From assembly GCA_018302125.1 (NCBI GenBank), contig JAGWAC010000003.1, forward strand, positions 2,206 through 66,205: 64,000 bases of DNA, given 5' to 3'. Below are positions 1-64,000 of this stretch, piece after piece. Positions within the stretch are counted from its first letter, which is position 1; each line of letters starts with the position of its first letter. Both the position numbers and the translations under genes were made by a program. This DNA comes from Candidatus Woesearchaeota archaeon (GTDB lineage: Archaea; Nanobdellota; Nanobdellia; SCGC-AAA011-G17; JACPIM01). The notes beneath the pieces were generated by a model. The model did no database searches and had not been told where the DNA came from. It saw only the letters and a list, made by a program, of their open reading frames with translations.

Positions 1-1382
1 ATCCTTGTAGAGCCAGAAGCATATCTTTCTTTAATCTGTCCAAATGTGTTTGAAGCAAATTTAGTATATAATAATAAATTATCTACAAAAACAGGGTCTT
101 CTATCCAAGGAAACATCTTGGATGTTGGTGCAAATACCATCTCTGAATAATTATCAGCCCACCCCTCCAGAGTTTGAGGTTCTTTCCATCCTAAACTAAG
201 TGCATGGTCAAACATCTCCCCCCCAGGATAAGGCCTGTAAGGTTGTGGTCCTATTATAAAAGAAATTGGATCTAATTTCTTTATTTTCTTGATAAGCTTG
301 ATTGTTTTTATCATTTCTTCTTTTGTTTCATTAGGCAATCCTATCATAAAAGAATAATTTCCCCTAATGCCCCAATTATGGCAAATCCTAACCATGTTCA
401 ATACATCTTCAATAGTATTGTCTTTTTTTATCATGTCAAGCATTCTCTGGCTGCCGCTTTCTGCGCCTATTCCTAATTCGCTGCAGCCACTCTCCTTAAT
501 ATATCTCATCATTTCATCATCTATAAGGCCCCTTCTAAAATAATCTGCCTTGCAGTTTGCACGCCAGTCAATTTTAATGTTCCTTTCAATTAATCCGTTT
601 AATATTCTTTTTACTCTCTCCTTGTCAACAAAAAATAACTCATCTCTGAATCTAATTTTAGAAATTCCTAATTTATTGTAAACATAAAATAATTCCCCTA
701 GAACTTTTTCTGGATTTTTTCCTCTCCATCTGTTTTTTGTAACAACATTTATGCAGAAAGTGCATCTGTGTGGACATCCCCTACTTGTAGTCACTGGAAA
801 AAATGTATCTGTGTCATTATGCCTGTATAAGTCTAGCATTTCTTCATCTAATAAACTATAGTCAATCATGGGTAATTTATTGACATCTATAAGTGGTTGG
901 ACTGGACTCAGTATCATTTGTCCATTTTTTTTAAATCCAATTCCATTTATGTGTTCATAAGAAGTATTGTTTTTTATAGCTAAATAAAGATTGTATAATG
1001 GTTCTTCCCCCTCGCCAATAACAATAAAATCAATATCTTTATGCTTGATAGTTTGATGTGGATATAAAGTTGAGTGAGCCCCGCCCCAGACAAATTTGGC
1101 ATTTGGATTTACAGATCTTATGATATTCATGATTTCAAAAGCAGACGTGATTTGGGCATTCATAACACCCATTCCAACTAAAATTGCATCTTTTGCAAAT
1201 TCCTTTACATAATCTTCATATTTTTCTCTGACAGAACAGTCTAATATCTTAACCTTAACTCCTTTTGCCACCAGATATGAACCTAGTTCAAGAAGATCAA
1301 CTGGTATATTTTGATAAAACTGAAAACTCTTCTGATTAAATCCAGGATTTATAAGTAAGACCTCAAATTTCTCTTTTTCCAT
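1..1382 (-). CDS. B12-binding (class B) radical SAM protein, C-terminus cut by window edge; not in ORF track because it is incomplete
   Basis: Minus-strand translation from ATG ~1382: MEKEKFEVLLINPGFNQ... with TSRGCPHRCTFC (CxxxCxxC) and N-terminal B12-binding-like region; continuous ORF to position 1. Confidence 0.7.
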   Translation of the reverse strand, partial: MEKEKFEVLLINPGFNQKSFQFYQNIPVDLLELGSYLVAKGVKVKILDCSVREKYEDYVKEFAKDAILVGMGVMNAQITSAFEIMNIIRSVNPNAKFVWGGAHSTLYPHQTIKHKDIDFIVIGEGEEPLYNLYLAIKNNTSYEHINGIGFKKNGQMILSPVQPLIDVNKLPMIDYSLLDEEMLDLYRHNDTDTFFPVTTSRGCPHRCTFCINVVTKNRWRGKNPEKVLGELFYVYNKLGISKIRFRDELFFVDKERVKRILNGLIERNIKIDWRANCKADYFRRGLIDDEMMRYIKESGCSELGIGAESGSQRMLDMIKKDNTIEDVLNMVRICHNWGIRGNYSFMIGLPNETKEEMIKTIKLIKKIKKLDPISFIIGPQPYRPYPGGEMFDHALSLGWKEPQTLEGWADNYSEMVFAPTSKMFPWIEDPVFVDNLLLYTKFASNTFGQIKERYASGSTR

Positions 1383-1531
1383 GTCAATAATTCCCCATTT
1401 AATTAGTTAGTAACCAAATTCCATATAAATAATAAACTATTGTTAATTTTATTTATAATTTATGTTTATATATTTTTCGAAAGTTTTGGCTTTACACATA
1501 AATGGATGTTATTGCAGTTAATTCAGACTTT

Positions 1532-2380
1532 TTACATTTTCAAGCCATTATCTAATGTCAGCATATCATCCCTGTCCAAAACCCACTTCTCAGCAGCATC
1601 TAAATTTTCTTTTAGATGTTCAAGACTTAAAGTCTTTGGTATTGTAACAACATTATATTTGGAAATAAGCCATTTTATGGCAATTTGAGATTGTGTTTTT
1701 TTGTATTTCTCAGACATTTCATCTAATATTTTAATTCCAGGTCTTGCTAGTTTTCCTTTTGCTAAAGACCTATAAGCTATAATAATTATCTTGTTTTTTT
1801 GACAATAAGGGATTATCCTTGATTCCATATTCTTAGTAAATTTTCCATAATCCCTGACCAATAAATTATACTCTATTTGGTTTGCAGATATTTTATTTTC
1901 GCTGTTGTCTTGTGCTTCTTTTAATTCTTCAACAGAAAAGTTGCTGACTCCTATGAATCTTGCTAAGCCATTAAAAACTAAATAGTCCATTGCTTTCATA
2001 GTCTCATGCATGGGAATTTCTTTATTATATCCATGTATTAAATACAGGTCAATATAATTTGTTCTCAATCTTTGCAAGCTCTTTTTTGCAGAATTTATTA
2101 AGTCTTTATATCCTAGGTTTTGTGGTGAAACCTTGCTTGTTATAAACAGGCTTTCTCTATTAAAAGTTTTTATAGCCTTTCCTATTAATCTTTCACAACA
2201 GCCGTTTCCATAAATCTCTGCTGTATCAATATGTTTTACCCCGAGAGAAATAGCTTGTTTTAAAAAATTAACACTTTTCCTGTTTTTAAAAATAATTGTA
2301 TCTAAAAGTCTTCCTATTCCCCCTGTACCCAAACCTATTGGTGGTATTTTAATGTTGTTGTATAACTTTTTATATTTCAT
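1532..2380 (-). CDS. aldo/keto reductase family oxidoreductase
   Basis: Motifs IGLGT, DTAEIYG, IDLYLIH, GVSNF typical of AKR superfamily. Confidence 0.8.
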   Translation of the reverse strand: MKYKKLYNNIKIPPIGLGTGGIGRLLDTIIFKNRKSVNFLKQAISLGVKHIDTAEIYGNGCCERLIGKAIKTFNRESLFITSKVSPQNLGYKDLINSAKKSLQRLRTNYIDLYLIHGYNKEIPMHETMKAMDYLVFNGLARFIGVSNFSVEELKEAQDNSENKISANQIEYNLLVRDYGKFTKNMESRIIPYCQKNKIIIIAYRSLAKGKLARPGIKILDEMSEKYKKTQSQIAIKWLISKYNVVTIPKTLSLEHLKENLDAAEKWVLDRDDMLTLDNGLKM

Positions 2381-2582
2381 AAAAATAAATCTCTCTTGGG
2401 TAAATTCCTATTTTTAGATTCCAAGTTAGTGGGGCCTTTAAAAACTTCTGTTCTAATTCTTCTGTAGCTAATTTTTAACAGATGCTATAAATCCGAAAAG
2501 CTTTTAGATATAGACTTGCTTAATGACATTTTATCGCTATTAAAGAAAGTGTATCAAGTTCTCAGGCTTAAAAAAATTATAA

Positions 2583-4397
2583 CTAGATTTGAATATTTCG
2601 GAAATAATAACTTTCCTTTCCTGATAGCGAAATACAATTAATTTTTTGTTTTCTGCATGAATCTTCCACTTTCTTTGCAATAATCATGCTCTTAAAATAT
2701 ATTTCTATAAATGGTCCTGGCTTATTTCTAAATATTATATCCGGAGGAAATGGGGCAGTGCCAGATTGTTGGGAAAAAGGAACCTGTTCTTTAGGGGCAA
2801 TAAATGGAGATATTTGAATAACATATAATCCTTCAAAATTTTTATAATCTTTTTTTATGTCATTGGGGAGTCCATAATAGTTTTCATAAGTCATATTTTG
2901 ATTACCAGACCTATGACTATATATCACTCTGTCATGAGAGAAACTATCAAATGCAAAAATATCTGCCTCAGATTCCAGAACATTTGTATTAATACTCTTT
3001 GCCCATAAATTCTTGCCAATTGCAATGTTTGAATTATTATAAAGAACATCACTTAAATATGTTCCATAATAAATATTCAATGTGATATTATTTAATCCAG
3101 CCTCATTAAACACATTTAATAAATCAGTCCTTGTATCAATTTCACGTAAGAGCAGGTCATGCTTAATAGAATCCCTTATATTTGGGTATAAAGAAACAAA
3201 ACTAATCAATACTAAAAATATGATCAGAATAAATTTTAATTTTCTAAAATCTGGAGAAGCGATTTTGTTTATCAATCTCATTAAACTTACATATAGGCCA
3301 TATACTCCTAATCCGGAATATGCACCCAATATAGGAAATAATGGCAGCATATATCTGTATAAAACTGACTTTGATAAACCAATAACAAAATAAAAAAATA
3401 ATGGAAAAGTTATTACTGTAATTTTTATTAGTAAGCTTGTTCTTCGATTTAAGACAAGGTATATTGTTCCTAAAACAGATAATATTAAAGGAAATAATCC
3501 ATACCCAAGATAGAGAGATTTTGTAATATGGTCTATCCAAGAGTAATTTGTTTCACTCTCAGCCCCATACCACCCTATTTTCACAGTATTTCTTTGGATA
3601 GAATTATACGCGTTAAATGTTTTAAAATCAAGAAATATATAAGGATTTAAAATAACAAATACAAGTACAGCAGTAACTCCTATTATTAAAATATGTTTTA
3701 ATAACTGGCGATATTTTTTACGATAAGAAAATAACATGGGAGCAAGAATTGCAACAGAAACTAAGAAGCCATTGAACTTTGTTGATGAAGTAATGCCTAG
3801 AACTATGCCTAGAATAATGATTTGCTTTAAGCTCATTGGCTCGTTTTCTTTTATAAAATTTAAAACTAATAATATTGTTAATGCAACTAAAGCAGCGAAA
3901 GGAATATTTACTGTTAAAAGATGGGAATTTGTAACCCATGATAAAGATGTAGCTACAAATAAAGCTGATAGAAAAGAAATGCTGCGTTTTTTTATTATTT
4001 TGTATGCGATTAAATATGTGCAGATAATTCCCAATACAGAAAATAAAAGTATAATTAAATGTCCTGGAAATTCAAATGAAATATTATGAAAGAGGGTGTT
4101 GGTTTCAAACAGTGTTCGAAATTCAGATGTGTCGCGAATCATGCCTATTAAATAAAGAAAAATAAATAGGAAAATGTAAGTTATCATAAAAATATAGATA
4201 ACAAAGCCAGGAGAAGAAAAATAAACTGGATTTCCAAGTCTTCTGGCAGCATTAAGTGCCGGGACCAAGATTGAATCTTGTATGTTCAGCGGAAGACCCC
4301 CTATGATTCCAAGAAGAGTAGTTATAAGAGTTAATAAAATTAAATCTATTTTAAATGGTTTTAAAGAAATTAAATGTCTCTTTATTGTTTTTATCAT
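2583..4397 (-). CDS. multi-pass membrane glycosyltransferase, GT-C fold (PMT/ArnT-like) candidate
   Basis: 604 aa, >10 predicted TM helices, N-terminal loop with conserved acidic/aromatic residues as in GT39/GT83-type enzymes; sits next to sugar-modifying genes. Confidence 0.45.
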   Translation of the reverse strand: MIKTIKRHLISLKPFKIDLILLTLITTLLGIIGGLPLNIQDSILVPALNAARRLGNPVYFSSPGFVIYIFMITYIFLFIFLYLIGMIRDTSEFRTLFETNTLFHNISFEFPGHLIILLFSVLGIICTYLIAYKIIKKRSISFLSALFVATSLSWVTNSHLLTVNIPFAALVALTILLVLNFIKENEPMSLKQIIILGIVLGITSSTKFNGFLVSVAILAPMLFSYRKKYRQLLKHILIIGVTAVLVFVILNPYIFLDFKTFNAYNSIQRNTVKIGWYGAESETNYSWIDHITKSLYLGYGLFPLILSVLGTIYLVLNRRTSLLIKITVITFPLFFYFVIGLSKSVLYRYMLPLFPILGAYSGLGVYGLYVSLMRLINKIASPDFRKLKFILIIFLVLISFVSLYPNIRDSIKHDLLLREIDTRTDLLNVFNEAGLNNITLNIYYGTYLSDVLYNNSNIAIGKNLWAKSINTNVLESEADIFAFDSFSHDRVIYSHRSGNQNMTYENYYGLPNDIKKDYKNFEGLYVIQISPFIAPKEQVPFSQQSGTAPFPPDIIFRNKPGPFIEIYFKSMIIAKKVEDSCRKQKINCISLSGKESYYFRNIQI

Positions 4398-4401
4398 TTC
4401 T

Positions 4402-5469
4402 TTAGAGTTTAATTAAACTTTTTGCCATATTTCCTGCAATTGTCTGGTACGCTTCACAGGGAGTCCAGCAATTTGGGCATCGAAGAGCTTCTGCATCTTC
4501 CTGCATTCTTACTACATTAGGATCTTGCCAAAATCTTTTAAAATCATAATTAAATTCACGTATGTTTCCCAAAGGTTTTGCCCAAACTAAGCATGGAAAA
4601 ATATTTCCATAAGGATCCATAAAGCAGGATGAATTCAGCGCCTTGCAGGGAAGAGGTGATTTGCCAGTTTCTACAAATTTCTCTACAAATTTTGAATACC
4701 TGCTTTCAAAAAAGCTAACTTTCCAGTCATTTCCTTTCTTGAGTTTTCTATAGTTTCTGATTTCGTTAATAACGCTTTTATTGTATTCAACAGTTTTTTG
4801 TTGGTCAGAATTTTTAAAATAATGATTTGAAGTATGGTATAAATTCATATGTATATATTTTGGGTCTATACCATAATTTTTACCCAGGTTTTGAATAAAT
4901 GATTCTATCTTGCCCATGTTATATGGCGAAGAAGTATAACTGATAAAGACATTAAAGTGTTTATTTTCAAGTTTTTGCAGTTCGCGGAATGTTGTCAGGC
5001 ATTTGTTGAAAGAATCCTTTATTCCTCGAATTTCATTATGAGCTTCTTCATAGCCATCTAAGCTGATAGAAACTGCAAAACGTGGAATTTTTAAAGTTAG
5101 AATTTTTTTTACTTGTTCAACAATATTTTTTGTATCAAACCCATTTGTTGTTGTATGCACAACATAAAGTTCATCATTGTATTCTGTAATTGATTTTAGA
5201 ATTTGATAAACATCTCTAATAAACGGTTCTCCCCCAGTAAGTTGCAGCCAGGAAGATTTGGAATTTTTAAAAATATTTCCGATTTCTTCATAGCTAAGTT
5301 CTCCATCTTTTATCTTTTTGGGGTTTGCTAAATAATTCCTGCCAATGTTACAGGTTTTACATAAAAATGTACATGCATAAGTTATTGCAAAAGTAATCTT
5401 GCACGGGCTAGAAAGTCTTTTATAATTTGACATTAAAAGTTTTTTTGAAATTGAATAAAGAGGTTTCAT
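4402..5469 (-). CDS. radical SAM protein with C-terminal SPASM/twitch Cys-rich domain
   Basis: CTFLCKTC (CxxxCxxC) near N-terminus; C-terminal CKALNSSC...CPNCWTPC cysteine cluster. Confidence 0.8.
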   Translation of the reverse strand: MKPLYSISKKLLMSNYKRLSSPCKITFAITYACTFLCKTCNIGRNYLANPKKIKDGELSYEEIGNIFKNSKSSWLQLTGGEPFIRDVYQILKSITEYNDELYVVHTTTNGFDTKNIVEQVKKILTLKIPRFAVSISLDGYEEAHNEIRGIKDSFNKCLTTFRELQKLENKHFNVFISYTSSPYNMGKIESFIQNLGKNYGIDPKYIHMNLYHTSNHYFKNSDQQKTVEYNKSVINEIRNYRKLKKGNDWKVSFFESRYSKFVEKFVETGKSPLPCKALNSSCFMDPYGNIFPCLVWAKPLGNIREFNYDFKRFWQDPNVVRMQEDAEALRCPNCWTPCEAYQTIAGNMAKSLIKL

Positions 5470-6045
5470 TTTAAATAATAACCTTTCAGTTTTTTAATTT
5501 AAATAATTATCGAAAATTATTTCTTGCAGGCTGGATTTTCTTGTACAAGTTTTTTTAAATTTCTGTTTAAATTCTCTTTAATATAGATATTTCACCTATC
5601 TAAAAAAGTTTAATTAAAAATTTCCTTAATTGAAAAATGTAAAGTAAACCTTTAAAGTATACACTTCTCAAAATCAATTAATTCTGTCAATAAGCTTCCT
5701 AAATTCATTTTTAGAAGATAAAATTGTATACTTGAGAGTGCACATTGTTTTCAAGTCAATTTGTAATATTGTCAGTTACTCATTAAATCTTAAAAGTTCT
5801 GAGAACTTTTCCATAAGACTGTATACTTAACAACTTTACTTAACATAAAAGGGCTCTGTATAATTAACTAATGGTGGAGAAATTCTTTCTCTCAAAAGTG
5901 TGAAATTTTGTCGTTTTAAGCTAATCTCATTTTTTTCAAATGAACTTTTATTTATAAAATTAAAGTCCCTAAATATATAGGCTTATTTTAAGATATATTC
6001 AAAGCTTTAAAAGGCCTTGTAAAAAAATAAATATTTGGGGTTTAT

Positions 6046-7461
6046 ATGGATAAAAAAAAAGTATTATTAATTAATCCATCAATGATGAGTGTATATGAGA
6101 AATCAGTCCTAAAAAACTCATTTCCGCACTATCCACCTCTCAATCTTCTCACAGTTGCCGGAGCGTTAAAACAAAATTCCATACCTGTTTCTCTATTAGA
6201 TCTTGACTTAATTAATAACCGCGAATTAACTGAAGTACTTCAAGAAAAATTACGCGAGGTTAATCCAGAATTAGTGGGTGTCACATTCACCACAACATTA
6301 TACAGTCAATGTGTAAAGATTGCCGAAATAATTAAGAATTACAAAAAGGATATCATTGTTGTTGCTGGTGGTTCTCATGCATCTTCAAAACCAGAAGATC
6401 TCATTACCAAAACACCGTATGATATGGCAGTTGTTGGTGAGGGAGAATTTACTCTTGCTGAAGTCATGACTAAACCAAAAGAACAATGGAACACAATTAA
6501 AGGACTTGTCTATAAAGGAGATAAAGGAGAAATTATCAAAACAGAAAAACGTCCATTTATCAAGAATCTTGACGAAATTCCATTTCCCATGTATGAAATT
6601 ATCAATATCTATAACTATAACATTCCGCCAAGTTTCAGAAGAAAAACACCAACAGCTTGTATGGAAACAAGTAGAGGCTGTCTATGGGGATGCACTTATT
6701 GTAACAAGTCTGTCTTTGGAAGAAATTTCCGTGTAAAAAGTCCTGAGCGAACAGTCAAGGAAATTGAACAATTAGTTTCTCTTGGTTATAAAGAAATCCA
6801 CATCGTTGATGACATGTTCACGACTAACAAAGAACGTGTCAAAGAAATTTGTCGTCTTCTTATTGAAAAAAATATAAATATAATCTGGGCATGTCCTAAT
6901 GGCATACGCGCAGATAGAATTGATCGAGAACTCATAAGCCTAATGAAAAAAGCAGGATGCTATCGTGTGTCCATTGGTGCAGAATCAGGAAATCAAGATG
7001 TCTTGAATGCAATTGAAAAAAATCAGACACCTCAGCAGGTTGAAGTAGCTTTCAAGATTTGCAGAGAATTAGGTATGGTCACACATGGATTCTTTATGTT
7101 CGGTCTACCAGAAGACACTGAAGAAACAATGCAGCAAACAATCGAGTTTGCAAAACGCTGTGAGCCAGATATTGCAAAATTCGGCATCATGATCCCTTTA
7201 CCTTCAACACCGATTTACGAAAAATGGAAAGAAAAACAAGCTATTACAGAAAACTGGGATGATTACGGATTCCATAAAGAAAAACCAGTTTATACTCACC
7301 CAACTCTATCACATGAAACTATAAAAAAATACTATAAAAAATCATATCGCGAGTTTTATCTGCGACCAAGCTTTATTATTCGACGTGTATTTCGTAGTCT
7401 AAAGACTGGACAAATTTTTGATGATATAAGGTTAGTGCTTGCAACAAACTGGTTTTCTTAA
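6046..7461 (+). CDS. B12-binding radical SAM protein (class B)
   Basis: N-terminal Rossmann-like B12-binding region (VLLINPS...); SRGCLWGCTYC CxxxCxxC motif. Confidence 0.85.
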   Translation: MDKKKVLLINPSMMSVYEKSVLKNSFPHYPPLNLLTVAGALKQNSIPVSLLDLDLINNRELTEVLQEKLREVNPELVGVTFTTTLYSQCVKIAEIIKNYKKDIIVVAGGSHASSKPEDLITKTPYDMAVVGEGEFTLAEVMTKPKEQWNTIKGLVYKGDKGEIIKTEKRPFIKNLDEIPFPMYEIINIYNYNIPPSFRRKTPTACMETSRGCLWGCTYCNKSVFGRNFRVKSPERTVKEIEQLVSLGYKEIHIVDDMFTTNKERVKEICRLLIEKNINIIWACPNGIRADRIDRELISLMKKAGCYRVSIGAESGNQDVLNAIEKNQTPQQVEVAFKICRELGMVTHGFFMFGLPEDTEETMQQTIEFAKRCEPDIAKFGIMIPLPSTPIYEKWKEKQAITENWDDYGFHKEKPVYTHPTLSHETIKKYYKKSYREFYLRPSFIIRRVFRSLKTGQIFDDIRLVLATNWFS

Positions 7462-7548
7462 ATGATCAAGATTAAACCAGCAAAGCCAAAAATTTTATAA
7501 AAAGGGGAATCATTTTTTTATTAAAAATAAAAAAAGAAGTTAAAAAAA

Positions 7549-8910
7549 ATGCTGCAAAAAAGAAAAGTACTGATGGTTTATTGTTATGCTAAAGCAACGC
7601 AGGGAAAACTAAGGGATGTTGGTGGAGCACACCCACCTATTGGGTTACTATATGCAGCCGCGTCTATTGAGAAAGCAGAACACAATGTAAAAGTTTCTGA
7701 TGAATTAGTAAATGATGATACTGAAAAAATTATTGAAGAATTTAAACCTGACACTTTATGTTTAAGTGTAAATACTCCTTGTGTGCCTAGAGCAAAAGCT
7801 CTTGTGGAGTTTGGAAAAAAACATGGTGTAATGCTTTTTATAGCTGGTGGTGCTCATGCAGTAAACGAACCCAAAAGTTGTATAGTTGATATTGGAGTAA
7901 ATGTTGCTGTAATGAATGAAGGTGAAGTAATACTTCCTAAACTTCTCAATAAAAATGACTGGAGTAAAATTAAAGGCATTACTTATAAAAATAATAAAGG
8001 AGAAATTATCAATAATGGAAAGAGTGATCTTATTGAAGACCTTGACAAAATACCTTTTCCAGCACGGCACTTGATTGATTTTTCAAAATATGCTGGGACA
8101 GCTGAATTTGGATTTTTACTGCACAAAAATGAAAAATGGACTCCAGTAATAACATCAAGGGGTTGTCCTTACTTATGCACTTTCTGTGCAAATTGGAGAG
8201 TAATGGGAAGAGATACTAGGGATAGAAGTCCAGAAAATGTTTTAGAAGAGCTGAAAGAAATCAAATATACCAATGGCATGAATACTATTTTATTTCTTGA
8301 TGATACATTTACATTAAGACCAAAACGAGTAGAGAAAATATGTGAATTAATGATAAAAGAAAACCTTAACATGAAATGGTCTTGCCAAACAAGAGTTGAT
8401 GTCTCAAAAGAGCTCTTGGAACTCATGAAAAAAGCAGGATGTCAACTTGTAGCATTTGGAGTAGAATCAGGAAGCAATAAAGTTCTGCGAGCAATCAAAA
8501 AAGGAACAAATATAGACATAGTGAAAAATGCTTTTAAAATTTCGCATGAAGTTGGATTAAAAAGAAAAGCCTTTTTTATTGTTGGGCTTCCTGGAGAAGA
8601 AAAAGAAGACTTTGAGATGAGTGTAAAATTCGCAAAAGAAATTAATCCTGAGTACTTATGGGTAAGCAAGTTTGCCCCAGTCCCTGGTTCTGAATATTAT
8701 GAAAAAAATAAAGAAGATCTGAAAGATATGAAGTGGGAAGACTATGGTTATTTTAATGGAAAAACATCAAATGAAGTTGAGCAAAGACATAGGAAATTAG
8801 TAAGGTCATTTTATCTGAGACCAGCTTATCTATTTAACTTCATGAAACGATTTTCATGGCTTGAATTTGCTTATATGTTCAGAATGTTCAAAAGTTTTGT
8901 TAGAAGTTAA
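7549..8910 (+). CDS. B12-binding radical SAM protein (class B), paralog of preceding gene
   Basis: TSRGCPYLCTFC motif; same domain order as 6046..7461. Confidence 0.85.
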   Translation: MLQKRKVLMVYCYAKATQGKLRDVGGAHPPIGLLYAAASIEKAEHNVKVSDELVNDDTEKIIEEFKPDTLCLSVNTPCVPRAKALVEFGKKHGVMLFIAGGAHAVNEPKSCIVDIGVNVAVMNEGEVILPKLLNKNDWSKIKGITYKNNKGEIINNGKSDLIEDLDKIPFPARHLIDFSKYAGTAEFGFLLHKNEKWTPVITSRGCPYLCTFCANWRVMGRDTRDRSPENVLEELKEIKYTNGMNTILFLDDTFTLRPKRVEKICELMIKENLNMKWSCQTRVDVSKELLELMKKAGCQLVAFGVESGSNKVLRAIKKGTNIDIVKNAFKISHEVGLKRKAFFIVGLPGEEKEDFEMSVKFAKEINPEYLWVSKFAPVPGSEYYEKNKEDLKDMKWEDYGYFNGKTSNEVEQRHRKLVRSFYLRPAYLFNFMKRFSWLEFAYMFRMFKSFVRS

Positions 8911-9043
8911 AAAATTATATTGTATTTTTTTCAGGAAGATAAAAAATGAAGAATAAAAAATGGAAAAAAATCAGGACTCTGCAACTAGAACAATCTACCG
9001 ATATATTTAAAAAGAATATTTTCTTAGAAAAAAGTGATTCTTT

Positions 9044-10168
9044 ATGAGAGATCTTTACTTATCTTATTTATTGAAAAAATCTATAGAGGGTGACCCATTA
9101 GTTGGTTTAAAAAAAGGCCTACAATATAGTAGCCTTATTTTATCACGTGCAACAAGAAAATCTTTGGCAGGCCCATTTCATGGAGCTATTGTTGTAACTT
9201 ACAAATGTAATCTTCGATGTCCTATGTGCTTTTTGTGGAAAGGACCTGGAGAATATGATAAGCAGCATAATAAAAAAGAACTTTCTACTGAAGAAATGCA
9301 ACATTTGATTGATGATTTTGCTGCAATTGGCACTGCTGGAATTGGATTTACTGGTGGTGAACCAATTTTAAGGCCAGACATGCTTGAAATTATTAAGTAT
9401 ACAAAGAAAAAAGATATGGTTACTCATATGTCTTCCAATGGTTACATAATTGCTTCTAAAGAAATTGCAAAAAAAGTTGTTGAATCTGGGTTGGATGCTA
9501 TTGGTTTTTCTGTAGATGGAGCTTTACCAGAAACACACGATTCTATTCGTGGTAAAGGTTCTTACAAACGAGTTTTGCAAGCAATTGACAATATTATTGA
9601 ATTAAGGAAAGAATTAAAAAGCAAAATAAAAGTAGTTGTAGTTTGTGTTGTAAGCAATTATAATGTTGATCAGCTCATTAATTTGGTTAATATCCTTAAA
9701 AGAAAAGGAGTTGACCATGTCAGTTTTATGCCTTTTCATGATATAGGTTTATTTAGTTCTGGTACTGAAAATAGTGAAGAGTTTAAAATTAAGCAGGAAA
9801 AAGTAGAACGGCTAAATAAAGCAGTTGATGAACTTATTAATATTAAGAAAAAATCGAAAGCTATTGAGAATTCATTGGCTTACCTTAAACTTTTTAAAGA
9901 TGCTTTTGAACACAAAAAACTTCCCTTTTCTTGTTATGCAGGTTATGCTACCGTATGTATAGGTGCTTATGGGGACATTTATCCTTGTTTTCCTCGAATG
10001 GAAGGAGAAATTGGAAAAGGACCCAATATTCGACAAACCCCGCTCAAAGAATACTGGCATTCAAACCAAATCAGAGAAGATCGAGAAAAAGTTAGAGCAT
10101 GCAGAGAATGTTTCTGGAATAATCAAACCGAGATTAATTTATTGTTCCATCCATTTTATAAAAAATAA
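9044..10168 (+). CDS. radical SAM protein with SPASM domain
   Basis: VTYKCNLRCPMC CxxxCxxC; C-terminal CYAGYATVC...CFP...CRECF cysteine cluster. Confidence 0.8.
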   Translation: MRDLYLSYLLKKSIEGDPLVGLKKGLQYSSLILSRATRKSLAGPFHGAIVVTYKCNLRCPMCFLWKGPGEYDKQHNKKELSTEEMQHLIDDFAAIGTAGIGFTGGEPILRPDMLEIIKYTKKKDMVTHMSSNGYIIASKEIAKKVVESGLDAIGFSVDGALPETHDSIRGKGSYKRVLQAIDNIIELRKELKSKIKVVVVCVVSNYNVDQLINLVNILKRKGVDHVSFMPFHDIGLFSSGTENSEEFKIKQEKVERLNKAVDELINIKKKSKAIENSLAYLKLFKDAFEHKKLPFSCYAGYATVCIGAYGDIYPCFPRMEGEIGKGPNIRQTPLKEYWHSNQIREDREKVRACRECFWNNQTEINLLFHPFYKK

Positions 10169-10185
10169 TCTCTTCTAAAATTACT

Positions 10186-11079
10186 ATGTTGTATAAGAAC
10201 ATTTTAATAACTGGTGCTACTGGATTTATAGGAAGGCATTTGATGCATGAGCTTTCTAAACCCAAATTTAAAAAAAAATATAATTTTATTTGTTTTGTTA
10301 GGCAACCTATAAAAGCACATTTAATTTTAGGTTCTCTTGAAGATAAAAATTCACTCTTAATTGCAACAAAAAATATTGACTGCGTTATTCATCTTGCCGG
10401 TGAAACAAGAAGTTCTAAAAAAGATTTAAACTATATGACAAATATACTTGGAACAAAAAACCTGATTGAAGCTTGCCAAGAAAATAACGTGAAAAGATTA
10501 ATATTTTCCGGAACAGTGAATGCAGACTTAAACAAAAGGGGAGTTTATGGAGAATCAAAAAAACAAGCAGAAGAGTTGATAAAAAATTCCTGCCTAGATT
10601 ATGTCATTCTAAAATTAGGCCTGGTATATGGTCCTGGGGACAACCAGTTATCAAAAACACTTGCACTTGTAAAAAAACTCCCAGTCATACCTATTCCTGG
10701 AAATGGAATTAAAAGAATACAGCCCGTTTATATAGAAGATGTCGTGAAGGTTATAATCACGTGTTTAGAAATAAAGAAATTTAAAAAAAAGATATATAAT
10801 ATTGCTGGTCCATATCCAATTACATTCAATGATTATATCCAAATTGTTTTAGATTCTCTTAAACTAAAGCGTATAAAAATTCACATTCCTATTTTTTTCA
10901 TAAAATTGTTTTTACTCTTAACTGGCAGAGCTTTTGAGAATATTATCACTTCTGAAATTGTAACCTCCATAACACAAGATAAAGATGCTGATATACATGA
11001 TGCTCAATATGATTTAGGTTTTAAACCTAAAGAATTTAATGCTATGATTCCCTTTTTAATTAGTGAAAAGAAAATGTGA
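10186..11079 (+). CDS. NAD(P)-dependent sugar epimerase/dehydratase (SDR family)
   Basis: GATGFIGRHL Rossmann motif; YGESK catalytic YxxxK. Confidence 0.75.
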   Translation: MLYKNILITGATGFIGRHLMHELSKPKFKKKYNFICFVRQPIKAHLILGSLEDKNSLLIATKNIDCVIHLAGETRSSKKDLNYMTNILGTKNLIEACQENNVKRLIFSGTVNADLNKRGVYGESKKQAEELIKNSCLDYVILKLGLVYGPGDNQLSKTLALVKKLPVIPIPGNGIKRIQPVYIEDVVKVIITCLEIKKFKKKIYNIAGPYPITFNDYIQIVLDSLKLKRIKIHIPIFFIKLFLLLTGRAFENIITSEIVTSITQDKDADIHDAQYDLGFKPKEFNAMIPFLISEKKM

Positions 11080-11171
11080 TATTTATTAAATTATATAACA
11101 AATTAATTTAAGGGACTCAACAGAGTTTATTTAACAGAAGATTTAAAAATAACATATAGTTTTTCCAAAAT

Positions 11172-11867
11172 ATGCCAAAAATTAGTCCAAAAGTAAAGAT
11201 AACCGTTGTTATTCCAGCATGTAATGAAGAACAAAATATTGGGAAAACAATAAATGATGTTAAGCCTTTCTGTGATAATATTATTGCAAGTATAGCCAAG
11301 AAAACTAATGATCAAACAGCAGATATTGCAAAACAGCTGGGAGCAAAAGTGATATTCGACCACGGCCTTGGCAAGGGCGATGGTATAAGAAGCACTTTAG
11401 ATTATTTGGAAGATGAAGATATTGTTGTTTTTATTGATAGTGATGGTTCACATATAGCTTCTGATATTCCTTCTATTGTTCAACCAATAATTGATGATAA
11501 GGCAGATATGGTTATAGCTTCACGTTTTCTCGGCGGAAGTGAAGAATTACATGGAGATTTTAACAAGTTTTTAAGGATGTTTTTCTCAATGTGCATTGCA
11601 CAGATTATTAATTGGCGATTCAAAACCGAAATGCAGGATACCCAGAATGGGTACAGGGCATTTAAAGTTAAAGTTCTAAAAGATTTAAATCTTACATCTA
11701 ATCATACTGAAATTGAAACAGAAATGTGCATGAAGTGTATTAAAAAAAATTATAAAATATTAGAAATTCCAAGCAGGGAGCTTAAAAGATCTTCAGGCAA
11801 GTCAAATATATCCATTATTAAACATGGGAGGAGATATGTCTGGACAGTTTTTAAAAATATTTTTTAA
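11172..11867 (+). CDS. family 2 glycosyltransferase (polyprenol-phosphate sugar synthase-like)
   Basis: VVIPACNEE N-terminus; DSDGSH DxD motif; ~230 aa GT2 catalytic domain. Confidence 0.75.
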   Translation: MPKISPKVKITVVIPACNEEQNIGKTINDVKPFCDNIIASIAKKTNDQTADIAKQLGAKVIFDHGLGKGDGIRSTLDYLEDEDIVVFIDSDGSHIASDIPSIVQPIIDDKADMVIASRFLGGSEELHGDFNKFLRMFFSMCIAQIINWRFKTEMQDTQNGYRAFKVKVLKDLNLTSNHTEIETEMCMKCIKKNYKILEIPSRELKRSSGKSNISIIKHGRRYVWTVFKNIF

Positions 11868-11872
11868 GAAAT

Positions 11873-12964
11873 TTATTTGATAGAATGCATTATTTCTGAA
11901 ATGTAATCTAGATCTTCTTTTTTAAGATTTGGGTGTATTGGTAGTGATAAAACTTGGTCTATGATTTTCTCAACCACAGGCAAATTGTCTTTATAGCCTA
12001 GATCAAGATATAATTTCTGTTTATGAATTGGTTTATTATAAAAAATACCAGTTCCAACACCAGCATCATTTAGTTTTTTTATAACTTCTTCCCTGTTTTT
12101 TCCAACTATTCTAATTGTGTATTTATGAAAAGAATGCTTTGAATTTGCCTGAACTTTTGGTGTTATTATCCAATTTAAATCTGAAAAGCTTTTTGTATAA
12201 AATTGCGCTGTTTTGATTTTTTTATCAACAATAATATTTAGTTTCTTTAATTGTTCAATACCTATAGCAGCAGCAATGTCATTCATCTTAAAATTAAATC
12301 CTAAAATATCATGTTGTCCTTTTATTTTTGCACCATGAATTCTTAGCATTTTGGAAATTTCTACAACTTTTTCATCATTTGTAACTACAGCGCCGCCGCC
12401 GCAAGTTGCAAGATTTTTAGTGGGGTCAAAACTAAAAACAGAAGATGTTGTCCAAGCTCCCGTCTTTTTTCCTTTAAATTCAGATCCATGGGATTGTGCA
12501 GCATCCTCAATTAAAATTAAGTTATGTTTGGCAGCAATTTCAGAAAGTCTGTCCATGTTACATGGTTGACCATAAAGGCTTACAGGCAAAATAGCTTTTG
12601 TTTTTTTAGTAATCTTTTTTTCTATTAAATCTGGATCTATATTGTAAGTTTCCTCATTAATATCAGTAAAAACTGGTTTTGCTCCAACATGAAGAATAGA
12701 ATTTGCAGTTGCAATAAAAGATAACGGCGTAGTAATAACTTCATCCCCATTTCCAATACCATTTGATTTTAACACGCAATATAGTGCGCTTGTTCCAGAA
12801 CTAGTGCCTATAACCTGTCTCATTCCTAAATAACTGGCAAAATTCTTTTCAAATTCTTCTACTTTATTACCTAATAATAAATTTCCAGATTTAATTACTT
12901 CTAAAACTCTTTCTTCTTCCTCTTTCCCTAAAAAGGGTTTATTTAATGGAATGTTCATATTCAC
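11873..12964 (-). CDS. DegT/DnrJ/EryC1/StrS-family PLP-dependent sugar aminotransferase
   Basis: EDAAQSHG...SFDPTKNL (PLP lysine region), overall aminotransferase fold signature. Confidence 0.85.
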   Translation of the reverse strand: MNMNIPLNKPFLGKEEEERVLEVIKSGNLLLGNKVEEFEKNFASYLGMRQVIGTSSGTSALYCVLKSNGIGNGDEVITTPLSFIATANSILHVGAKPVFTDINEETYNIDPDLIEKKITKKTKAILPVSLYGQPCNMDRLSEIAAKHNLILIEDAAQSHGSEFKGKKTGAWTTSSVFSFDPTKNLATCGGGAVVTNDEKVVEISKMLRIHGAKIKGQHDILGFNFKMNDIAAAIGIEQLKKLNIIVDKKIKTAQFYTKSFSDLNWIITPKVQANSKHSFHKYTIRIVGKNREEVIKKLNDAGVGTGIFYNKPIHKQKLYLDLGYKDNLPVVEKIIDQVLSLPIHPNLKKEDLDYISEIMHSIK

Positions 12965-13045
12965 TAGTTGAAAAAATAGAATTTATAAAGTTTTTTAACG
13001 AATGAAAGCAAGATATATAAACTTACTCTAAAATTTTGCTATAAA

Positions 13046-14254
13046 ATGCCCACAATAACATTAATCTGTAATGAATTTCCCCCAGTTATTATGGGGGGTA
13101 TAGGAAATACTGCAAGAGTTCTAGCAAATAATTATTTAAAAATCAAAAATCTCAAAGTAAATATAATAACTGCAAAATATAATGAAAATAAAGATTTGCC
13201 AAGAGTTGAGCAAAAAGGAAATTTAACTATTTATAGAATAAAAGCCCCTGATTGGCTAGAATTCATTATTGGAAAAGTTTACAAAAAAAATTTGTGCTTT
13301 CCTTTTTATGTTGGTTTGTTTTCTTTATTTAATAGAAAATTAATAAAGGAATCTGATTTAATTCATTGTTTGCATGTTAGGGATGCCTCATTTTTGTTTA
13401 AATATAAAAAACCCTTAATTCTTAACTTAAGCGATATATATGGTCATCTTGTTCCAAAGAATCCGCTTAAATATCCTTTTAATGAAAAAGGGAAATTCTT
13501 GAAATACTTAAATCATATGTGGTTTAGAATTATAGACTATATTGCAATGAAAAAAACAGATGCTGTTTTAAATTCATGCATTTATTCCAAAGAAATGTGT
13601 GAAAAGATTTATCCATTCACAAAAAGTAAAACAAATGTTGTGCATAAGGGTACTGATTTTCCTTCTTTGAAAAATATGCTTAGTAAAGAAATAGACATAA
13701 TATTTATAGGCTCTAGATTTGAGATTAAGGGGGCAAAAGAAGTTTTATTCGCAGTAAATATTCTAAAGAAAAAATATCCAAATATAAAATGTTTAATGAT
13801 TGGCAGGTATTCAAAATTCGATTATGATTATGAAAAATTCATTAAAGATAATAGCTTACAAAATAATATTATGATATTAGGAAATACCCCACATGACAAA
13901 ATTTTTGAATACTTGAAAAAATCAAAGATTTTTGTAAATCCTACTCATCTTGAAATGATATCTCACACATTGACAGAAGCAATGTCTGTAAAGCTTCCTG
14001 TAATATCTTCAGATGTTGGCGGAAATTCTGAAATAGTGCAGCATGAAGAAAATGGTTTTCTTATAAAATCAACAGATTATGATTCATTGGCAAAATACAT
14101 AGACTTCCTTTTAAAAAATCCAAAAATAGCGAAAAAAATGGGGGAAAAAGGATATAAACAAGTTAAAGAAGAATTTTCTGAAGATCAAATGGTGGAGAAA
14201 TATATTAATTTATACAATAAATTCTTGCCAGATGAAAGAAGAATTCAAAAATAA
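13046..14254 (+). CDS. family 4 (GT-B, group 1) glycosyltransferase
   Basis: C-terminal E-x7-E region (LTEAMSVKLPVISSDVGGNSEIV...ENGFL). Confidence 0.75.
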   Translation: MPTITLICNEFPPVIMGGIGNTARVLANNYLKIKNLKVNIITAKYNENKDLPRVEQKGNLTIYRIKAPDWLEFIIGKVYKKNLCFPFYVGLFSLFNRKLIKESDLIHCLHVRDASFLFKYKKPLILNLSDIYGHLVPKNPLKYPFNEKGKFLKYLNHMWFRIIDYIAMKKTDAVLNSCIYSKEMCEKIYPFTKSKTNVVHKGTDFPSLKNMLSKEIDIIFIGSRFEIKGAKEVLFAVNILKKKYPNIKCLMIGRYSKFDYDYEKFIKDNSLQNNIMILGNTPHDKIFEYLKKSKIFVNPTHLEMISHTLTEAMSVKLPVISSDVGGNSEIVQHEENGFLIKSTDYDSLAKYIDFLLKNPKIAKKMGEKGYKQVKEEFSEDQMVEKYINLYNKFLPDERRIQK

Positions 14255-14260
14255 ATATTA

Positions 14261-14887
14261 TTACTTGATTTTCTTTGCTGGATTTCCGACAACAGTCGAA
14301 TTATCAGCTACATTTTTTAATACAACTGCCCCAGCTCCAATAATAGAGTATTTTCCAATTTTAACCTTGGGAATTATAACTGCCCCAGTATAAACATAAG
14401 CTCCCTGACCAACTTCAACATTCCCACCTGTTTTAACTCCCGGAGCTATGTTTGAAAAATCACCAAGAACATTATCATGTTCAATAACACAACCAGCGTG
14501 TATAATGACATGATTGCCTATGTTAGAATTGGGTTGTATTGTTACATTTTGACAAATGATACATCCTTTTCCAATCTTGGCAAACTTAGAGACATAAGAA
14601 AAGTCGCTTATAATCGTAGAAAAATTATATCCTATTTCTGAGAGTTTCTCAACAATTTTTTCCTTTTTCTTATTGTCTCCAAAAGCAACTATAACATCAG
14701 TATCGCTTTTTACAGGAACATGATCAGCTATATCATCTAAATGACATATAACTTTAACGCCATTTATATTCTTGTCAATGTTTTCTCTATTAATAATATC
14801 AATAAGTCCTCTGATCCTATGAGTTTTGCATATGTCAATTACATATCTTGCCTGAGATCCAGTTCCGATTATGTATAAATCTTTCAT
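14261..14887 (-). CDS. sugar N/O-acetyltransferase, hexapeptide-repeat (PglD/NeuD-like)
   Basis: N-terminal Rossmann-like IIGTGSQ; C-terminal left-handed beta-helix hexapeptide repeats. Confidence 0.75.
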   Translation of the reverse strand: MKDLYIIGTGSQARYVIDICKTHRIRGLIDIINRENIDKNINGVKVICHLDDIADHVPVKSDTDVIVAFGDNKKKEKIVEKLSEIGYNFSTIISDFSYVSKFAKIGKGCIICQNVTIQPNSNIGNHVIIHAGCVIEHDNVLGDFSNIAPGVKTGGNVEVGQGAYVYTGAVIIPKVKIGKYSIIGAGAVVLKNVADNSTVVGNPAKKIK

Positions 14888-14954
14888 TTAGAAAACGAGA
14901 TTCAGATAAATTTATAAAGATTCTTGTAGATTATACCTTTTTGTAAGGTGGTTT

Positions 14955-15971
14955 ATGACTAAAGTTTTAATAACTGGTGGTGCTGGATTAATAGGTTCTT
15001 TTGTTGTTAGGAAACTTATTGAATTAGGTCACCAGCCAATTGTATTTGACTCTTTTACTCAATATGTTTCTCCATTAAAAAGCAATTATCAAAAATATTT
15101 AAAATTAAGATTTAAAGATATAGAAAATTCAGTTATTTTTGAAAGAGGAACAACAGTAGACAGAGAAGATATTGCAAATGTAATGAATAAATACAAGCCA
15201 TCTAAAGTCATCCATTTGGCAGCCCTTCCAATAGCAGATGAAGCTGAAAAGCATATTGAAGAAGCAATAAAAAGTATAGGAATTGGGACAGCAAATTTAT
15301 TGTCTGTAATAAAAGACTGTGGTTTTGTTGACAGGTTTGTTTACATTTCCTCAAGTACAGTTTATGGTGATTTTTTATATGAACCTGCTCCAGAAGATCA
15401 TCCATTAAATCCTATTCAAAGATATAGTTTAGTAAAATTATTTGGGGAGCATCTTACAAAAGTAGCTGGATTAAGGGATAATATAGAATATGTAATTATA
15501 AGGCCGTCTGCAGTTTACGGGCCGACAGATGTTAATAGAAGAGTTATCCAAATTTTTGTTGAAAATGCAATTTCTAATAAACCAATTATATTATTTAATA
15601 AAGGAGAGGAAAGATTAGATTTTACTTATGTCGAAGATGCTGCCGAAGGAATTGTTCTGGCAACATTTGACCCAAAAGCAAAAAATCAGACTTTTAACAT
15701 AACAAATGGTGAAGCAAGAAGTCTTAAAGACATTGCAGATATATTAAAACTATATTTTCCAGATTTAAAAATCGAAGTAACATCAAAAGATGCAGTATAT
15801 CAAAGACCTAAAAGGGGCTCTTTAGATATTACAAAAGCTAGAAATATATTGGGTTTTAATCCAAAATATAATCTTGAAAAAGGGATTAAGAAGTATTTAG
15901 AATTCTCAGCAGAGCATTATGCAGAAGATGAAGCTAAAAAAGAAATTTTAAAATCAAGAATAAAATTATAA
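14955..15971 (+). CDS. NAD-dependent epimerase/dehydratase
   Basis: GGAGLIGS motif; SDR extended family length ~338 aa. Confidence 0.8.
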   Translation: MTKVLITGGAGLIGSFVVRKLIELGHQPIVFDSFTQYVSPLKSNYQKYLKLRFKDIENSVIFERGTTVDREDIANVMNKYKPSKVIHLAALPIADEAEKHIEEAIKSIGIGTANLLSVIKDCGFVDRFVYISSSTVYGDFLYEPAPEDHPLNPIQRYSLVKLFGEHLTKVAGLRDNIEYVIIRPSAVYGPTDVNRRVIQIFVENAISNKPIILFNKGEERLDFTYVEDAAEGIVLATFDPKAKNQTFNITNGEARSLKDIADILKLYFPDLKIEVTSKDAVYQRPKRGSLDITKARNILGFNPKYNLEKGIKKYLEFSAEHYAEDEAKKEILKSRIKL

Positions 15972-17111
15972 AACTTTGTCATATACTTCAAAAATCCTTT
16001 TTCTTACTACATTAAAACTATATTCTTTAATGCATTTCTCTCTCGCTCTTTTTCCATGTAAATTCCTTAATTTTTTATTCTCACTATACTCTAAAATTGC
16101 CTCTTTTAGTTGTTCAATATTGTTTGGCTCTATAACTTTTCCGCAATTTTCAAGAACTATAGGAATATCAGCAACACCAGTAGCTATAATTGGTTTTGCC
16201 ATTGACATCATCTCATAAATTTTATACGGCATTTGAAACATTGCAGAAGGATTATTTTTCAAAGGAGTAGCAATAATATCTGCTGCTGCCACATAATCCG
16301 GAACTTCGCTATGCGGTTTGTAATTTTCAACTATTATTCCTTCTTTTTTTCTCAATTCATTTGCAAATGCATTGTCATTGCTTGCACCAACTATCATTAA
16401 TTTTATTTTCTCATTTTCTTTTCTTGCTTTATTTAAAGCTTCAGCCAAATCCAATATTCCTTTATGCTTTCTAGGAGTTCCAATAAAAGAAACTAAAATT
16501 TCATTCTTTTCAATGCCATATTTTTCTCTTATTTTTCTTCCATCATATTTTTCAGGATCAAATAAGTTAGTATCTGCTCCAGATGGTATATATGTCCCAC
16601 CAAATTTTCTCTGTAAGCACAAAGCATCAACAATAAGTCTATCAGAATAATTTCTTAATTTTTCAAATAATTTTTTCGAAAAATAGCTTTCAGGCATATA
16701 AAAATCAACTAAACAAAACTTTACAATATCAAAAGGATTTAAAGAAAAATAATTATCTAACACATACTGGCTCTCCCAGTCATCTATATCTAAAATTACT
16801 TTTTTATTTTTTAATAACTTTAATAATAGTCCAACCCCAAAACTGTAAAATTTTGGCTTAAAAACATGGACAATATCAGAATCAATTTTTCTATAAATAT
16901 CAAAAAAAGTCTTGAGATAAATTGGAAAAAATCTATGCCCATTTACAGGTTGAATATTCCATTCTTCATTCTTTAAAGGCTCGTAAATTCCATTATTATT
17001 TGCAGGCCCGGTTATTTTAGTTTCATATTTTTCAGATAAAATTCTTCCAAAAGGATAAACTCTAATAAAAGGATTGCTGGATAAAGTACTTGATACTAAA
17101 GTAGTTTTCAT
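15966..17111 (-). CDS. family 4 glycosyltransferase
   Basis: GT-B C-terminal nucleotide-sugar binding motif (...PLKNNPSAMFQMPYKIYEMMSMAKPIIATG...). Confidence 0.7.
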   Translation of the reverse strand: MKTTLVSSTLSSNPFIRVYPFGRILSEKYETKITGPANNNGIYEPLKNEEWNIQPVNGHRFFPIYLKTFFDIYRKIDSDIVHVFKPKFYSFGVGLLLKLLKNKKVILDIDDWESQYVLDNYFSLNPFDIVKFCLVDFYMPESYFSKKLFEKLRNYSDRLIVDALCLQRKFGGTYIPSGADTNLFDPEKYDGRKIREKYGIEKNEILVSFIGTPRKHKGILDLAEALNKARKENEKIKLMIVGASNDNAFANELRKKEGIIVENYKPHSEVPDYVAAADIIATPLKNNPSAMFQMPYKIYEMMSMAKPIIATGVADIPIVLENCGKVIEPNNIEQLKEAILEYSENKKLRNLHGKRAREKCIKEYSFNVVRKRIFEVYDKVL

Positions 17112-17120
17112 GAAAAATAG

Positions 17121-18257
17121 CTATTTTAAAAGGTTTTTAAGTGTATTTGTGTCATATTTCATAGAATTCAATAGATTGCAGGATTGCAAGCAGAAACAAA
17201 CACTAGTTTGCTGTCTTCTTAATTGCGCTTCCTTGGAATTCCAAAGTTTGTTAAAATCAAAATCATAATCTTTTAGTTCAGCAAATGATTTTGTTGGTTC
17301 GCATATTGCAACCTTTCCAGTTGGAAAAACAACCCCATCATTATATCCTGCCAGACATTTTAAAGTTGGTTTCTCATGTTTTATCATGTCAATTGAATGT
17401 CTTAATTTTAAGACCTCAACCCTTCCAGGCAAGTCTTCTGTTTCTTTGCTCATCCATTCATAAACACCTTCTAATTCTTCAGGATTTGGCTGATTTGAGA
17501 TTTCTGGTTCATAATCCATCAAAATATCCTTTGGAACTTGGTAATAATTTTTTCCCGTCCTTAAAACATTAACTTTAAAATTTATTTTTAATTCTTCTTT
17601 TACATATCTCGACAAGAGTTTTACTTCATGAATATTTGTCTTTGTCATTGTCAAATTTACAAATAATGATAAATTTGAATGTTGCTCAGCAATTCTCTTT
17701 AAGTCATTTATTAATTCAATGTCTTTTTTCCATATATTCGGAACTCTCCTTATTTTATTGTGAGTTTCCTCTAAACCATCTAAAGAAACAACAATAGTCA
17801 GTCTTCTTTCGGGATTTTCAGTAACTAATCTTGTTACATTATCTAGAATTTTTGTTCCCAATAATCCATTGGTTACTATGTTAATTCTTTTAGTTTTGTT
17901 AATTTTGTAGAAAGCAGTACATATTTCATAAAGATCTTTCCTGATAAAAGGCTCTCCACCAGTAATTACTAGCATGTTTAATTGTGTCTTCAATGATTTG
18001 ATCATTTTAATAATATGTTCAAAAGACATTTCATCTTGTTTCTTGTTCAGATTTTTCCAGTAAAAACAGTGGGAACATCTTGCATTGCAATAATCAGTAA
18101 CATAAAAAATCAGGTTTTGTGGAGTCTGGAAATTTTTTACTCTCTTTACCCTGAATTTATTTACATTTTCAACCAAAGGATCTCTGATTTTTTTAGGTAT
18201 TTTCCTAATTAACTGATAAGCTACCCTTTCAGCACCAGAAAATTGATTTAAAGTCAT
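17121..18257 (-). CDS. radical SAM protein with SPASM domain
   Basis: VTDYCNARCSHC CxxxCxxC; C-terminal CLAGYNDG...CEP...CFCLQSC cluster. Confidence 0.8.
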   Translation of the reverse strand: MTLNQFSGAERVAYQLIRKIPKKIRDPLVENVNKFRVKRVKNFQTPQNLIFYVTDYCNARCSHCFYWKNLNKKQDEMSFEHIIKMIKSLKTQLNMLVITGGEPFIRKDLYEICTAFYKINKTKRINIVTNGLLGTKILDNVTRLVTENPERRLTIVVSLDGLEETHNKIRRVPNIWKKDIELINDLKRIAEQHSNLSLFVNLTMTKTNIHEVKLLSRYVKEELKINFKVNVLRTGKNYYQVPKDILMDYEPEISNQPNPEELEGVYEWMSKETEDLPGRVEVLKLRHSIDMIKHEKPTLKCLAGYNDGVVFPTGKVAICEPTKSFAELKDYDFDFNKLWNSKEAQLRRQQTSVCFCLQSCNLLNSMKYDTNTLKNLLK

Positions 18258-18364
18258 TTCAAAAACACCTGACTATACTAAATAAATAACTTCCTATATA
18301 AAATTATTTGGTAGCACTGTGGTACACAGAAAGATTTATATACTACTAATTAAGAGCAACATAG

Positions 18365-18757
18365 ATGGAATTGAAAGAAAAAATTAAAGGATTAAGAGCC
18401 TTGATTGTAGAAGATAATGAAGTAACTGGGAGCTTTTTGCATAGAGCTCTCTCTATAATGGGTTTTGAAAAAACAGATTTGGCAGAAGATGAACAAACAG
18501 CTTTATCTCTTTTAAATCAAAAACAATATGACTTTGTTTTATCTGACACAAATTATGGTTGTTCTGGAGCAAGAGATTATTATGGTCCAAGAATAGTTGT
18601 TGCAGCTAGAAAATTAGGTCAAGATCCAAGAGTAATTGCAATGTCAGGTCTGGATAATAATGTAGAAGTATGGACTGGTGAAAGCGAAGCAGATTTATTC
18701 TTAAGAAAGCCTTTTAGTCTTGCAGATCTAAAAGAAGCTTTAGAAAAGATTTACTGA
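18365..18757 (+). CDS. stand-alone response-regulator receiver (REC) domain protein
   Basis: ALIVEDN acidic pocket, phospho-acceptor Asp in FVLSD, conserved Lys in RKPF; no output domain. Confidence 0.7.
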   Translation: MELKEKIKGLRALIVEDNEVTGSFLHRALSIMGFEKTDLAEDEQTALSLLNQKQYDFVLSDTNYGCSGARDYYGPRIVVAARKLGQDPRVIAMSGLDNNVEVWTGESEADLFLRKPFSLADLKEALEKIY

Positions 18758-20632
18758 TTATAATTTTATTTTCTTTGCATTAATTTTATCAATATAAATT
18801 TTGTTCCATAATTCCAGCATCAATAAGCTCCAAATTCTTCTAGAATTGTCTCTCCTGTCAGAATTATGTTCTTCAATTATTTTTTTCACATAATTGCTGT
18901 TAAAGAAATTTCTGTGTTTAATGTCATTAATTAGTTCAGCATTAATTAAGTCTCTTAATTCATCTTTTATCCAGTGCTTGATAGGAACATCAAAACCTTG
19001 TTTTCCCCTTTCCAAAATCTCCTTAGGCAATAAATCTGAAAAAGCCTTCTTTAAAATATATTTGTTCATTCCATTTTTTATTTTCAAATAAGCTGGAATT
19101 CCTGAAGCTAAGTCAATAACATAAGTGTCTAAAAAGGGATTTCTTACTTCAAGCGAATTTAACATGCTCATTCTGTCTACTTTTACTAGTCCATCATCTA
19201 AAAGAAAAGTTTTCATATCAGCATATAGCATTTTGTTCAAAAAATTCTTTGAATTGCAGTTTTTAAAATGATAATTTAAGACATTAAATGAACCTGGAAC
19301 ATTTGGGGTTTCAACATAAAGATCTCTTTTTTCTTCTTCATTAAATAAATTTAATTTTGACATCCATCTTTCTTCTTTATTCATGCTGCTCAAATCATTA
19401 ATTTTTTTGAATTTCCTAAAGAAATTATTCCCAGTTTTATTATAAGTTAAGCCAGATATTTTGCTGAATCCTGTTTTCAAAAAAGAAGGCATAAACTTGT
19501 AAAAATTAACTACCTTGTCCTGGTCCCATGGATTATATCTTGTATATCCTGCAAATATTTCATCTCCGCCATCTCCGCTTAAAGCAACCTTTACATACTC
19601 TCTGGTTAATTTACATAAATAATAAGTAGGCAAGGCAGAAGGATCAACAAAAGGTTCGTCAAATTGATTCATAATAAATGGTATATCTTTAATTAGATTG
19701 ACATTCACATTAAATTCCTTATGTTGAGTATTGAATTTCTCACTTGCAATTTTCGCATACTTTAATTCATCAAAATCTTTTTCATCAAAGCCAATTGAAA
19801 ATGTCTTTACATTATCAGTTAATTTTGACATTAATCCAACAACAATACTTGAATCAATGCCGCCAGATAAAAAAGCACCAATAGGAACATCCGCAATTAA
19901 TCTTATCTTGACGCTGTCCTTCAAAATTTCATGAATTCTGCTTGCAAAATATTCTTCAGAGCTTTTAATTTCATTAAAATTAATATCCCAGTATTTTTCA
20001 ATTGTGATTGTGTTGCCCTTAAAAATTAGATAATGCCCCGGCTCTAATTTTTTTATTCCATTCAGAATTGTTAATGGTGTTGGTACATACCCAAATGTTA
20101 GGTAGTGATGAACAGCCTCTAGATTAATTTCCCTCTTCAATTCTTCATCGCATAACAAGGCCTTTAACTCAGAGGCAAATAAAAATTTCTCATTATTGTC
20201 AACATAATATAGTGGTTTTTTCCCTGTTCTGTCTCTAGCCAAAAATAACTTCTTCTCATTTAAGTCATAAACGCAAAAAGCAAACATTCCCCTGAATAAT
20301 TTTACGCAATCTTCTTTATATTCCTGATAAGCGTGTGCAATTATTTCAGTATCTGTGTTTGTATAAAAATTATGCCCTCTCTTTTCTAGTTCATCCTTAA
20401 TATCCAAAAAGTTGTAAATTTCACCATTAAACACAACCCATATTGTCTTGTCTTCATTATGAATTGGCTGTTTTCCATTTTTTAAGTCAATAATACTCAA
20501 TCTCCTATTGCCGATTGTACAGAATTTGTCAGAATAATAGCCAAAATCATCTGGCCCCCTGTGCCAAATAGAGTCGCACATTTTTTTAACTAAATCTTTG
20601 TCCTCAAAATTAAATCCAGCTATTCCGCACAT
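18758..20632 (-). CDS. asnB: asparagine synthase (glutamine-hydrolysing)-like amidotransferase; start moved to MCGIAG
   Basis: Class-II glutamine amidotransferase requires N-terminal Cys (MCGIAGF); the track ORF begins 38 codons upstream at 20746; C-terminal SGGIDSS PP-loop. Confidence 0.85.
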   Translation of the reverse strand: MCGIAGFNFEDKDLVKKMCDSIWHRGPDDFGYYSDKFCTIGNRRLSIIDLKNGKQPIHNEDKTIWVVFNGEIYNFLDIKDELEKRGHNFYTNTDTEIIAHAYQEYKEDCVKLFRGMFAFCVYDLNEKKLFLARDRTGKKPLYYVDNNEKFLFASELKALLCDEELKREINLEAVHHYLTFGYVPTPLTILNGIKKLEPGHYLIFKGNTITIEKYWDINFNEIKSSEEYFASRIHEILKDSVKIRLIADVPIGAFLSGGIDSSIVVGLMSKLTDNVKTFSIGFDEKDFDELKYAKIASEKFNTQHKEFNVNVNLIKDIPFIMNQFDEPFVDPSALPTYYLCKLTREYVKVALSGDGGDEIFAGYTRYNPWDQDKVVNFYKFMPSFLKTGFSKISGLTYNKTGNNFFRKFKKINDLSSMNKEERWMSKLNLFNEEEKRDLYVETPNVPGSFNVLNYHFKNCNSKNFLNKMLYADMKTFLLDDGLVKVDRMSMLNSLEVRNPFLDTYVIDLASGIPAYLKIKNGMNKYILKKAFSDLLPKEILERGKQGFDVPIKHWIKDELRDLINAELINDIKHRNFFNSNYVKKIIEEHNSDRRDNSRRIWSLLMLELWNKIYIDKINAKKIKL

Positions 20633-20685
20633 TTCTAAAACCAATACCAAAAAGGTTTTTAAATCTAACATTTCTTCCTTAAAAA

Positions 20686-22197
20686 ATGAATTCTCTGCCT
20701 TATATGGAAAAAATAGTGAAGGGAGCTTTCTTAGTATTGTTTTCAATGGTTTTCGGAAAACTATTCTCCTATCTTTATGTTATTTTAGTTGCTGTAAATC
20801 TTGGTTCTCATGATTATGGATTATTAAGCTTGGGTCTTGCAATATTGTCCTTTCTTAGCGCATTTTCATTGCTTGGTTTAGATGAGGGCATATTAAGATT
20901 TATTCCCTTTTACAAGGGCAAAAATGACCAAAATTTAATGAAAACTACTTTGTTAACATCACTAAAAACAGTAATAAATTCAAGTTTATTTCTGGCTGTT
21001 TTTATTATTGTGTTCTCGGATTTTATTTCAGATAAAATTTTTGATGAATATGAATTAACAAAAGTAATTTTTTTTATGGCTATTGTTTTACCATTTAATA
21101 CATTATCTCAATTATTTTTAGTTTCTTTTAGGGCATTTCAAAAACCAGAATTTGAAGTTCTCTTTAAGGAATTAATTGAAAAATCATTAAGATTAATTAT
21201 AACTTTGATCTTAATAGCTGTTGGATTTAAGTTAACTGGTGCTTTGTTAGGGTTTGTTCTTTCAATAATTATTGTTTTCTTTTTGTCATTAATAACATTC
21301 AATAAAAAAATATTCAATATATTTTCTAAAGAAATAGTGGAAAAGGAAAATAAAAGAGAATTGTTGAATTATTCATTGCCGTTAATGTTGAAAAATTTCA
21401 TGTGGTTTATAATTGCTTGGACTGATCTGCTTATGATAGGTTATTTCAGCACAACATCAAATGTAGGGATCTATAATGTTGCTCTGCCAACATCAACATT
21501 GATTATAGTTCCTATTTATGGTATTATGTATTTGTTCATGCCAATAATATCAGAATTATATGGAAAAAATAATATCGAACAAATAAATGATATATATAAA
21601 AAAGTCTCAAAATATTCTTTATTATTAACTATCCCAATTTTTCTTGTAATATTTTTGTTGTCAAAAGATTTAATTTTAACCTTTTTTGGAAATGAATATT
21701 TGGCTGCTGCTTTGCCTTTAACAATCTTAAGTCCGGGTTATTTGTTTTTTTCATTAAGCGACATAAGCATGAATATGCTTTCTGTTCGCAAAAAAACTAA
21801 AACAATTTTCTTTATAATTTCAATTTTTGCCTTGTCAAATGTCATTTTAAATTATTTTTTAATTCCAAAATACAATATAATTGGTGCTGCAATAGCAACT
21901 TCATCTTCATTTTTAATAGGGGCAGTTTTGATGATATTAACTTCTTTTTACTATAGTAAACTTCATCCATTTATGTTTAAATATATAAAAATCTTAATTT
22001 CTCTGCTATTAACATTGATTTTTACAGCCATAATAAAAAATCAAATTCAATTTTTCCCATTAATTAACTTAATTTTCTTTACAATTATGATTATTATTGT
22101 ATATTTATCATTAATTTATTTTTTAAAAATTCTTGAAAAAGATGATTTAGAATTATTTAAAGAAATGAAACAGAAGATATTAAGAAGATTAAAATAA
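20686..22197 (+). CDS. polysaccharide/oligosaccharide flippase (Wzx-like, MOP superfamily)
   Basis: 503 aa, ~12-14 TM helices, typical polysaccharide biosynthesis protein architecture. Confidence 0.7.
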   Translation: MNSLPYMEKIVKGAFLVLFSMVFGKLFSYLYVILVAVNLGSHDYGLLSLGLAILSFLSAFSLLGLDEGILRFIPFYKGKNDQNLMKTTLLTSLKTVINSSLFLAVFIIVFSDFISDKIFDEYELTKVIFFMAIVLPFNTLSQLFLVSFRAFQKPEFEVLFKELIEKSLRLIITLILIAVGFKLTGALLGFVLSIIIVFFLSLITFNKKIFNIFSKEIVEKENKRELLNYSLPLMLKNFMWFIIAWTDLLMIGYFSTTSNVGIYNVALPTSTLIIVPIYGIMYLFMPIISELYGKNNIEQINDIYKKVSKYSLLLTIPIFLVIFLLSKDLILTFFGNEYLAAALPLTILSPGYLFFSLSDISMNMLSVRKKTKTIFFIISIFALSNVILNYFLIPKYNIIGAAIATSSSFLIGAVLMILTSFYYSKLHPFMFKYIKILISLLLTLIFTAIIKNQIQFFPLINLIFFTIMIIIVYLSLIYFLKILEKDDLELFKEMKQKILRRLK

Positions 22198-22217
22198 ACC
22201 AAAATCTCAAAAATTAT

Positions 22218-23309
22218 TTATTTAAATAAATTTTCCAATAAAAAATCAAACCTCGTAAACTGTCTTTTATCTTCAAATCCCAATGCTTTAAATTGGCTGT
22301 ATTTGCTCATTTTCTTGTAAAATTCTTCATTATCAAAACTCTTTATTCCATTAACCCAATCTATAATATTATAAATATCATCAATAATGATTCCAGATCC
22401 CTCTACTTCTTCCCTTAGCCCACCCCTATCGCTTACAATACAAGGAATTCCGTTGCTCATTGCCTCAACAACAACCCTTGGGTGGGGGTCAGGAAAAACA
22501 GAAGGAACTATCAACAATCTCGCTTTGGAAAAGATCTTTTTTCTGTCTTCTTCATAGCCAATAACTTCAACATTCTTTAAATTTAGTTTATAATCTTTTT
22601 TTCCTGCAACTAAAAAATCCTTCTCAGGTAAAGCTCTTGCAATCTTCTCAAAAATTTCAACACCTTTGTGTTTGTCAGGATTTACATACAAAATATAACC
22701 TCCTCTTTTGTTAATTTGGCATTCATTAAAAGAAATAAATGGCCTTACAACCTCGCTCTTTACATTGCAAAATTTCAGAGTAATATCTCTAAGATAATTG
22801 CTGACAGAACAAATTAAATTCGCATTCTTTAAAGCCCACTTAGTTTTTTTTACTACAAATTTAAAAAAAGGATATTGTACTTGATAAATTAAATCTCTGC
22901 TTAAAGAGAATTTTTTTTCTTCCGGCAAATAACTCATAAAATTATCAATGCTTAAATGTAAAAAACTTCTCAAAAAGACAATAGTTTTTATATTGAACCT
23001 TTTTGCAATCTTAACACTTGGCCCGATTAAATAATCTTGTGTTATGATTAGGTCGGGTTTCTCCTTTTTAATTGCTTTTTTTAATATTCTCTCCCACTTT
23101 CTCCTTAAGAAAAATAAATTTATCCATAATCCTTTTTTTTGTTTAATATTTTGAGGATATAATTTTACCTTTGTATTTCCCTTTATTTTCCCAATATAAT
23201 AAGCACTCACATCATATTTTTCTGCTAAATGTTCTAATAAAGTAAAGGCAGAAACATCCCCGCCCCCCTCAAAAGGATACAACGATTTGTTTGAGTATAA
23301 AATTTTCAT
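22218..23309 (-). CDS. family 4 glycosyltransferase
   Basis: GT-B C-terminal motif (RVVVEAMSNGIPCIVSDRGGLREEV). Confidence 0.7.
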   Translation of the reverse strand: MKILYSNKSLYPFEGGGDVSAFTLLEHLAEKYDVSAYYIGKIKGNTKVKLYPQNIKQKKGLWINLFFLRRKWERILKKAIKKEKPDLIITQDYLIGPSVKIAKRFNIKTIVFLRSFLHLSIDNFMSYLPEEKKFSLSRDLIYQVQYPFFKFVVKKTKWALKNANLICSVSNYLRDITLKFCNVKSEVVRPFISFNECQINKRGGYILYVNPDKHKGVEIFEKIARALPEKDFLVAGKKDYKLNLKNVEVIGYEEDRKKIFSKARLLIVPSVFPDPHPRVVVEAMSNGIPCIVSDRGGLREEVEGSGIIIDDIYNIIDWVNGIKSFDNEEFYKKMSKYSQFKALGFEDKRQFTRFDFLLENLFK

Positions 23310-23349
23310 CTCAAAACCTATAAATACTAGATTTTTAAGCCTTTTCTAC

Positions 23350-24501
23350 ATGAAAATAGCTTATATAACTGCTTTCTATTATCCAACAATAGGCGGGGTA
23401 GAACAAGTAGTTAAAGAACTGGCAGAAAGATATGTAAAGCAAGGTCATGAAGTCCATGTATTTACATCCGATTGGGATAAAAAAAGCAGGATAAAAATCA
23501 AGGAAGAAATAATTAATGGAGTTCATATTCATAGGCATTTTCATATTTTAAAAATTGCAAGTTTTGCATCAGTTTTTCCCTTTTTATTGTGGACATTATC
23601 AAGATATAAATTTGATATTATCCATACTCATGTTTCTGGTCATGCACATACTTTTTTCGGATCCTTAATAGCTAAAATAAAAAATACGCCATTAATTCAT
23701 ACAACTCACTGCCCTTGGACAGAAGGATTTAGATCATTGGCAGGAAGAATTTTAGTTTATTTGTCTTATAAGACTATAAACAAGTTAAGCTTCAAATTTT
23801 CTAATAAAATAATTGCAATTACTCCATGGGAAATTCCATTTATAGAAAAATATGGGGGGAAAAAAGAAAAGATAGTGATAATACCAAATGGGGTAGCCAA
23901 AATATTTTTTAATAAAATAAAAAATAATGATTTTAAAAAAGAATTAAAGATTAAAGAGCCAATAGTTTTATTCTTCGGAAGGTTAAATCCAACAAAAGGT
24001 CCTGATAAATTTGTATTGGCAGCAAAAGAAATTCTGAAAGAAAGAAAAAATATAAAATTCTTGATTGTGGGTCCAGATGAAGGTATGTTGAATAAAGTAA
24101 AAGAATTAAGCAAAGATGAAAAAAATATTATTATTCTTGACCCAATAAGAAATAAAGAAAAAATAGCTAAAATGTATCAGTCTTCCAATGTATTTGTATT
24201 ACCAAGTTATCGTGAGGGATTGCCATTATGTTTATTTGAAGCTTTAGCAAGCGGATTGCCAATTGTAGCTTCCCCAGTAAATGGAATACCCTTTGAAATA
24301 TCAGATCCTGAAAATGGATTTTTTGTAGAATATGGGGATATTCAAAAATTAAAAGAAAAAATATTGTTGTTGTTAGATGATAAAAAACTGGCTAGAAAAA
24401 TTTCCAAAAATAATAAAGAAAAAGCAAAAAATTATGATTGGGATATTATAGCAGAAAGAACTTTAAATTTATATAAAAAGATTATAAATAAAAATCTTTA
24501 A
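23350..24501 (+). CDS. family 4 glycosyltransferase (start at MKIAYITAF)
   Basis: MKIAYIT...GGVEQVV N-terminus; EALASGLPIVASPVNG...ENGF motif; TATAAATA ~25 nt upstream of this ATG; track ORF begins earlier at 23287. Confidence 0.75.
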   Translation: MKIAYITAFYYPTIGGVEQVVKELAERYVKQGHEVHVFTSDWDKKSRIKIKEEIINGVHIHRHFHILKIASFASVFPFLLWTLSRYKFDIIHTHVSGHAHTFFGSLIAKIKNTPLIHTTHCPWTEGFRSLAGRILVYLSYKTINKLSFKFSNKIIAITPWEIPFIEKYGGKKEKIVIIPNGVAKIFFNKIKNNDFKKELKIKEPIVLFFGRLNPTKGPDKFVLAAKEILKERKNIKFLIVGPDEGMLNKVKELSKDEKNIIILDPIRNKEKIAKMYQSSNVFVLPSYREGLPLCLFEALASGLPIVASPVNGIPFEISDPENGFFVEYGDIQKLKEKILLLLDDKKLARKISKNNKEKAKNYDWDIIAERTLNLYKKIINKNL

Positions 24502-24809
24502 ATTTCTAATCTAAAATCAAATTCAGAATAGATTTCTTTAATATATTCAAAATCTTTATCTTTAGCTATTAATCTAGCTCCCCTATTTATACACATCGCA
24601 GCTATCATAATATTGACAGCACCAATTGGTGTTCCTTTTTTTCTCAGTTTTTCTGATATTTCTATAGCCTTGATATAATCTACATCTTCAGGAAAAAGTA
24701 TTTCAAACTTATCAATTGATGGTGGATGTTCTATAACAGTAAAAACAGAAATAGTTCCTTCTTTACATTCTATAGCTATGCTTGTGTCAAGTATTTCTTT
24801 CTTTTCCAT
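24498..24809 (-). CDS. PIN-domain toxin (VapC-like) candidate
   Basis: ILDTSIAIE N-terminal acidic motif and C-terminal NIMIAAMCI...DKDF resemble PIN nuclease; overlaps upstream small gene. Confidence 0.45.
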   Translation of the reverse strand: MEKKEILDTSIAIECKEGTISVFTVIEHPPSIDKFEILFPEDVDYIKAIEISEKLRKKGTPIGAVNIMIAAMCINRGARLIAKDKDFEYIKEIYSEFDFRLEI

Positions 24810-25045
24810 TCTTTTTCCTTCATCTTCTTATAAAATCCAATACTCTCTTTTTCATCAGCAGATTTTATGCTATTTTGTACATCTAAGGGTAAAAGCTTCA
24901 AAAGTTCTTTTCCTGATATATGATTTCTAAGAGACAAGGTTTTTTTTATAATGCTCTGTCTAGCAACCTCACTCCACTTTATTTCTGGGTGTTTCTTCAT
25001 CTGTTCGTATACTGCGTCTGGAATACTTAATGTTATATGCGCCAT
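24776..25045 (-). CDS. antitoxin-like small DNA-binding protein paired with the PIN gene
   Basis: 89 aa, MAHITLSIPDAVYEQMKK N-terminus; 34-nt overlap with downstream PIN ORF, typical of type II TA organisation. Confidence 0.4.
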   Translation of the reverse strand: MAHITLSIPDAVYEQMKKHPEIKWSEVARQSIIKKTLSLRNHISGKELLKLLPLDVQNSIKSADEKESIGFYKKMKEKEWKRKKYLTQA

Positions 25046-25147
25046 ACATAAAATACATATCTGACATATTTAAATACTTTTCTAATAAGATTGCAAAGAG
25101 TTAAAAATACTTAATATTTAAAATTTAAAAAAAGGTGTTCTAATAAA

Positions 25148-25732
25148 ATGAAAAAATTAAGAATAGAATTAGATACGGAAAAATGTATTGATAACAGGAG
25201 CTGTATAAATATAGATCCTTTACATTTTAAATCAAAAGATAATAAGGCATTTCTAAAAAAAGGCGCTGGAAAAGGAAATTTACAGGTTTTAAATCTGGAA
25301 GTTTCAGATCAGGAAGCTGAAAAAATAATAAAAGCAGCAAGTTCCTGCCCTACAAATTCAATAAAAGTTATTGATGTACAGGATCAAAAAGAACTAGTCA
25401 CAACAGAATTAAAGCAAGATAATATAAAAGAAATTGAAGCTAAATATGATGACAACAAAGAATTTGTCCTTGACCCAGCAGGTTACTTTTTAATAAGGAT
25501 AAATAAGGAAAAGAAATTAATAGAAGTTGGCTTTTGCAATGAAAGAAACAAGTTAGTTTTGAAGATTGTTGGAAAAAAGCCAATAGAAGTTTACAATGAA
25601 ATAGTCAATAAAGAAAAACTGCCTATAAGAAAAGATCACTGCGCATATTTAGGCAGGGAACTGCAGAAAGCATATATATCTCTTCAAGAAAATCTTGAAT
25701 ACATTCAAGATGAAGAACTTAAATTTCAATAA
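25148..25732 (+). CDS. ferredoxin-like 4Fe-4S domain fused to a domain of unknown function
   Basis: DTEKCIDNRSCINIDP...CP cysteine pattern at N-terminus; remainder unassigned. Confidence 0.4.
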   Translation: MKKLRIELDTEKCIDNRSCINIDPLHFKSKDNKAFLKKGAGKGNLQVLNLEVSDQEAEKIIKAASSCPTNSIKVIDVQDQKELVTTELKQDNIKEIEAKYDDNKEFVLDPAGYFLIRINKEKKLIEVGFCNERNKLVLKIVGKKPIEVYNEIVNKEKLPIRKDHCAYLGRELQKAYISLQENLEYIQDEELKFQ

Positions 25733-25743
25733 GGAGAAAAAAA

Positions 25744-26022
25744 ATGAGCGTAGAAGAAAAAGTGCAAAAACAAATTGATTGGTTTGAAAGAAGATTTCCA
25801 GATTTAAAAAATAGGAATAAAAAAGAAATAAAAGATTACAAAGGCCAGCTTGTTTATATAATTCTAAATATTAGTACAGAAGAATGTGATGCTGAGCAGG
25901 TAAAGAATTATTTAAGAGAAAAAGGTTATGATCCAGAGCTTGCAAAATATTTTGAAGAAGAAGTTAAAAAAACAAATGAAGAGTTAAAAAAAATAAGGAA
26001 GATATTAGATTATTCAATATGA
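25744..26022 (+). CDS. hypothetical protein
   Basis: 92 aa ORF, 12 nt after upstream gene; no recognisable motif. Confidence 0.3.
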   Translation: MSVEEKVQKQIDWFERRFPDLKNRNKKEIKDYKGQLVYIILNISTEECDAEQVKNYLREKGYDPELAKYFEEEVKKTNEELKKIRKILDYSI

Positions 26023-26060
26023 AGGATAAAAAAACATATCTCAATGAATAACAAATCATA

Positions 26061-27908
26061 TTGACAAATGTCCTCGTAATAAAACAAGGTGCATTAGGCG
26101 ATGTCCTAAGATCAGCATGCATACTTACAGGTATAAAAAGAAAATATCCGAATTCTAAAATTTCATGGTTCACAAAAAAAGAAGCCCTAGACCTAGTAAA
26201 AACAAATCTCTACATAAACAGGATTTTTCTTTACAGCAAAGAAGGCATTGAAAATTTAAAGAAAGAGATTTTTGATATAGTAATAAATTTAGATGAAGAT
26301 TATGAAGCTTGTTCTTTGACAACATATTTCTTGAATAAAAAAGCAAAAATTTATGGATACTATGTAAATAAGGCAAACAAAATAGTTCCAACGCCTTCAG
26401 CAGAATATTATTTTAAAATGTCATTAATCGGCCCGAAACCGATGAACGATGTTTTGAAAAAAAAGAACACTAAAACATATCCTGAAATAATCTATGAGTT
26501 AGCAGAATTAAATTACAAAAAAGATCCTCCTATTTTACTGTTGACTAAAAATCAAAAGCAGTTTGCAGAAGATTTTCTAAGAAGGCATAATCTTACAAAA
26601 AATGATTTTATAATTGGTATTAATACTGGTGCTAGTGCAAGGTGGCCATTCAAAAGCCTGCCTATAGAAAAAACAGCAGAATTAATTGAAAAGTTGTACA
26701 AAGAGTTGAATGCAAAAATAATTCTGTTTGGTGGTCTAGATCAAGTTGAAAGAAATGATAAAATAATGGTTATGTCAAGAGTTCCATTAATAAACGCTGG
26801 CTGTGGTAATTATATTTTTGAATTAGCTTCCTTAATCTCAATTTGCGATACTGTTGTTACATCTGATTCATTAGGGCTTCACATTTCTTTGGCATTGAAA
26901 AGAAATACAGTTGTTTTCTTTGGGCAGACAGCTCCTCAGGAAATTGAAATGTACAATCAAGGCTTGAAAGTGTTTACGTCTTCTGAATGTGTAGGTTGTT
27001 ATTCTTCTTATGATGGTAGAATCCCTAGTTGTATTGATGGCGTCCATGTAAAAGATTTATTTAACGCAGTTTTGGAAGTAAGAAAACAGTCCTTGTCAAT
27101 AGTTCTAATGTCTGCTAAATTAGAAGAGACAGAAAAGACATTAAAGTCTATTTTAGACCAGAAAATAAATGTTCCTCATGAGATTATTGTTTCAACTAAA
27201 GATAAAAATGTAAAAGACCTTATAAAAAAATATGACAGCATAAAAATAATTCTTCAAAAAGAAAACTCACAAAATTTAATAAATGCTGGCTTGGAAACAG
27301 CAAAAAATAAAATAATCTTGGTTACAACAGACAAGGCAGTTCTTGCAAATAATTCAATTAATGAAGTGCTAAATTCATTTAAAGACCCAGCAGTAGGTTG
27401 TATAACTGGCAGACCAGTATCATTAAACCCAAAAACTAATGTAATTGGTTATTGGTCTCACTTATTGTTTGATGCTGGTGCTCATAGAATAAGAAAAGAA
27501 CTTTCATTTCAAGAAAAATTCTTTGAGTGCACAAATTATTTGTTTGCTTTTAAAAATGGTTTTGTAAAAGAAATTCCAAAAGGTATTGCAGAAGACCATT
27601 TAATTCCATATATATTCTGGAAAAATCTTTACAAGTTAAAATATTTGGAAAACGCAAAAGTATTAGTAAAAAACCCGGTTACATTAAACGAGTGGCTAGA
27701 ACAAAAAACAACAAATGCCAAAAAGCACGAAATAATCCAAAAAAAATTAAACTTAAAACAAGCCAAAGTAAAATCACTTAAAAACGAAATATTAAAAGGC
27801 ACAATTTCAGCCCTGGCATATCCAAGAACTATAAAGGAATTTTACTGGACAATTTTGTTATTTTTTGCAAGATTATCAATGTGGCTAAACGTAATAATTA
27901 AAAAATAA
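26061..27908 (+). CDS. bifunctional glycosyltransferase: GT9 (heptosyltransferase-like) N-terminal domain fused to GT2-like C-terminal domain; TTG start
   Basis: N-term KQGALGDVL and TSDSLGLHISLAL...VVFFGQT GT9 signatures; C-terminal ~270 aa with GT2-like layout. Confidence 0.6.
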   Translation: MTNVLVIKQGALGDVLRSACILTGIKRKYPNSKISWFTKKEALDLVKTNLYINRIFLYSKEGIENLKKEIFDIVINLDEDYEACSLTTYFLNKKAKIYGYYVNKANKIVPTPSAEYYFKMSLIGPKPMNDVLKKKNTKTYPEIIYELAELNYKKDPPILLLTKNQKQFAEDFLRRHNLTKNDFIIGINTGASARWPFKSLPIEKTAELIEKLYKELNAKIILFGGLDQVERNDKIMVMSRVPLINAGCGNYIFELASLISICDTVVTSDSLGLHISLALKRNTVVFFGQTAPQEIEMYNQGLKVFTSSECVGCYSSYDGRIPSCIDGVHVKDLFNAVLEVRKQSLSIVLMSAKLEETEKTLKSILDQKINVPHEIIVSTKDKNVKDLIKKYDSIKIILQKENSQNLINAGLETAKNKIILVTTDKAVLANNSINEVLNSFKDPAVGCITGRPVSLNPKTNVIGYWSHLLFDAGAHRIRKELSFQEKFFECTNYLFAFKNGFVKEIPKGIAEDHLIPYIFWKNLYKLKYLENAKVLVKNPVTLNEWLEQKTTNAKKHEIIQKKLNLKQAKVKSLKNEILKGTISALAYPRTIKEFYWTILLFFARLSMWLNVIIKK

Positions 27909-28326
27909 AAAAATTCTTGAGTATAAACATCTCCATTTACATGAAGTTTTGTCTTTGGCAATGCCGAGTATTCTAAACCAATACCAACGTTGTCATCATT
28001 TGCACTATTAGTGGACGGCGTAATTTTTAATGTTGTTGGATAATTACCCCCACTTAAACCACTAACACCGCCAATTGTGTAAGCATAATTGATCCTCAAA
28101 ATCCTAAAAGATCATTAGAAGAAGTATTAGAAATTGCTAAAGAAAACCGAACATTTAATGAAAAATTAAGAGAAAAATATGGTAATTTAGATGGTATAGA
28201 TTATATAGCAGAAACAATATTTATGCATGAACAGGGAAAAGATATTTTTGACAGACTAAAAATAGAACCAATCTGATCATCGAAATCTTTATAAAAAAGC
28301 TTAATTAACAATAGTTTAGAGGCACT

Positions 28327-29715
28327 ATGAAATTTCTATTTTTAGCATGGAAGCATCCTGTAGAACCATTAGGTTTGTTATACATAAGTGCAATTCTAAA
28401 AAAAGACAATCATAAAACAAAAATAGCTGTTATAGGACAGGATGATTTAACAAAAGTTGTTCAGGATTTTAAGCCTAATGTTGTTGCAGGTTCTGTAATG
28501 ACTGGTGGCCAGACAGAATTTCTAAGGATAACAAATGAACTAAAGCAGCATCATAATTTCTTGACATTAATGGGTGGTTCTCATCCAACTTTCCATCCGC
28601 AAGTATTGAAAGAAGAAGGAATGGATATTGTAGCTCAGGGTGAATGTGAAGAGGCAATTGTAGAATTTGCAAATAATTACGAACAAGGAAAAGATTATAC
28701 AAAAATACAAAATCTTTGGATAAAAAAAGATGGAAAAATTTACAAAAATGAAATCAGAAATTTAAATGAAAATCTGGATACATTACCTTTTCCAGACAGA
28801 GATGTTGCATATGAACATAAAATCTGGAAAGATGAACCAATTAGACATTTCATTGCTTGCAGAGGTTGCTCGTATAAATGCCAATACTGTTTTAATAGCG
28901 CCATAGATAAAATATATGGTGGAAAAGGAAAATGGGTAAGATGGAGATCTGTAGATAATTTAATTGCTGAAATCAAAGAAGTATTTCAGAAGTATGGTGG
29001 AAAATTTGTTTATTTTCAAGATGATATTTTTGTTATGAATAAGCCATGGTTAAAAGAATTTGCAGAAAAATACAGAAAAGAAATTAATTTGCCATTTCAT
29101 TGCCATGTAAGACCCAATAATATTGATGAAAATACGGCTCGCCTATTAAGTGAAGCAGGGTGTTATTCAGTTCATATGGCATTAGAAGCAGCAGATGATT
29201 ATATTAGAAATGTAATAATTAAAAGAGAAATGGATAAAGAAACAGTTTACAAAGCATCAGACTTGCTGCATAAATATGGGATTAAAATTATGTTGCAGAA
29301 TATTTTGGGTTTGCCAGAATCTAGCTTGGAAACAGATTTGGAAACATTAAAGATGAATATTAAATGTAAGCCATTATATGCTTGGTGTTCAATATTCCAG
29401 CCATATCCTGGTTTGCCGTTGACAGAATATGCTATATCAAGAAACTTATTAGAGGGCGATTTTGATGATATTGGTCCAAAGTTCTTTGAAACAACTGTAG
29501 TTAAGTTAGAAAATAAAAAACAAATCGAATACTTGCAAAAATGGTTTGCAGTTGCATCAGCTTATCCATTTATTTATAAAACTGGATTGTTAAAATTAAT
29601 ATTAAATATGCCTGATAATAAGCATATAAAAAATCTTTACAAATTCATTTACAATAAATTTAGAAATCATAAAGACAATCAATTATATGGTATTAAATTG
29701 TCAAGTGCTGCTTAA
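28327..29715 (+). CDS. B12-binding radical SAM protein (class B)
   Basis: ACRGCSYKCQYC motif; N-terminal B12-binding-like domain. Confidence 0.85.
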   Translation: MKFLFLAWKHPVEPLGLLYISAILKKDNHKTKIAVIGQDDLTKVVQDFKPNVVAGSVMTGGQTEFLRITNELKQHHNFLTLMGGSHPTFHPQVLKEEGMDIVAQGECEEAIVEFANNYEQGKDYTKIQNLWIKKDGKIYKNEIRNLNENLDTLPFPDRDVAYEHKIWKDEPIRHFIACRGCSYKCQYCFNSAIDKIYGGKGKWVRWRSVDNLIAEIKEVFQKYGGKFVYFQDDIFVMNKPWLKEFAEKYRKEINLPFHCHVRPNNIDENTARLLSEAGCYSVHMALEAADDYIRNVIIKREMDKETVYKASDLLHKYGIKIMLQNILGLPESSLETDLETLKMNIKCKPLYAWCSIFQPYPGLPLTEYAISRNLLEGDFDDIGPKFFETTVVKLENKKQIEYLQKWFAVASAYPFIYKTGLLKLILNMPDNKHIKNLYKFIYNKFRNHKDNQLYGIKLSSAA

Positions 29716-29717
29716 AA

Positions 29718-30869
29718 TCAATTTATTACTCTTCCACTTTCATATACAATCATTTTTCTTCTTCTCAATTCTTTGAAAAATGGTTCTGGTGGCACAATAG
29801 CTTCAGGAGCAAAACTTCCCTTTTCTTTTATAATCTCATTTTTTACCATTTGTGCCATAATGCTTGCAGGCATTCCAGTATCAATATTACAACCAGCATC
29901 ATGCCACCCATTTATTGTTGGTACAATGCACTCCATCAAAATAGTTTTCTTTTCCCTGTTTTTTTCCCCACTAATCTTTACCCATAAATTCTCCTCTTCT
30001 TTGTATCCTTTGGGAACTTCAATTCTCTTCAAAACTTCTGTTAAAAAATCAACTGGAGCTATTTTTACACCATTAAAGAAAATTTCTTCTTTGCTTCCAA
30101 ATCCCAGATCTATCATAGCTAATATTTTTTCAAAAGAATGTTGTGGGAATCCAGCATAAAATCTAATGTTCTTTACACCCTTGTCCTTGAAATATTTGTA
30201 AAAAGTATAGGTTTCTGGGTGTCTTACAAAAAACTCTTTTTGCTTTCCTATCTCTCTATGATGATCAACAATTACAGAATCCAAAGGAGTCTTTTTAATA
30301 AATTTTTTATTCTCAACTACTGGGGCTGGATCTGTAAATTCTTCAATAATGCTTTTTATTGAAAATGGGACTACAAACTTTTTAATATTAGAATCCCAGC
30401 TAAATCCTACCTCAATATCAATAACTTTGTCTAATTTATTTGCAGCATGAGTTAACATTACATTTCCAATTCCAGGAACTGATCCGCATCCTGTAATAGA
30501 TATTAATTCTTTTCTTTGCAATAAATCATTTAATTTAAACTGCTCTTTAGTCATCCAAATTTCTGACCCTAAATCTAAACAATTTGCTCCAGCTTTTATA
30601 GATAATTGTAAAGCAGTTAAATTAAAATCTCCCTCCATGCAGTTTACAACTACACTGGATCCAGATTTCTTAAGAACCTTTAATGCATTATGAATATCTC
30701 TTATGTCTACAAATTGAAAAGAAGTTTTGTCATACTTGTTTAAAATTTGTTCTACTCTAGGTTTATCTCTTCCGCACAATAAAACAGAATAACCATTCTC
30801 TAATAAATCTCTAGACACAATTCTGCCCTGCATACCAGTGGCACCCAAAACTACAAAATCGTACTTCAT
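29718..30869 (-). CDS. saccharopine dehydrogenase-like NAD(P)-binding oxidoreductase
   Basis: VLGATGMQG Rossmann N-terminus and overall Sacchrp_dh-like layout. Confidence 0.6.
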   Translation of the reverse strand: MKYDFVVLGATGMQGRIVSRDLLENGYSVLLCGRDKPRVEQILNKYDKTSFQFVDIRDIHNALKVLKKSGSSVVVNCMEGDFNLTALQLSIKAGANCLDLGSEIWMTKEQFKLNDLLQRKELISITGCGSVPGIGNVMLTHAANKLDKVIDIEVGFSWDSNIKKFVVPFSIKSIIEEFTDPAPVVENKKFIKKTPLDSVIVDHHREIGKQKEFFVRHPETYTFYKYFKDKGVKNIRFYAGFPQHSFEKILAMIDLGFGSKEEIFFNGVKIAPVDFLTEVLKRIEVPKGYKEEENLWVKISGEKNREKKTILMECIVPTINGWHDAGCNIDTGMPASIMAQMVKNEIIKEKGSFAPEAIVPPEPFFKELRRRKMIVYESGRVIN

Positions 30870-30939
30870 TTTACATAATATAAAGAAATCCTAATTTAAA
30901 AAGTTTTAGTTATTTTTTTTATGATATAATCAATTTTAT

Positions 30940-31812
30940 CTAAATTAACTTTTCATGCTTTTGTCTTATGCCTTCATATACTCCTATAAAAAAAGCAGAC
31001 ATTAAATCAAAATGACCTCTTTTTATAAAAAGACAAAACTGCATTGGCAGTATAAAAAATAAACTAATTAGCAAAAACAAACAATATCTTAATGAACTTA
31101 CATGTTTTTTCATAAAAATAAACCTGTTTCTTGTCAAGAAATAAACAACTCTTCTGTTCTTTTTTCCACCGCTGCTTCCATATAGTTTATGCCAAACTTT
31201 TGCTCTAGGATTAATGAATATTTTATATCCCTTTTCCATAGCCTTAAATTGAAGATCCTCAGTTTCAAGATATAAAAAATATTTCTCATCATATCCACCA
31301 AGATTTTGAAATATCTCCTTATTAAAAATCATTACACACGCATCAGTATATTCTCCATAGTTTAACTCCCTAATCTCTTTTTCATCTTTTAAAGCATTGC
31401 CTATGCCAGTAAATAAATTTATTCTGCCTCCAAAAGCATTTACTTTCTCCTTATCATTAAAATTATAAATAGCACCTCCGACAAAAGCAATTTTTCTATC
31501 TTTTTCAATTAATTCTAAAAGTTCTTTGACTGCCTCCTTGTCAACCTCAATATCAGGGTTTAACAATAAAACATATTTGCTTTCTATATATTCTAAAGCC
31601 TTGTTAACTCCACCAGCTAACCCAAAATTTTTATTGCTCTTAATTAAAATAACCTCTCCACATTCCTCTAATTTTCTTAAATCTTCATTTGAATTATTAT
31701 CAAAAATTAAAACATCAGAGTTTTTATAAGAAGAATCTTTTAAATTTTGAATTAAATTCAAAGTATCTCTTGTACTGTTGTAATTTACAATTAAAATGCA
31801 GAGTTTTTTCAT
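30940..31812 (-). CDS. family 2 glycosyltransferase (start likely at MKKLCILIVNYN)
   Basis: ILIVNYNS, DxD-like region, GT2 catalytic domain; C-terminal TM helix. Confidence 0.7.
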   Translation of the reverse strand: MKKLCILIVNYNSTRDTLNLIQNLKDSSYKNSDVLIFDNNSNEDLRKLEECGEVILIKSNKNFGLAGGVNKALEYIESKYVLLLNPDIEVDKEAVKELLELIEKDRKIAFVGGAIYNFNDKEKVNAFGGRINLFTGIGNALKDEKEIRELNYGEYTDACVMIFNKEIFQNLGGYDEKYFLYLETEDLQFKAMEKGYKIFINPRAKVWHKLYGSSGGKKNRRVVYFLTRNRFIFMKKHVSSLRYCLFLLISLFFILPMQFCLFIKRGHFDLMSAFFIGVYEGIRQKHEKLI

Positions 31813-31917
31813 GAATAAAAATAAAAAGCACAATATTTATAAACTACCTGTTTCTCTAAAAAATTACCCTTACTGTATCAATAATTAGTCGCTGATTCTA
31901 GAAAGAAATATAAAGCA

Positions 31918-31950
31918 AGTTTAGTCGTTTTTGATTAAACTTTTACAAAA
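31918..31950 (+). promoter_or_regulatory. shared upstream motif, instance 1 (abuts rpl3 ATG): AGTCGTTTTTGATTAAACTTTTACAAAA
   Basis: Shares CGTTTT - N4-7 - AAAC/AGCGC - TTTT - CAAAA/GAAAA arrangement with three other instances; coordinates +/-2. Confidence 0.45.
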
Positions 31951-32913
31951 ATGTCAAAATGGCATCATCCAAGACGGGGAAGTTTACAAGTCTGGCCTAG
32001 AAAGAGGTCTCAAAAACCATATTCAAGAATACATAATTGGGTGAAGAAAGAAGAATTAAAATTATTGGGCTTTATTGGCTATAAAGTGGGCATGTCTCAT
32101 GCAATGGTCAAAGACAATACCCCAAATTCTATAACAAAAAATCAAATTATCTCAATCCCGATTACAATCCTTGAGTGCCCCCCTTTAAAAGCTCTTTCTT
32201 TAAGATTTTACAAACAAAATTTTGATGGCTTAAAAGTTCTCTCAGAAGTTTTTTCAAAAAATATTGATAAAGAATTAAAAAGAAAAACAAAATTTTCTAA
32301 AAAAACAACAGAAATACCAAGTGAATTTGATGATGTAAAGTTGGTAGTTTACACAAAGCCATCCTTGACTTCAGTAGAAAGAAAAAAGCCTGAAGTTTTG
32401 GAAATAGCAGCTGGCGGAAAAACACTAAAAGAAAAATTAGAATTTTTAAAGCAATTCCTAGACAAGGAAATTAAAATATCCGATGTTTTTAAAAATAACC
32501 AGTTAATAGATGTTCATGGCGTAACAAAAGGCAAGGGTTTCCAAGGCACAATTAAAAGATTCGGTGTAAAAAGATTAAGTCATAAATCAAAGAAAAAAGT
32601 AAGGGGTATTGGAACACCTGGCCCATGGAATCCTTCTAAAGTTAGATACTCTGTCCCAAATACAGGTAAAATGGGTTATCATAAAAGAACTGAATATAAC
32701 AAATTAATATTAAAAATAAATAATAATGTCAAAGAAGTAAATCCAGTTTCTGGTTTTCTTAAATATGGTTTAATAAAAAATGATTATATTTTTGTAAAAG
32801 GCTCATTGCCAGGAGTAAGAAAGAGACCAATAGTATTGACAGAAGCAATAAGGCCGAGAAAAAGAACAGAATTATTTGAAATAACAAATGTAAATTTAAA
32901 GGTTAAAGAATGA
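31951..32913 (+). CDS. rpl3: 50S ribosomal protein L3
   Basis: MSKWHHPRRGSLQ... archaeal uL3 signature. Confidence 0.95.
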   Translation: MSKWHHPRRGSLQVWPRKRSQKPYSRIHNWVKKEELKLLGFIGYKVGMSHAMVKDNTPNSITKNQIISIPITILECPPLKALSLRFYKQNFDGLKVLSEVFSKNIDKELKRKTKFSKKTTEIPSEFDDVKLVVYTKPSLTSVERKKPEVLEIAAGGKTLKEKLEFLKQFLDKEIKISDVFKNNQLIDVHGVTKGKGFQGTIKRFGVKRLSHKSKKKVRGIGTPGPWNPSKVRYSVPNTGKMGYHKRTEYNKLILKINNNVKEVNPVSGFLKYGLIKNDYIFVKGSLPGVRKRPIVLTEAIRPRKRTELFEITNVNLKVKE

Positions 32914-33740
32914 AAGCAGATGTATATAATATAGACGGAAATAAGTCAGGATCAGTAGATTTGCCTAATCAGTTTAATGAGCCTTTAAGAAAAGATTTAA
33001 TTCAAAGAGCTTTTTTGGCAATAAGATCAAATAAAAAACAGCCTTATGGTTCTTACCCAAAAGCTGGCCAGAGAGTTTCAGCAAAATTATCAAGAAGAAG
33101 ACGTAAATTCAAAGGCGCTTATGGTAAAGGAATTTCCAGATCAGCAAGAAAAACAATATGGAGAAGAGGTAGTCAATTTGGTTGGGTAGGTGCATTTGCC
33201 CCAGGAACATATAAAGGTAGAAGAGCTCACCCCCCAAAAGCTTACAAAGACTATTCTGAGAAAATAAATAAAAAAGAAAATAAAAAAGCAATAAGATCAG
33301 CATTAGGCGCAGTTGCAAATGAAAATTTGGTAAAAGAAAGGGGCCATTTAATTAAAAATTTGCCTTTGATAATTGATAATAAAATATATGAAATTAAAAA
33401 AACAAAAGATCTTATAAAATTCTTGGAAAAAATTGGTTTAGAAAATGAGCTCCAGAGATTAAAAACAAGAAAAGTAAAAGCAGGACAAGGCTCTAAAAGA
33501 GGAAGAAAATACAAAAATAAAAAAGGCCCATTGTTTGTAATTGGTAAAAAAAATAATGTCTCAAAGATATTATCCTCAATAAGGGGGATTGATTGTGCTT
33601 TAATAAATAATATAAATGTAGAATTATTGGCCCCTGGTGGAGTTCCGGGTCGTTTAACACTTTTCACAAAAGATGCAATTGATGTTTTAAAAGAAAAAAA
33701 ATTATTTGAAAATATAAAACAGGAAAAGAAGATAAAGTAA
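32910..33740 (+). CDS. rpl4: 50S ribosomal protein L4
   Basis: archaeal uL4 motifs (DLIQRAF...QPYG...AHPPK). Confidence 0.9.
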   Translation: MKADVYNIDGNKSGSVDLPNQFNEPLRKDLIQRAFLAIRSNKKQPYGSYPKAGQRVSAKLSRRRRKFKGAYGKGISRSARKTIWRRGSQFGWVGAFAPGTYKGRRAHPPKAYKDYSEKINKKENKKAIRSALGAVANENLVKERGHLIKNLPLIIDNKIYEIKKTKDLIKFLEKIGLENELQRLKTRKVKAGQGSKRGRKYKNKKGPLFVIGKKNNVSKILSSIRGIDCALINNINVELLAPGGVPGRLTLFTKDAIDVLKEKKLFENIKQEKKIK

Positions 33741-33741
33741 A

Positions 33742-33999
33742 ATGGAAAGCTATGAAGTTATCAAATACCCTATAGCAACTGAAAAATGTTTCAAATTAAT
33801 GGAAACAGAAAATAAAGTTGTTTTCATAGTAGATAGAAAAGCAAAAAAGCCAGAAATAAAAAAGGCAGTTGAAGAAATGTTTAATGTAAAAGTTCAAAAA
33901 ATAAACACCTTAATCTGTGTAGAAGGAAAAAAAGCTTTTGTAAAGCTTCATAAAGATAATAATGCCATTGATGTTGCAACAAAATTAGGATTAATGTAA
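33742..33999 (+). CDS. rpl23: 50S ribosomal protein L23
   Basis: uL23 pattern (VIKYPIATEK...EIKKAVEEMFNVKV). Confidence 0.9.
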   Translation: MESYEVIKYPIATEKCFKLMETENKVVFIVDRKAKKPEIKKAVEEMFNVKVQKINTLICVEGKKAFVKLHKDNNAIDVATKLGLM

Positions 34000-34000
34000 A

Positions 34001-34342
34001 ATGATAGAATTTTTTAAAAAAACAGAATTGAAGAAAGGATCTACTTACAATACAGAGTTCTTTCCAGATAAAGTAATTTTAGAATCATTCAAATATTTAG
34101 GTCAATCAAATAGAACTCATGTCTTTGAAGGAAAAATAGAAATTAAAACTGGAGTTCCAATAGCTGAAGGTTTTATTTTACTTGAGGATCATTGGATGAT
34201 GGAAATAGATGGCGTTATAACTTATAAACCAATTTCGTCCTTTGCAATGGAATGGCATAGAAAAGAAGATATTGAAAAGGAAGCGCCAGAAGTAAAATCA
34301 AGATTAATAAAAATATTAGCAGAAGTAGGGACCCAAGTATAA
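34001..34342 (+). CDS. hypothetical protein inserted between rpl23 and rpl2
   Basis: 113 aa ORF, stop/start abutting both flanking r-protein genes; possible cupin-like beta motifs; no known r-protein signature. Confidence 0.5.
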   Translation: MIEFFKKTELKKGSTYNTEFFPDKVILESFKYLGQSNRTHVFEGKIEIKTGVPIAEGFILLEDHWMMEIDGVITYKPISSFAMEWHRKEDIEKEAPEVKSRLIKILAEVGTQV

Positions 34343-34343
34343 A

Positions 34344-35066
34344 ATGGGAAAGAGAATAATTATCAGAAGACGTGGACGCGGAACGCCAGTTTATAGAGCC
34401 CGCTCTAATCATTTCAAGGCAGAAGTAAGATACAGGAAATTTGATCAAGTAGAAAAATCAGGAAAAGTAATTGGCAGAGTAGTTGATTTAGTAAAATGCC
34501 CTGGTCATACAGCCCCATTAGCAAAAATAAAATTTCAAAATAATGAAGATGCATACATGTTGGCTCCTTTAAATTTAAAAGTTAATGATCTAATAGAATC
34601 AGGTTCTTTGTCTTCAGTAAATAATGGAAATATTTTGCCTTTAAAACAAATTCCAGAAGGAACTTTAGTATATAATATAGAAAGTTTTCCAGGTGATGGG
34701 GGAAAATTCTGCAGAGCAGCTGGAAATTTTGCAAAAATAATTTCATCAACAAAAGATTCAATTTTAATAGAGCTTCCTTCAAAAAAACAAAGAAAATTCA
34801 TTCCAGACTGCAGGGCAACAATTGGAATTTTATCAGGGCATGGGCGTAAAGATAAACCATTTGTAAAAGCAGGAAAAAGATGGCATTATATGAGAGCAAG
34901 AGGAAAAGTTTATCCTCAAACTTCAGCAGTAGCTATGAATGCATTAAATCATCCTTATGGTTCTGGTAGAGGCAGAAAACATGCTAAGATTAAAGTAGTC
35001 TCAAGAAATGCTCCACCAGGAAGAAAAGTAGGTAAAGTAGCTGCAAGAAGAACTGGTAGAAAGTAA
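34344..35066 (+). CDS. rpl2: 50S ribosomal protein L2
   Basis: uL2 signatures (RGRGTP, HPYGSGRG). Confidence 0.95.
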   Translation: MGKRIIIRRRGRGTPVYRARSNHFKAEVRYRKFDQVEKSGKVIGRVVDLVKCPGHTAPLAKIKFQNNEDAYMLAPLNLKVNDLIESGSLSSVNNGNILPLKQIPEGTLVYNIESFPGDGGKFCRAAGNFAKIISSTKDSILIELPSKKQRKFIPDCRATIGILSGHGRKDKPFVKAGKRWHYMRARGKVYPQTSAVAMNALNHPYGSGRGRKHAKIKVVSRNAPPGRKVGKVAARRTGRK

Positions 35067-35067
35067 A

Positions 35068-35466
35068 ATGGCAAAAGAAGCATTATACAAAGGTAAAAAT
35101 GAAAAAGAATTGAAAGACATGTCAATGAATGACTTTATACTAATTACAACATCAAGACCAAGAAGAGCATTAAAGAGAGGTCTTCCAGAAGCACATAAAA
35201 GATTAGTTGAAAAAGTAAAAAAATTCAAACAAGGAAAAGTAAAAAAAATTGTGAAAACACATTGTAGGGATATGATAGTTATACCTGAATTTTTGGGAGT
35301 TACAATTCATGTTTATAGTGGAAGGGAATTTGTTCCTGTTCCAATTACAGTTGAAAAATTAGGCCATGCATTAGGCGAATTTGTTTTAACAAGACACAAA
35401 GTACAGCACTCCGCACCAGGAGTTGGAGCAACAAGATCAAGCGCAGGAGCTTCACCTAAGAAATAA
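35068..35466 (+). CDS. rps19: 30S ribosomal protein S19
   Basis: uS19 motifs (THCRDMIV, VYSGREF, GATRSS). Confidence 0.9.
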   Translation: MAKEALYKGKNEKELKDMSMNDFILITTSRPRRALKRGLPEAHKRLVEKVKKFKQGKVKKIVKTHCRDMIVIPEFLGVTIHVYSGREFVPVPITVEKLGHALGEFVLTRHKVQHSAPGVGATRSSAGASPKK

Positions 35467-35472
35467 AGAAAA

Positions 35473-35913
35473 ATGGAAGAAAAAGATTTAGTAAAAGTAT
35501 CTGGATTCAATTTGCCTATTTCAACAAAGCATGCAATTGAACTTTGTTCATATATAAAAGGCAAGGAAGTCTCAAAAATAAAAGATACTTTGAATAAAGT
35601 AATTCAGGAAAAAACAGTAATCAAATTAAGAAGATTTTACCATAAAAGAGGTCATAAAAAAGGACATTTAGGTCCTGGTTTTTACCCAAAGAAAGCATCA
35701 ATGCATTTCCTTCAGTTGCTTCAGACTTTGGAAGGCAATGCAAAAAATAAGGGTCTCAACTCAGAATTATTGAAAATAGAAAAAGCAATTACAAATCAAG
35801 CCTCATTGTCTTGGCATTATAGTAGGCATAGGGGAAGGAGACAAAAAAGAACAAATGTGGAAATTTATGCATCAGAAAAATCAAAAAATAAAACTAAGGA
35901 AATTAAGAAATGA
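35473..35913 (+). CDS. rpl22: 50S ribosomal protein L22
   Basis: uL22 N-terminal pattern (GFNLPISTKHAIELC). Confidence 0.85.
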   Translation: MEEKDLVKVSGFNLPISTKHAIELCSYIKGKEVSKIKDTLNKVIQEKTVIKLRRFYHKRGHKKGHLGPGFYPKKASMHFLQLLQTLEGNAKNKGLNSELLKIEKAITNQASLSWHYSRHRGRRQKRTNVEIYASEKSKNKTKEIKK

Positions 35914-36665
35914 TAGAAAAGCAATTTGTTAATCAGAAAATAAAGGAATTCCAGATCCAGGAATACATTAAAGAAGAATTTAGCGGAACTGGATTCTCTC
36001 ATATAGATATTCAGAGAACTCCCTTGGGTGAAAAAGTAATTATTTACACAACTCGCCCAGGATTGGTTGTTGGTAAAAAAGGGGAAAACATCAGGAAATT
36101 AACAATTGTTCTTAAGAAAAAATTCAATATGGAGAATCCTCAAATTGAAATTGGTGAATTGCAAAATCCAATGCTTGATGCAAATTTTATTGCAGATAGA
36201 ATTAGTTCAACTTTAGTAAGGTTTGGCTCCAAGAGATTTAAGTCAGTGGGATACAAAACATTGCAAGACATAATCAATGCAGGTGCTTTGGGAGCAGAAA
36301 TAGTTATTTCAGGAAAAGTTCCAAGTGCAAGATCAAGAAGATGGAGATTCAAGGCAGGACACTTAAAAAAATCTGGTTATATTGCATCAGACAAAGTAAA
36401 AAAAGCAATAACTCAGGCAAAATTGAAGTCAGGAATAATCGGAATAAAAATAAGTATAATGACTCCAGATATAATATTGCCTGATAAAATTTTGGTTTTA
36501 AATAAAGAAATGGAATTAGTCGAGAAAAAACCCGAAGAAATTCCAAAAGAAACTCCAGAAAAAGAAATAAAAGAAGAGCCTAAGAAAAAAATGGTGAAAA
36601 AAACAAAAGAAAAAACTGAGGAAGAAAAAGTTCCTGAAGAAAAAATAGAAAATGAAAATAAATGA
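35910..36665 (+). CDS. rps3: 30S ribosomal protein S3 with K/E-rich C-terminal tail
   Basis: KH-domain uS3 signature (HIDIQRTPLGEKVIIYT...GKKGENI); ~45 aa lysine/glutamate tail. Confidence 0.9.
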   Translation: MIEKQFVNQKIKEFQIQEYIKEEFSGTGFSHIDIQRTPLGEKVIIYTTRPGLVVGKKGENIRKLTIVLKKKFNMENPQIEIGELQNPMLDANFIADRISSTLVRFGSKRFKSVGYKTLQDIINAGALGAEIVISGKVPSARSRRWRFKAGHLKKSGYIASDKVKKAITQAKLKSGIIGIKISIMTPDIILPDKILVLNKEMELVEKKPEEIPKETPEKEIKEEPKKKMVKKTKEKTEEEKVPEEKIENENK

Positions 36666-36873
36666 ATTAAGAGAAATTGGCAAGGAAAATTTAAAATCCA
36701 AATTAGTTGAACTTAAAAAAGAATTAATTGTTTTAAATGCAAAAAGGGCGCGTGGAACAACATTGGAAAAGCCAGCCCTAATAAGAAATACAAGAAGAAC
36801 AATTGCAAGGATATTAACATTAATGAATTCAAAAAATCAGACCCAGTCTGTGGAGGTTGTTAAAAAGAAATGA
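36652..36873 (+). CDS. rpl29: 50S ribosomal protein L29
   Basis: uL29 pattern ([13 protein letters not shown]...LNAKRARG). Confidence 0.85.
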
Positions 36874-37178
36874 ACGAAATTTGTTCAAAATGTGGTTTAC
36901 CAAAGGACCTTTGTGTCTGTCAAACAATAGCTAAAGAAGGTCAGAGAATAAAAATCAAAACAGAAAAAAGAAAATTCGGAAAATTAATTACAGTTGTTTA
37001 CGGAATCAACAAAAAGGAAATTGACCTTAAAGAATTGGCTAAAAAATTAAAATCAAAATTCGCATGTGGGGGAACAGTTAAAGGAGATACAATTGAATTA
37101 CAAGGAGAACACGCAGAAAAGACAAAGGAAGAACTCGTTCGTTTGGGTTTTTCACCAGAGTCTATAGAAACAAATTAA
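36870..37178 (+). CDS. sui1: translation initiation factor SUI1/eIF1 homolog
   Basis: [13 protein letters not shown]...ACGGTVK...IELQGEH SUI1 signature. Confidence 0.85.
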
Positions 37179-37179
37179 C

Positions 37180-37437
37180 ATGAACTTAAAAGATTTTTTA
37201 AGGCATGAGCTGATAGGTTTGAAAATGGAAGTAATAGAATCAAAAAACAAGAACTTGATAGGAATTCAGGGAACAATAATAGATGAAACAAAAAACACTT
37301 TGATAGTTAAAACTCCTGAAAAAAATGTAACTCTATTAAAAGACCAGGTAACATTAAGAATTTTCAAGGATAATCACGAAATAAAGGTAAATGGAGAGCT
37401 TTTGGTTGGAAGACCAGAAGACAGGTTGAAAAAATGA
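37180..37437 (+). CDS. rnp1: RNase P protein component 1 (Rpp29/Pop4)
   Basis: ELIGLKMEV...GTIIDETKNTL...GRPEDRL Rpp29 pattern; canonical position between rpl29/sui1 and rps17. Confidence 0.75.
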   Translation: MNLKDFLRHELIGLKMEVIESKNKNLIGIQGTIIDETKNTLIVKTPEKNVTLLKDQVTLRIFKDNHEIKVNGELLVGRPEDRLKK

Positions 37438-37772
37438 AGAAGCAGGATATATCAAACACAGGAATTAATTTGAAATTACCTAGCAAAAGCTGTGATGACA
37501 ATCATTGTCCTTTCCATAAAGGCCTAAAAATAAGAGGAAATTTTTTCACAGGAAAAGTTACAAAAATTAGTTCACAAAAAACAGCTCATGTTGAATTCCC
37601 TAGGTTATTTTACTTGCAGAAATATGAAAGATTTGAAAAAAGAAAATCAAGAATTCACGTTCACTCTACCCCATGCATTGACATCAAAGTTGGTGATGTG
37701 GTAAAAATCATGGAATGTAGACCAATATCAAAAATGAAAAATTTTGTAATTATAGAAAATGAAAGCACTTAA
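37434..37772 (+). CDS. rps17: 30S ribosomal protein S17
   Basis: uS17 OB-fold pattern (VGDVVKIMECRPISKMKNF). Confidence 0.9.
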   Translation: MKKQDISNTGINLKLPSKSCDDNHCPFHKGLKIRGNFFTGKVTKISSQKTAHVEFPRLFYLQKYERFEKRKSRIHVHSTPCIDIKVGDVVKIMECRPISKMKNFVIIENEST

Positions 37773-38160
37773 AGCAAGAATAACAAAAGGCCTTAATCAT
37801 GGCTCAGTAGTGGAAACCTGTGATAATTCAGGCGCTAAAATAGTTAGAGTAGTATCAATTAAAGGATCAAAAACAGTAAGGAGAAGAAAACCTTCCTGTG
37901 GAATTTCAGATTTAATTTTAGTTTCAGTATTAAAAGGCCAGACAGAAATGAGAAAACAGGTTGTCCCAGCAATTGTTGTTAGGCAAAAAAAAGAATACAG
38001 AAGAAAAGATGGCACAAGAATAAAATTTGCAGATAATGCAGTCATTATATTAAAAGATGAAAAGGGAAATCCAAAAGGAACAATGTTCAAAGGACCTATT
38101 GCTAAGGAGGTAGCTGAAAGATGGCCTGCTGTTGCCAAAGTTGCCAGCATAGTTGTATAA
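37759..38160 (+). CDS. rpl14: 50S ribosomal protein L14
   Basis: uL14 signature (VETCDNSGAK...GPIAKE). Confidence 0.9.
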   Translation: MKALKARITKGLNHGSVVETCDNSGAKIVRVVSIKGSKTVRRRKPSCGISDLILVSVLKGQTEMRKQVVPAIVVRQKKEYRRKDGTRIKFADNAVIILKDEKGNPKGTMFKGPIAKEVAERWPAVAKVASIVV

Positions 38161-38551
38161 AATGAGAAAAGCATTTTCAAAAAAATGGATTTCAAGTAAG
38201 CAGCCTAGAAAGCAGAGAAAATACAATGCTAATTCCCCATTTAATATAAGGCAGAAATTAATGTCAGCACATTTGTCTGAAGAATTGATTAAAAAATACA
38301 AGAGAAGAAATATCTCAGTAAAAAAAGGAGATAAAATAATTATAATGCGCGGTCAGTTTAAGGGAAAATTAGGATTAATCAATAAAGTAAACCTAAGAAA
38401 ATTAAGAATCTATGTTGACGGAGCTGAAATAGCTAAGAAAGATGGAACTAAATCATTTTACCCAATTCATCCTTCAAATGTACTTATTAAAGAATTAAAT
38501 TTAGAAGATAAAGAAAGGAAAAAATCAGTTGAAAGGTTAATAACAAAATGA
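38153..38551 (+). CDS. rpl24: 50S ribosomal protein L24
   Basis: KOW motif (VKKGDKIIIMRGQFKGKLG), PIHPSNV. Confidence 0.9.
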   Translation: MYKMRKAFSKKWISSKQPRKQRKYNANSPFNIRQKLMSAHLSEELIKKYKRRNISVKKGDKIIIMRGQFKGKLGLINKVNLRKLRIYVDGAEIAKKDGTKSFYPIHPSNVLIKELNLEDKERKKSVERLITK

Positions 38552-39219
38552 CACATCTAAAAAGAATTAATGTACCAAGTACATGGCCTGTTGAAAGGAA
38601 ATCAACAAAATTTATTACAAAACCTTCACCAGGGCCTCATAGATTAGAAGAAAGTATGCCTTTGGGTGTAATACTTAGGGAAATATTAAAATTAGGTAAA
38701 GAAAAAAGAGAAATAAAAATAATTTTAAACGACAATAAAGTTCTTGTAAATAATAAAATAAGAAAAAAATTCGATTTTCCAGTTGGAATTCTTGATACAT
38801 TGTCTATCCCAGATATAAGTAAGTTCTACAAATTAGTTTATTCAACAAAAGGAAGATTAATATTAAAAGAAATAAATAAAGAAGAAAGCAATTACAAAAT
38901 ATGCAAAATAATTGGAAAAACAATTCTAAAGAAGAAAAAAATACAGCTAAATTTCTATAATGGTGAAAATCTGGTTATAGATAAAGACATCTATAAAGTT
39001 CGTGATTCAGTTATTCTTAAGGATAATAAAATTGTAAAGCATTTGCAATTTGAAAAAAATGCCTTAATTTATTTAACAGGCGGCAAACATATTGGAAATA
39101 AAGGAATTTTAGTTGATATTAAAAAAGCTCCAGGATTTTCAAAGGATATTGTTGTATTTAAAATTGATAATAAACTGCATGAAACTTTAGCAGATTATTC
39201 ATTCATATTGGAAAAATGA
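38548..39219 (+). CDS. rps4e: 30S ribosomal protein S4e
   Basis: HLKRINVPSTWPVERK...PSPGPH eS4 N-terminal signature. Confidence 0.9.
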   Translation: MTHLKRINVPSTWPVERKSTKFITKPSPGPHRLEESMPLGVILREILKLGKEKREIKIILNDNKVLVNNKIRKKFDFPVGILDTLSIPDISKFYKLVYSTKGRLILKEINKEESNYKICKIIGKTILKKKKIQLNFYNGENLVIDKDIYKVRDSVILKDNKIVKHLQFEKNALIYLTGGKHIGNKGILVDIKKAPGFSKDIVVFKIDNKLHETLADYSFILEK

Positions 39220-39722
39220 ACAAGATGAAAGAAATTAGGATAGCGAAAGTAACCTTGAATATAGGTACTGGTGGACCAGGTGAAAGATTAGAAAAAGGTC
39301 TTAAATTATTAAATAAAATTTCAGATATGAAACCAGTTCCAACAACTACCCAAAAAAGAATTCCTACTTGGGATATACGTCCCGGATTGCAGATAGGTTG
39401 TAAAGTTACTATAAGAGGGAAAAAAGCTGAAGAATTATTAGGTAGACTATTAGCAGCAAATGAAGAAAAAATGTCTTCAGTAAAATTTGACAATCAAGGC
39501 AATTTCTCATTTGGAATTGAAGAATATATTGATATTCAAGGATTGCAATATGATGCTTCAATCGGAATTATTGGTTTTGATGTTTCAGTAACCCTGGAAA
39601 GACCAGGTTTCAGAATTAAAAAAAGGGCAATAATGAAAAGAAAAATCCCAATAAAGCATAGAATAACAAAGCAGGAAGCTATTGAATTCATAAATAAAAA
39701 ATATTCATTAAAGGTTTCATAA
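39216..39722 (+). CDS. rpl5: 50S ribosomal protein L5
   Basis: uL5 pattern (IAKVTLNIG...[12 protein letters not shown]). Confidence 0.9.
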
Positions 39723-39952
39723 TGACAACAAGCAATTACAAAAAAGTATTTAAGCAATTGAAGAACAAGCCAGCAAAATTAAACAAGTTCATAAAGCACA
39801 ATGCTCCTAAAAAAAGAACAGTTGGAGAAATGTTGCATAAATGTAGAAGATGTGGAAGAACTGGAGCTCATATCAGCAAATATGGATTGAATTTGTGCAG
39901 ACAATGTTTCAGGGAAATAGCCCGGGATATAGGATTTAAAAAATACAGCTAA
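39722..39952 (+). CDS. rps14: 30S ribosomal protein S14 (zinc-binding type)
   Basis: [22 protein letters not shown] zinc ribbon. Confidence 0.85.
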
Positions 39953-39953
39953 A

Positions 39954-40346
39954 ATGTCAATGAACGATACATTATCAACTGCGCTGTCAAATATTTTAAA
40001 CGCAGGAAAAGTTGGAAAACAATCTTGTATAGTTAAACCTATTTCAAAAATAATCAAAGTAGTTTTTGAAATTATGAAAAATAGTAATTTCTTGGGTAAT
40101 ATAGAATATACTGAAAACATTAAGGGCGGTTCTGCAAAAGTTCATCTTTTGGGTAATATTAATAAATGTGGTTCTATAAAGCCAAGGTATAATATCAAGA
40201 AAACAGATTATGAAAAATTCGAGAAAAGATATCTTCCTGCAAAGGATTTTGGTTTTTTAATAGTTTCAACTTCAAAAGGAGTAATGACTCATTTGGAAGC
40301 AAAGGAGAAGAAATTGGGCGGAAGATTATTGGCTTATTTTTATTAA
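39954..40346 (+). CDS. rps8: 30S ribosomal protein S8
   Basis: uS8 N-terminal DTLSTALSNILNA pattern. Confidence 0.9.
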   Translation: MSMNDTLSTALSNILNAGKVGKQSCIVKPISKIIKVVFEIMKNSNFLGNIEYTENIKGGSAKVHLLGNINKCGSIKPRYNIKKTDYEKFEKRYLPAKDFGFLIVSTSKGVMTHLEAKEKKLGGRLLAYFY

Positions 40347-40347
40347 A

Positions 40348-40896
40348 ATGAAAGGAAAAAAACTTTTTGAAGAAATTGAAATTCCGCAGGGAATAGAAGT
40401 TTCAATAGATGATAATAATTTAAAATTAAAAGGTCCGAAAGGAGAAATTCAGAAAAACTTCACACCATTAAAAGTTGAATTAAAAAAAACAGAGAATAAA
40501 TTAAATTTCTCAGTTCATGGAGTTTCAAGAAAATCTAAGGATTACCTAAATTCTGCAGTTTCTCACTTTGATAATATGATTAAAGGTGTAAAAGAAGGTT
40601 ACACTTACAGATTAAAGATTTGTTCCGGCCATTTTCCTATGAATGTTGCTGTAGATAAAAATAAAATAATAATTAAAAATTTCTTGGGTGAAAAAGTTCC
40701 AAGAGTTGCAGATATAATTGAAAACGTAAATGTAAAAATCAATGGCGACATAATTGTTGTTGAAAGTCTTGATAAAGACAAAGCAGGGCAAGTTAGTGCA
40801 AATATAGAAATCGCAACAAAAATCTCAAATAAAGACAGACGCGTATTCCAGGACGGGATATTTATTACAGAAAAAGCAGGAGAGCCAATTAAATGA
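40348..40896 (+). CDS. rpl6: 50S ribosomal protein L6
   Basis: two uL6 repeats (IPQGIEVSIDDNNLKLKGPKGE...). Confidence 0.9.
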   Translation: MKGKKLFEEIEIPQGIEVSIDDNNLKLKGPKGEIQKNFTPLKVELKKTENKLNFSVHGVSRKSKDYLNSAVSHFDNMIKGVKEGYTYRLKICSGHFPMNVAVDKNKIIIKNFLGEKVPRVADIIENVNVKINGDIIVVESLDKDKAGQVSANIEIATKISNKDRRVFQDGIFITEKAGEPIK

Positions 40897-41459
40897 AATC
40901 AATGCAACAATTATTAGAATTAAGAAAAAAAATTAAGGAGAATAAACCGGAATTCATTAGGCAAGAATATCCTGCTAGAAAAAAATTGGAGAAAATTTGG
41001 AGAAAGCCTAAAGGCATCCATTCCAAGATGAGGGAAAAGAAATTAGGTAAAAGAAAACAGCCTAGTGTCGGTTATAAATCTCCAAGAATGGTTCGTGGTT
41101 TAAGCAGAGAAGGTCTAATCCCGATTTTAGTTTATACATTAAATGACTTGGTAAAAGTAACTAAAAATAATATTGTAATTATAGGAAAAAATGTCGGAAA
41201 CAAAAAAAGAATTGAATTATTGAAAAAAATAAAGGAAAAAGGTTTCAAAATTCAGAACATAAAAAACATAGATGAAAAAATTAGATCATTAACTCAAGAA
41301 TTTGAAAAGAGAATAAAAGAAAAGAAGGAAAGATTAAATGCAAAAGAAAAGAAGCCAGAGAAAAAACCAGAAGTAAAAGAAGAAAAAACAGAAACAGAAG
41401 AGGAAAAGAAGAAAAGAGAACAAGAAGAAAAAAGAAAAGTCTTGGAAGGTAAGAAATGA
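40893..41459 (+). CDS. rpl32e: 50S ribosomal protein L32e with K/E-rich C-terminal extension
   Basis: WRKPKGIHSKMR...VGYKSPRMVRGL eL32 signature; ~50 aa KE-rich tail. Confidence 0.85.
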   Translation: MKSMQQLLELRKKIKENKPEFIRQEYPARKKLEKIWRKPKGIHSKMREKKLGKRKQPSVGYKSPRMVRGLSREGLIPILVYTLNDLVKVTKNNIVIIGKNVGNKKRIELLKKIKEKGFKIQNIKNIDEKIRSLTQEFEKRIKEKKERLNAKEKKPEKKPEVKEEKTETEEEKKKREQEEKRKVLEGKK

Positions 41460-41911
41460 AATTAAATGTCCAGAAAAGGATTGCAGCAAGCTTGTTAAAA
41501 GCTGGTCAAAATAGGGTAGTTTTTGATAATACAAGATTAAATGATATTAAAGAAGCAATCACAAAAGCAGATATTAGAAGATTAATTAATGATGGAGCAA
41601 TAAAAGCAAAACAGAAAAAAGGAATATCATCTTTCAGGACAAACAAATTAAGATTGCAGAAAAGAAAAGGCAAAAGAAAGGGTATTGGTTCAAGAAAAGG
41701 GACAAAAACAGCAAGAACACCAAGAAAGAGAGCATGGATTACAAAAGTAAGGGTTCAAAGAAGATTCATTAAATTATTAAAAATTAAAAAACTAGTTGCT
41801 CCAGAAACTTACACTAAAGTTTACAAGATGATAAAAGGAAACCAATTCAGAAGTAAAAGACACTTAAAATTATATTTAGATGAAAATAATTTGTTTGTAA
41901 AGAAAAAGTAA
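41456..41911 (+). CDS. rpl19e: 50S ribosomal protein L19e
   Basis: MKLNVQKRIAASLLKAG...DIRRLINDG eL19 pattern. Confidence 0.9.
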   Translation: MKLNVQKRIAASLLKAGQNRVVFDNTRLNDIKEAITKADIRRLINDGAIKAKQKKGISSFRTNKLRLQKRKGKRKGIGSRKGTKTARTPRKRAWITKVRVQRRFIKLLKIKKLVAPETYTKVYKMIKGNQFRSKRHLKLYLDENNLFVKKK

Positions 41912-41912
41912 A

Positions 41913-42425
41913 ATGCAATTCAACAGAAAAATTCACGGAAGAACAGATTACAGGAAAAGGTTAAGCTTAGTTAAATCTAGATTGCCTAGATTAGTAGTTA
42001 GAAAATCCTTAAAAAATACTTTGGCTCAGATAATTGAATTTCATGAAAACGGTGATAAAATTATTTTATCAGCTTCAACAAAAGAATTGGAGAAAAAATA
42101 TGGTTTAAAAGCATCTAAAAAAAACATCCCTTCAGCATATTTGCTTGGAATTTTAGTTGGAAAAAAAGCATTGGCAAAAGGAATAAAAAAAGTTATTCTT
42201 GATATAGGTCTTTACAGAAACATAAAAGGCTCAAGATTATATGCAGTTTTAAAAGGATCAATAGATGCTGGTTTGGATATTCCTCATAGTAAAGAAGTGC
42301 TTCCTTCTCAAGACAGGTTAGAAGGAAAACATATCTTGGATCATTATCAAAAAGCAAAAAAAGAATACAATATTCCAGATTTAGGAAAGCATATAAACGA
42401 AATTAAGGCAAAAATAATAAAATAA
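41913..42425 (+). CDS. rpl18: 50S ribosomal protein L18
   Basis: uL18 pattern (RLVVRKSLKNTLAQIIE...GLYRN). Confidence 0.85.
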   Translation: MQFNRKIHGRTDYRKRLSLVKSRLPRLVVRKSLKNTLAQIIEFHENGDKIILSASTKELEKKYGLKASKKNIPSAYLLGILVGKKALAKGIKKVILDIGLYRNIKGSRLYAVLKGSIDAGLDIPHSKEVLPSQDRLEGKHILDHYQKAKKEYNIPDLGKHINEIKAKIIK

Positions 42426-42439
42426 AAAGCAGCCATTTT

Positions 42440-43270
42440 TTGGTGAAGCTTTTTCATAAAAAGATTCCAATGGAAAAGAAAAAACTTCCAGAACAAGAAG
42501 AAAGCAAGCTTGAAAGCACAGAAGTTGCTCTAGTTCTAGAATCAACTCCTGAAGCTTCAGAACTACCTGCAGGAGTAGTTATAAAAGAAGAAATATCTAA
42601 TTGGACACCTAAAACAAGAATAGGAAATCTTGTTAAAGAAGGCAAAATAAATAATATTGATGAAATTTTGGGAAAAGGATTAAGAATTCTTGAATCCCAA
42701 ATTGTTGATATTTTATTGCCTAATTTGGAAACAGATTTTATCATGGTAGGTCAAAGCAAAGGCAAATTTGGTGGTGGAAAAAGATCTATTTGGAGACAGA
42801 CACAGAAAAAAACAGCAGAAGGTAACAAGCCTAAATTTTCAGCTTTGGCAATTATAGGAAATAAAGAAGGTTATATTGGCTTTGGCTATGGTAAAGCAAA
42901 AGAGACTGTGCCAGCCAAAGAAAAAGCAATAAGAAAAGGAAAACTAAATTTAATTAAAATTAGGAATGGATGTGGTTCATGGGAATGCAGCTGTTCAGGT
43001 TCTCATTCTATCCCATTCACAGTTAATGCAAAATGTGGTTCAGTTGAAATTGAACTTTTGCCAGCCCCAAAAGGCACTGGTTTATGTGTCGAAAAAGAAT
43101 GTGCAAAATTATTGAATTTTGCAGGTATAAGGGATGTTTATTCTAGAACTTTTGGTCAGACAAGAACAAAATTTAATTTAATTTCAGCTTGCTTTGATGC
43201 TTTAAAAAAATTAAGCACAACGAAATCTCAGCATAAGGTAAGAGGGCAAATTCCAGAGGGTATATCATAA
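42440..43270 (+). CDS. rps5: 30S ribosomal protein S5 with extended N-terminus
   Basis: uS5 core (GKFGGGKRSIWRQ...RNGCGSWECSCSGSHS...APKGTGL); ~45 aa acidic N-terminal extension. Confidence 0.9.
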   Translation: MVKLFHKKIPMEKKKLPEQEESKLESTEVALVLESTPEASELPAGVVIKEEISNWTPKTRIGNLVKEGKINNIDEILGKGLRILESQIVDILLPNLETDFIMVGQSKGKFGGGKRSIWRQTQKKTAEGNKPKFSALAIIGNKEGYIGFGYGKAKETVPAKEKAIRKGKLNLIKIRNGCGSWECSCSGSHSIPFTVNAKCGSVEIELLPAPKGTGLCVEKECAKLLNFAGIRDVYSRTFGQTRTKFNLISACFDALKKLSTTKSQHKVRGQIPEGIS

Positions 43271-43272
43271 AA

Positions 43273-43749
43273 ATGGAAAATAAAAAATTGGCAATTGTTA
43301 GGTTATCCGGGCAAGTTGGAGTAAAAAAAGAAATTAAAGATACATTCAAGTTATTAAGATTATATAATAAATATACTTGCACAATAATTCCTTCCTCTCA
43401 AAATTATGTTGGTATGATCCGGAAAATAAATGATTTTGTCACATGGGGTGAAATCAACAAAGAAACATTAAAATTATTATTGGCTAAAAGGGGAAAAATA
43501 ACAAAAAAAGAAAAATTCTCAGAAAATTATATTAAGGAAAAAGCAAAATTATCTTTGGATGAATTTTCAGAGCAGTTCATAAATTCAAAAAAAGATTTTA
43601 AGGATGTTCCTGGATTAAAAAATTTTTTTAAATTATGTCCACCTAGGGGCGGTTTTGAAAAAAATGGAACTAAAAAACCATATTCTTTAGGTGGGGCATT
43701 AGGTTATAGAAAAGATAAAATAAATGATTTAATCCAAAAGATGTTATAA
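43273..43749 (+). CDS. rpl30: 50S ribosomal protein L30
   Basis: LAIVRLSGQVGVKKEIKDTFKLLRL uL30 pattern. Confidence 0.85.
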   Translation: MENKKLAIVRLSGQVGVKKEIKDTFKLLRLYNKYTCTIIPSSQNYVGMIRKINDFVTWGEINKETLKLLLAKRGKITKKEKFSENYIKEKAKLSLDEFSEQFINSKKDFKDVPGLKNFFKLCPPRGGFEKNGTKKPYSLGGALGYRKDKINDLIQKML

Positions 43750-43750
43750 A

Positions 43751-44161
43751 ATGCCGGTAAATAAAAGAAAGAAAAATTCAAGATTAAAAGGAAGCCATAC
43801 ATATGGTTGGGGTAGTAAAAAAAAGCACAGAAAAGCCGGTAATAGGGGCGGTCATGGGATGTCAGGCACTGGAAAAAGATCTGACCACAAAAAAACTATG
43901 ATTTTGAAAAAATATGGTCATGATTATTTTGGTAAAACTGGATTTAAAAGACCCCAACAAGTACTATTAAAAATAAAAACAATCAATATCGAAGATCTAA
44001 ACAAATTTAAAGAAGATAAAATAGATTTATTAAAACTAGGTTACAATAAATTATTGGGTAAAGGAAACATAAATAAAAAGGTAACTATAATAGTTCCTAA
44101 ATTTAGCGAAAGTGCAAAAGAAAAAATTGAAAAAGCAGGTGGACAAATCTTAGAACAATGA
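43751..44161 (+). CDS. rpl15: 50S ribosomal protein L15
   Basis: glycine/basic-rich uL15 N-terminus (GSHTYGWGSKKKHRKAGNRGGHG). Confidence 0.85.
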   Translation: MPVNKRKKNSRLKGSHTYGWGSKKKHRKAGNRGGHGMSGTGKRSDHKKTMILKKYGHDYFGKTGFKRPQQVLLKIKTINIEDLNKFKEDKIDLLKLGYNKLLGKGNINKKVTIIVPKFSESAKEKIEKAGGQILEQ

Positions 44162-45558
44162 GTATTCTAGACAATTTAACAAAAAAGCTTCCAGAAGTAA
44201 AAGGTCCAGAAGAAAAATACCTTTCTTTTAATACTAAATTAAAATGGACTTTAATAATCTTATCAGCATTTTACATATTAAGTGTTGTTCCTTTGTATGG
44301 TCTTGGCCAAAATGCCTTGTCGCAATTTGAATCCTTATCTATATTATTGGGAGCTAGTTTTGGCAGTATTTTATCTTTGGGTATTGGTCCAATAGTTACT
44401 GCATCCATAGTTTTGCAGTTATTAGTTGGTTCAGAAATATTAAAATTTGATACAACAACAAAAGAAGGAAGGGCAAAATTTCAGGGCGTTCAAAAAATAG
44501 CGGCAATTTTCTTTATTATTTTTGAGGCTGTTATTTATGTAATTTTAGGTGGTTTAGCTCCAGCATCAGATTTGTCTCAGTCAACATTTTTCACTATTCA
44601 ATTAGTCTTGATTTTTCAGTTATTAGTCGGAGGAATGATAGTTTTATTTATGGATGAAGTTTTGAATAAATGGGGATTTGGTTCTGGTATTTCATTGTTC
44701 ATAGCTGCAGGAGTTTCTTCACAAATTTTTGTAAGAATATTGTCGCCATTAACAAGAGCAGGAACTTTTGCATTTAGTTCAGGCGAAAGTCCAGTTGGGC
44801 AATTATGGGTATTTTTACTTTCATTAATAGGAAGAAATCCAAGAGAAGCATTCTTGGCTGCTCTGTTAATAATATTCACAATATTAATTTTCATAGTAGC
44901 AACATATGTCCAGTCTATGAAAGTTGAAATTCCTTTAAGTTTTGGAAGAATAAGGGGTCATGGAATAAGGTGGCCTTTGAAATTTATTTATACATCAAAT
45001 ATCCCTGTTATTTTAATAGCTGCTTTGTTTGCAAATATTCAGCTATGGGCAAGATTATTGGAAAGTCGGGGTTACCCTATTTTAGGAACTTTTGCAGGCA
45101 ATGTGCCAGTTTCAGGAATTGTTGCTTGGTTATTTGCTCCTAATTTGCCAGCAGAAATTTTGGGTGGTAGTTTCAGGCCAATTTTAATACTTCAATCATT
45201 AGTTTATATATCTACATTTGTAATTGGTTCTATAATATTCTCTATTTTCTGGGTTCAGACATCTGGAATGAATGCTTCTTCCCAGGCAAAGCAGATAATT
45301 AATTCAGGCTTGCAAGTACCAGGATTTAGGCGAGATCCAAGAGTTGTTGAAAGATTACTAGAAAGATATATATCTCCTCTAACTGTAATGGGGGCTATAG
45401 TAGTTGGTTTTTTGGCATCAACAGCAGACTTGTTAGGGGCTTTGTCTAGCGGTACTGGAATTCTTCTTACAGTAATGATTATATATAGATTATATGAAGA
45501 TATTAGTAAACAGCATATGGCTGACATTAATCCAGTATTCAGAAAAATGATAGAATAA
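44158..45558 (+). CDS. secY: preprotein translocase subunit SecY
   Basis: 10 TM layout, conserved TM2/plug region (GIGPIVTASIVLQLL), canonical position after rpl15. Confidence 0.9.
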   Translation: MSILDNLTKKLPEVKGPEEKYLSFNTKLKWTLIILSAFYILSVVPLYGLGQNALSQFESLSILLGASFGSILSLGIGPIVTASIVLQLLVGSEILKFDTTTKEGRAKFQGVQKIAAIFFIIFEAVIYVILGGLAPASDLSQSTFFTIQLVLIFQLLVGGMIVLFMDEVLNKWGFGSGISLFIAAGVSSQIFVRILSPLTRAGTFAFSSGESPVGQLWVFLLSLIGRNPREAFLAALLIIFTILIFIVATYVQSMKVEIPLSFGRIRGHGIRWPLKFIYTSNIPVILIAALFANIQLWARLLESRGYPILGTFAGNVPVSGIVAWLFAPNLPAEILGGSFRPILILQSLVYISTFVIGSIIFSIFWVQTSGMNASSQAKQIINSGLQVPGFRRDPRVVERLLERYISPLTVMGAIVVGFLASTADLLGALSSGTGILLTVMIIYRLYEDISKQHMADINPVFRKMIE

Positions 45559-45559
45559 A

Positions 45560-46012
45560 ATGGCATTAGAAACTTTTTTTGATATAATATTTGGTCCTGT
45601 AATAGCTTTAGGTAATCCTTGGAATATTATTATAATTTCTTTTTTCTTGACATTAATAGTTAATTTAGCTATGAAATTCTTTACTAATCAAAAAATCATG
45701 AAATCTTTAAAAGAAGACACTGAATATTTTAAAAAAGAAATGCAAAAGTTTAAAAATGACCCGCAAAAACTAATAGAAATACAAAAGAAATCAATGGAAA
45801 CAAGCTTAAAATATTTGAAGCATTCGCTTCCAGCAACATTAGTAACCTTGCTTCCCTTGTTGTTAATTTTTGGATGGTTAAGACAAACCTTCCCATCTGA
45901 ACAGATATTATTAATCCTGCCTTTTGGCATTAATTTAGGATGGCTTGGTTCCTACATATTGTTTTCAATTATATTTAGTATAATTTTAAGAAAAATATTA
46001 AAGATACACTAA
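45560..46012 (+). CDS. DUF106/EMC3-TMCO1-like membrane protein (archaeal YidC/Oxa1-superfamily insertase candidate)
   Basis: 3-TM protein with coiled-coil loop rich in K/E/Q; canonical position downstream of secY in archaea. Confidence 0.55.
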   Translation: MALETFFDIIFGPVIALGNPWNIIIISFFLTLIVNLAMKFFTNQKIMKSLKEDTEYFKKEMQKFKNDPQKLIEIQKKSMETSLKYLKHSLPATLVTLLPLLLIFGWLRQTFPSEQILLILPFGINLGWLGSYILFSIIFSIILRKILKIH

Positions 46013-46013
46013 A

Positions 46014-46688
46014 ATGCCAATACAACCACAAGCAACAAGAAGTTTAAGAAGAATTCAAGTAAGAACTCCTGGCAACAGGTTAGTTACTCATTTTGAAAAG
46101 AAAAAACCAACAATAGCTAAATGTGGAAATTGTGGTCAAGAATTAAAAGGTATTCCTAGAGAAAGACCGACAGCTTTCAGAAATTTGCCTTATTCTCAAA
46201 AAACAGTTTCTAGGCCTTTTGGCGGAAATCTATGTTCAAAATGTTCAAGAGAAAAAATAATTGAAAAATTCAAGGATATTAAAGAATTCCCCTTGGAAAT
46301 TGGCCAGGTTTGTGTAAAAACAGCAGGAAAAGAAGCAGGTTCTGTATGTGTAATAGTGGAGAAATTAGATGAGAATTTTGTTTTAATTGATGGCCAGGTA
46401 AAAAGAAGAAAATGTAATGTCTTGCACTTAAAAACATTGGATAAAAAACTGGAAATTAAAAAAAATGAGTCTTCTGAAACTATAAAAAGGGAATTAAAAG
46501 CATTAGGTTTTGAAATAAAAGAAGGAAGAAAGAAAGAAAAGAAAGCTCTTCCTGAGAAAAAAGAAATTAAAAAGGAAGAAAAAGTCGCTGAGAAAAAAGA
46601 GGCTAAAAAAGAGCCTAAGAAAACTGAAAAATCTGAAATTAAAAAAAAGAAAGCTGAAAAACCAAAATCTAAAGGAGTCAAGAAATAG
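46014..46688 (+). CDS. fused ribosomal proteins L34e (N-terminal) and L14e (KOW, middle) with K/E-rich tail
   Basis: N-term RRIQVRTPGNRLVTHFEKKKP...CGNCGQEL...GGNLCSKC (eL34); residues ~95-150 GQVCVKTAGKEAGSVCVIVEKLDENFVLIDG (eL14 KOW); single continuous ORF. Confidence 0.7.
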   Translation: MPIQPQATRSLRRIQVRTPGNRLVTHFEKKKPTIAKCGNCGQELKGIPRERPTAFRNLPYSQKTVSRPFGGNLCSKCSREKIIEKFKDIKEFPLEIGQVCVKTAGKEAGSVCVIVEKLDENFVLIDGQVKRRKCNVLHLKTLDKKLEIKKNESSETIKRELKALGFEIKEGRKKEKKALPEKKEIKKEEKVAEKKEAKKEPKKTEKSEIKKKKAEKPKSKGVKK

Positions 46689-46727
46689 TCGTTTTTTCCG
46701 TAAACGCTTTTTCTCAAAAGGGTTTAA
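46689..46727 (+). promoter_or_regulatory. shared upstream motif, instance 2 (between L34e-L14e stop and pfdA ATG): GTCGTTTTTTCCGTAAACGCTTTTTCTCAAAAGGGTTT
   Basis: Near-identical to instance 3 over ~30 nt (TTTTCCGTAAACGCTTTT.C.CAAAAGGGTTT); contains 5-bp inverted repeat CGTTT/AAACG. Confidence 0.5.
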
Positions 46728-47141
46728 ATGAAACAAGAGATTCAGCAAAAATATATTGAACTTCAATTTCTTAATCAGCAGATTAAAAAAGTTCAGGAGC
46801 AGTTCATGTTTTTTCAGCAGCAATTGGCTGAATTGATAAATTTAGAAACTTCATTATTAGATATGAAAAATATTAAAGAAGATTCTGAGCTATTTTCTTC
46901 ATTAGGTTCTGGCATATTTGTTAATAGCAAACTTGTAGATCCTAAAAATGTTCTTGTAAATGTTGGTGCTAGTGTCTTGGTGACAAAAACTGTTGAAGAA
47001 GCTATTAAATTAATTAAGATTCAAATTGAAAATGTAAATAAATCTCAGGAAACTATTAAAGAAGAGCTGACAAAAGCAGCAACGTATTCAGGGCAATTAA
47101 CTCAAGAATTAAATGAACTGGCTTCACAAGAACAAAAATAA
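46728..47141 (+). CDS. pfdA: prefoldin subunit alpha
   Basis: coiled coil - beta hairpin (LGSGIFVNSKL...VNVGASVLV) - coiled coil layout, 137 aa. Confidence 0.6.
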   Translation: MKQEIQQKYIELQFLNQQIKKVQEQFMFFQQQLAELINLETSLLDMKNIKEDSELFSSLGSGIFVNSKLVDPKNVLVNVGASVLVTKTVEEAIKLIKIQIENVNKSQETIKEELTKAATYSGQLTQELNELASQEQK

Positions 47142-47699
47142 TTAAAATTCCTTTCTTCTTTTCAAATACTCAACTAATTCTTTTGAAATCAAAGGTTTAT
47201 TTTTTATTAGTAAATATCTATAAGGTAAAATAACAGAGTCATATTTTCCTAATTGAATCTCTATTTTTTCCTTGAATTTTAAATCTTTTAACTTCTTTCC
47301 TTTTAAAATTTCTTTTACAACAGCAACCGCATTATCAGTGCTAAATTGTTTTTTTCCAATGTTTCTAGCTGTGAAGTTTAGTTTTTTAGTTAATTCTTTT
47401 TTCGTTCTTTTTTTCGGAGGATAATCCCCCAAAATCCCGCCAAAAATAAAATATTTAAATTTTTTAGCCTCTTCCGGACTTAAAGTTTTCTTTGCATCTG
47501 GATCTAATATACAGGCATTTTTTAAATTTAATTCAGAAATAGATTTGCTATTTCTTTTGCCGTATTTCCCTAATTGCTTGTTTTTAATATTAGTAAATAA
47601 CAGTTTCCCTTTTCCAACAATTTTAGAAATATGTTTATATTCAATTAAGCACCATTTCCATAATTTACAATCTAAATGTTCTATAATAAAAGTAGCCAT
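47142..47699 (-). CDS. SPOUT-class methyltransferase of the SFM1/DUF431 family
   Basis: Clear similarity to yeast Sfm1 blocks: IIEH...W.LIEY.HI, LDP.A...L.PEEAKKF.YF.FGGILGD.PP, RN.G.KQ.STD.A. Confidence 0.65.
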   Translation of the reverse strand: MATFIIEHLDCKLWKWCLIEYKHISKIVGKGKLLFTNIKNKQLGKYGKRNSKSISELNLKNACILDPDAKKTLSPEEAKKFKYFIFGGILGDYPPKKRTKKELTKKLNFTARNIGKKQFSTDNAVAVVKEILKGKKLKDLKFKEKIEIQLGKYDSVILPYRYLLIKNKPLISKELVEYLKRRKEF

Positions 47700-47734
47700 A
47701 AGATTTATTAAGAATTTTTATTTTATAAAATAGT

Positions 47735-48430
47735 ATGTTAAAAGTATTAGTCTCAGGAAAAAACCCAAAAAGTGTTTCTTTGGTCAATAAAAAAATCCAG
47801 AATTATAAAACTTTAAAACTAAGCAAAAAGCCGGAAGTTGTAATTAGTCTGGGTGGAGACGGTACTTATCTGTATAATGAAAGAAAATATCCCAAAATAC
47901 CAAAAATTTTAGTAAGAGACAGCAGCATTTGTAAGTTGTGCTCAATTTACGATTTAAATAATATTAATCTAGTTCTTAAAAAATTAAATCAGAAAAAATT
48001 CACATTAAAAGAATGTATTAAATTAGAAGGCAGATATAAAAATAAAAAATTATTGGCAGTAAACGATATAGTAATTAGGAATAAAAATCAATATGAAGCA
48101 ATAAGATTTAATGTAAAAATAAATAACAAAGACTTAAATTCCAAGTTTATAGGTGACGGTATTATCGTAAGCACCGTTTTCGGAAGCACTGGTTATTTTA
48201 ATTCAATAACAAAGACAACTTTCACAAAGGGAATTGGCCTTGCTTTCAATAATATTCTTGCAAGAACTTACGAAATTTTAAAAGAAGATGATGTTATTGA
48301 TCTTATTTTATTAAAAGGTCAAGCTTTAGTTTCAGCAGACAATAACAAAAAGCTAATTTCTTTAAAAGAAAATTCTAAAATAAGAATAAAAAAATCCAAG
48401 GAAAAAGCATTTATAGTTCTTCTTTGGTAA
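47735..48430 (+). CDS. nadK: NAD+ kinase
   Basis: GGDGT motif, NDIVI, DGIIVSTVFGSTGY motif. Confidence 0.75.
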   Translation: MLKVLVSGKNPKSVSLVNKKIQNYKTLKLSKKPEVVISLGGDGTYLYNERKYPKIPKILVRDSSICKLCSIYDLNNINLVLKKLNQKKFTLKECIKLEGRYKNKKLLAVNDIVIRNKNQYEAIRFNVKINNKDLNSKFIGDGIIVSTVFGSTGYFNSITKTTFTKGIGLAFNNILARTYEILKEDDVIDLILLKGQALVSADNNKKLISLKENSKIRIKKSKEKAFIVLLW

Positions 48431-48437
48431 AAAAATC

Positions 48438-48947
48438 ATGTTATACGAGCCAGCTGAAGATTCTTTTTTGCTCCAAAAACAAGTAAGAAAATATGCTAAA
48501 GGTAAAGTTCTTGATTTGGGTGCAGGAACTGGTATTCAGGCCTTAGCAGCATTAAAAAATACAAAAGATGTTCTTGCAGCAGATATAAATCCCAAAGCAG
48601 TAAAACATTGCAAAAAATTGGGCATTAACGTCATTAAATCTAATCTGTTTAGCAATATAAAAAGCAAATTTGATTTAATCATATTTAATCCCCCATATCT
48701 TCCAGATGACAATTTAAATCTAGAAGACGATAGAAACTATATTGGCGGAGAACAAGGAAATGAAATTTTGGAAAGATTCTTTTCTCAAGCGAAAAAACAT
48801 CTTAATAAAAATGGAAAAATATTAATTGTCTTCAGTTCATTAACTTCAGATATAAATAAAATAATAAAAAAACACAAATTCAAATTTAAGAAATTAAGTG
48901 AACAAAAATTCTTTTTTGAGAAATTATTTGTTTATTTAATATATTAA
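48438..48947 (+). CDS. HemK/Mtq2-like N5-glutamine methyltransferase
   Basis: VLDLGAGTG motif I and NPPY motif IV. Confidence 0.7.
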   Translation: MLYEPAEDSFLLQKQVRKYAKGKVLDLGAGTGIQALAALKNTKDVLAADINPKAVKHCKKLGINVIKSNLFSNIKSKFDLIIFNPPYLPDDNLNLEDDRNYIGGEQGNEILERFFSQAKKHLNKNGKILIVFSSLTSDINKIIKKHKFKFKKLSEQKFFFEKLFVYLIY

Positions 48948-49018
48948 GCTTGTTTTTTTCAGAGCCCTTGAACTACTTTTTGAGTGTCTTCTTTTTGCTC
49001 GTTTATTTGGTTTTCAAT

Positions 49019-49453
49019 TTATTTTAATTTTTTCTTTTCCTTTTTTGCCAGTTCTTTCTCAACATCCTTTCTAACCACGTCATCTAGTTTCTCTGTAACA
49101 GGTATATTGTTTGGATCTAAAACCCTTGCTCCAATAGCTCTTCCGCTTACTTTCTTTTCAAAAAGCTCAAGCCTTCCTCTTATATCTTCTTGTTCTCTTC
49201 TTATAATCTCTCCCTCAGCTCTTGAAGCTAATAAAGTACCAGTATATTCTGCTACGCTAAATCCCCCATAAACAGCCCCGCCTAAAAGAACCCTCTTAAT
49301 ATCTGGATTTTCCTGAATTATATGATAAACACCATACATAAGAGAAATATATTGTCCTAATTTACCAAGTAAATGTAACCCTAATCCAGTCATCCTTAAA
49401 TCAGCAGGTTCAATTGGTTTTTTCTTTCTCAGATATTTGTCCAGCTCAACCAT
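49019..49453 (-). CDS. hypothetical protein
   Basis: 144 aa ORF with coding-like composition, Gly-rich hydrophobic segment (LLGGAVYGGFSVAEY) and KE-rich tail. Confidence 0.35.
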   Translation of the reverse strand: MVELDKYLRKKKPIEPADLRMTGLGLHLLGKLGQYISLMYGVYHIIQENPDIKRVLLGGAVYGGFSVAEYTGTLLASRAEGEIIRREQEDIRGRLELFEKKVSGRAIGARVLDPNNIPVTEKLDDVVRKDVEKELAKKEKKKLK

Positions 49454-49591
49454 TTTATCTTAGCTAATATTTAATTCCAATACTTAAATTTATATATCTT
49501 TCTTACCAAGTCCTTTCGTAAAGCTTATAAATATTTAATTTAATGAAAGTCTAACCCATTTGAACTACAAGGTTTATCATAGCTTTTTGGT

Positions 49592-49630
49592 GAGCGTTTT
49601 CCGTAAACGCTTTTCGCAAAAGGGTTTCGT
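49592..49630 (+). promoter_or_regulatory. shared upstream motif, instance 3 (upstream of rpl1): GAGCGTTTTCCGTAAACGCTTTTCGCAAAAGGGTTT
   Basis: 7-bp inverted repeat AGCGTTT/AAACGCT with TCCGT loop, then T-run and CAAAAGGGTTT; followed by the GGAGGG Shine-Dalgarno of rpl1. Confidence 0.5.
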
Positions 49631-49644
49631 AGGAGGGTCATAAA

Positions 49645-50376
49645 TTGGACAAGAAAGAAGTTTTAGAAGCTATAAAATTAGCAAAGGAAGTTTCTAAGAA
49701 AAGAAATTTTAAACAAGGTTTTGATATAGTCATAAATCTAAAAAACATTAATCTAAAAAAACCTGAACAAAATGTTGATTTATTCTTGCAATTACCTCAC
49801 TTTACAGGAAAAAAAGTTAAAATTTGTGCTTTAATTGATTATGATTTAGAAAAACAGGCAAAAGAAATAGCAGACAATATTATATTAAAAGAAAATTTCC
49901 CAAAATATGAAGGCAAGAAAAAAGAATTGAAGAAAATAGGAAGACAATATGATCTATTTATAGCCCAGGCAGATATAATGCCAAAAATAGCTACATTATT
50001 TGGTAGAATTTTAGGTCCTTTGGGAAAAATGCCAAATCCAAAAATAGGAGCAGTAGTTCCAAGCAATGTGCCTTCTTTAAAAGATTTGGCAGATAAACTA
50101 AGGAATTCAATAAGAATTCAAACAAAAAACGAGCTAACAGCCAAAGCATCAATAGGTTCTGAATTAATGAAAGATGAAGAAGTAGCAGATAATTTTTTGC
50201 ATGTTTACAATTCAGTATTGCATTCTTTGCCCCAGGAAAAAGATAATATTAAAAGTGTTATAATTAAAATGTCGATGGGATCTCCAGTTCAATTAAACAA
50301 GGAATACAAGCAAGAAGAAATATCGCTATTAGTGCAAAAACCAAAAGTTAAGAAATCCAAAGAGGAGGAACAATAG
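49645..50376 (+). CDS. rpl1: 50S ribosomal protein L1 (TTG start, GGAGGG Shine-Dalgarno 8 nt upstream)
   Basis: uL1 two-domain pattern (GKKVKICAL...GRILGPLGKMPNPK). Confidence 0.9.
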   Translation: MDKKEVLEAIKLAKEVSKKRNFKQGFDIVINLKNINLKKPEQNVDLFLQLPHFTGKKVKICALIDYDLEKQAKEIADNIILKENFPKYEGKKKELKKIGRQYDLFIAQADIMPKIATLFGRILGPLGKMPNPKIGAVVPSNVPSLKDLADKLRNSIRIQTKNELTAKASIGSELMKDEEVADNFLHVYNSVLHSLPQEKDNIKSVIIKMSMGSPVQLNKEYKQEEISLLVQKPKVKKSKEEEQ

Positions 50377-50400
50377 CGTTTTCAGTTAGCGCTTTTTGAA
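50374..50400 (+). promoter_or_regulatory. shared upstream motif, instance 4 (rpl1-rpl10 junction): TAGCGTTTTCAGTTAGCGCTTTTTGAAAAA
   Basis: Same GCGTTTTC ... GCGCTTTTT . AAAA layout immediately before the rpl10 start. Confidence 0.4.
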
Positions 50401-51475
50401 AAATGTTATGCAGCAAGTCCAGGTAGCTCACGTAAGTGAAAAGAAAAAACAGGAAGTAGAAAAAATAAAAGATTTAGTTAAAAAGTTTAATGTTCTTGGA
50501 ATCCTTAATTTGGAAAATCTTCCTGCTGATCAATACATAAAAATTAAGCACAAATTACAAGGAAAAGTTCTTATAAAAACTACCAAAAAAAGATTATTAA
50601 AAATAGCCTTTTCACAATTAGAAAAAGAAAAAACAGGAATCTCAAAATTAAATGAAATGATTAAGGGTTCTCCAGCATTATTATTGACAAATGAAGATGA
50701 ATTCAAATTGCAAAAAACATTAAATAAAAACAAATCAAGCGCATTTGCAAAGCCAGGCCAGTTGGCAAATAAAGATATAGAAATATCTGCCGGCCCAACA
50801 CAATTTACACCAGGGCCAATGATTGGTGAATTTGGACAATTAGGAATTAAAACCCATGTTCTTGAAGGCAAAATACATATAAAAGAAGATAAATTATTAA
50901 TAAAAGAAGGAGAGGAAATAAATACAAAAATTGCCAGTATTCTAAGTAAATTAGGAATAGAACCAATGGAGATTGGTTTAAATCTCATATTCACTTTCAA
51001 GAATGGAGAAATTTTAACAAAAGATGTTTTGAATATAGACGAAAAAGAATTCCTTGACAGTTTAATGCTTGCACATCAAGAAGCATTTAATCTTGCAGTA
51101 AATATTTCATATCCAACTAAAGAAACTATAAATATCTTATTGAAAAAGGCACAGATTGAGGCTATGGCTTTAGAATCAAAAGTTCCAGATTTAGATTCTG
51201 TCTCACCTAAAGAATCAGAAGCTAAACCTTTTGAAGAAAGGAAAGAAATTGAAGCAAAACCAGAACCAATTCCAGAATCTAAAGAAACTCAAATAGAAAC
51301 TAAAGAGCAAGAAGAAATTATTGAAAAAAATGAACATAAAGAACCATTAAAAGAAGAACTAAAACATCATGATAAAATTGAAGTGGAAAAAGTAGATGCC
51401 AGTAATGATGAAATGCGAAAAGCAGCAGACTTACTAAGACAACTTACTGATAAAAAAATAAGGGGAGAAATATAA
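50396..51475 (+). CDS. rpl10: acidic ribosomal protein P0 (L10) with long charged C-terminal extension
   Basis: uL10/P0 N-terminal domain; ~120 aa E/K-rich tail; TTG start (ATG alternative 12 nt downstream). Confidence 0.85.
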   Translation: MKNVMQQVQVAHVSEKKKQEVEKIKDLVKKFNVLGILNLENLPADQYIKIKHKLQGKVLIKTTKKRLLKIAFSQLEKEKTGISKLNEMIKGSPALLLTNEDEFKLQKTLNKNKSSAFAKPGQLANKDIEISAGPTQFTPGPMIGEFGQLGIKTHVLEGKIHIKEDKLLIKEGEEINTKIASILSKLGIEPMEIGLNLIFTFKNGEILTKDVLNIDEKEFLDSLMLAHQEAFNLAVNISYPTKETINILLKKAQIEAMALESKVPDLDSVSPKESEAKPFEERKEIEAKPEPIPESKETQIETKEQEEIIEKNEHKEPLKEELKHHDKIEVEKVDASNDEMRKAADLLRQLTDKKIRGEI

Positions 51476-51490
51476 TCTCGGAGGTTAAAT

Positions 51491-51790
51491 ATGGAATATA
51501 TATATTCAGCTTTGCTGATTCACAAACTAGGAGCAGAATTGACTACAGACAGAGTTAAAAAAGTTGTAGACGCAGCAGGTGGCCATGCAGATGATATGAA
51601 AGCTAGGGCTTTGTTGGCAGCTTTAGATGGTGTGAACATCGATGAAGTTGTTAAGCAGGCAGCAATACCAGTTGCAGCACCAACAGTAGAAGCAAAAACA
51701 GAAGCTAAGAAAGAAGAAAAGAAATCAGCAGAAGACGAAAAGAAATCTGAAGAAGCAGCAGCCGCTGGGCTCGGTGCACTCTTCGGATAA
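51491..51790 (+). CDS. rpl12: 50S ribosomal protein L12 (P1)
   Basis: MEYIYSALLIH N-terminus, Ala-rich hinge, C-terminal GLGALFG. Confidence 0.9.
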   Translation: MEYIYSALLIHKLGAELTTDRVKKVVDAAGGHADDMKARALLAALDGVNIDEVVKQAAIPVAAPTVEAKTEAKKEEKKSAEDEKKSEEAAAAGLGALFG

Positions 51791-51795
51791 ACCTT

Positions 51796-51826
51796 AAACT
51801 GATGAATTCAGTTTATTTATTTTTAA
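51796..51826 (+). terminator. hairpin (7-bp stem AAACTGA/TCAGTTT, 5-nt loop) followed by T-rich tract after rpl12
   Basis: Perfect inverted repeat seen directly 6 nt after rpl12 stop, followed by ATTTATTTTTAAT. Confidence 0.5.
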
Positions 51827-51827
51827 T

Positions 51828-52691
51828 ATGGAGAAAGCTGACATAATTAGATTAAAGAAGGACATTAATCTACTTAGAAGTAATCTCAACAATATAAACA
51901 CAACAAAAAGAAAAAAGCTAAAAGAAATCCATGAAATAAAATCAGAAATTAGAAGCAATTTAAACAAAGTTAAAGAATTTAAAAATAAAAAATCTTTATT
52001 TCTAAATGAATTAGAAGAATTAAAAAAACAAAGAGACTTCCATAATAAAAATGTCCACGAGCATATTTCTTCCTTAAAAAATTTAAATGAAGGGAAAAAA
52101 GAGATAGAAAAAAAATTCAAAATTAAGTACAATCCTCTGGCTATTAAAGAAAAAATAGACCAGCTAGAAACCAAGATACAGACAGATGTAATTTCCTTTG
52201 ACAAAGAAAAGAAAATAATGGGGGAAATAAAAAAATTAAAAGCTGATTTTAAAAACTCTGGCTCCCTGTTTGCTATTAAAGAAAAAGAAGAAAAAATATC
52301 TAAAAATATAAAAGAAGAAAGAGAGAAGGCAGATTTATTCCATAATAACATAAGGGAAATTCTAAATTCAAATAGGGAAGAAAATAAGGAATTTAAGGAC
52401 TTGTTCAGGCAGTTGGATAAATTAAGGAAAGTTCAGGAAGAAAAACAAAAAGAACTGGATGAAATAAATAAAAATTTCGAGTTAATTGCTAATGATTTAA
52501 ATCTAAAATTAATTGAAATAGGAAAAATAAATCCTTCTTTAATTGAAAATAATAAAAAAGAGGAAAGAAAAAGAAGAGATGAAAAAATCCTTGAAGAAAA
52601 ATCCAGATTAGTTGAAGAAAAATTAAAAAATAAAGGCAAATTAACAACAGAAGACTTGATAATAATGCAGGGAAAATTAAAAGATGAATAA
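51828..52691 (+). CDS. coiled-coil protein of unknown function
   Basis: 287 aa, heptad-rich K/E/L composition throughout. Confidence 0.4.
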   Translation: MEKADIIRLKKDINLLRSNLNNINTTKRKKLKEIHEIKSEIRSNLNKVKEFKNKKSLFLNELEELKKQRDFHNKNVHEHISSLKNLNEGKKEIEKKFKIKYNPLAIKEKIDQLETKIQTDVISFDKEKKIMGEIKKLKADFKNSGSLFAIKEKEEKISKNIKEEREKADLFHNNIREILNSNREENKEFKDLFRQLDKLRKVQEEKQKELDEINKNFELIANDLNLKLIEIGKINPSLIENNKKEERKRRDEKILEEKSRLVEEKLKNKGKLTTEDLIIMQGKLKDE

Positions 52692-53136
52692 ATTATTGAT
52701 AGCAATTCTTCTTAGCTTAATGCCGATATCAGAAGTACGTGGTTCAATTCCATTTGCTTTAAAATACGGATTTAGCCCTGTTAAGGTATTTTTTATAATG
52801 AGTTTTTTTAATATTCTTGTGATTCCAATTGTTTTTTTCTTCCTAGATAATATTCATCATCATTGCTTAAAGATTTCACATTATGAGAGGTTCTTTAATT
52901 ATTATATAGAAAAAATAAGAAAAAAAGCAGAAGAAAAAATAAAGTTAAGTGGTTATTTGGCATTATTTTTTTTCGTAGCTATTCCTATCCCAACAACAGG
53001 TGCATATACTGGGACATTATTAGCTTGGTTCTTTAAATTAAATAGAAAACATTCCTTCATAACAATATCTCTCGGTGTTTTATTCAGCAGTTTAATTGTT
53101 ACCTTATTATCCCTAGGAATAATAAATTTACTTTAA
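52684..53136 (+). CDS. small membrane protein, COG2426-like (putative small multidrug export family)
   Basis: 4 TM segments; IPIPTTGAYTGTLLAWFF resembles the P-x-P-G-T-G-A-W-T-G signature of that family. Confidence 0.4.
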   Translation: MNKLLIAILLSLMPISEVRGSIPFALKYGFSPVKVFFIMSFFNILVIPIVFFFLDNIHHHCLKISHYERFFNYYIEKIRKKAEEKIKLSGYLALFFFVAIPIPTTGAYTGTLLAWFFKLNRKHSFITISLGVLFSSLIVTLLSLGIINLL

Positions 53137-53191
53137 AATAAATTATTCAAAGGGCTTTTAATCTTCTTTAAGTCAAGATTGTTTTGTAGTG

Positions 53192-53515
53192 TCAGGAGAT
53201 TATTTCGCCTAAATTAGTTACATCAAATTTTCTTGCCCAGATATCAAGATATTTGAAACACTTAATCAATTCTTTTCCTTTATTAGTTAATGAATATTCA
53301 ACTCTTGGTGGAATCTCGTTAAATCTTTTCCTTGAAACCAATTCTAATTTTTCCAATTCTTTTAATCGTTTTGATAAAGTTCTCGAACTGATATTTTTCA
53401 TCTCTCTGATTAAATCATTAAATCTTTTTGTCCCATTGTTGTGTAATTCTCTCAATATCAATAAAGTCCATTTTTTGCTAAGATATATAAAAAGATTACT
53501 ATTTGGAGGTGTAAA
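53192..53515 (-). CDS. HxlR-family winged-helix transcriptional regulator; true start uncertain (no canonical in-frame start near domain boundary)
   Basis: LSKKWTLLILRELHNNGTKRFNDLIREM...PPRVEYSLT matches HxlR/MarR-like wHTH; the upstream 50 codons of the track ORF (to 53674) are Ser/Pro/Leu-rich antisense of the CDGSH gene and look non-coding. Confidence 0.55.
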   Translation of the reverse strand, partial: FTPPNSNLFIYLSKKWTLLILRELHNNGTKRFNDLIREMKNISSRTLSKRLKELEKLELVSRKRFNEIPPRVEYSLTNKGKELIKCFKYLDIWARKFDVTNLGEIIS

Positions 53516-53516
53516 A

Positions 53517-53714
53517 ATGGCAAGACTTGTAAAACATGAAGAAAAAATGCCGATAGAAGTAAAAGTTGGTGGAGAAAGTAAATGGATTTGTATGTGTGGA
53601 TTAAGCAAAAACAAACCATTCTGTGATGGCGCGCATAAACAATGCAATGGCGAAGAAGAGAGAAAGCTGTACAAATATGAAAGTGGAAAAAGAATTGAAG
53701 TAAAACATTTTTAA
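53517..53714 (+). CDS. CDGSH-type iron-sulfur domain protein
   Basis: CMCGLSKNKPFCDGAHK exact CDGSH motif; GGAGGTG Shine-Dalgarno 6 nt upstream of ATG; TATATAAAAA box further upstream. Confidence 0.7.
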   Translation: MARLVKHEEKMPIEVKVGGESKWICMCGLSKNKPFCDGAHKQCNGEEERKLYKYESGKRIEVKHF

Positions 53715-53982
53715 TTTTTGTGGTGCCCTCTGTTAGTGACTTCTCCGAATTGTTTCGCAATTCTCGATTTTTTCTTTCAGAAAAAGAAAATTAACAGCGA
53801 CTATACTAAAAAATGCTCGGCTCGCATTTTTCCCAAATTTTACTCCGCTACGCTCCACAAAACTTAGCATAGCCTAATGTTATGCAATAGGTTCTGGAGC
53901 GCTTATAAAAACATTTATATAAACTGTTCAATTTATAACATATAAAATATCAAACAATCCAAGCAATAAAAAATTAGAAAAC

Positions 53983-54615
53983 GTGAAAAAAATTTATTCT
54001 TTTTGGGGAAGATTCCCCTCCCTTTATAGTGTACAGGATATAATCACATTTTTAGGAAGAGCAAAAACAATCAGAAGCCGAGCTGTTAGAAAGATTGGAT
54101 TAAGAAAAGGAGATAAAGTCTTAGAAGTTGCTTGTGGTTCTGGCAGAAATTTTCCTCACTTAGTTAAAGCAGTAAGCAAAGATGGTTTTATACTCGGTTT
54201 TGATTACAGCCAAGAAATGCTTAATGCTGCAAAACAATTATCCAAACAAAATAACTGGAATAATATAAAATTAGTTCAGGGCGATGCAGCACAACTTAAA
54301 ATAACAGAAAATAATTTTAATGGCGTTTTAAGTATACTCGGTATTAGTGCTATTCCTGGCTGGGAAAAAGCACTTCATAGAAGCTATAGTGTTCTTCGCC
54401 AAAGAGGGAAACTGGTTGTTTGTGATGCCCGCCTTTTTACTGGATTCCTAAAGCTTCTTAATCCTTTAGTCAAAGTAATCTATTCAAAATTTGCAGCATG
54501 GGATCCTTCCAAAAACATTCCAGAAAAAATGAAAGAGATCTTTGGGAATGTTGAAGTAGAAAATCTCAATTTGGGCACTTTTTTTATTGCTGTATCTGTT
54601 AAAAAAAGGAAGTAA
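53983..54615 (+). CDS. class I SAM-dependent methyltransferase (GTG start)
   Basis: VLEVACGSGRN motif I; acidic motif II (GFDYS). Confidence 0.75.
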   Translation: MKKIYSFWGRFPSLYSVQDIITFLGRAKTIRSRAVRKIGLRKGDKVLEVACGSGRNFPHLVKAVSKDGFILGFDYSQEMLNAAKQLSKQNNWNNIKLVQGDAAQLKITENNFNGVLSILGISAIPGWEKALHRSYSVLRQRGKLVVCDARLFTGFLKLLNPLVKVIYSKFAAWDPSKNIPEKMKEIFGNVEVENLNLGTFFIAVSVKKRK

Positions 54616-54617
54616 AT

Positions 54618-55055
54618 ATGGGGATATTAATCAAAAAAATTGTTTTAGGCAATGAAATAAGGAACATTTGGAGATTTATAACTGAACCTGAAAATTTTCC
54701 TAAATATATTTATAGTTACAACAATGGAAAAATTACCAGCCCCAATAAGACAGGGATTGGTGCAAGCTATGAATGGTATGGTAAATTAGGCCCATTTAAG
54801 CTTAAATCAACAGAAGAGACTGTTGAATGGCAGGAAAGAAAACATGTCGCTTACACTGGAAAATTATTTGGAATCAAATTTAACTCTTCAATGAGTGTCA
54901 AAGAAATAAAAAAACAAACACAGCTGACTGTTTATATTAGATATGAAGTTCCTTTATATCTCGGTGGTGTAATTACAGATCTGCTCATAATCAGAGGGAT
55001 TATAAAAGAGTATATTAAAAAATCGCTTGATAATTTAAAAGAAATATATAATTAA
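54618..55055 (+). CDS. SRPBCC (START/polyketide cyclase-like) ligand-binding domain protein
   Basis: 145 aa, beta-grip layout with NIWRFITEPENFPKY N-terminal pattern. Confidence 0.5.
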   Translation: MGILIKKIVLGNEIRNIWRFITEPENFPKYIYSYNNGKITSPNKTGIGASYEWYGKLGPFKLKSTEETVEWQERKHVAYTGKLFGIKFNSSMSVKEIKKQTQLTVYIRYEVPLYLGGVITDLLIIRGIIKEYIKKSLDNLKEIYN

Positions 55056-55120
55056 CAATTGATCATAGCTTTTCCTTTCAATTCAGTCTTCAATCACATT
55101 ATACTCCCGCTTATTTTAAA

Positions 55121-55639
55121 TTATTTTAGTTTAATAATTTTCTTCAAATACATAAAATCAGAATAAATAGGAATAGTATGAACTTTAAACTTCTTAGTCA
55201 GATAAATCCAAGTTATCACTACAAAAATTGTTGAAAAAATTTGCCAGAAAAACAGATGCAGAGTATCAAACCATCTTTTATTAAATTCAATCAAGGCAAT
55301 AGCTAGAATAAATATCCTTAAAATATTAACAGTAAATAAAATCAAGCCCCCAACTAAAAACATTTTAATTCCTTTTCTTAATTTAATATCCTTAGTCAAT
55401 AATATCAAAATAGCAAATAAAACATAAGCAGAGGCAGCTATGCATGCAGGAATAAACTCAAATTTTATATTATTTATAATAAGAAAATTTCCCAAAATTA
55501 ATGGATTATAAAAAAATAGGATCAGATAAGAAGCAAGAAAAGTAGGCAAGGTCAATAAAAAATAAACAGCATAAGTTCCAAAAATTGCAATCAATAAAGC
55601 ACTTAATAATCTTAATCCCAGATTATGCAGGTATTTCAT
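55121..55639 (-). CDS. short exosortase/archaeosortase-family-like membrane protein (candidate)
   Basis: 172 aa, 5-6 TM; PACIAASAY Cys in TM and downstream conserved Arg (LRIFILA) resemble the Cys/Arg catalytic layout of archaeosortases. Confidence 0.3.
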   Translation of the reverse strand: MKYLHNLGLRLLSALLIAIFGTYAVYFLLTLPTFLASYLILFFYNPLILGNFLIINNIKFEFIPACIAASAYVLFAILILLTKDIKLRKGIKMFLVGGLILFTVNILRIFILAIALIEFNKRWFDTLHLFFWQIFSTIFVVITWIYLTKKFKVHTIPIYSDFMYLKKIIKLK

Positions 55640-55668
55640 TAAAAAGGTTAAATTTATATAAATTTATA

Positions 55669-56229
55669 ATGGTTTCTAGAAAGATGAAAAAACCAGTTAA
55701 ATTAATGTTGATTTTATTAGTAATTTTAATAATAAGTTTCTACATAGATAAATTTATTTTGGATTTAATAAAAATATTAAGAATTGATGTTTTAAATTCT
55801 TTTTTCATTTTTTTTGCAAAATATTTTGATTATTATATTTTGGCATTGGTGATTACAATAATATCAATGTTCAAAAATAATAAAATTAAAAATTTTTTAA
55901 AGCTGTGGTCATCCTTTTTGTCAGCTGGTTTATTAGTCTATATATTAAAAATATTAGTCCAGAGGCCAAGACCTCTAATAAATTTAATAGAAGCATCAAA
56001 TTCATCCTTTCCATCAGGCCATACAACCATTATGTTTGCCTTATTTCCGATAATTTGCAAAAATTTTAAAGAAATCAGATATTTCTGGTTATTTATTTCA
56101 ATCTTAGTTGCTTTTTCAAGAATTTATTTGGGTGTCCATCACTTGTCAGATATTATGGGGGGAATTATACTTGGTTTGTTGGTGGGAATAAACATTATAA
56201 ATCTCTTTAATCACAAATTAATAAAATGA
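55669..56229 (+). CDS. PAP2-family (type 2 phosphatidic acid/polyprenyl-diphosphate) phosphatase
   Basis: KILVQRPRP, PSGH and SRIYLGVHHLSD tripartite PAP2 signature; start chosen at internal Met to avoid overlap with the minus-strand gene. Confidence 0.75.
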   Translation: MVSRKMKKPVKLMLILLVILIISFYIDKFILDLIKILRIDVLNSFFIFFAKYFDYYILALVITIISMFKNNKIKNFLKLWSSFLSAGLLVYILKILVQRPRPLINLIEASNSSFPSGHTTIMFALFPIICKNFKEIRYFWLFISILVAFSRIYLGVHHLSDIMGGIILGLLVGINIINLFNHKLIK

Positions 56230-56831
56230 TAGACAATTTGGAAGTCAAAAGAAAAATAGCTCATTTATGTACTGGCCTATTTATTGTAACCTCATACTAT
56301 TACGGAATTTTAACTCAAAAATATATTTTCTTTTTGATAATATTCTTTGGAATATTATCAATAATAAGCATGAAATTTAAATTGCCAATAGCTAATTTCT
56401 TGTTGGAAAACTTTGAAAGAAAAAAATACATAAAAAAATTCCCATTTAAGGGGATGATTTTCTTTTTAGGAGGTTCTTTATTGGCAATAAAGTTATTTCC
56501 AGAAGATATAGCTCTTGCATCCATAATAATCTTAACTTTAGGTGATTCAGTCTCATTCTTAGTTGGGCAATTTTTAGGAAAAACAAAATTAGCCTTTAAT
56601 GGCCTAAAAAAATTAGAAGGGATATTAGCTGGAATGCTTTGTGCTTTTTTAGGCTCAATTATCTTTGTAAATTTAACAGAGGGTTTTTTCGGAAGCTTGT
56701 TTGCAATGATTGTAGAAGGGGCTGGTTTAAAAATAGGAGTTTCAGATATAGACGATAATTTCATAGTTCCTTTAGTTGCAGGCACAGTTATCTATTTATT
56801 CAGGACAGGTTTTAAAGTTTTTTTGATATAA
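56226..56831 (+). CDS. CdsA/dolichol-kinase-family CTP-dependent transferase (polyprenol kinase or CDP-alcohol synthase-like)
   Basis: TLGDSVSFLVGQFLGKTKL...KLEG resembles the cytidylyltransferase-family motif GD..A...G...GK.K....SP.KT.EG; 4-ATG overlap with PAP2 gene. Confidence 0.5.
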   Translation: MIDNLEVKRKIAHLCTGLFIVTSYYYGILTQKYIFFLIIFFGILSIISMKFKLPIANFLLENFERKKYIKKFPFKGMIFFLGGSLLAIKLFPEDIALASIIILTLGDSVSFLVGQFLGKTKLAFNGLKKLEGILAGMLCAFLGSIIFVNLTEGFFGSLFAMIVEGAGLKIGVSDIDDNFIVPLVAGTVIYLFRTGFKVFLI

Positions 56832-56863
56832 ATATTTATAAATTATAAAAATTTAACAAAAAT

Positions 56864-57286
56864 ATGCTGAATGCAGAAGAAGAGGGAGAATTATTGGTTA
56901 ATATTCTTGATAAGCCTATTAAAAAAATAAACAAAGCAGCTAATGAACTGATTGCCAGATATAGGGAATGCAAAAAAGAGAATAAAAAAGAACTTGCAAT
57001 TTATGATGAAATATTTCTAAAAAATTTGCAGCAAGCTATATCTGAAAGTCTAAAAATAATTACAAGGTTGACAGGTATCAACAGAAAGAAATTAGGAGAG
57101 CCAGGGGCTAAAGGGCTGGGAATATTAGATTTACAACAATTACTTAACTCATGTAATGCTTATTTTGATGAATTAAAAAAAAGCAAAGATTTTGGAGATT
57201 CCTTAAATCTCTCAAAAGTGTTATACAAAACATTATTGCAGATGGAATTTATTTATACTGCATTAGCCATTAGAAAAAAATGGTAA
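56864..57286 (+). CDS. hypothetical protein
   Basis: 140 aa, helical, no recognised motif. Confidence 0.3.
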   Translation: MLNAEEEGELLVNILDKPIKKINKAANELIARYRECKKENKKELAIYDEIFLKNLQQAISESLKIITRLTGINRKKLGEPGAKGLGILDLQQLLNSCNAYFDELKKSKDFGDSLNLSKVLYKTLLQMEFIYTALAIRKKW

Positions 57287-57289
57287 TTT

Positions 57290-57886
57290 CTAAGATCTCT
57301 TAAAAAACCCATTTTTCAAAAACACAAGGTAAGGAACAATTATCACTAGTAAAAGTCCGCCCAAAACAAGATACTTCATAATTAGAACATCCCTTATTAT
57401 TAAATCTGAAACATTGTTGAAATAATAGCCCAAGAAAATATAAAAAGGCACAAACACCAGTACAGCTAAAAAATTAAAAAAAGCAAAAGTTCTCCATCTA
57501 ACTTTAAGCGTTCCAGCCATTAAAGGCCCTAAAAATCTTAAACCTAAAATAAATCTTAATAAAAAAATGCTTTTTCCAGTATGTTCTTTCATTGGTTTTT
57601 TCCATTTTTTTAGTCTTGTAGAAACTACTCTAGTATACATCCCGTGGAGATAATGCTTTTTTCTTATAAGGTAGTATAAAATATTGTCCCCTGTCAAAAT
57701 ACCCAAATAAGCAGCCAGAATAACTTTATCCAACTCAGCAAAACCTTTTCCAGAAAAATAACCAGCCAATAACAAAAACAATTCCTCAGGTAATGGTATT
57801 AAAGCAATAAAAGCAGTCAATAAAAATACCCCTATATATGAAAACTCATTAATATAGTTTAAAATAAATGATTGTATGTCTATCAT
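57290..57886 (-). CDS. DedA/SNARE-associated (VTT domain) membrane protein
   Basis: LIPLPEELFLLLAGYFSGKG matches DedA signature. Confidence 0.7.
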   Translation of the reverse strand: MIDIQSFILNYINEFSYIGVFLLTAFIALIPLPEELFLLLAGYFSGKGFAELDKVILAAYLGILTGDNILYYLIRKKHYLHGMYTRVVSTRLKKWKKPMKEHTGKSIFLLRFILGLRFLGPLMAGTLKVRWRTFAFFNFLAVLVFVPFYIFLGYYFNNVSDLIIRDVLIMKYLVLGGLLLVIIVPYLVFLKNGFFKRS

Positions 57887-59532
57887 CTGTGTAGAAAATA
57901 AAATATTAATTTATTTTTTTCTTTTTTATCTAATTTAGCAAAAAATTTCCTTTGAAATTGTACTATTTCATTTATTTTTACCTTGTTTAAGTCTTTCTCC
58001 CCTAATCCCTTTATAACAGAAGCATCATCCATTATAATTTCAATATTAACTAAATCTTTAGAAACAGGCAGCCAGTGAATTAATTTTGCATTCAGTGCTT
58101 TATTCAATTCAACAGAATGAAATTCATTGTCCTTGAAATTAAACAAGTGCATAATCCTGTAATATTTTCCTTTTTCAAAATTCTCTTCAATATAAAATTC
58201 ATCTTTAGTTTCAAAATTCCTAAATCCTTTCTTTGGAAAATCAGGATGTAATTCAATTTTTGTCTTTAAAGTTGGGGCTTTTTTTATATTGATTTTTTTG
58301 GGATTTTCAACAAAAAAATACCTATTGCTATCTTTGTCTATAATCTCTCTGTTAAAAGCACCTAATGTATCTAAAGAAACATGAATATCGCTCTTTCCTA
58401 ATCCAATCTCCCTGTGAAATCTCAAAATAGCTTCTGCTTTAAATCCTCTTTTTCTTAATGATTGAATTGTTCCTAATCTTGGATCATCCCATCCCAATAA
58501 TTTTCCTTCTTTTATTAATTTTTTAGTTTGTGACGTGCTTTTAATTCCTTTAACTAATAATTTTCCATGATACATTGTCTTTGGATAAATCCAGTTAAAA
58601 TATTTGTAAATATATCCTTGCCTGTCGTCAGAAACTCTTAAATCAATCCCTCTCAATATATGGGTAACTTCTAATTCATGATCATCAATAGCAGAAGCAA
58701 AATTCAATAAAGGCCACACTTTTGATTTCTTGTCTAATGGATGTTTTGATTTATCAACAATCCTGAAAGCAGGCCAGTCTCTTAATGCAGGATTTGGAGC
58801 ATCAATATCAGTCTTAATTCTTAAAACAGCTTCTCCTTCTTTGTATTTTGTAAACATCCCCCTCCATCTTTCTAATTGCTCTTGTGCAGGTAAAGATCGG
58901 CATTTACAGGAAATAGACTTCCATATTAATTTTCTCCATTCTTCAACATCGCAAGTGCAAACATAAGCCTTGTCATCCTTAACTAATTTCTCAGCATATT
59001 TATAATAAATCTTCAGTCTTTTTGATTGTATAATTACTTTATCTGGTTTTATTCCTAAAAAATTTAAATCTTCTTGAATCCATTTGTAAGCCTCCTTCAT
59101 CGGAACTTTTATTTTTGGATCAGTATCATCTGCTCGAAGCAAGAATTTACCTTTATATTTTTGAACAAGAGCATAGTTCCAATAAGCTGGCCTCGTTCTT
59201 CCAAGAGATAAAGGTCCATTCGGGTTTGGAGCAAAACGCATTACAACATTACCTATTTTTGCCTCTTCTAATTCAGGTAATTTATCTTCTTTTTTCTTTG
59301 GTTTTTCTATTTCAAAATCAAATTTATTCAATTCTTTTTTTTGCTCTTCTAAAGGCAAAGAATTAATTTCCTTAATTAATGAAGAAATCTTGAATGATAA
59401 CTCCTTTATGTCTTTTTTCAAATCTGGGTCTTCTTGTAAAACTTTTCCTAAAATAGCACCTAAATTGGCTTTTCCTTGATATTTTACTGCGTTAGATAAT
59501 ATATAAAATCTTATTTTTTCATTAGTAATCAT
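57883..59532 (-). CDS. gltX: glutamyl-tRNA synthetase, archaeal/eukaryotic type, with atypical HIGH region
   Basis: N-terminal helical domain, RFAPNPNGPL, RADDTDP, anticodon-binding C-terminal beta-barrels; the HIGH position reads SLGR. Confidence 0.8.
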   Translation of the reverse strand: MITNEKIRFYILSNAVKYQGKANLGAILGKVLQEDPDLKKDIKELSFKISSLIKEINSLPLEEQKKELNKFDFEIEKPKKKEDKLPELEEAKIGNVVMRFAPNPNGPLSLGRTRPAYWNYALVQKYKGKFLLRADDTDPKIKVPMKEAYKWIQEDLNFLGIKPDKVIIQSKRLKIYYKYAEKLVKDDKAYVCTCDVEEWRKLIWKSISCKCRSLPAQEQLERWRGMFTKYKEGEAVLRIKTDIDAPNPALRDWPAFRIVDKSKHPLDKKSKVWPLLNFASAIDDHELEVTHILRGIDLRVSDDRQGYIYKYFNWIYPKTMYHGKLLVKGIKSTSQTKKLIKEGKLLGWDDPRLGTIQSLRKRGFKAEAILRFHREIGLGKSDIHVSLDTLGAFNREIIDKDSNRYFFVENPKKINIKKAPTLKTKIELHPDFPKKGFRNFETKDEFYIEENFEKGKYYRIMHLFNFKDNEFHSVELNKALNAKLIHWLPVSKDLVNIEIIMDDASVIKGLGEKDLNKVKINEIVQFQRKFFAKLDKKEKNKLIFYFLHR

Positions 59533-60287
59533 ACATATCCCTTCAATATTTCACTTAATAAATATTTATCAAATTGATCCTTTATTTCTAATTTTCCTTT
59601 TCTTCCAATTTGGATTTGAATTATGTTTTCTTTTATAGCATTAAAAATCTTTTTATTTCCCAGAAATATATCTAAAAACAGTTTTAAAGGAATTTTGTTT
59701 TTTCCATATTTCCATGAAGAAACAGTCTCATAATTCAAATTTGTATTTTTACAAAATTCCTTTAAGTTATTTAAAATAGAGTATCTAAGCCGCTCATCTA
59801 AAACAATATATAATAAATTAAAATTTTTATGCACTCTTTCTAATATTTTATTAAAAGGTATTTTTATTATCTCTAAATTTGCAGATATTTTTAATATATC
59901 AAGAATATTATATGCTCTCAACATAAAACAATTTTCTGAATTTGTTTTTTGCTTACTTAAATTGATATTATAATGTTTTAAAATGAGAGAATTATCTCTT
60001 TCAGCAAGATTATTTTCATTAATGTCATATGAAATCGAGAAAACGGGGTATTTTAATTTTGAAAAATAAAAATGTCCATCACCCAAAAATTTGCCTTTTA
60101 AATAATAATTAAACATTTCTCTTGAAGAAGAAATTTCTATATTTTTTGTATTTTCTTTAATTATTAATTTAGCTTCTTTATTATTAGTTCCTTTAATAAT
60201 ATTATTTTTAAAAACTCTTATAAAATCTACTTCCATTAAGACAAATAAAGTATAATTTTCTTTATAAGCGCCGCGGGGGTCCAGCAT
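59529..60287 (-). CDS. hypothetical protein with single LAGLIDADG-like motif
   Basis: YYLKGKFLGDGHFYF resembles L-x-G-F-x-D-G-D-G-s-F; 4-nt overlap (ATGA) with gltX start. Confidence 0.3.
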   Translation of the reverse strand: MLDPRGAYKENYTLFVLMEVDFIRVFKNNIIKGTNNKEAKLIIKENTKNIEISSSREMFNYYLKGKFLGDGHFYFSKLKYPVFSISYDINENNLAERDNSLILKHYNINLSKQKTNSENCFMLRAYNILDILKISANLEIIKIPFNKILERVHKNFNLLYIVLDERLRYSILNNLKEFCKNTNLNYETVSSWKYGKNKIPLKLFLDIFLGNKKIFNAIKENIIQIQIGRKGKLEIKDQFDKYLLSEILKGYV

Positions 60288-60312
60288 TTGTCCAGTGGAT
60301 TTGTCCAGTGGT
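60287..60312. repeat. perfect tandem direct repeat 2 x 13 nt (TTTGTCCAGTGGA / TTTGTCCAGTGGT) abutting the start of the minus-strand gene 59529..60287
   Basis: Seen directly in sequence; lies in the divergent promoter region between 60287 and 60408. Confidence 0.6.
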
Positions 60313-60407
60313 ATTTATAAAGGAATGGAAAGTTTTCGAGAAATTCAAAAAAGTTTCAGTAAAAATATACAGTTTAATTTTTAAAGTTACTCTTTTTCAA
60401 TATTATC

Positions 60408-60830
60408 ATGAAACCCATAAACAGCAAAGAAATAAAAGAAATCCATAATAAGTTGGAAGAGCAATTTGGATATAAGCAAAAACTAGATTATTTATTTTAT
60501 ATAAACAAGGATAATAAAATATTCCTAATGACAAAAGACTTTCAAAAGCTAGATTTATCTAAATTAAGAGTAAATTCCTTTGGCTTGTATTTTGGGGAAT
60601 TGGAAAAAACAGGATTAAGATTAAGCATTTCAGGCTCTCAATTAATAGGAAAAAATGCTGATAAAAATATTCTTGAGATTAATAAAATAGAAGAATGGTT
60701 AAATGGTCAAAATTTGGAATGCAATAAAGAACTAAAAGGGTGGTTTATTGTAAAATATAAAGAAGATTTTCTTGGTTGTGGATATTGTAAAAATGGCGTT
60801 CTTATGAATTTTATTTCTAAAAGAAGATAA
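60408..60830 (+). CDS. small RNA-binding-like protein, possible NIP7/PUA-like fold
   Basis: C-terminal GWFIVKYKEDFLGCGYCKNGVL resembles PUA-domain end of Nip7-like proteins; weak. Confidence 0.3.
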   Translation: MKPINSKEIKEIHNKLEEQFGYKQKLDYLFYINKDNKIFLMTKDFQKLDLSKLRVNSFGLYFGELEKTGLRLSISGSQLIGKNADKNILEINKIEEWLNGQNLECNKELKGWFIVKYKEDFLGCGYCKNGVLMNFISKRR

Positions 60831-60866
60831 AACAAAAATTTATAAATTCTGAATAATCATATTAAT

Positions 60867-61145
60867 ATGATTAAAATGAATAAAAAAATACGAACTGTTA
60901 AAGTTAATGAAAGAGGCCAAATAGTGATTCCTGAAGAGATAAGAAAAGATTTAGGTATTAAGGAATCCTCTGTATTAGTTATGATTGAAGAAAATAATGA
61001 AATTATTTTAAAAAAAGAATCTGAGATTTTAAAAGAAATGGATGGGGAAGAACAGTTTTGGAAATCCTTGACTAGAGAAAGCATGAAAAGGGCTTGGAAT
61101 AAGGAAGATGAAATCTGGGATAAACTCTACAAAGAACAAAAATGA
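60867..61145 (+). CDS. mazE: AbrB/MazE-family antitoxin
   Basis: VKVNERGQIVIPEEIRKDLGIKE swapped-hairpin SpoVT/AbrB motif. Confidence 0.6.
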   Translation: MIKMNKKIRTVKVNERGQIVIPEEIRKDLGIKESSVLVMIEENNEIILKKESEILKEMDGEEQFWKSLTRESMKRAWNKEDEIWDKLYKEQK

Positions 61146-61483
61146 ATCAACAAAATTTAGTTTTAATGAAATTTCCTTTTTCTAATCAGGAAGAAAGTAA
61201 AATTAGACCAGGAATTATAATTTCTAATAACGAATATAATGACAAAAAGCAAGATGTTTTAGTATGTGCAATAACATCTAATCTAACTGATGAAGAATAC
61301 AGTATTCTAATTGAAAATAAAGATTTATTAAACGGGTCTATTTTGATAAAAAGCAAGATAAGGGCTGATAAAATTCTATTAATAGAAAAAAAATTAATTA
61401 TTAAAGTTTTGGCGAAATTAAATGACGAAGTTTTTGATTCTCTAGTAGAAAAAATAGCTACCATTATAAAAAGGATTAATTAA
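61142..61483 (+). CDS. mazF: MazF/PemK-family toxin endoribonuclease
   Basis: FPFSNQEESKIRPGIIISNNEYN...VLVCAITSN matches MazF/PemK core; 4-nt overlap with antitoxin. Confidence 0.7.
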   Translation: MNQQNLVLMKFPFSNQEESKIRPGIIISNNEYNDKKQDVLVCAITSNLTDEEYSILIENKDLLNGSILIKSKIRADKILLIEKKLIIKVLAKLNDEVFDSLVEKIATIIKRIN

Positions 61484-62126
61484 ATTTAAATTCACAAATT
61501 TTATTCAAAGGACAATTTTGGCACAAAGGTTTTTTTTTGCAGTAATCTTTTCCTAACTTTACAAGTAAAGCATGATACTCATTAAATATTTTAAAATCTT
61601 TATCCAAATTCTTCATGAATAATTCCTGTAATTCATAATAGCTTTTTTCTTTAAAACCAAGTCTATTAAATATTCTTTTAGTGTAAGCATCAATTACAAA
61701 TATTGGTTTTTTGTAAGCATAAAGTAAAATAGAATCTGCTGTTTCAGGACCAACCCCCCAAATATTAAGTAAATTTTCTCTAGTAATTTCTTTTCCAGAA
61801 TCTAGAAATTTAACAAATTCTTTTATTTTCCTAGCTTTTTGATTATTATATCCGGAAATTTTAATTATTTCAGCTAATTTTTTAATATCAATTTTTCTCA
61901 AATTACTTAAATCAATTAAATTATTTTTCCTTAATTCATCCAAAGCTTTTTCAACATTCTTCCATGAAGTATTCTGAGTTAAAATAGCTCCTAAACAAAT
62001 TTCCAAAACTTCTTTCTTAATTTCAGGTTTTAAATACCCAGAATGATATTTGTCATTAACAGGCCACCATCCCTGCTCTTTAAATTCTTTTAATAAAATT
62101 CTATAAATTTCAAGAACATTATCCAT
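61476..62126 (-). CDS. nth: endonuclease III-like HhH-GPD DNA glycosylase with [4Fe-4S] cluster loop
   Basis: HhH motif (LLNIWGVGPETADSIL), catalytic D in VIDAY, CxxxxxxCxxCxxxxxC at C-terminus. Confidence 0.85.
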   Translation of the reverse strand: MDNVLEIYRILLKEFKEQGWWPVNDKYHSGYLKPEIKKEVLEICLGAILTQNTSWKNVEKALDELRKNNLIDLSNLRKIDIKKLAEIIKISGYNNQKARKIKEFVKFLDSGKEITRENLLNIWGVGPETADSILLYAYKKPIFVIDAYTKRIFNRLGFKEKSYYELQELFMKNLDKDFKIFNEYHALLVKLGKDYCKKKPLCQNCPLNKICEFKFN

Positions 62127-62565
62127 ATCTTCTCTTTATGTCTCTTTTCAAAACCCTATGCTCTTCCTCTTTTCCCTTAGGCTCCCTGAAAAATGAAAAA
62201 AACAATATAACAACACCAGTAACATTTGCTATATCCCCTAAATTAGAAGTAAAAAAATCTGAAAAAGATATATAATCAACAACATATCCAAATAAAACTC
62301 TGTCCAACAAATTGCTTAAAGTTCCGCCAATTAAAAAGCTCAGTCCAAGCCTATATTCTTCATATTTGTAAAATAAAAATAAAAATAAGACAAAAGCCAG
62401 AACAGAAATAAAAATCAATGCAAATGTATATCCTTCTAAAATATCAAAAGCAGCCCCATAATTCCTTACCTTGTCTTCTGATATAAACTTCAGTACATAA
62501 TCAGCCAAAATTATAGCCAAAATTAAGCTTAGGTAGTTTCTCATTTTCTTTTTTTCCGTGAACAC
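62119..62565 (-). CDS. lspA: lipoprotein signal peptidase II
   Basis: NYGAAF, IGGTLSNLLDR and DY.SF.DFF.SNLGD blocks match SPase II conserved regions; 4 TM. Confidence 0.7.
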   Translation of the reverse strand: MFTEKKKMRNYLSLILAIILADYVLKFISEDKVRNYGAAFDILEGYTFALIFISVLAFVLFLFLFYKYEEYRLGLSFLIGGTLSNLLDRVLFGYVVDYISFSDFFTSNLGDIANVTGVVILFFSFFREPKGKEEEHRVLKRDIKRRYG

Positions 62566-62642
62566 TTTTTTAAAAAATATTCTAATAACAAACTTTAAAA
62601 GTATAGTAATATATAAAATTATTTATTAAAAAAGGTGAATTA

Positions 62643-64000
62643 ATGACTCAAGAAGCTCAACAAAAAAAAGAAGAAACTTCTTCATTTCGGGAAAAATTAT
62701 TAGAAGGCTTATTTGGAGCTAAGGCAAAAGAAGAAAAAGATAATCCTGAAATTCCTTCTTTGGGCGAAGAAGTAAAGCCAAAATACTGCCCAAAAGAAGG
62801 GTGCAGATTAATAATTGATGAGTTAAAAGGCGGTGTTGAAGCAAATTATTACTGGATACTTAGGTTTATGGAAACCAAGGAAGATTTTGGTTTAAAATTA
62901 TCAGGCAAAACAGGCGAAGTTATTAAATTAAAAGATTTATTTGCAGCAGGCGAAGCCTCTAGTATGTGGGGTTCAATAGAGCAAAGAAAAGCAATCCAGC
63001 AGGAAAAAATCTCTTCTTATCTGGCAACTATAGGAAAAATGACTAAAGACATGTTCCAGATAATTAGGGAATTAAGAATTCTTGATGAAAGATTAGCTTA
63101 CTATAAAGGTTACAATGAAGGAAGTCATTCAGCCAGTGTAGCCCTAAAATCAGTCTGGGTTGACTTGGTTGAAGGCGGTGCAAAAAACCCTGGCTCTGTA
63201 ACTGGTTTAGCATCCCAAGTTGGTTTTGTAATATTGCCTGATTTATTTTATAGAATTCATCCTAAAGATATAAAAGAAGTTGATAAGCTGATTAATACTT
63301 TAAGTAAAGATGGTATTAATATAAAAGTGCGTGAAGTATTAGCAAGAAAACTATTCCAGTTTTTGGATTGGAAGGAAAAAACAGAAAAAGAAATTAACGA
63401 TAGAAGAAAATTTGTTCTTGCATATTTAAGGCAGCATTTTAACACAATAAGAATGTACATAAATTGGGTAAAGCCATACTTAAGAAATATAAGGCAATTG
63501 GAAATGTCTCGTGATATTAATGATCCGCATTTGTTAAGCACATTTGAAACAAATAAAATAGAGGTTGAATTATTAGGTATAAAAAAAACTTATACAGAAA
63601 TAACGCCAAATGGTTTTGAAATTGACAGAGAATATAGAAAATATTTTCCATGTATTCATGTAAGAATAAGATTTGTTGCTTTGCCTGAAATGGCTTATCA
63701 AAAAGAATATCAAAGGGGCGCAGTTCACATGGGAAGAACAGAAATTTACATTAAAGGCTATGTTTCAACTATGCAGCAGATTGAAGCATATAAAAAAAAG
63801 CTGGAAGAAGAAGACATAGAAATAATAACTTCTCTGCAAGAATCTTTAATGTCAATGAAAGACGAAATTACAAAATATTTAAATGAAGCTCAGGAAAAAA
63901 ATATTCCAGTTCTAAAAGAAGAAGTAATTGAAGTTATGGAAAAAACAGGTGCAAAAAAAGAAAAAGCAATAGAAGCCCTAAAAAAAGCAGGAACAGTTCA
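62643..64000 (+). CDS. hypothetical protein, >450 aa, C-terminus beyond window; AGGTGA Shine-Dalgarno upstream
   Basis: Uninterrupted plus-strand reading frame from ATG 62643 to window end with coding-like composition; absent from ORF track because it is incomplete. Confidence 0.5.
   Translation, partial: MTQEAQQKKEETSSFREKLLEGLFGAKAKEEKDNPEIPSLGEEVKPKYCPKEGCRLIIDELKGGVEANYYWILRFMETKEDFGLKLSGKTGEVIKLKDLFAAGEASSMWGSIEQRKAIQQEKISSYLATIGKMTKDMFQIIRELRILDERLAYYKGYNEGSHSASVALKSVWVDLVEGGAKNPGSVTGLASQVGFVILPDLFYRIHPKDIKEVDKLINTLSKDGINIKVREVLARKLFQFLDWKEKTEKEINDRRKFVLAYLRQHFNTIRMYINWVKPYLRNIRQLEMSRDINDPHLLSTFETNKIEVELLGIKKTYTEITPNGFEIDREYRKYFPCIHVRIRFVALPEMAYQKEYQRGAVHMGRTEIYIKGYVSTMQQIEAYKKKLEEEDIEIITSLQESLMSMKDEITKYLNEAQEKNIPVLKEEVIEVMEKTGAKKEKAIEALKKAGTV

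What the first reader, a model, noticed from the sequence alone, without database searches (positions are those of the whole stretch)
47142..47699. Archaeal homolog of the eukaryotic ribosomal-protein arginine methyltransferase Sfm1 (SPOUT/DUF431) inside the r-protein supercluster
The protein aligns block-for-block with yeast Sfm1, which methylates an arginine of Rps3. Matching blocks are IIEH..W.LIEY, LDP.A..L.PEEAKKF.YFIFGGILGDYPP and RN.G.KQ.STD.A. Its location between pfdA and nadK, within a stretch otherwise devoted to ribosome and translation genes, fits a role in modifying a ribosomal component in this archaeon.
Basis: partly seen in the sequence, partly recalled or inferred. Interest (0 to 1): 0.5.

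Follow-up and report, generated by a model that had tools for sequence, protein, structure and literature searches.

The report
Archaeal Sfm1-family SPOUT methyltransferase gene
This gene in a tiny groundwater (DPANN) archaeon is a clear relative of yeast Sfm1, an enzyme that methylates an arginine of ribosomal protein uS3; databases already recognise archaeal members of the family, but nobody has tested what they do.

Summary
Window 47142-47699 (minus strand) is a 185-aa ORF under strong purifying selection (dN/dS 0.056). It matches Pfam PF04252 (SFM1-like) over its full length (E = 1.6e-52). A confident AlphaFold model (pLDDT 90.9) superposes on yeast Sfm1 crystal structures (TM 0.86); the next-best fold, Trm10, reaches about 0.5.

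The four residues essential in yeast are kept: E9/W15/E19/F180 become D10/W16/E20/Y160, and they are nearly invariant in 126 diverse relatives. The yeast target, uS3 Arg146, is conserved as Arg141 in the uS3 gene of this window and in other archaeal uS3 proteins.

The protein is very basic (pI 9.95; yeast 5.1). This mostly reflects a lysine-rich proteome (window median pI 9.5), because the extra lysines are not positionally conserved.

The context argument is weaker than stated. The gene is on the opposite strand to its neighbours, and only 1 of 80 related genomes shares the arrangement. A different DPANN clade, however, couples the gene to the uL13-uS9-RpoN operon.

Archaeal members have been known since 2007 and are already annotated. 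This is an ordinary new member of a known family; its substrate in archaea is inferred, not shown.

The parts
47142..47699 (-). Sfm1-like SPOUT methyltransferase gene (185 aa plus stop codon)
   Evidence: ORF. PF04252 E = 1.6e-52, full length. Yeast Sfm1 PDB E about 3e-28. AF2 model pLDDT 90.9. Foldseek TM 0.86 to 5h5f/5h5e. dN/dS 0.056 against L017.
47637..47690 (-). N-terminal arginine-pocket motif, residues 4-21 (FIIEHLDCKLWKWCLIEY). It carries D10, W16 and E20, the equivalents of yeast E9, W15 and E19.
   Evidence: Pairwise mapping to yeast Sfm1. Family-wide conservation: W 122/126, E 124/126, E/D 118/126. The yeast residues are essential by mutagenesis (PMC4860837).
47499..47507 (-). Conserved block 1, residues 65-67 (LDP); assigned to cofactor-binding loop L1 of the knot region by inference
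   Evidence: L 125/126, D 123/126, P 103/126. The assignment to loop L1 is my inference from the alignment to yeast Sfm1 and the L1-L3 description in PMC4860837; the loop residues were not read from the paper.
47415..47444 (-). Conserved block 2, residues 86-95 (FGGILGDYPP), the most conserved motif of the family; assigned to cofactor-binding loop L2 by inference. D92 is the equivalent of yeast D110.
   Evidence: G87 125/126, G88 126/126, I89 122/126, G91 126/126, D92 105/126. This motif served as the genome-scan pattern [IV][FI]GGILGDxP.
47328..47366 (-). Conserved block 3, residues 112-124 (RNIGKKQFSTDNA); assigned to cofactor-binding loop L3 by inference
   Evidence: R112 111/126, G115 120/126, Q118 120/126, D122 116/126, A124 114/126.
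47145..47276 (-). C-terminal domain, residues 142-185: two long beta-strands and a helix. It carries Y160 (yeast F180) and the acidic residues E147 and D154 (yeast E167 and E174).
   Evidence: Secondary structure of the model. Mapping. Position 160 is Y 72 / F 50 of 126. The CTD is required for uS3 binding in yeast (PMC4860837).
47700..47734 (.). 35-bp divergent intergenic region shared with nadK. On the minus strand it contains TTTATAAAA (47729-47721), about 22-30 nt upstream of the ATG, and no Shine-Dalgarno-like motif. Possible archaeal TATA box for a leaderless mRNA.
   Evidence: Read directly from the sequence. Suggestive only: the region is very AT-rich, and the sigma-70 scan is not applicable to archaea (8 sites found, 9.7 expected).
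35910..36665 (+). uS3 gene, the predicted substrate. Codon 36330-36332 encodes Arg141, the equivalent of yeast Rps3 Arg146, in the motif SGKVPSAR(141)SRRWRF.
   Evidence: ORF. uS3 PDB hits at E = 4.8e-48. R146 maps to R141. The same Arg is seen in Thermococcus, M. jannaschii and human uS3. E. coli has Glu at this position (E. coli sequence recalled from memory; consistent with PMC7866298).

Best explanation
The gene encodes an orthologue of yeast Sfm1: a small, probably monomeric SAM-dependent methyltransferase made of a knotted SPOUT domain (residues 1 to about 140) and a short C-terminal domain (residues 142-185).

Proposed mechanism. SAM binds in the knot formed by the three conserved blocks LDP, GGILGD and RN.G..Q.STD. 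The guanidinium group of a substrate arginine is held by two carboxylates (D10, E20), a tryptophan (W16) and an aromatic residue from the C-terminal domain (Y160), and receives a methyl group on a terminal nitrogen. The most likely substrate is free, not-yet-assembled ribosomal protein uS3, at Arg141. This residue is the equivalent of yeast Arg146, which in the assembled small subunit stacks on rRNA next to the A-site codon.

What is shown here: family membership, fold, conservation of the catalytic and cofactor motifs, conservation of the target arginine, and purifying selection. What is inferred: the enzymatic activity, the identity of the substrate, and the timing before assembly.

Archaea have no nucleus. 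If the substrate is right, the modification must therefore serve the ribosome itself (assembly, rRNA contact or decoding) and not nucleolar import.
For: 1. PF04252 at 178 bits over the full length; yeast Sfm1 structures are the best PDB sequence hits at E about 3e-28.
2. [quoted passage not shown] The next fold, Trm10, reaches only TM about 0.5.
3. All four residues whose alanine mutants abolish yeast activity (E9, W15, E19, F180; PMC4860837) are kept as D10/W16/E20/Y160. Asp at the first position also occurs in some yeasts. In 126 diverse members they are W 122, E 124, E/D 118 and Y/F 122.
4. The target Arg is conserved in the window's uS3 (R141) and in uS3 from Thermococcus, Methanocaldococcus and human ribosome structures.
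5. Acidic positions E7, D/E10, E20, D66, E77, D92 and D122 are conserved in both the acidic and the basic subgroups. Two of the four acidic residues of patch P3 on the C-terminal domain are kept (E147, D154).
6. dN/dS is 0.056 against an 86%-identical orthologue, and 357 species genomes carry a relative.
7. Context: the gene sits next to the r-protein cluster here and in L017. In six other DPANN species it follows RpoN at the end of the eL18-uL13-uS9-RpoN operon, in five of them with overlapping or abutting stop and start codons.
Against: 1. No archaeal member has been tested experimentally. None was found in the held literature, so the substrate is extrapolated from a single characterised enzyme at about 32% identity.
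2. The protein is strongly basic (pI 9.95, net +26, +0.14 per residue, which is r-protein-like). Yeast Sfm1 is acidic (pI about 5.1), and its acidic surface was the published argument for a protein and not an RNA substrate.
3. Yeast patch residues E10, E177 and D203 are not acidic here: C11, I157 and roughly R182 (the last read by eye from the pairwise alignment).
4. Gene neighbourhood is not conserved overall: 105 Pfam families among 149 flanking ORFs. In this window the gene is antisense to the r-protein genes.
Confidence: 0.6

Rival explanations
1. It is an RNA (tRNA or rRNA) methyltransferase, like nearly all other SPOUT enzymes and its closest paralogue Trm10. In this view the yeast protein-substrate activity is a eukaryotic, or fungal, novelty.
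For: SPOUT enzymes are overwhelmingly RNA methyltransferases, and Sfm1 is the only known exception (PMC9508554). COG2428 is the sister family of Trm10/COG2419 (PMC1829167), and weak Trm10 hits are seen. The protein is very basic, with pI 9.95 and a charge density like that of r-proteins. The database name hedges: 'Rps3 or RNA methylase'.
Against: The PRMT-like arginine pocket (two carboxylates, Trp and an aromatic residue) is nearly invariant across the whole family, including archaeal members. Yeast Sfm1 has no activity on total RNA. The basic character tracks the proteome, since the window median pI is 9.5. It is also not positional: only one column (K116) is consistently positive in basic members and not in acidic ones, so there is no conserved basic patch. 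Archaeal relatives such as the Thermococcus proteins are strongly acidic (pI about 4.5, net -26) and share the same active-site positions that are near-invariant in the family. The C-terminal domain that clashes with the dimer mode RNA-binding SPOUT enzymes use in yeast is retained.
Confidence: 0.12
2. It is a protein arginine methyltransferase, but its archaeal substrate is a protein other than uS3, or several basic proteins.
For: The active site supports arginine methylation chemistry, but nothing here identifies the substrate directly. Yeast Sfm1 is reported to have a second, unidentified target (PMC7866298). Only part of the yeast uS3-binding acidic patch is kept. The gene neighbourhood is variable.
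Against: The yeast target Arg and its motif, SGK(L/V)xxxR(A/S)(K/R), are conserved in archaeal uS3. There are two independent associations with ribosomal gene clusters, one of them with start/stop overlap. Yeast Sfm1 also methylates human uS3, which shows that substrate recognition tolerates large sequence divergence.
Confidence: 0.2
3. It is a decayed or non-catalytic SPOUT-fold protein, for example a binding protein or chaperone for uS3 without methyltransferase activity.
For: No direct evidence of activity exists. The first carboxylate is Asp and not Glu, and the aromatic residue is Tyr and not Phe.
Against: The putative cofactor-binding blocks are the most conserved parts of the protein, with GGILG essentially invariant. 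D and Y are common family variants: D in 25/126 and Y in 72/126. dN/dS is 0.056.
Confidence: 0.04

Closest known systems
Saccharomyces cerevisiae Sfm1 (Yor021c; PDB 5C74, 5C77, 5H5D-F), SPOUT protein arginine methyltransferase of uS3 Arg146
   Same: Same Pfam family (PF04252). Same fold, SPOUT domain plus C-terminal domain, at TM 0.86. Same conserved cofactor-region motifs. Same arginine-pocket residues (E/D, W, E, aromatic). The target arginine is present in the cognate uS3.
   Different: About 32% identity. It is 185 aa, against 213 aa for full-length yeast Sfm1 (PMC4860837), because the loops between residues about 38 and 75 of the yeast protein are shorter. It is strongly basic (pI 9.95 against about 5.1). 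Three of the acidic surface residues mapped in yeast are not acidic here. There is no nucleus in the host, so the proposed nucleolar-import role cannot apply. The activity is untested.
Trm10 / TRMT10 (COG2419), monomeric SPOUT tRNA m1G9/m1A9 methyltransferase
   Same: It is the sister family within SPOUT. Both are described as monomeric exceptions (PMC1829167, PMC9508554), and there is weak sequence and fold similarity.
   Different: NCBIfam Trm10 models score 19-25 bits against cut-offs of 330-550. TM is only about 0.5. Trm10 acts on tRNA and lacks the PRMT-like pocket, and Tkaczuk et al. found no shared strongly conserved residues between the two COGs.
Canonical Rossmann-fold PRMTs (PRMT1/3/5/7)
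   Same: They probably carry out the same chemistry with a convergent active site: two acidic residues, a Trp and an aromatic residue around the substrate arginine, in a mirror-image arrangement according to PMC4860837.
   Different: The fold is unrelated (class I Rossmann against the knotted SPOUT fold), and the PRMTs are dimeric. No homology was detected in any search here.
Uncharacterised archaeal COG2428 proteins (Thermococcus spp., Thermogladius, Thermoplasmatales and Methanomethylicota MAGs)
   Same: Same family, with near-invariant conservation of the catalytic positions across the family alignment. They are already annotated as 'Rps3 or RNA methylase involved in ribosome biogenesis, SPOUT family'.
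   Different: The Thermococcus proteins are acidic (pI about 4.5), somewhat longer (about 211 aa), and 33-40% identical to the window protein. They too are untested.

Membership tests
SFM1-like (Pfam PF04252 / DUF431 / COG2428) | Scores above the curated Pfam gathering threshold over the whole domain | tested here: met
   178.4 bits against a cut-off of 27, E = 1.6e-52, residues 3-182 on profile positions 1-197 of 201.
SFM1-like (Pfam PF04252 / DUF431 / COG2428) | SPOUT alpha/beta fold followed by a small C-terminal beta-rich domain | tested here: met
   AF2 model pLDDT 90.9. Foldseek TM 0.86, rmsd 2.2-2.6 A, about 200 aligned columns to 5h5e/5h5f.
SFM1-like (Pfam PF04252 / DUF431 / COG2428) | Deep trefoil knot in the cofactor-binding half | tested here: inconclusive
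   The knot is implied by the sequential superposition on knotted crystal structures at 2.2-2.6 A.
SFM1-like (Pfam PF04252 / DUF431 / COG2428) | Conserved cofactor-region motifs (LDP; GGILGD; RN.G..Q.STD) | tested here: met
   All are present at residues 65-67, 87-92 and 112-122, and all are near-invariant in 126 members. Their assignment to loops L1-L3 is my inference.
SFM1-like (Pfam PF04252 / DUF431 / COG2428) | Arginine-binding pocket: Glu9, Trp15, Glu19 and Phe180 (yeast numbering), each essential by mutagenesis | tested here: met
   D10, W16, E20 and Y160. The E-to-D and F-to-Y changes are common natural variants.
SFM1-like (Pfam PF04252 / DUF431 / COG2428) | Negatively charged surface around the active site (patches P1, P2 and P3) | tested here: inconclusive
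   P1 is kept (D10, E20). In P2, D92 is kept and E10 becomes C11. In P3, E147 and D154 are kept, E177 becomes I157 and D203 becomes roughly R182. Overall pI is 9.95. The electrostatic surface was not computed.
SFM1-like (Pfam PF04252 / DUF431 / COG2428) | Methylates Arg146-equivalent of uS3 and does not methylate RNA | not testable with these tools
   Only the precondition could be checked: the target Arg is conserved as R141 in the window's uS3.
SFM1-like (Pfam PF04252 / DUF431 / COG2428) | Functions as a monomer | not testable with these tools
   The C-terminal domain that blocks the SPOUT dimer interface in yeast is present, but the oligomeric state cannot be determined here.
Trm10 tRNA m1G9/m1A9 methyltransferase | Scores above the NCBIfam equivalog cut-off, with a fold match at family level | tested here: not met
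   24.6 and 19.1 bits against cut-offs of 330 and 550. TM about 0.5.

The most novel reading that the evidence does not exclude
Archaeal Sfm1-family proteins, this one included, really do N-methylate the conserved uS3 arginine (Arg141 here) that lines the decoding centre. As far as the literature I could search shows, that would be the first protein arginine N-methyltransferase demonstrated in Archaea. It would also show that this ribosomal modification predates eukaryotes and has a ribosome-intrinsic role, not one in nucleolar import.
Probability: 0.55. Interest if true: 0.45.

Novelty: new member of a known kind. Interest (0 to 1): 0.25.

Why it matters
Yeast Sfm1 is still the only SPOUT-fold enzyme known to act on a protein. 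Its product, methyl-Arg146 of uS3, has been linked to nucleolar import and to tuning of the 'CAR' surface that touches the incoming codon.

Three findings here apply across Archaea from several phyla, including genome-reduced DPANN lineages that have shed many other genes: the same pocket residues are kept, the same target arginine is kept, and in one clade the gene is operon-coupled to r-protein genes. This suggests the modification is ancient and serves the ribosome itself.

It gives a simple, testable prediction: a +14 Da shift on the SGK(L/V)xxxR peptide of archaeal uS3. The test is best done in a tractable Thermococcus species, not in this uncultured organism. Beyond that, this is a routine annotation. 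The family, its archaeal members and the inferred function are already in Pfam, COG and IMG.

Tried and rejected
1. A genome scan with a 49-sequence diverse alignment failed because no stretch was conserved enough. It was repeated with a 23-sequence alignment, but only the 80 best loci were returned, all DPANN, so neighbourhoods in Thermococcales or TACK archaea could not be examined.

2. I considered the high pI as evidence for an RNA substrate and rejected it as decisive. The window's proteome median pI is 9.5, the extra positive charges are not positionally conserved, and acidic archaeal relatives belong to the same family with the same near-invariant pocket positions.

4. The sigma-70 promoter and terminator scan is uninformative for an archaeon: 8 sites against 9.7 expected, and no terminators.

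5. Young et al. 2012 (PMC3383884) and Clarke 2018 (PMC6036201) are not held, so any remarks they make about archaeal homologues could not be checked.

6. Literature searches for COG2428, DUF431, Sfm1 with archaea, and archaeal methyl-arginine in r-proteins found no experimental work on an archaeal member.

7. I did not attempt a complex prediction of the enzyme with uS3.

Full report
**1. The observation**

Window 47142-47699 holds a 185-aa ORF on the minus strand with an ATG start. There are only trivial slips in the dot spacing.

The ORF is a real, constrained gene:
- A 99%-identical protein occurs on at least seven metagenome contigs, and the five read here have identical gene order.
- 357 species-level genomes in the reference collection encode a relative.
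- Comparison with the 86%-identical orthologue in L017 gives dN/dS = 0.056.

**2. The organism**

The window has about 29% G+C and carries an archaeal-type ribosomal gene cluster (eS4, eL32, eL19, eL34, SUI1, RNase P p29, SecY, prefoldin alpha). All close relatives that carry a name are DPANN archaea (Nanoarchaeota, Woesearchaeota, Pacearchaeota), largely from groundwater and sediment metagenomes. 'Archaeal' is therefore correct.

**3. Family and fold**

- Pfam assigns the protein to PF04252 (SFM1-like, formerly DUF431) at E = 1.6e-52 and 178 bits (cut-off 27), end to end.
- NCBIfam has no model for the family and returns only far-sub-threshold Trm10 hits.
- Against PDB sequences the best matches are the yeast Sfm1 entries (E about 3e-28, residues 3-181). 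Archaeal Trm10 follows at E about 0.01.
- An AlphaFold2 model built on 30 relatives is confident (pLDDT 90.9, pTM 0.88).
- Its top Foldseek hits are the yeast Sfm1 crystal structures (TM 0.86, rmsd 2.2-2.6 A, about 200 aligned columns, so both the SPOUT domain and the C-terminal domain are covered). Trm10 follows at TM about 0.5.

I could not run an explicit knot calculation because the coordinates are not exposed. A sequential superposition at about 2.5 A on a knotted structure implies the same threading, and I mark that step as inferred.

**4. Active site**

Lv et al. (PMC4860837) showed that the E9A, W15A, E19A and F180A mutants of yeast Sfm1 are inactive. These residues form a PRMT-like arginine pocket.

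| Yeast residue | Window residue | Conservation in 126 diverse full-length members |
|---|---|---|
| Glu9 | Asp10 | E/D 118 |
| Trp15 | Trp16 | W 122 |
| Glu19 | Glu20 | E 124 |
| Phe180 | Tyr160 | Y/F 122 |

Asp at the first position also occurs in some yeasts. The members came from an exhaustive search that found 568 clusters at 50% identity. The three conserved blocks LDP, GGILGD and RN.G..Q.STD are the most conserved parts of the protein. The whole family, archaeal members included, therefore keeps the machinery for arginine methylation.

**5. The presumed substrate**

The window encodes uS3 at 35910-36665. I first checked my remembered yeast Rps3 sequence against the PDB yeast uS3 chain: it aligns 1-240 to 1-240 at 510 bits. 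Yeast Arg146 then aligns with Arg141 of the window's uS3, in SGKVPSAR(141)SRRWRF.

The same arginine is present in uS3 from Thermococcus and Methanocaldococcus ribosome structures and in human uS3, within the motif SGK(L/V)xxxR(A/S)(K/R). E. coli has Glu there (the E. coli sequence is from memory). This fits the statement that R146 is conserved in eukaryotes 'but not prokaryotes' (PMC7866298), which evidently holds for bacteria and not for archaea. So the precondition for the yeast reaction is met.

**6. The one real difference: charge**

The protein has pI 9.95 and net charge +26. Yeast Sfm1 has pI about 5.1, and its acidic surface was the published argument for a protein and not an RNA substrate. 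I tested whether this points to RNA.

- The window's 73 ORFs have a median pI of 9.5, so a basic pI is the norm here. This protein's charge density (+0.14 per residue) is nevertheless r-protein-like and well above the window median of +0.05.
- The family is bimodal: 67 members have pI below 7 and 51 have pI of 8.5 or above. The acidic ones include archaeal proteins such as those of Thermococcus (pI about 4.5).
- Only one alignment column (K116) is consistently positive in basic members but not in acidic ones. Seven acidic columns (E7, D/E10, E20, D66, E77, D92, D122) are conserved in both groups.
- Of the mapped yeast acidic patch residues, D110, E167 and E174 are kept (D92, E147, D154). E10, E177 and D203 are not (D203 mapped by eye from the alignment).

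I conclude that the basic character is mainly compositional and does not indicate a conserved RNA-binding surface. An RNA substrate is not excluded, and I give it about 0.12.

**7. Genomic context**

The gene is antisense to everything around it. Its stop codon abuts that of pfdA tail to tail, and its start is 35 bp from the divergent nadK start. It therefore has its own transcription unit. The intergenic region has a TATA-like TTTATAAAA about 26 nt upstream of the ATG and no Shine-Dalgarno motif, which is compatible with a leaderless mRNA but weak evidence in such AT-rich DNA.

Among 80 related DPANN loci, only L017 (86% identity) shares the pfdA / nadK / HemK2 / r-protein neighbourhood. The immediate neighbours elsewhere span 105 Pfam families among 149 ORFs.

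One clade of six species (L034, L045, L049, L051, L053, L070; 67-87% identical to one another, about 55% to the window) tells a different story. There the gene lies directly after RpoN at the end of the eL18-uL13-uS9-RpoN operon. In five of the six, the RpoN stop overlaps or abuts the start codon (TAATG, TGATG, TAAATG). Three to seven loci have aIF2-gamma next door.

The association with ribosomal genes is therefore recurrent but lineage-specific. It adds modest support and is not a conserved operon.

**8. What is known**

- COG2428/DUF431 was placed in the SPOUT superfamily, and described as present in Archaea, fungi and Plasmodium and as the paralogue of Trm10, in 2007 (PMC1829167).
- Sfm1 was later shown to methylate uS3 Arg146 (PMC4860837, PMC9508554).
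- Relatives of the window protein already carry PF04252 in the protein database and names such as 'SAM-dependent methyltransferase' or 'ribosome biogenesis SPOUT family RNA methylase Rps3'.
- Named archaeal members come from DPANN lineages, Thermococcus, Thermogladius, and Thermoplasmatales and Methanomethylicota MAGs.
- I found no experimental study of any archaeal member. The 2022 SPOUT review lists Sfm1 as eukaryotic only.

**9. Verdict**

The most likely function (confidence about 0.6) is SAM-dependent N-methylation of Arg141 of free uS3 before its assembly into the small subunit.

The rivals are a different protein substrate (about 0.2), an RNA substrate (about 0.12) and a non-catalytic protein (about 0.04).

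This is a new member of a known kind: a routine, already-annotatable family member. Its only real interest is that the archaeal function is still untested. If confirmed, it would establish protein arginine methylation of the ribosome in Archaea and rule out nucleolar import as the ancestral role of the modification.

Noticed in passing
window 46014-46688 (+): The eL34 gene (PF01199, residues 7-86) is fused to a C-terminal half that contains a KOW motif (E = 4.5e-4, below the Pfam cut-off) and a long Lys-rich tail. It may be an eL34-eL14 fusion. The same 224-aa product is called in L001-L004, and a match is present in L017.
   Followed up: partly
window 48438-48947 (+): A HemK2/MTQ2-type protein glutamine methyltransferase (NCBIfam NF011529, 172 bits against a cut-off of 162) lies 0.7 kb from the Sfm1-like gene, separated only by nadK. 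Two translation-related protein methyltransferases therefore sit side by side in this lineage.
   Followed up: partly
window 34001-34342 (+): A 113-aa acidic ORF (pI 5.65) with no Pfam hit is inserted in the S10-type r-protein operon immediately upstream of uL2 (34344-35066), on the same strand.
   Followed up: partly
window 49019-49453 (-): A 144-aa ORF with no Pfam or NCBIfam hit lies antisense between HemK2 and uL1. It is conserved in position in L001-L005 and L017.
   Followed up: partly
window 44158-46012 (+): SecY is followed directly by an EMC3/TMCO1-like (DUF106-type) membrane protein and then by eL34. The adk and cmk genes, which from my own knowledge usually lie in this part of archaeal spc clusters, are absent. 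This fits DPANN genome reduction.
   Followed up: no
window 35910-36665 (+), residues about 200-251: uS3 carries a C-terminal extension of about 50 residues rich in Lys and Glu, which the roughly 210-aa Pyrococcus and Thermococcus uS3 chains in the PDB lack.
   Followed up: no
L034, L045, L049, L051, L053, L070 (for example L045:7242-7993): In a separate DPANN clade the Sfm1-like gene follows RpoN at the end of the eL18-uL13-uS9-RpoN operon. In five of the six loci the stop and start codons overlap or abut (TAATG, TGATG); in L034 the gap is about 108 nt.
   Followed up: yes
L006, L016, L023, L034, L058, L068, L070, L085 (record titles): Several MAGs labelled 'uncultured Methanosarcinales archaeon' carry Sfm1-like genes 54-66% identical to this DPANN protein. 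Their labels look like taxonomic mis-assignments of DPANN bins.
   Followed up: no

What the first reader, a model, noticed from the sequence alone, without database searches (positions are those of the whole stretch)
62119..62565. Bacterial-type lipoprotein signal peptidase II (LspA) in an archaeal context, near a possible short archaeosortase
The SPase II conserved regions are all present: NxGAAF, IGGxxxNxxDR, and the Asp-containing FxxxD block. LspA is characteristically bacterial and rare in archaea. Its presence implies bacterial-like lipobox lipoproteins and probable horizontal acquisition. A 172-aa membrane protein at 55121-55639 with a Cys/Arg layout reminiscent of archaeosortases lies 7 kb away. 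That hints at two different C- and N-terminal surface-anchoring systems.
Basis: partly seen in the sequence, partly recalled or inferred. Interest (0 to 1): 0.5.

Follow-up and report, generated by a model that had tools for sequence, protein, structure and literature searches.

The report
Trimmed lipoprotein signal peptidase in DPANN archaeon
This gene is a real, apparently active but shortened copy of the bacterial lipoprotein signal peptidase (LspA), sitting in a tiny-celled DPANN archaeon and shared by many of its relatives, which contradicts review statements that archaea have no such enzyme.

Summary
The ORF at 62119-62565 (-) exists and belongs to the Peptidase_A8/LspA family (Pfam 67 bits against a cutoff of 25). 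It keeps 12 of the 14 conserved LspA residues, including both catalytic aspartates (D97, D111). A confident AlphaFold model matches only LspA crystal structures. The surrounding window is archaeal (L32e, L19e, S4e and related genes). The 172-aa ORF at 55121-55639 is a pacearchaeosortase.

- The gene is not rare in this lineage. A profile search returns more than 100 clusters, and every hit that carries an organism name comes from Woesearchaeota or Nanoarchaeota. All are already auto-annotated "signal peptidase II".
- Nothing suggests recent transfer. Base composition is native, and the neighbourhood is conserved across distant DPANN lineages.
- The protein is a "mini-LspA". About 18 residues, the first hairpin of the β-cradle, are missing.

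The window contains no lgt gene and no lipobox protein. However, related LspA-carrying DPANN contigs encode two clear lipobox proteins, one about 500 bp from lspA.

The most likely function is a genuine SPase II. Which enzyme lipidates its substrates (Lgt, AliA or something else) remains untested. Reviews from 2018 and 2025 state that archaea have no Lsp homologue, so this is a database-versus-literature gap of moderate interest.

The parts
62119..62565 (-). lspA-like gene (mini-LspA). It encodes 148 aa from GTG at 62565; the more probable start is ATG at 62544 (141 aa).
   Evidence: ORF listing. Pfam PF01252 at 67 bits, cutoff 25. 100% identical to the NCBI protein 'signal peptidase II [Ca. 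Woesearchaeota archaeon]'. AF2 model pLDDT 94. Foldseek top 5 hits are LspA 6ryo/6ryp/5dir, prob 1.00, TM 0.63-0.72. Alternative start.
62275..62277 (-). Codon of Asp97, the first catalytic aspartate (equivalent to S. aureus D118 and P. aeruginosa D124), in GYVVDY.
   Evidence: Alignment to PDB LspA chains. Dyad residues as named in PMC6952399. Invariant in 88 aligned homologues. Codon checked.
62233..62235 (-). Codon of Asp111, the second catalytic aspartate (equivalent to S. aureus D136 and P. aeruginosa D143), in SNLGD (canonical FNxAD).
   Evidence: The S/G substitutions at positions 107 and 110 are confined to the window's closest relatives. 99 of 112 relatives keep FNxAD.
62446..62463 (-). 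N35-Y-G-A-A-F40 motif (Asn52/Gly54 equivalents of S. aureus LspA). It lies only 13 residues after the TM1 Asp22, against 30-31 in canonical LspA.
62299..62331 (-). I79-GGTLSNLLD-R89 motif on TM3 (G102, N106, D109 and R110 equivalents).
62125..62178 (-). Extra C-terminal helix (residues 130-147, KEEEHRVLKRDIKRRYG), predicted to be cytoplasmic. It is found only in the window's sub-clade.
   Evidence: AF2 secondary structure H130-147 with block pLDDT 91-96. Present in P0001-P0004 and absent in most mini-LspAs.
62566..62642 (.). A 77-bp (98 bp if the ATG start is used) AT-rich spacer between the divergently oriented lspA and the conserved 'big' partner gene. It is presumably a shared promoter region and contains TTTATATA.
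   Evidence: Sequence read. The promoter role is inferred and was not tested.
62643..64000 (+). 5' 452 codons of a 533-aa DPANN-specific hypothetical protein (P0270). It is cut off by the end of the window and is the conserved neighbour of lspA.
   Evidence: There are at least 699 clusters, and all named ones are DPANN. No Pfam, NCBIfam or PDB sequence hit. AF2 pLDDT 80.6, showing a long helical hairpin plus a β domain.
55121..55639 (-). Pacearchaeosortase (172 aa, 5 predicted TM segments) with candidate catalytic residues Cys66, Arg108 and His128.
   Evidence: NF033505 at 117.3 bits (cutoff 80) and TIGR04178 at 44.2 (cutoff 23). Pfam Exosortase_EpsH at 23.5, just under its cutoff of 25.7. C66 and R108 are invariant in all 4 aligned sequences; H128 is conserved in the 3 orthologues.

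Best explanation
The gene encodes a catalytically competent but reduced member of the lipoprotein signal peptidase family (MEROPS A8, LspA, SPase II). Its host is a DPANN archaeon of the Woese-/Pacearchaeota group (GTDB Nanoarchaeota). The predicted protein has the four-helix LspA membrane core with the Asp97/Asp111 dyad at the outer membrane face. It lacks about 18 residues between TM1 and the NxGAAF motif. In bacterial LspA those residues form the first β-hairpin of the β-cradle, the element proposed to cover the substrate's lipid chains. I infer that it acts like bacterial LspA. After Sec export and lipid modification of a lipobox cysteine, the signal-peptide helix docks against TM2-TM4. 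The lipobox lies extended over the dyad, and the bond just before the modified Cys is cut, leaving an N-terminally lipid-anchored surface protein. Family membership, conserved residues, fold, archaeal host and clade-wide distribution are shown here. Substrate class and lipid dependence are inferred. The gene most likely entered an ancestor of this DPANN group from bacteria long ago and has since been inherited vertically while shrinking. It is unrelated in mechanism to the pacearchaeosortase 7 kb away, which would handle C-terminal anchoring.
For: Family and active site:
- Pfam PF01252 scores 67 bits against a cutoff of 25.
- phmmer to LspA structures 6ryo, 9emz and 5dir gives 2.8e-10 to 5e-9, with both catalytic Asp aligned.
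- 12 of the 14 conserved LspA residues listed in PMC6952399 are identical: D22, K26, N35, G37, G81, N85, D88, R89, V95, D97, N108, D111. These same positions, apart from V95, are invariant in 88 homologues; V95 is nearly invariant.
- The AF2 model has pLDDT 94 and pTM 0.83. The only significant PDB fold matches are LspA.

Archaeal host:
- The window carries L32e, L19e, S4e, a Sec61-type plug, an EMC3-like protein, the P1 stalk protein and NIP7.

Clade:
- The best 120 profile hits are 115-160 aa long, and every hit with an organism name is a DPANN archaeon.
- The TM1-Asp to NxG spacing is 12-17 in this group against 30-31 in canonical LspA.

Vertical inheritance:
- Base composition is native.
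- The neighbourhood with the 460-535-aa protein is conserved in 10 independent loci. In L054 the two genes form a co-directional operon with a TAATG stop/start overlap.

Substrates:
- Two called genes on LspA-bearing DPANN contigs start with textbook lipoprotein signal peptides.
- L045 10865-11560 begins MSLVNKLCKALAVTTIAAAIGC|SGTD, carries an HExxH motif and lies 500 bp from lspA.
- L051 19225-19743 begins MLSMVRLLVLGILICFIAGC|SLSE.
- The same regular expression recovers obvious lipoproteins in bacterial loci.
- PMC12462473 reports that SignalP6 predicts lipoproteins to be prevalent in DPANN.
Against: - No lipobox ORF and no Lgt-like gene were found in the 64-kb window or in the roughly 250 kb of related archaeal DNA held here, apart from the two lipobox proteins. 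The Lgt search had no positive control, because lgt was not near lspA in the bacterial loci either.
- The NCBIfam equivalog model TIGR00077 scores 53.9, below its cutoff of 73.95.
- Half of the β-cradle is missing, and two conserved positions differ (F to S107, A to G110). Substrate or lipid recognition may therefore differ from bacterial LspA.
- Two large secreted proteins visible on related contigs have SPase-I-type signal peptides, not lipobox ones.
- The conserved linkage to cytoplasmic coiled-coil proteins hints at another or an additional role.
- No biochemical data exist for any archaeal LspA.
Confidence: 0.6

Rival explanations
1. Repurposed membrane aspartyl protease. The mini-LspA no longer processes lipoproteins, or not only them. 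Instead it works within a DPANN-specific module together with the conserved 460-535-aa helical-hairpin protein and the 93-131-aa coiled-coil protein, for example in envelope or membrane remodelling or in host attachment.
For: lspA is linked to the big protein in every DPANN locus examined that reaches far enough on that side. The arrangement is either divergent or a co-directional operon with overlapping stop and start codons. In 6 lineages the small coiled-coil gene lies directly upstream: it overlaps the lspA start by 8 to 19 bp in L047, L049 and L050, and lies 6 to 138 bp upstream in L051, L055 and L009. The β-cradle hairpin that is proposed to cover the diacylglycerol chains is lost. The window clade adds a cytoplasmic C-terminal helix.
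Confidence: 0.2
2. Recent horizontal transfer from a bacterium, or a bacterial fragment mis-assembled or mis-binned into an archaeal contig.
For: LspA is near-universal in bacteria. Reviews describe it as exclusively bacterial. The best named non-archaeal relatives are Firmicutes at 30-40% identity.
Against: The gene is flanked on both sides by archaeal or DPANN genes on one contig. The same arrangement was recovered in several independent assemblies. GC is 0.300 against 0.294 for the window. The nearest relatives are all DPANN, and no bacterial sequence exceeds about 45% identity. Synteny is conserved in lineages with only about 30% LspA identity.
Confidence: 0.03
3. Decaying relic or pseudo-enzyme: a shrinking leftover of an old transfer with no remaining proteolytic function.
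For: Progressive shortening to 115-148 aa. Loss of a structural element. Two substitutions in the FNxAD block in the window's sub-clade.
Against: Twelve residues, including both catalytic Asp, are invariant across 88 diverged sequences with a mean column identity of 32%. The ORFs are intact in more than 100 clusters. The structure prediction is confident and compact. This pattern indicates purifying selection on the active site.
Confidence: 0.05

Closest known systems
Bacterial lipoprotein signal peptidase LspA (SPase II, MEROPS A8); structures from S. aureus (6RYO/6RYP) and P. aeruginosa (5DIR)
   Same: Four-TM core. Asp-Asp dyad (D97/D111 corresponding to D118/D136). 12 of 14 conserved residues. 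The extracellular loop after NxGAAF. The three short strands between TM3 and TM4. Foldseek prob 1.00, TM about 0.7.
   Different: About 18 residues shorter between TM1 and NxGAAF, so the first β-hairpin of the β-cradle is absent. F132 is replaced by Ser and A135 by Gly. There is an extra C-terminal helix. The host is an archaeon. It scores below the TIGR00077 equivalog cutoff. No lgt is seen nearby.
Auto-annotated 'signal peptidase II' / 'Lipoprotein signal peptidase' proteins of Woesearchaeota and Nanoarchaeota MAGs (e.g. archaeon GW2011_AR17)
   Same: Same clade. The window protein is 100% identical to one such NCBI record. They share the reduced length and the conserved neighbourhood.
   Different: These records are pipeline names only. 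I found no paper that discusses them. Three reviews or papers state that archaea lack Lsp homologues. The window's sub-clade differs by the SNLGD motif, the C-terminal helix, and the absence of the upstream small coiled-coil gene.
Archaeal lipoprotein pathway of Haloferax volcanii (AliA/AliB lipidation; signal peptidase still unidentified)
   Same: It deals with the same lipobox-type signal peptides. AliA (arCOG02177) is reported as present in DPANN 'with some gaps'.
   Different: AliA and AliB are lipidation factors, not peptidases. Haloarchaea have no LspA homologue. Whether this DPANN genome has AliA or Lgt could not be tested here.
Archaeosortase/exosortase family (ArtA and relatives), for the ORF at 55121-55639
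   Same: Polytopic membrane protein with the Cys/Arg/His signature. It passes the NCBIfam pacearchaeosortase and exo_archaeo signature models.
   Different: It is much shorter (172 aa) than ArtA-type enzymes. No cognate C-terminal sorting-signal protein is visible in the window. It shows no operonic link to lspA.

Membership tests
Peptidase A8 / LspA (SPase II) | Significant match to the family profile above the curated threshold | tested here: met
   Pfam PF01252 at 67 bits, cutoff 25, E=2.6e-18.
Peptidase A8 / LspA (SPase II) | Score above the NCBIfam equivalog cutoff (TIGR00077 lspA), meaning 'same function' by curators' criteria | tested here: not met
   53.9 bits against a cutoff of 73.95. 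All PRK-type LspA equivalogs are also far below their cutoffs.
Peptidase A8 / LspA (SPase II) | Catalytic aspartate dyad (S. aureus D118/D136) | tested here: met
   D97 and D111 align to the dyad and are invariant in 88 homologues.
Peptidase A8 / LspA (SPase II) | The 14 highly conserved residues around the active and substrate sites | tested here: met
   12 of 14 are identical. F132 to S107 and A135 to G110 differ only in the window's closest relatives.
Peptidase A8 / LspA (SPase II) | Four-TM LspA fold | tested here: met
   AF2 pLDDT 94. Foldseek hits 1-5 are 6ryo, 6ryp and 5dir at prob 1.00, TM 0.63-0.72. The next hit has E=0.34.
Peptidase A8 / LspA (SPase II) | Complete β-cradle (two strands from the TM1-TM2 loop plus strands from the TM3-TM4 loop) | tested here: not met
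   TM1-Asp to NxG-Asn spacing is 13 against 30-31. The model shows only one 3-residue strand (33-35) in that loop.
Peptidase A8 / LspA (SPase II) | Lipobox-bearing substrates in the same genome | tested here: inconclusive
   None in the window. Two clear cases on related LspA-bearing DPANN contigs L045 and L051. The rest of this genome is not available.
Peptidase A8 / LspA (SPase II) | A partner lipid transferase (Lgt, or archaeal AliA) in the same genome | not testable with these tools
   No Lgt in the window or in 251 kb of related archaeal loci (phmmer with E. coli Lgt verified against 5AZB, plus a signature regex). No Lgt Pfam hit among the window's multi-TM ORFs.
Peptidase A8 / LspA (SPase II) | Cleavage before a lipid-modified Cys; inhibition by globomycin or myxovirescin | not testable with these tools
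   Requires biochemistry.
Archaeosortase/exosortase (pacearchaeosortase), ORF 55121-55639 | Match above curated cutoffs to the subfamily and signature models | tested here: met
   NF033505 at 117.3 (cutoff 80) and TIGR04178 at 44.2 (cutoff 23). Pfam Exosortase_EpsH at 23.5 is marginally below its cutoff of 25.7.
Archaeosortase/exosortase (pacearchaeosortase), ORF 55121-55639 | Conserved Cys / Arg / His catalytic signature | tested here: met
   C66 (IPACIA), R108 (NILRI) and H128 (DTLHLF) are present and conserved in orthologues from L001 and L005. Assigning these residues to the catalytic triad rests on general knowledge of the family.
Archaeosortase/exosortase (pacearchaeosortase), ORF 55121-55639 | Cognate substrates with a C-terminal tripartite sorting signal | tested here: inconclusive
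   No ORF in the window or nearby loci combines a signal peptide with a C-terminal TM segment and a basic tail. The rest of the genome was not available.

The most novel reading that the evidence does not exclude
A hybrid lipoprotein pathway in DPANN archaea. A bacterial-type SPase II, trimmed of the β-cradle hairpin that covers diacylglycerol chains, cleaves prolipoproteins whose Cys carries an archaeal (archaeol-type, AliA-dependent) or host-scavenged lipid. It would be the first identified archaeal lipoprotein signal peptidase. It may also be physically or functionally coupled to a DPANN-specific cytoplasmic coiled-coil module encoded next to it.
Probability: 0.2. Interest if true: 0.75.

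Novelty: new variant of a known kind. Interest (0 to 1): 0.5.

Why it matters
The archaeal lipoprotein field states that no archaeal homologue of Lgt or Lsp exists. It names the lipoprotein signal peptidase as the next component to find (PMC12462473; also PMC6098224 and PMC12067869).

A conserved, apparently active LspA clade in Woese-, Pace- and Nanoarchaeota contradicts the blanket statement. It also gives a concrete small protein of 141 aa to test against archaeal-lipid-modified substrates.

The natural deletion of half the β-cradle is a ready-made probe of what that element does in substrate and lipid recognition. It may also bear on globomycin and myxovirescin binding.

The find does not solve the peptidase question for haloarchaea or methanogens, which lack this gene. 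In addition, the proteins are already labelled correctly in databases. The advance is therefore one of recognition and variant description, not discovery of a new kind of system.

Tried and rejected
- tRNA and Rfam scans of the window found nothing that identifies the organism.
- The exact look-up of the 148-aa protein failed because other pipelines call a 141-aa product.
- The genome-contig scan was driven by two peptide patterns, so it over-sampled Lachnospiraceae. It is not a fair picture of distribution.
- A neighbour-joining tree of 104 LspA sequences was star-like. Most named archaeal sequences grouped together. The window's sub-clade sat on a long branch, and one canonical-length Woesearchaeota sequence grouped with unnamed canonical-length sequences. 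I draw no conclusion about the donor lineage or about monophyly.
- The Lgt search with E. coli Lgt (sequence recalled from memory and verified against 5AZB) was negative in archaeal loci. It was equally negative in bacterial lspA loci, so it carries no weight beyond 'not adjacent'.
- The lipobox regex found nothing in the window.
- A weak tblastn hint (E about 1) suggests the small coiled-coil protein may have been absorbed into the big protein in the window clade. It is not significant.
- The AFDB50 fold library was unavailable.
- The supplementary tables of PMC12462473 were not held.
- Cluster look-ups returned almost no organism names for unnamed relatives.
- I considered CPBP or rhomboid for the 172-aa ORF and rejected both, since only exosortase-family models match.
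Full report
**Observation**

It spans 62119-62565 on the minus strand and encodes 148 aa from a GTG start. The protein contains N35-YGAAF, I79-GGTLSNLLD-R89, G-Y-V-V-D97-Y and S-N-L-G-D111.

The match to LspA is not a chance motif coincidence:
- Pfam Peptidase_A8 scores 67 bits against a gathering cutoff of 25, E=2.6e-18.
- phmmer finds the three distinct LspA sequences in the PDB at 2.8e-10 to 5e-9 and nothing else.
- A profile built from homologues hits this ORF alone in the six-frame translated window, at 129.5 bits against 6.8 for the next best.

The start codon is uncertain. NCBI's record, 100% identical at 148 aa, uses the GTG. Another pipeline aa from the ATG at 62544. That start lines up better with the N-termini of the homologues.

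**Host**

The window is archaeal. It carries ribosomal proteins L32e, L19e and S4e, the acidic stalk protein, a SecY with a Sec61-type plug, an EMC3/TMCO1-like insertase and a NIP7-like protein.

The 172-aa ORF at 55121-55639 passes NCBIfam's pacearchaeosortase model at 117 bits (cutoff 80) and the exosortase/archaeosortase signature model. The closest LspA relatives are labelled Woesearchaeota or Nanoarchaeota. The organism is therefore a DPANN archaeon of the Woese-/Pacearchaeota group. GC is about 29% throughout, and the lspA gene, at 30.0%, does not stand out.

**Active site and fold**

PMC6952399 lists 14 highly conserved residues of S. aureus LspA and identifies D118/D136 as the catalytic dyad. 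Transferring these through the HMMER alignment gives D22, K26, N35, G37, G81, N85, D88, R89, V95, D97, S107, N108, G110 and D111. That is 12 of 14 identical, with both dyad aspartates present.

It implicitly emphasised D88 of the DR motif, which is conserved but not catalytic.

In an alignment of 88 homologues with a mean column identity of only 32%, the invariant columns are D22, K26, N35, G37, F40, G81, N85, D88, R89, D97, N108 and D111. That pattern is what purifying selection on a working LspA active site would produce.

AlphaFold2 with this alignment gives pLDDT 94 and pTM 0.83. Foldseek against the PDB returns LspA chains as hits 1-5 (prob 1.00, TM 0.63-0.72), followed by noise at E>0.3.

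**What differs from bacterial LspA**

In canonical LspA, the Asp of TM1 (DxxxK) and the Asn of NxGAAF are 30-31 residues apart. Here they are 13 apart.

Among the best 150 representatives from an exhaustive HMMER search of 1.84 billion proteins, the spacing is bimodal. One peak is at 30-31 and another at 12-17. The missing segment corresponds to the first β-hairpin of the β-cradle. The model retains only a 3-residue strand there (33-35), plus the three short strands of the TM3-TM4 loop.

PMC6952399 describes the β-cradle as accommodating the residues C-terminal to the cleavage site. It also models the diacylglycerol chains beneath it. The deletion therefore plausibly changes lipid or substrate recognition, though this is an inference.

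The window's own sub-clade additionally has SNLGD instead of FNxAD; 99 of 112 relatives keep FNxAD. It also has a confident extra C-terminal helix at residues 130-147. Finally, the protein falls below the NCBIfam equivalog cutoff, TIGR00077 scoring 53.9 against 73.95.

**Distribution**

A profile search with 31 mini-LspA sequences returned 2683 proteins at E<=1e-8. The best 120 are 115-160 aa long (median 129). All 20 that carry an organism name are Woesearchaeota, Nanoarchaeota, Nanoarchaeia or 'archaeon', and all are named 'signal peptidase II'. One cluster includes 'Lipoprotein signal peptidase [archaeon GW2011_AR17]'. A few named archaeal members have intermediate (25-26) or canonical (31) spacing, which is consistent with stepwise reduction within the archaeal lineage.

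So the gene is common in this DPANN group and already labelled in databases. By contrast, the literature I could search says otherwise:
[quoted passage not shown] - LspA 'is found exclusively in bacteria' (PMC12067869).

No paper co-mentions lipoprotein signal peptidase with these DPANN taxa.

**History**

Several observations argue against recent transfer or contamination:
- Base composition is native.
- The same arrangement appears in several independent assemblies.
- Microsynteny is conserved across lineages whose LspA proteins are only about 30-40% identical.

A 460-535-aa protein without any Pfam, NCBIfam or PDB match is encoded next to lspA in the window, L001, L005, L045, L009, L047, L049, L050, L051 and L054. 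These proteins are all mutually homologous.
- In most loci the gene is divergent from lspA. In the window it starts at 62643 and runs off the end.
- In the GW2011_AR17-like locus L054 it lies directly downstream on the same strand with a TAATG stop/start overlap.

A 93-131-aa protein lies directly upstream of lspA in six lineages but is absent from the window's sub-clade. Its gene overlaps the lspA start by 8 to 19 bp in L047, L049 and L050, and lies 6 to 138 bp upstream in L051, L055 and L009. It has an MGLF..KKKK N-terminus, a Pro-rich linker and a C-terminal coiled coil.

The most economical history is one old acquisition from bacteria, followed by vertical descent and reduction. My neighbour-joining tree was too poorly resolved to name a donor or to prove monophyly.

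**Function**

The window offers no direct test of substrates. No ORF matches a lipoprotein signal-peptide pattern. None of its multi-TM proteins is Lgt-like; they are PMT_2, a polysaccharide flippase, SecY, EMC3-like, a small multidrug exporter, the sortase, PAP2, a CTP-transferase-like protein, a VTT/DedA protein and LspA.

The pattern scan does work on bacterial loci. When extended to the other DPANN loci it finds two called genes with textbook lipoprotein signal peptides:
- L045 10865-11560 (231 aa) begins MSLVNKLCKALAVTTIAAAIGC|SGTD. It carries an HExxH motif and lies 500 bp from the lspA of a 47%-identical relative.
- L051 19225-19743 (172 aa) begins MLSMVRLLVLGILICFIAGC|SLSE.

The pattern was tested at every start codon of every six-frame ORF in these loci. 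Apart from a second in-frame start of the L051 gene, it matched nothing else except three short ORFs (66-91 aa) that are not among the called genes. PMC12462473 also reports that predicted lipoproteins are prevalent in DPANN and that AliA occurs there 'with some gaps'.

I therefore consider a genuine SPase II role the best explanation (confidence about 0.6). The open question is which enzyme lipidates the cysteine, and with what lipid.

**The sortase**

C66 and R108 are invariant in the four-sequence alignment. H128 is conserved in the three orthologues. It sits in a conserved trio with a PAP2 phosphatase and a CTP-transferase-like membrane protein.

It is separated from lspA by a VTT/DedA-family membrane protein, GluRS, a 252-aa protein, a NIP7-like protein, a MazE/PemK pair and an HhH-GPD glycosylase. 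Nothing indicates a joint system. No candidate substrate with a C-terminal sorting signal is visible in the DNA available.

**Verdict**

The protein is a member of a known family and is already correctly named by annotation pipelines.

What is new:
- It represents a widespread, vertically inherited, structurally reduced archaeal variant.
- The archaeal lipoprotein literature has overlooked it.
- It has a conserved and unexplained gene neighbourhood.

Interest is moderate (0.5). It would be higher if the hybrid-pathway reading were confirmed.

Noticed in passing
[not shown]
   Followed up: partly
L047 9727-10008, L049 9162-9500, L050 9684-10007, L051 9653-9994, L055 9564-9959, L009 8105-8482: A small 93-131-aa protein with an MG(L/I)F..KKKK N-terminus, a Pro-rich linker and a C-terminal coiled coil. 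Its gene lies directly upstream of lspA in six DPANN lineages, overlapping the lspA start in L047, L049 and L050. It is missing in the window's sub-clade, where LspA instead carries an extra C-terminal helix.
   Followed up: partly
L045 10865-11560 (+); L051 19225-19743 (+): Two clear lipobox signal peptides on DPANN contigs that carry mini-LspA. The L045 protein has an HExxH (HESTH) metalloprotease-like motif and lies 500 bp from lspA.
   Followed up: partly
L001 5354-7177 and 4496-5302; L052 12295-14109 and 14155-14961 (just beyond the window end); L054 11959-14707: A roughly 600-aa protein with a C-terminal xylose-isomerase-like TIM barrel (AP_endonuc_2), a roughly 160-aa protein and a roughly 268-aa Pol-β-type nucleotidyltransferase accompany the big protein and lspA in most of these DPANN loci. 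The function of this neighbourhood is unknown.
   Followed up: no
window 3-31833: The first half of the window looks like a surface-glycan biosynthesis island. It holds at least three B12-binding radical SAM paralogues (6046-7461, 7549-8910, 28327-29715; the ORF at 3-1382 begins similarly but was not scanned). It also holds a radical SAM/SPASM protein (4402-5469), a PMT_2 glycosyltransferase (2583-4397), a GT9+GT2 fusion (26061-27908), a Polysacc_synt/MurJ-like flippase (20686-22197) and an asparagine synthase (18758-20746).
   Followed up: partly
window 60867-61483 (+): A MazE/PemK toxin-antitoxin pair lies between the NIP7-like gene and the HhH-GPD glycosylase. In relatives L001 and L002 the pair sits on the other side of lspA, and L005 lacks it. 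It appears to be a mobile insertion in an otherwise syntenic region.
   Followed up: no
window 61476-62126 (-) and 62119-62565 (-): The lspA stop codon region overlaps the start of the downstream HhH-GPD DNA glycosylase gene by 8 bp, suggesting co-transcription in this genome. The pairing is not conserved in relatives.
   Followed up: no
L013 2856-3263, L015 10001-10465, L016 10001-10432, L025 10001-10444 (Lachnospiraceae loci): These bacterial LspA-like paralogues have degenerate NxGAAF blocks (e.g. NYGFAG, NDGMAGG) and FNxSD or GNISD in place of FNxAD. They may be non-canonical LspA paralogues in Firmicutes.
   Followed up: no
window about 60288-60407 versus L052/L053: Two other assemblies of the same contig (75,162 and 74,275 bp) differ from each other by a 13-bp indel in the intergenic region upstream of the NIP7-like gene. 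The window's spacing matches L053. Gene calls there also give PAP2 as 186 aa (start about 55669) rather than the longer 214-aa ORF from TTG at 55585.
   Followed up: no
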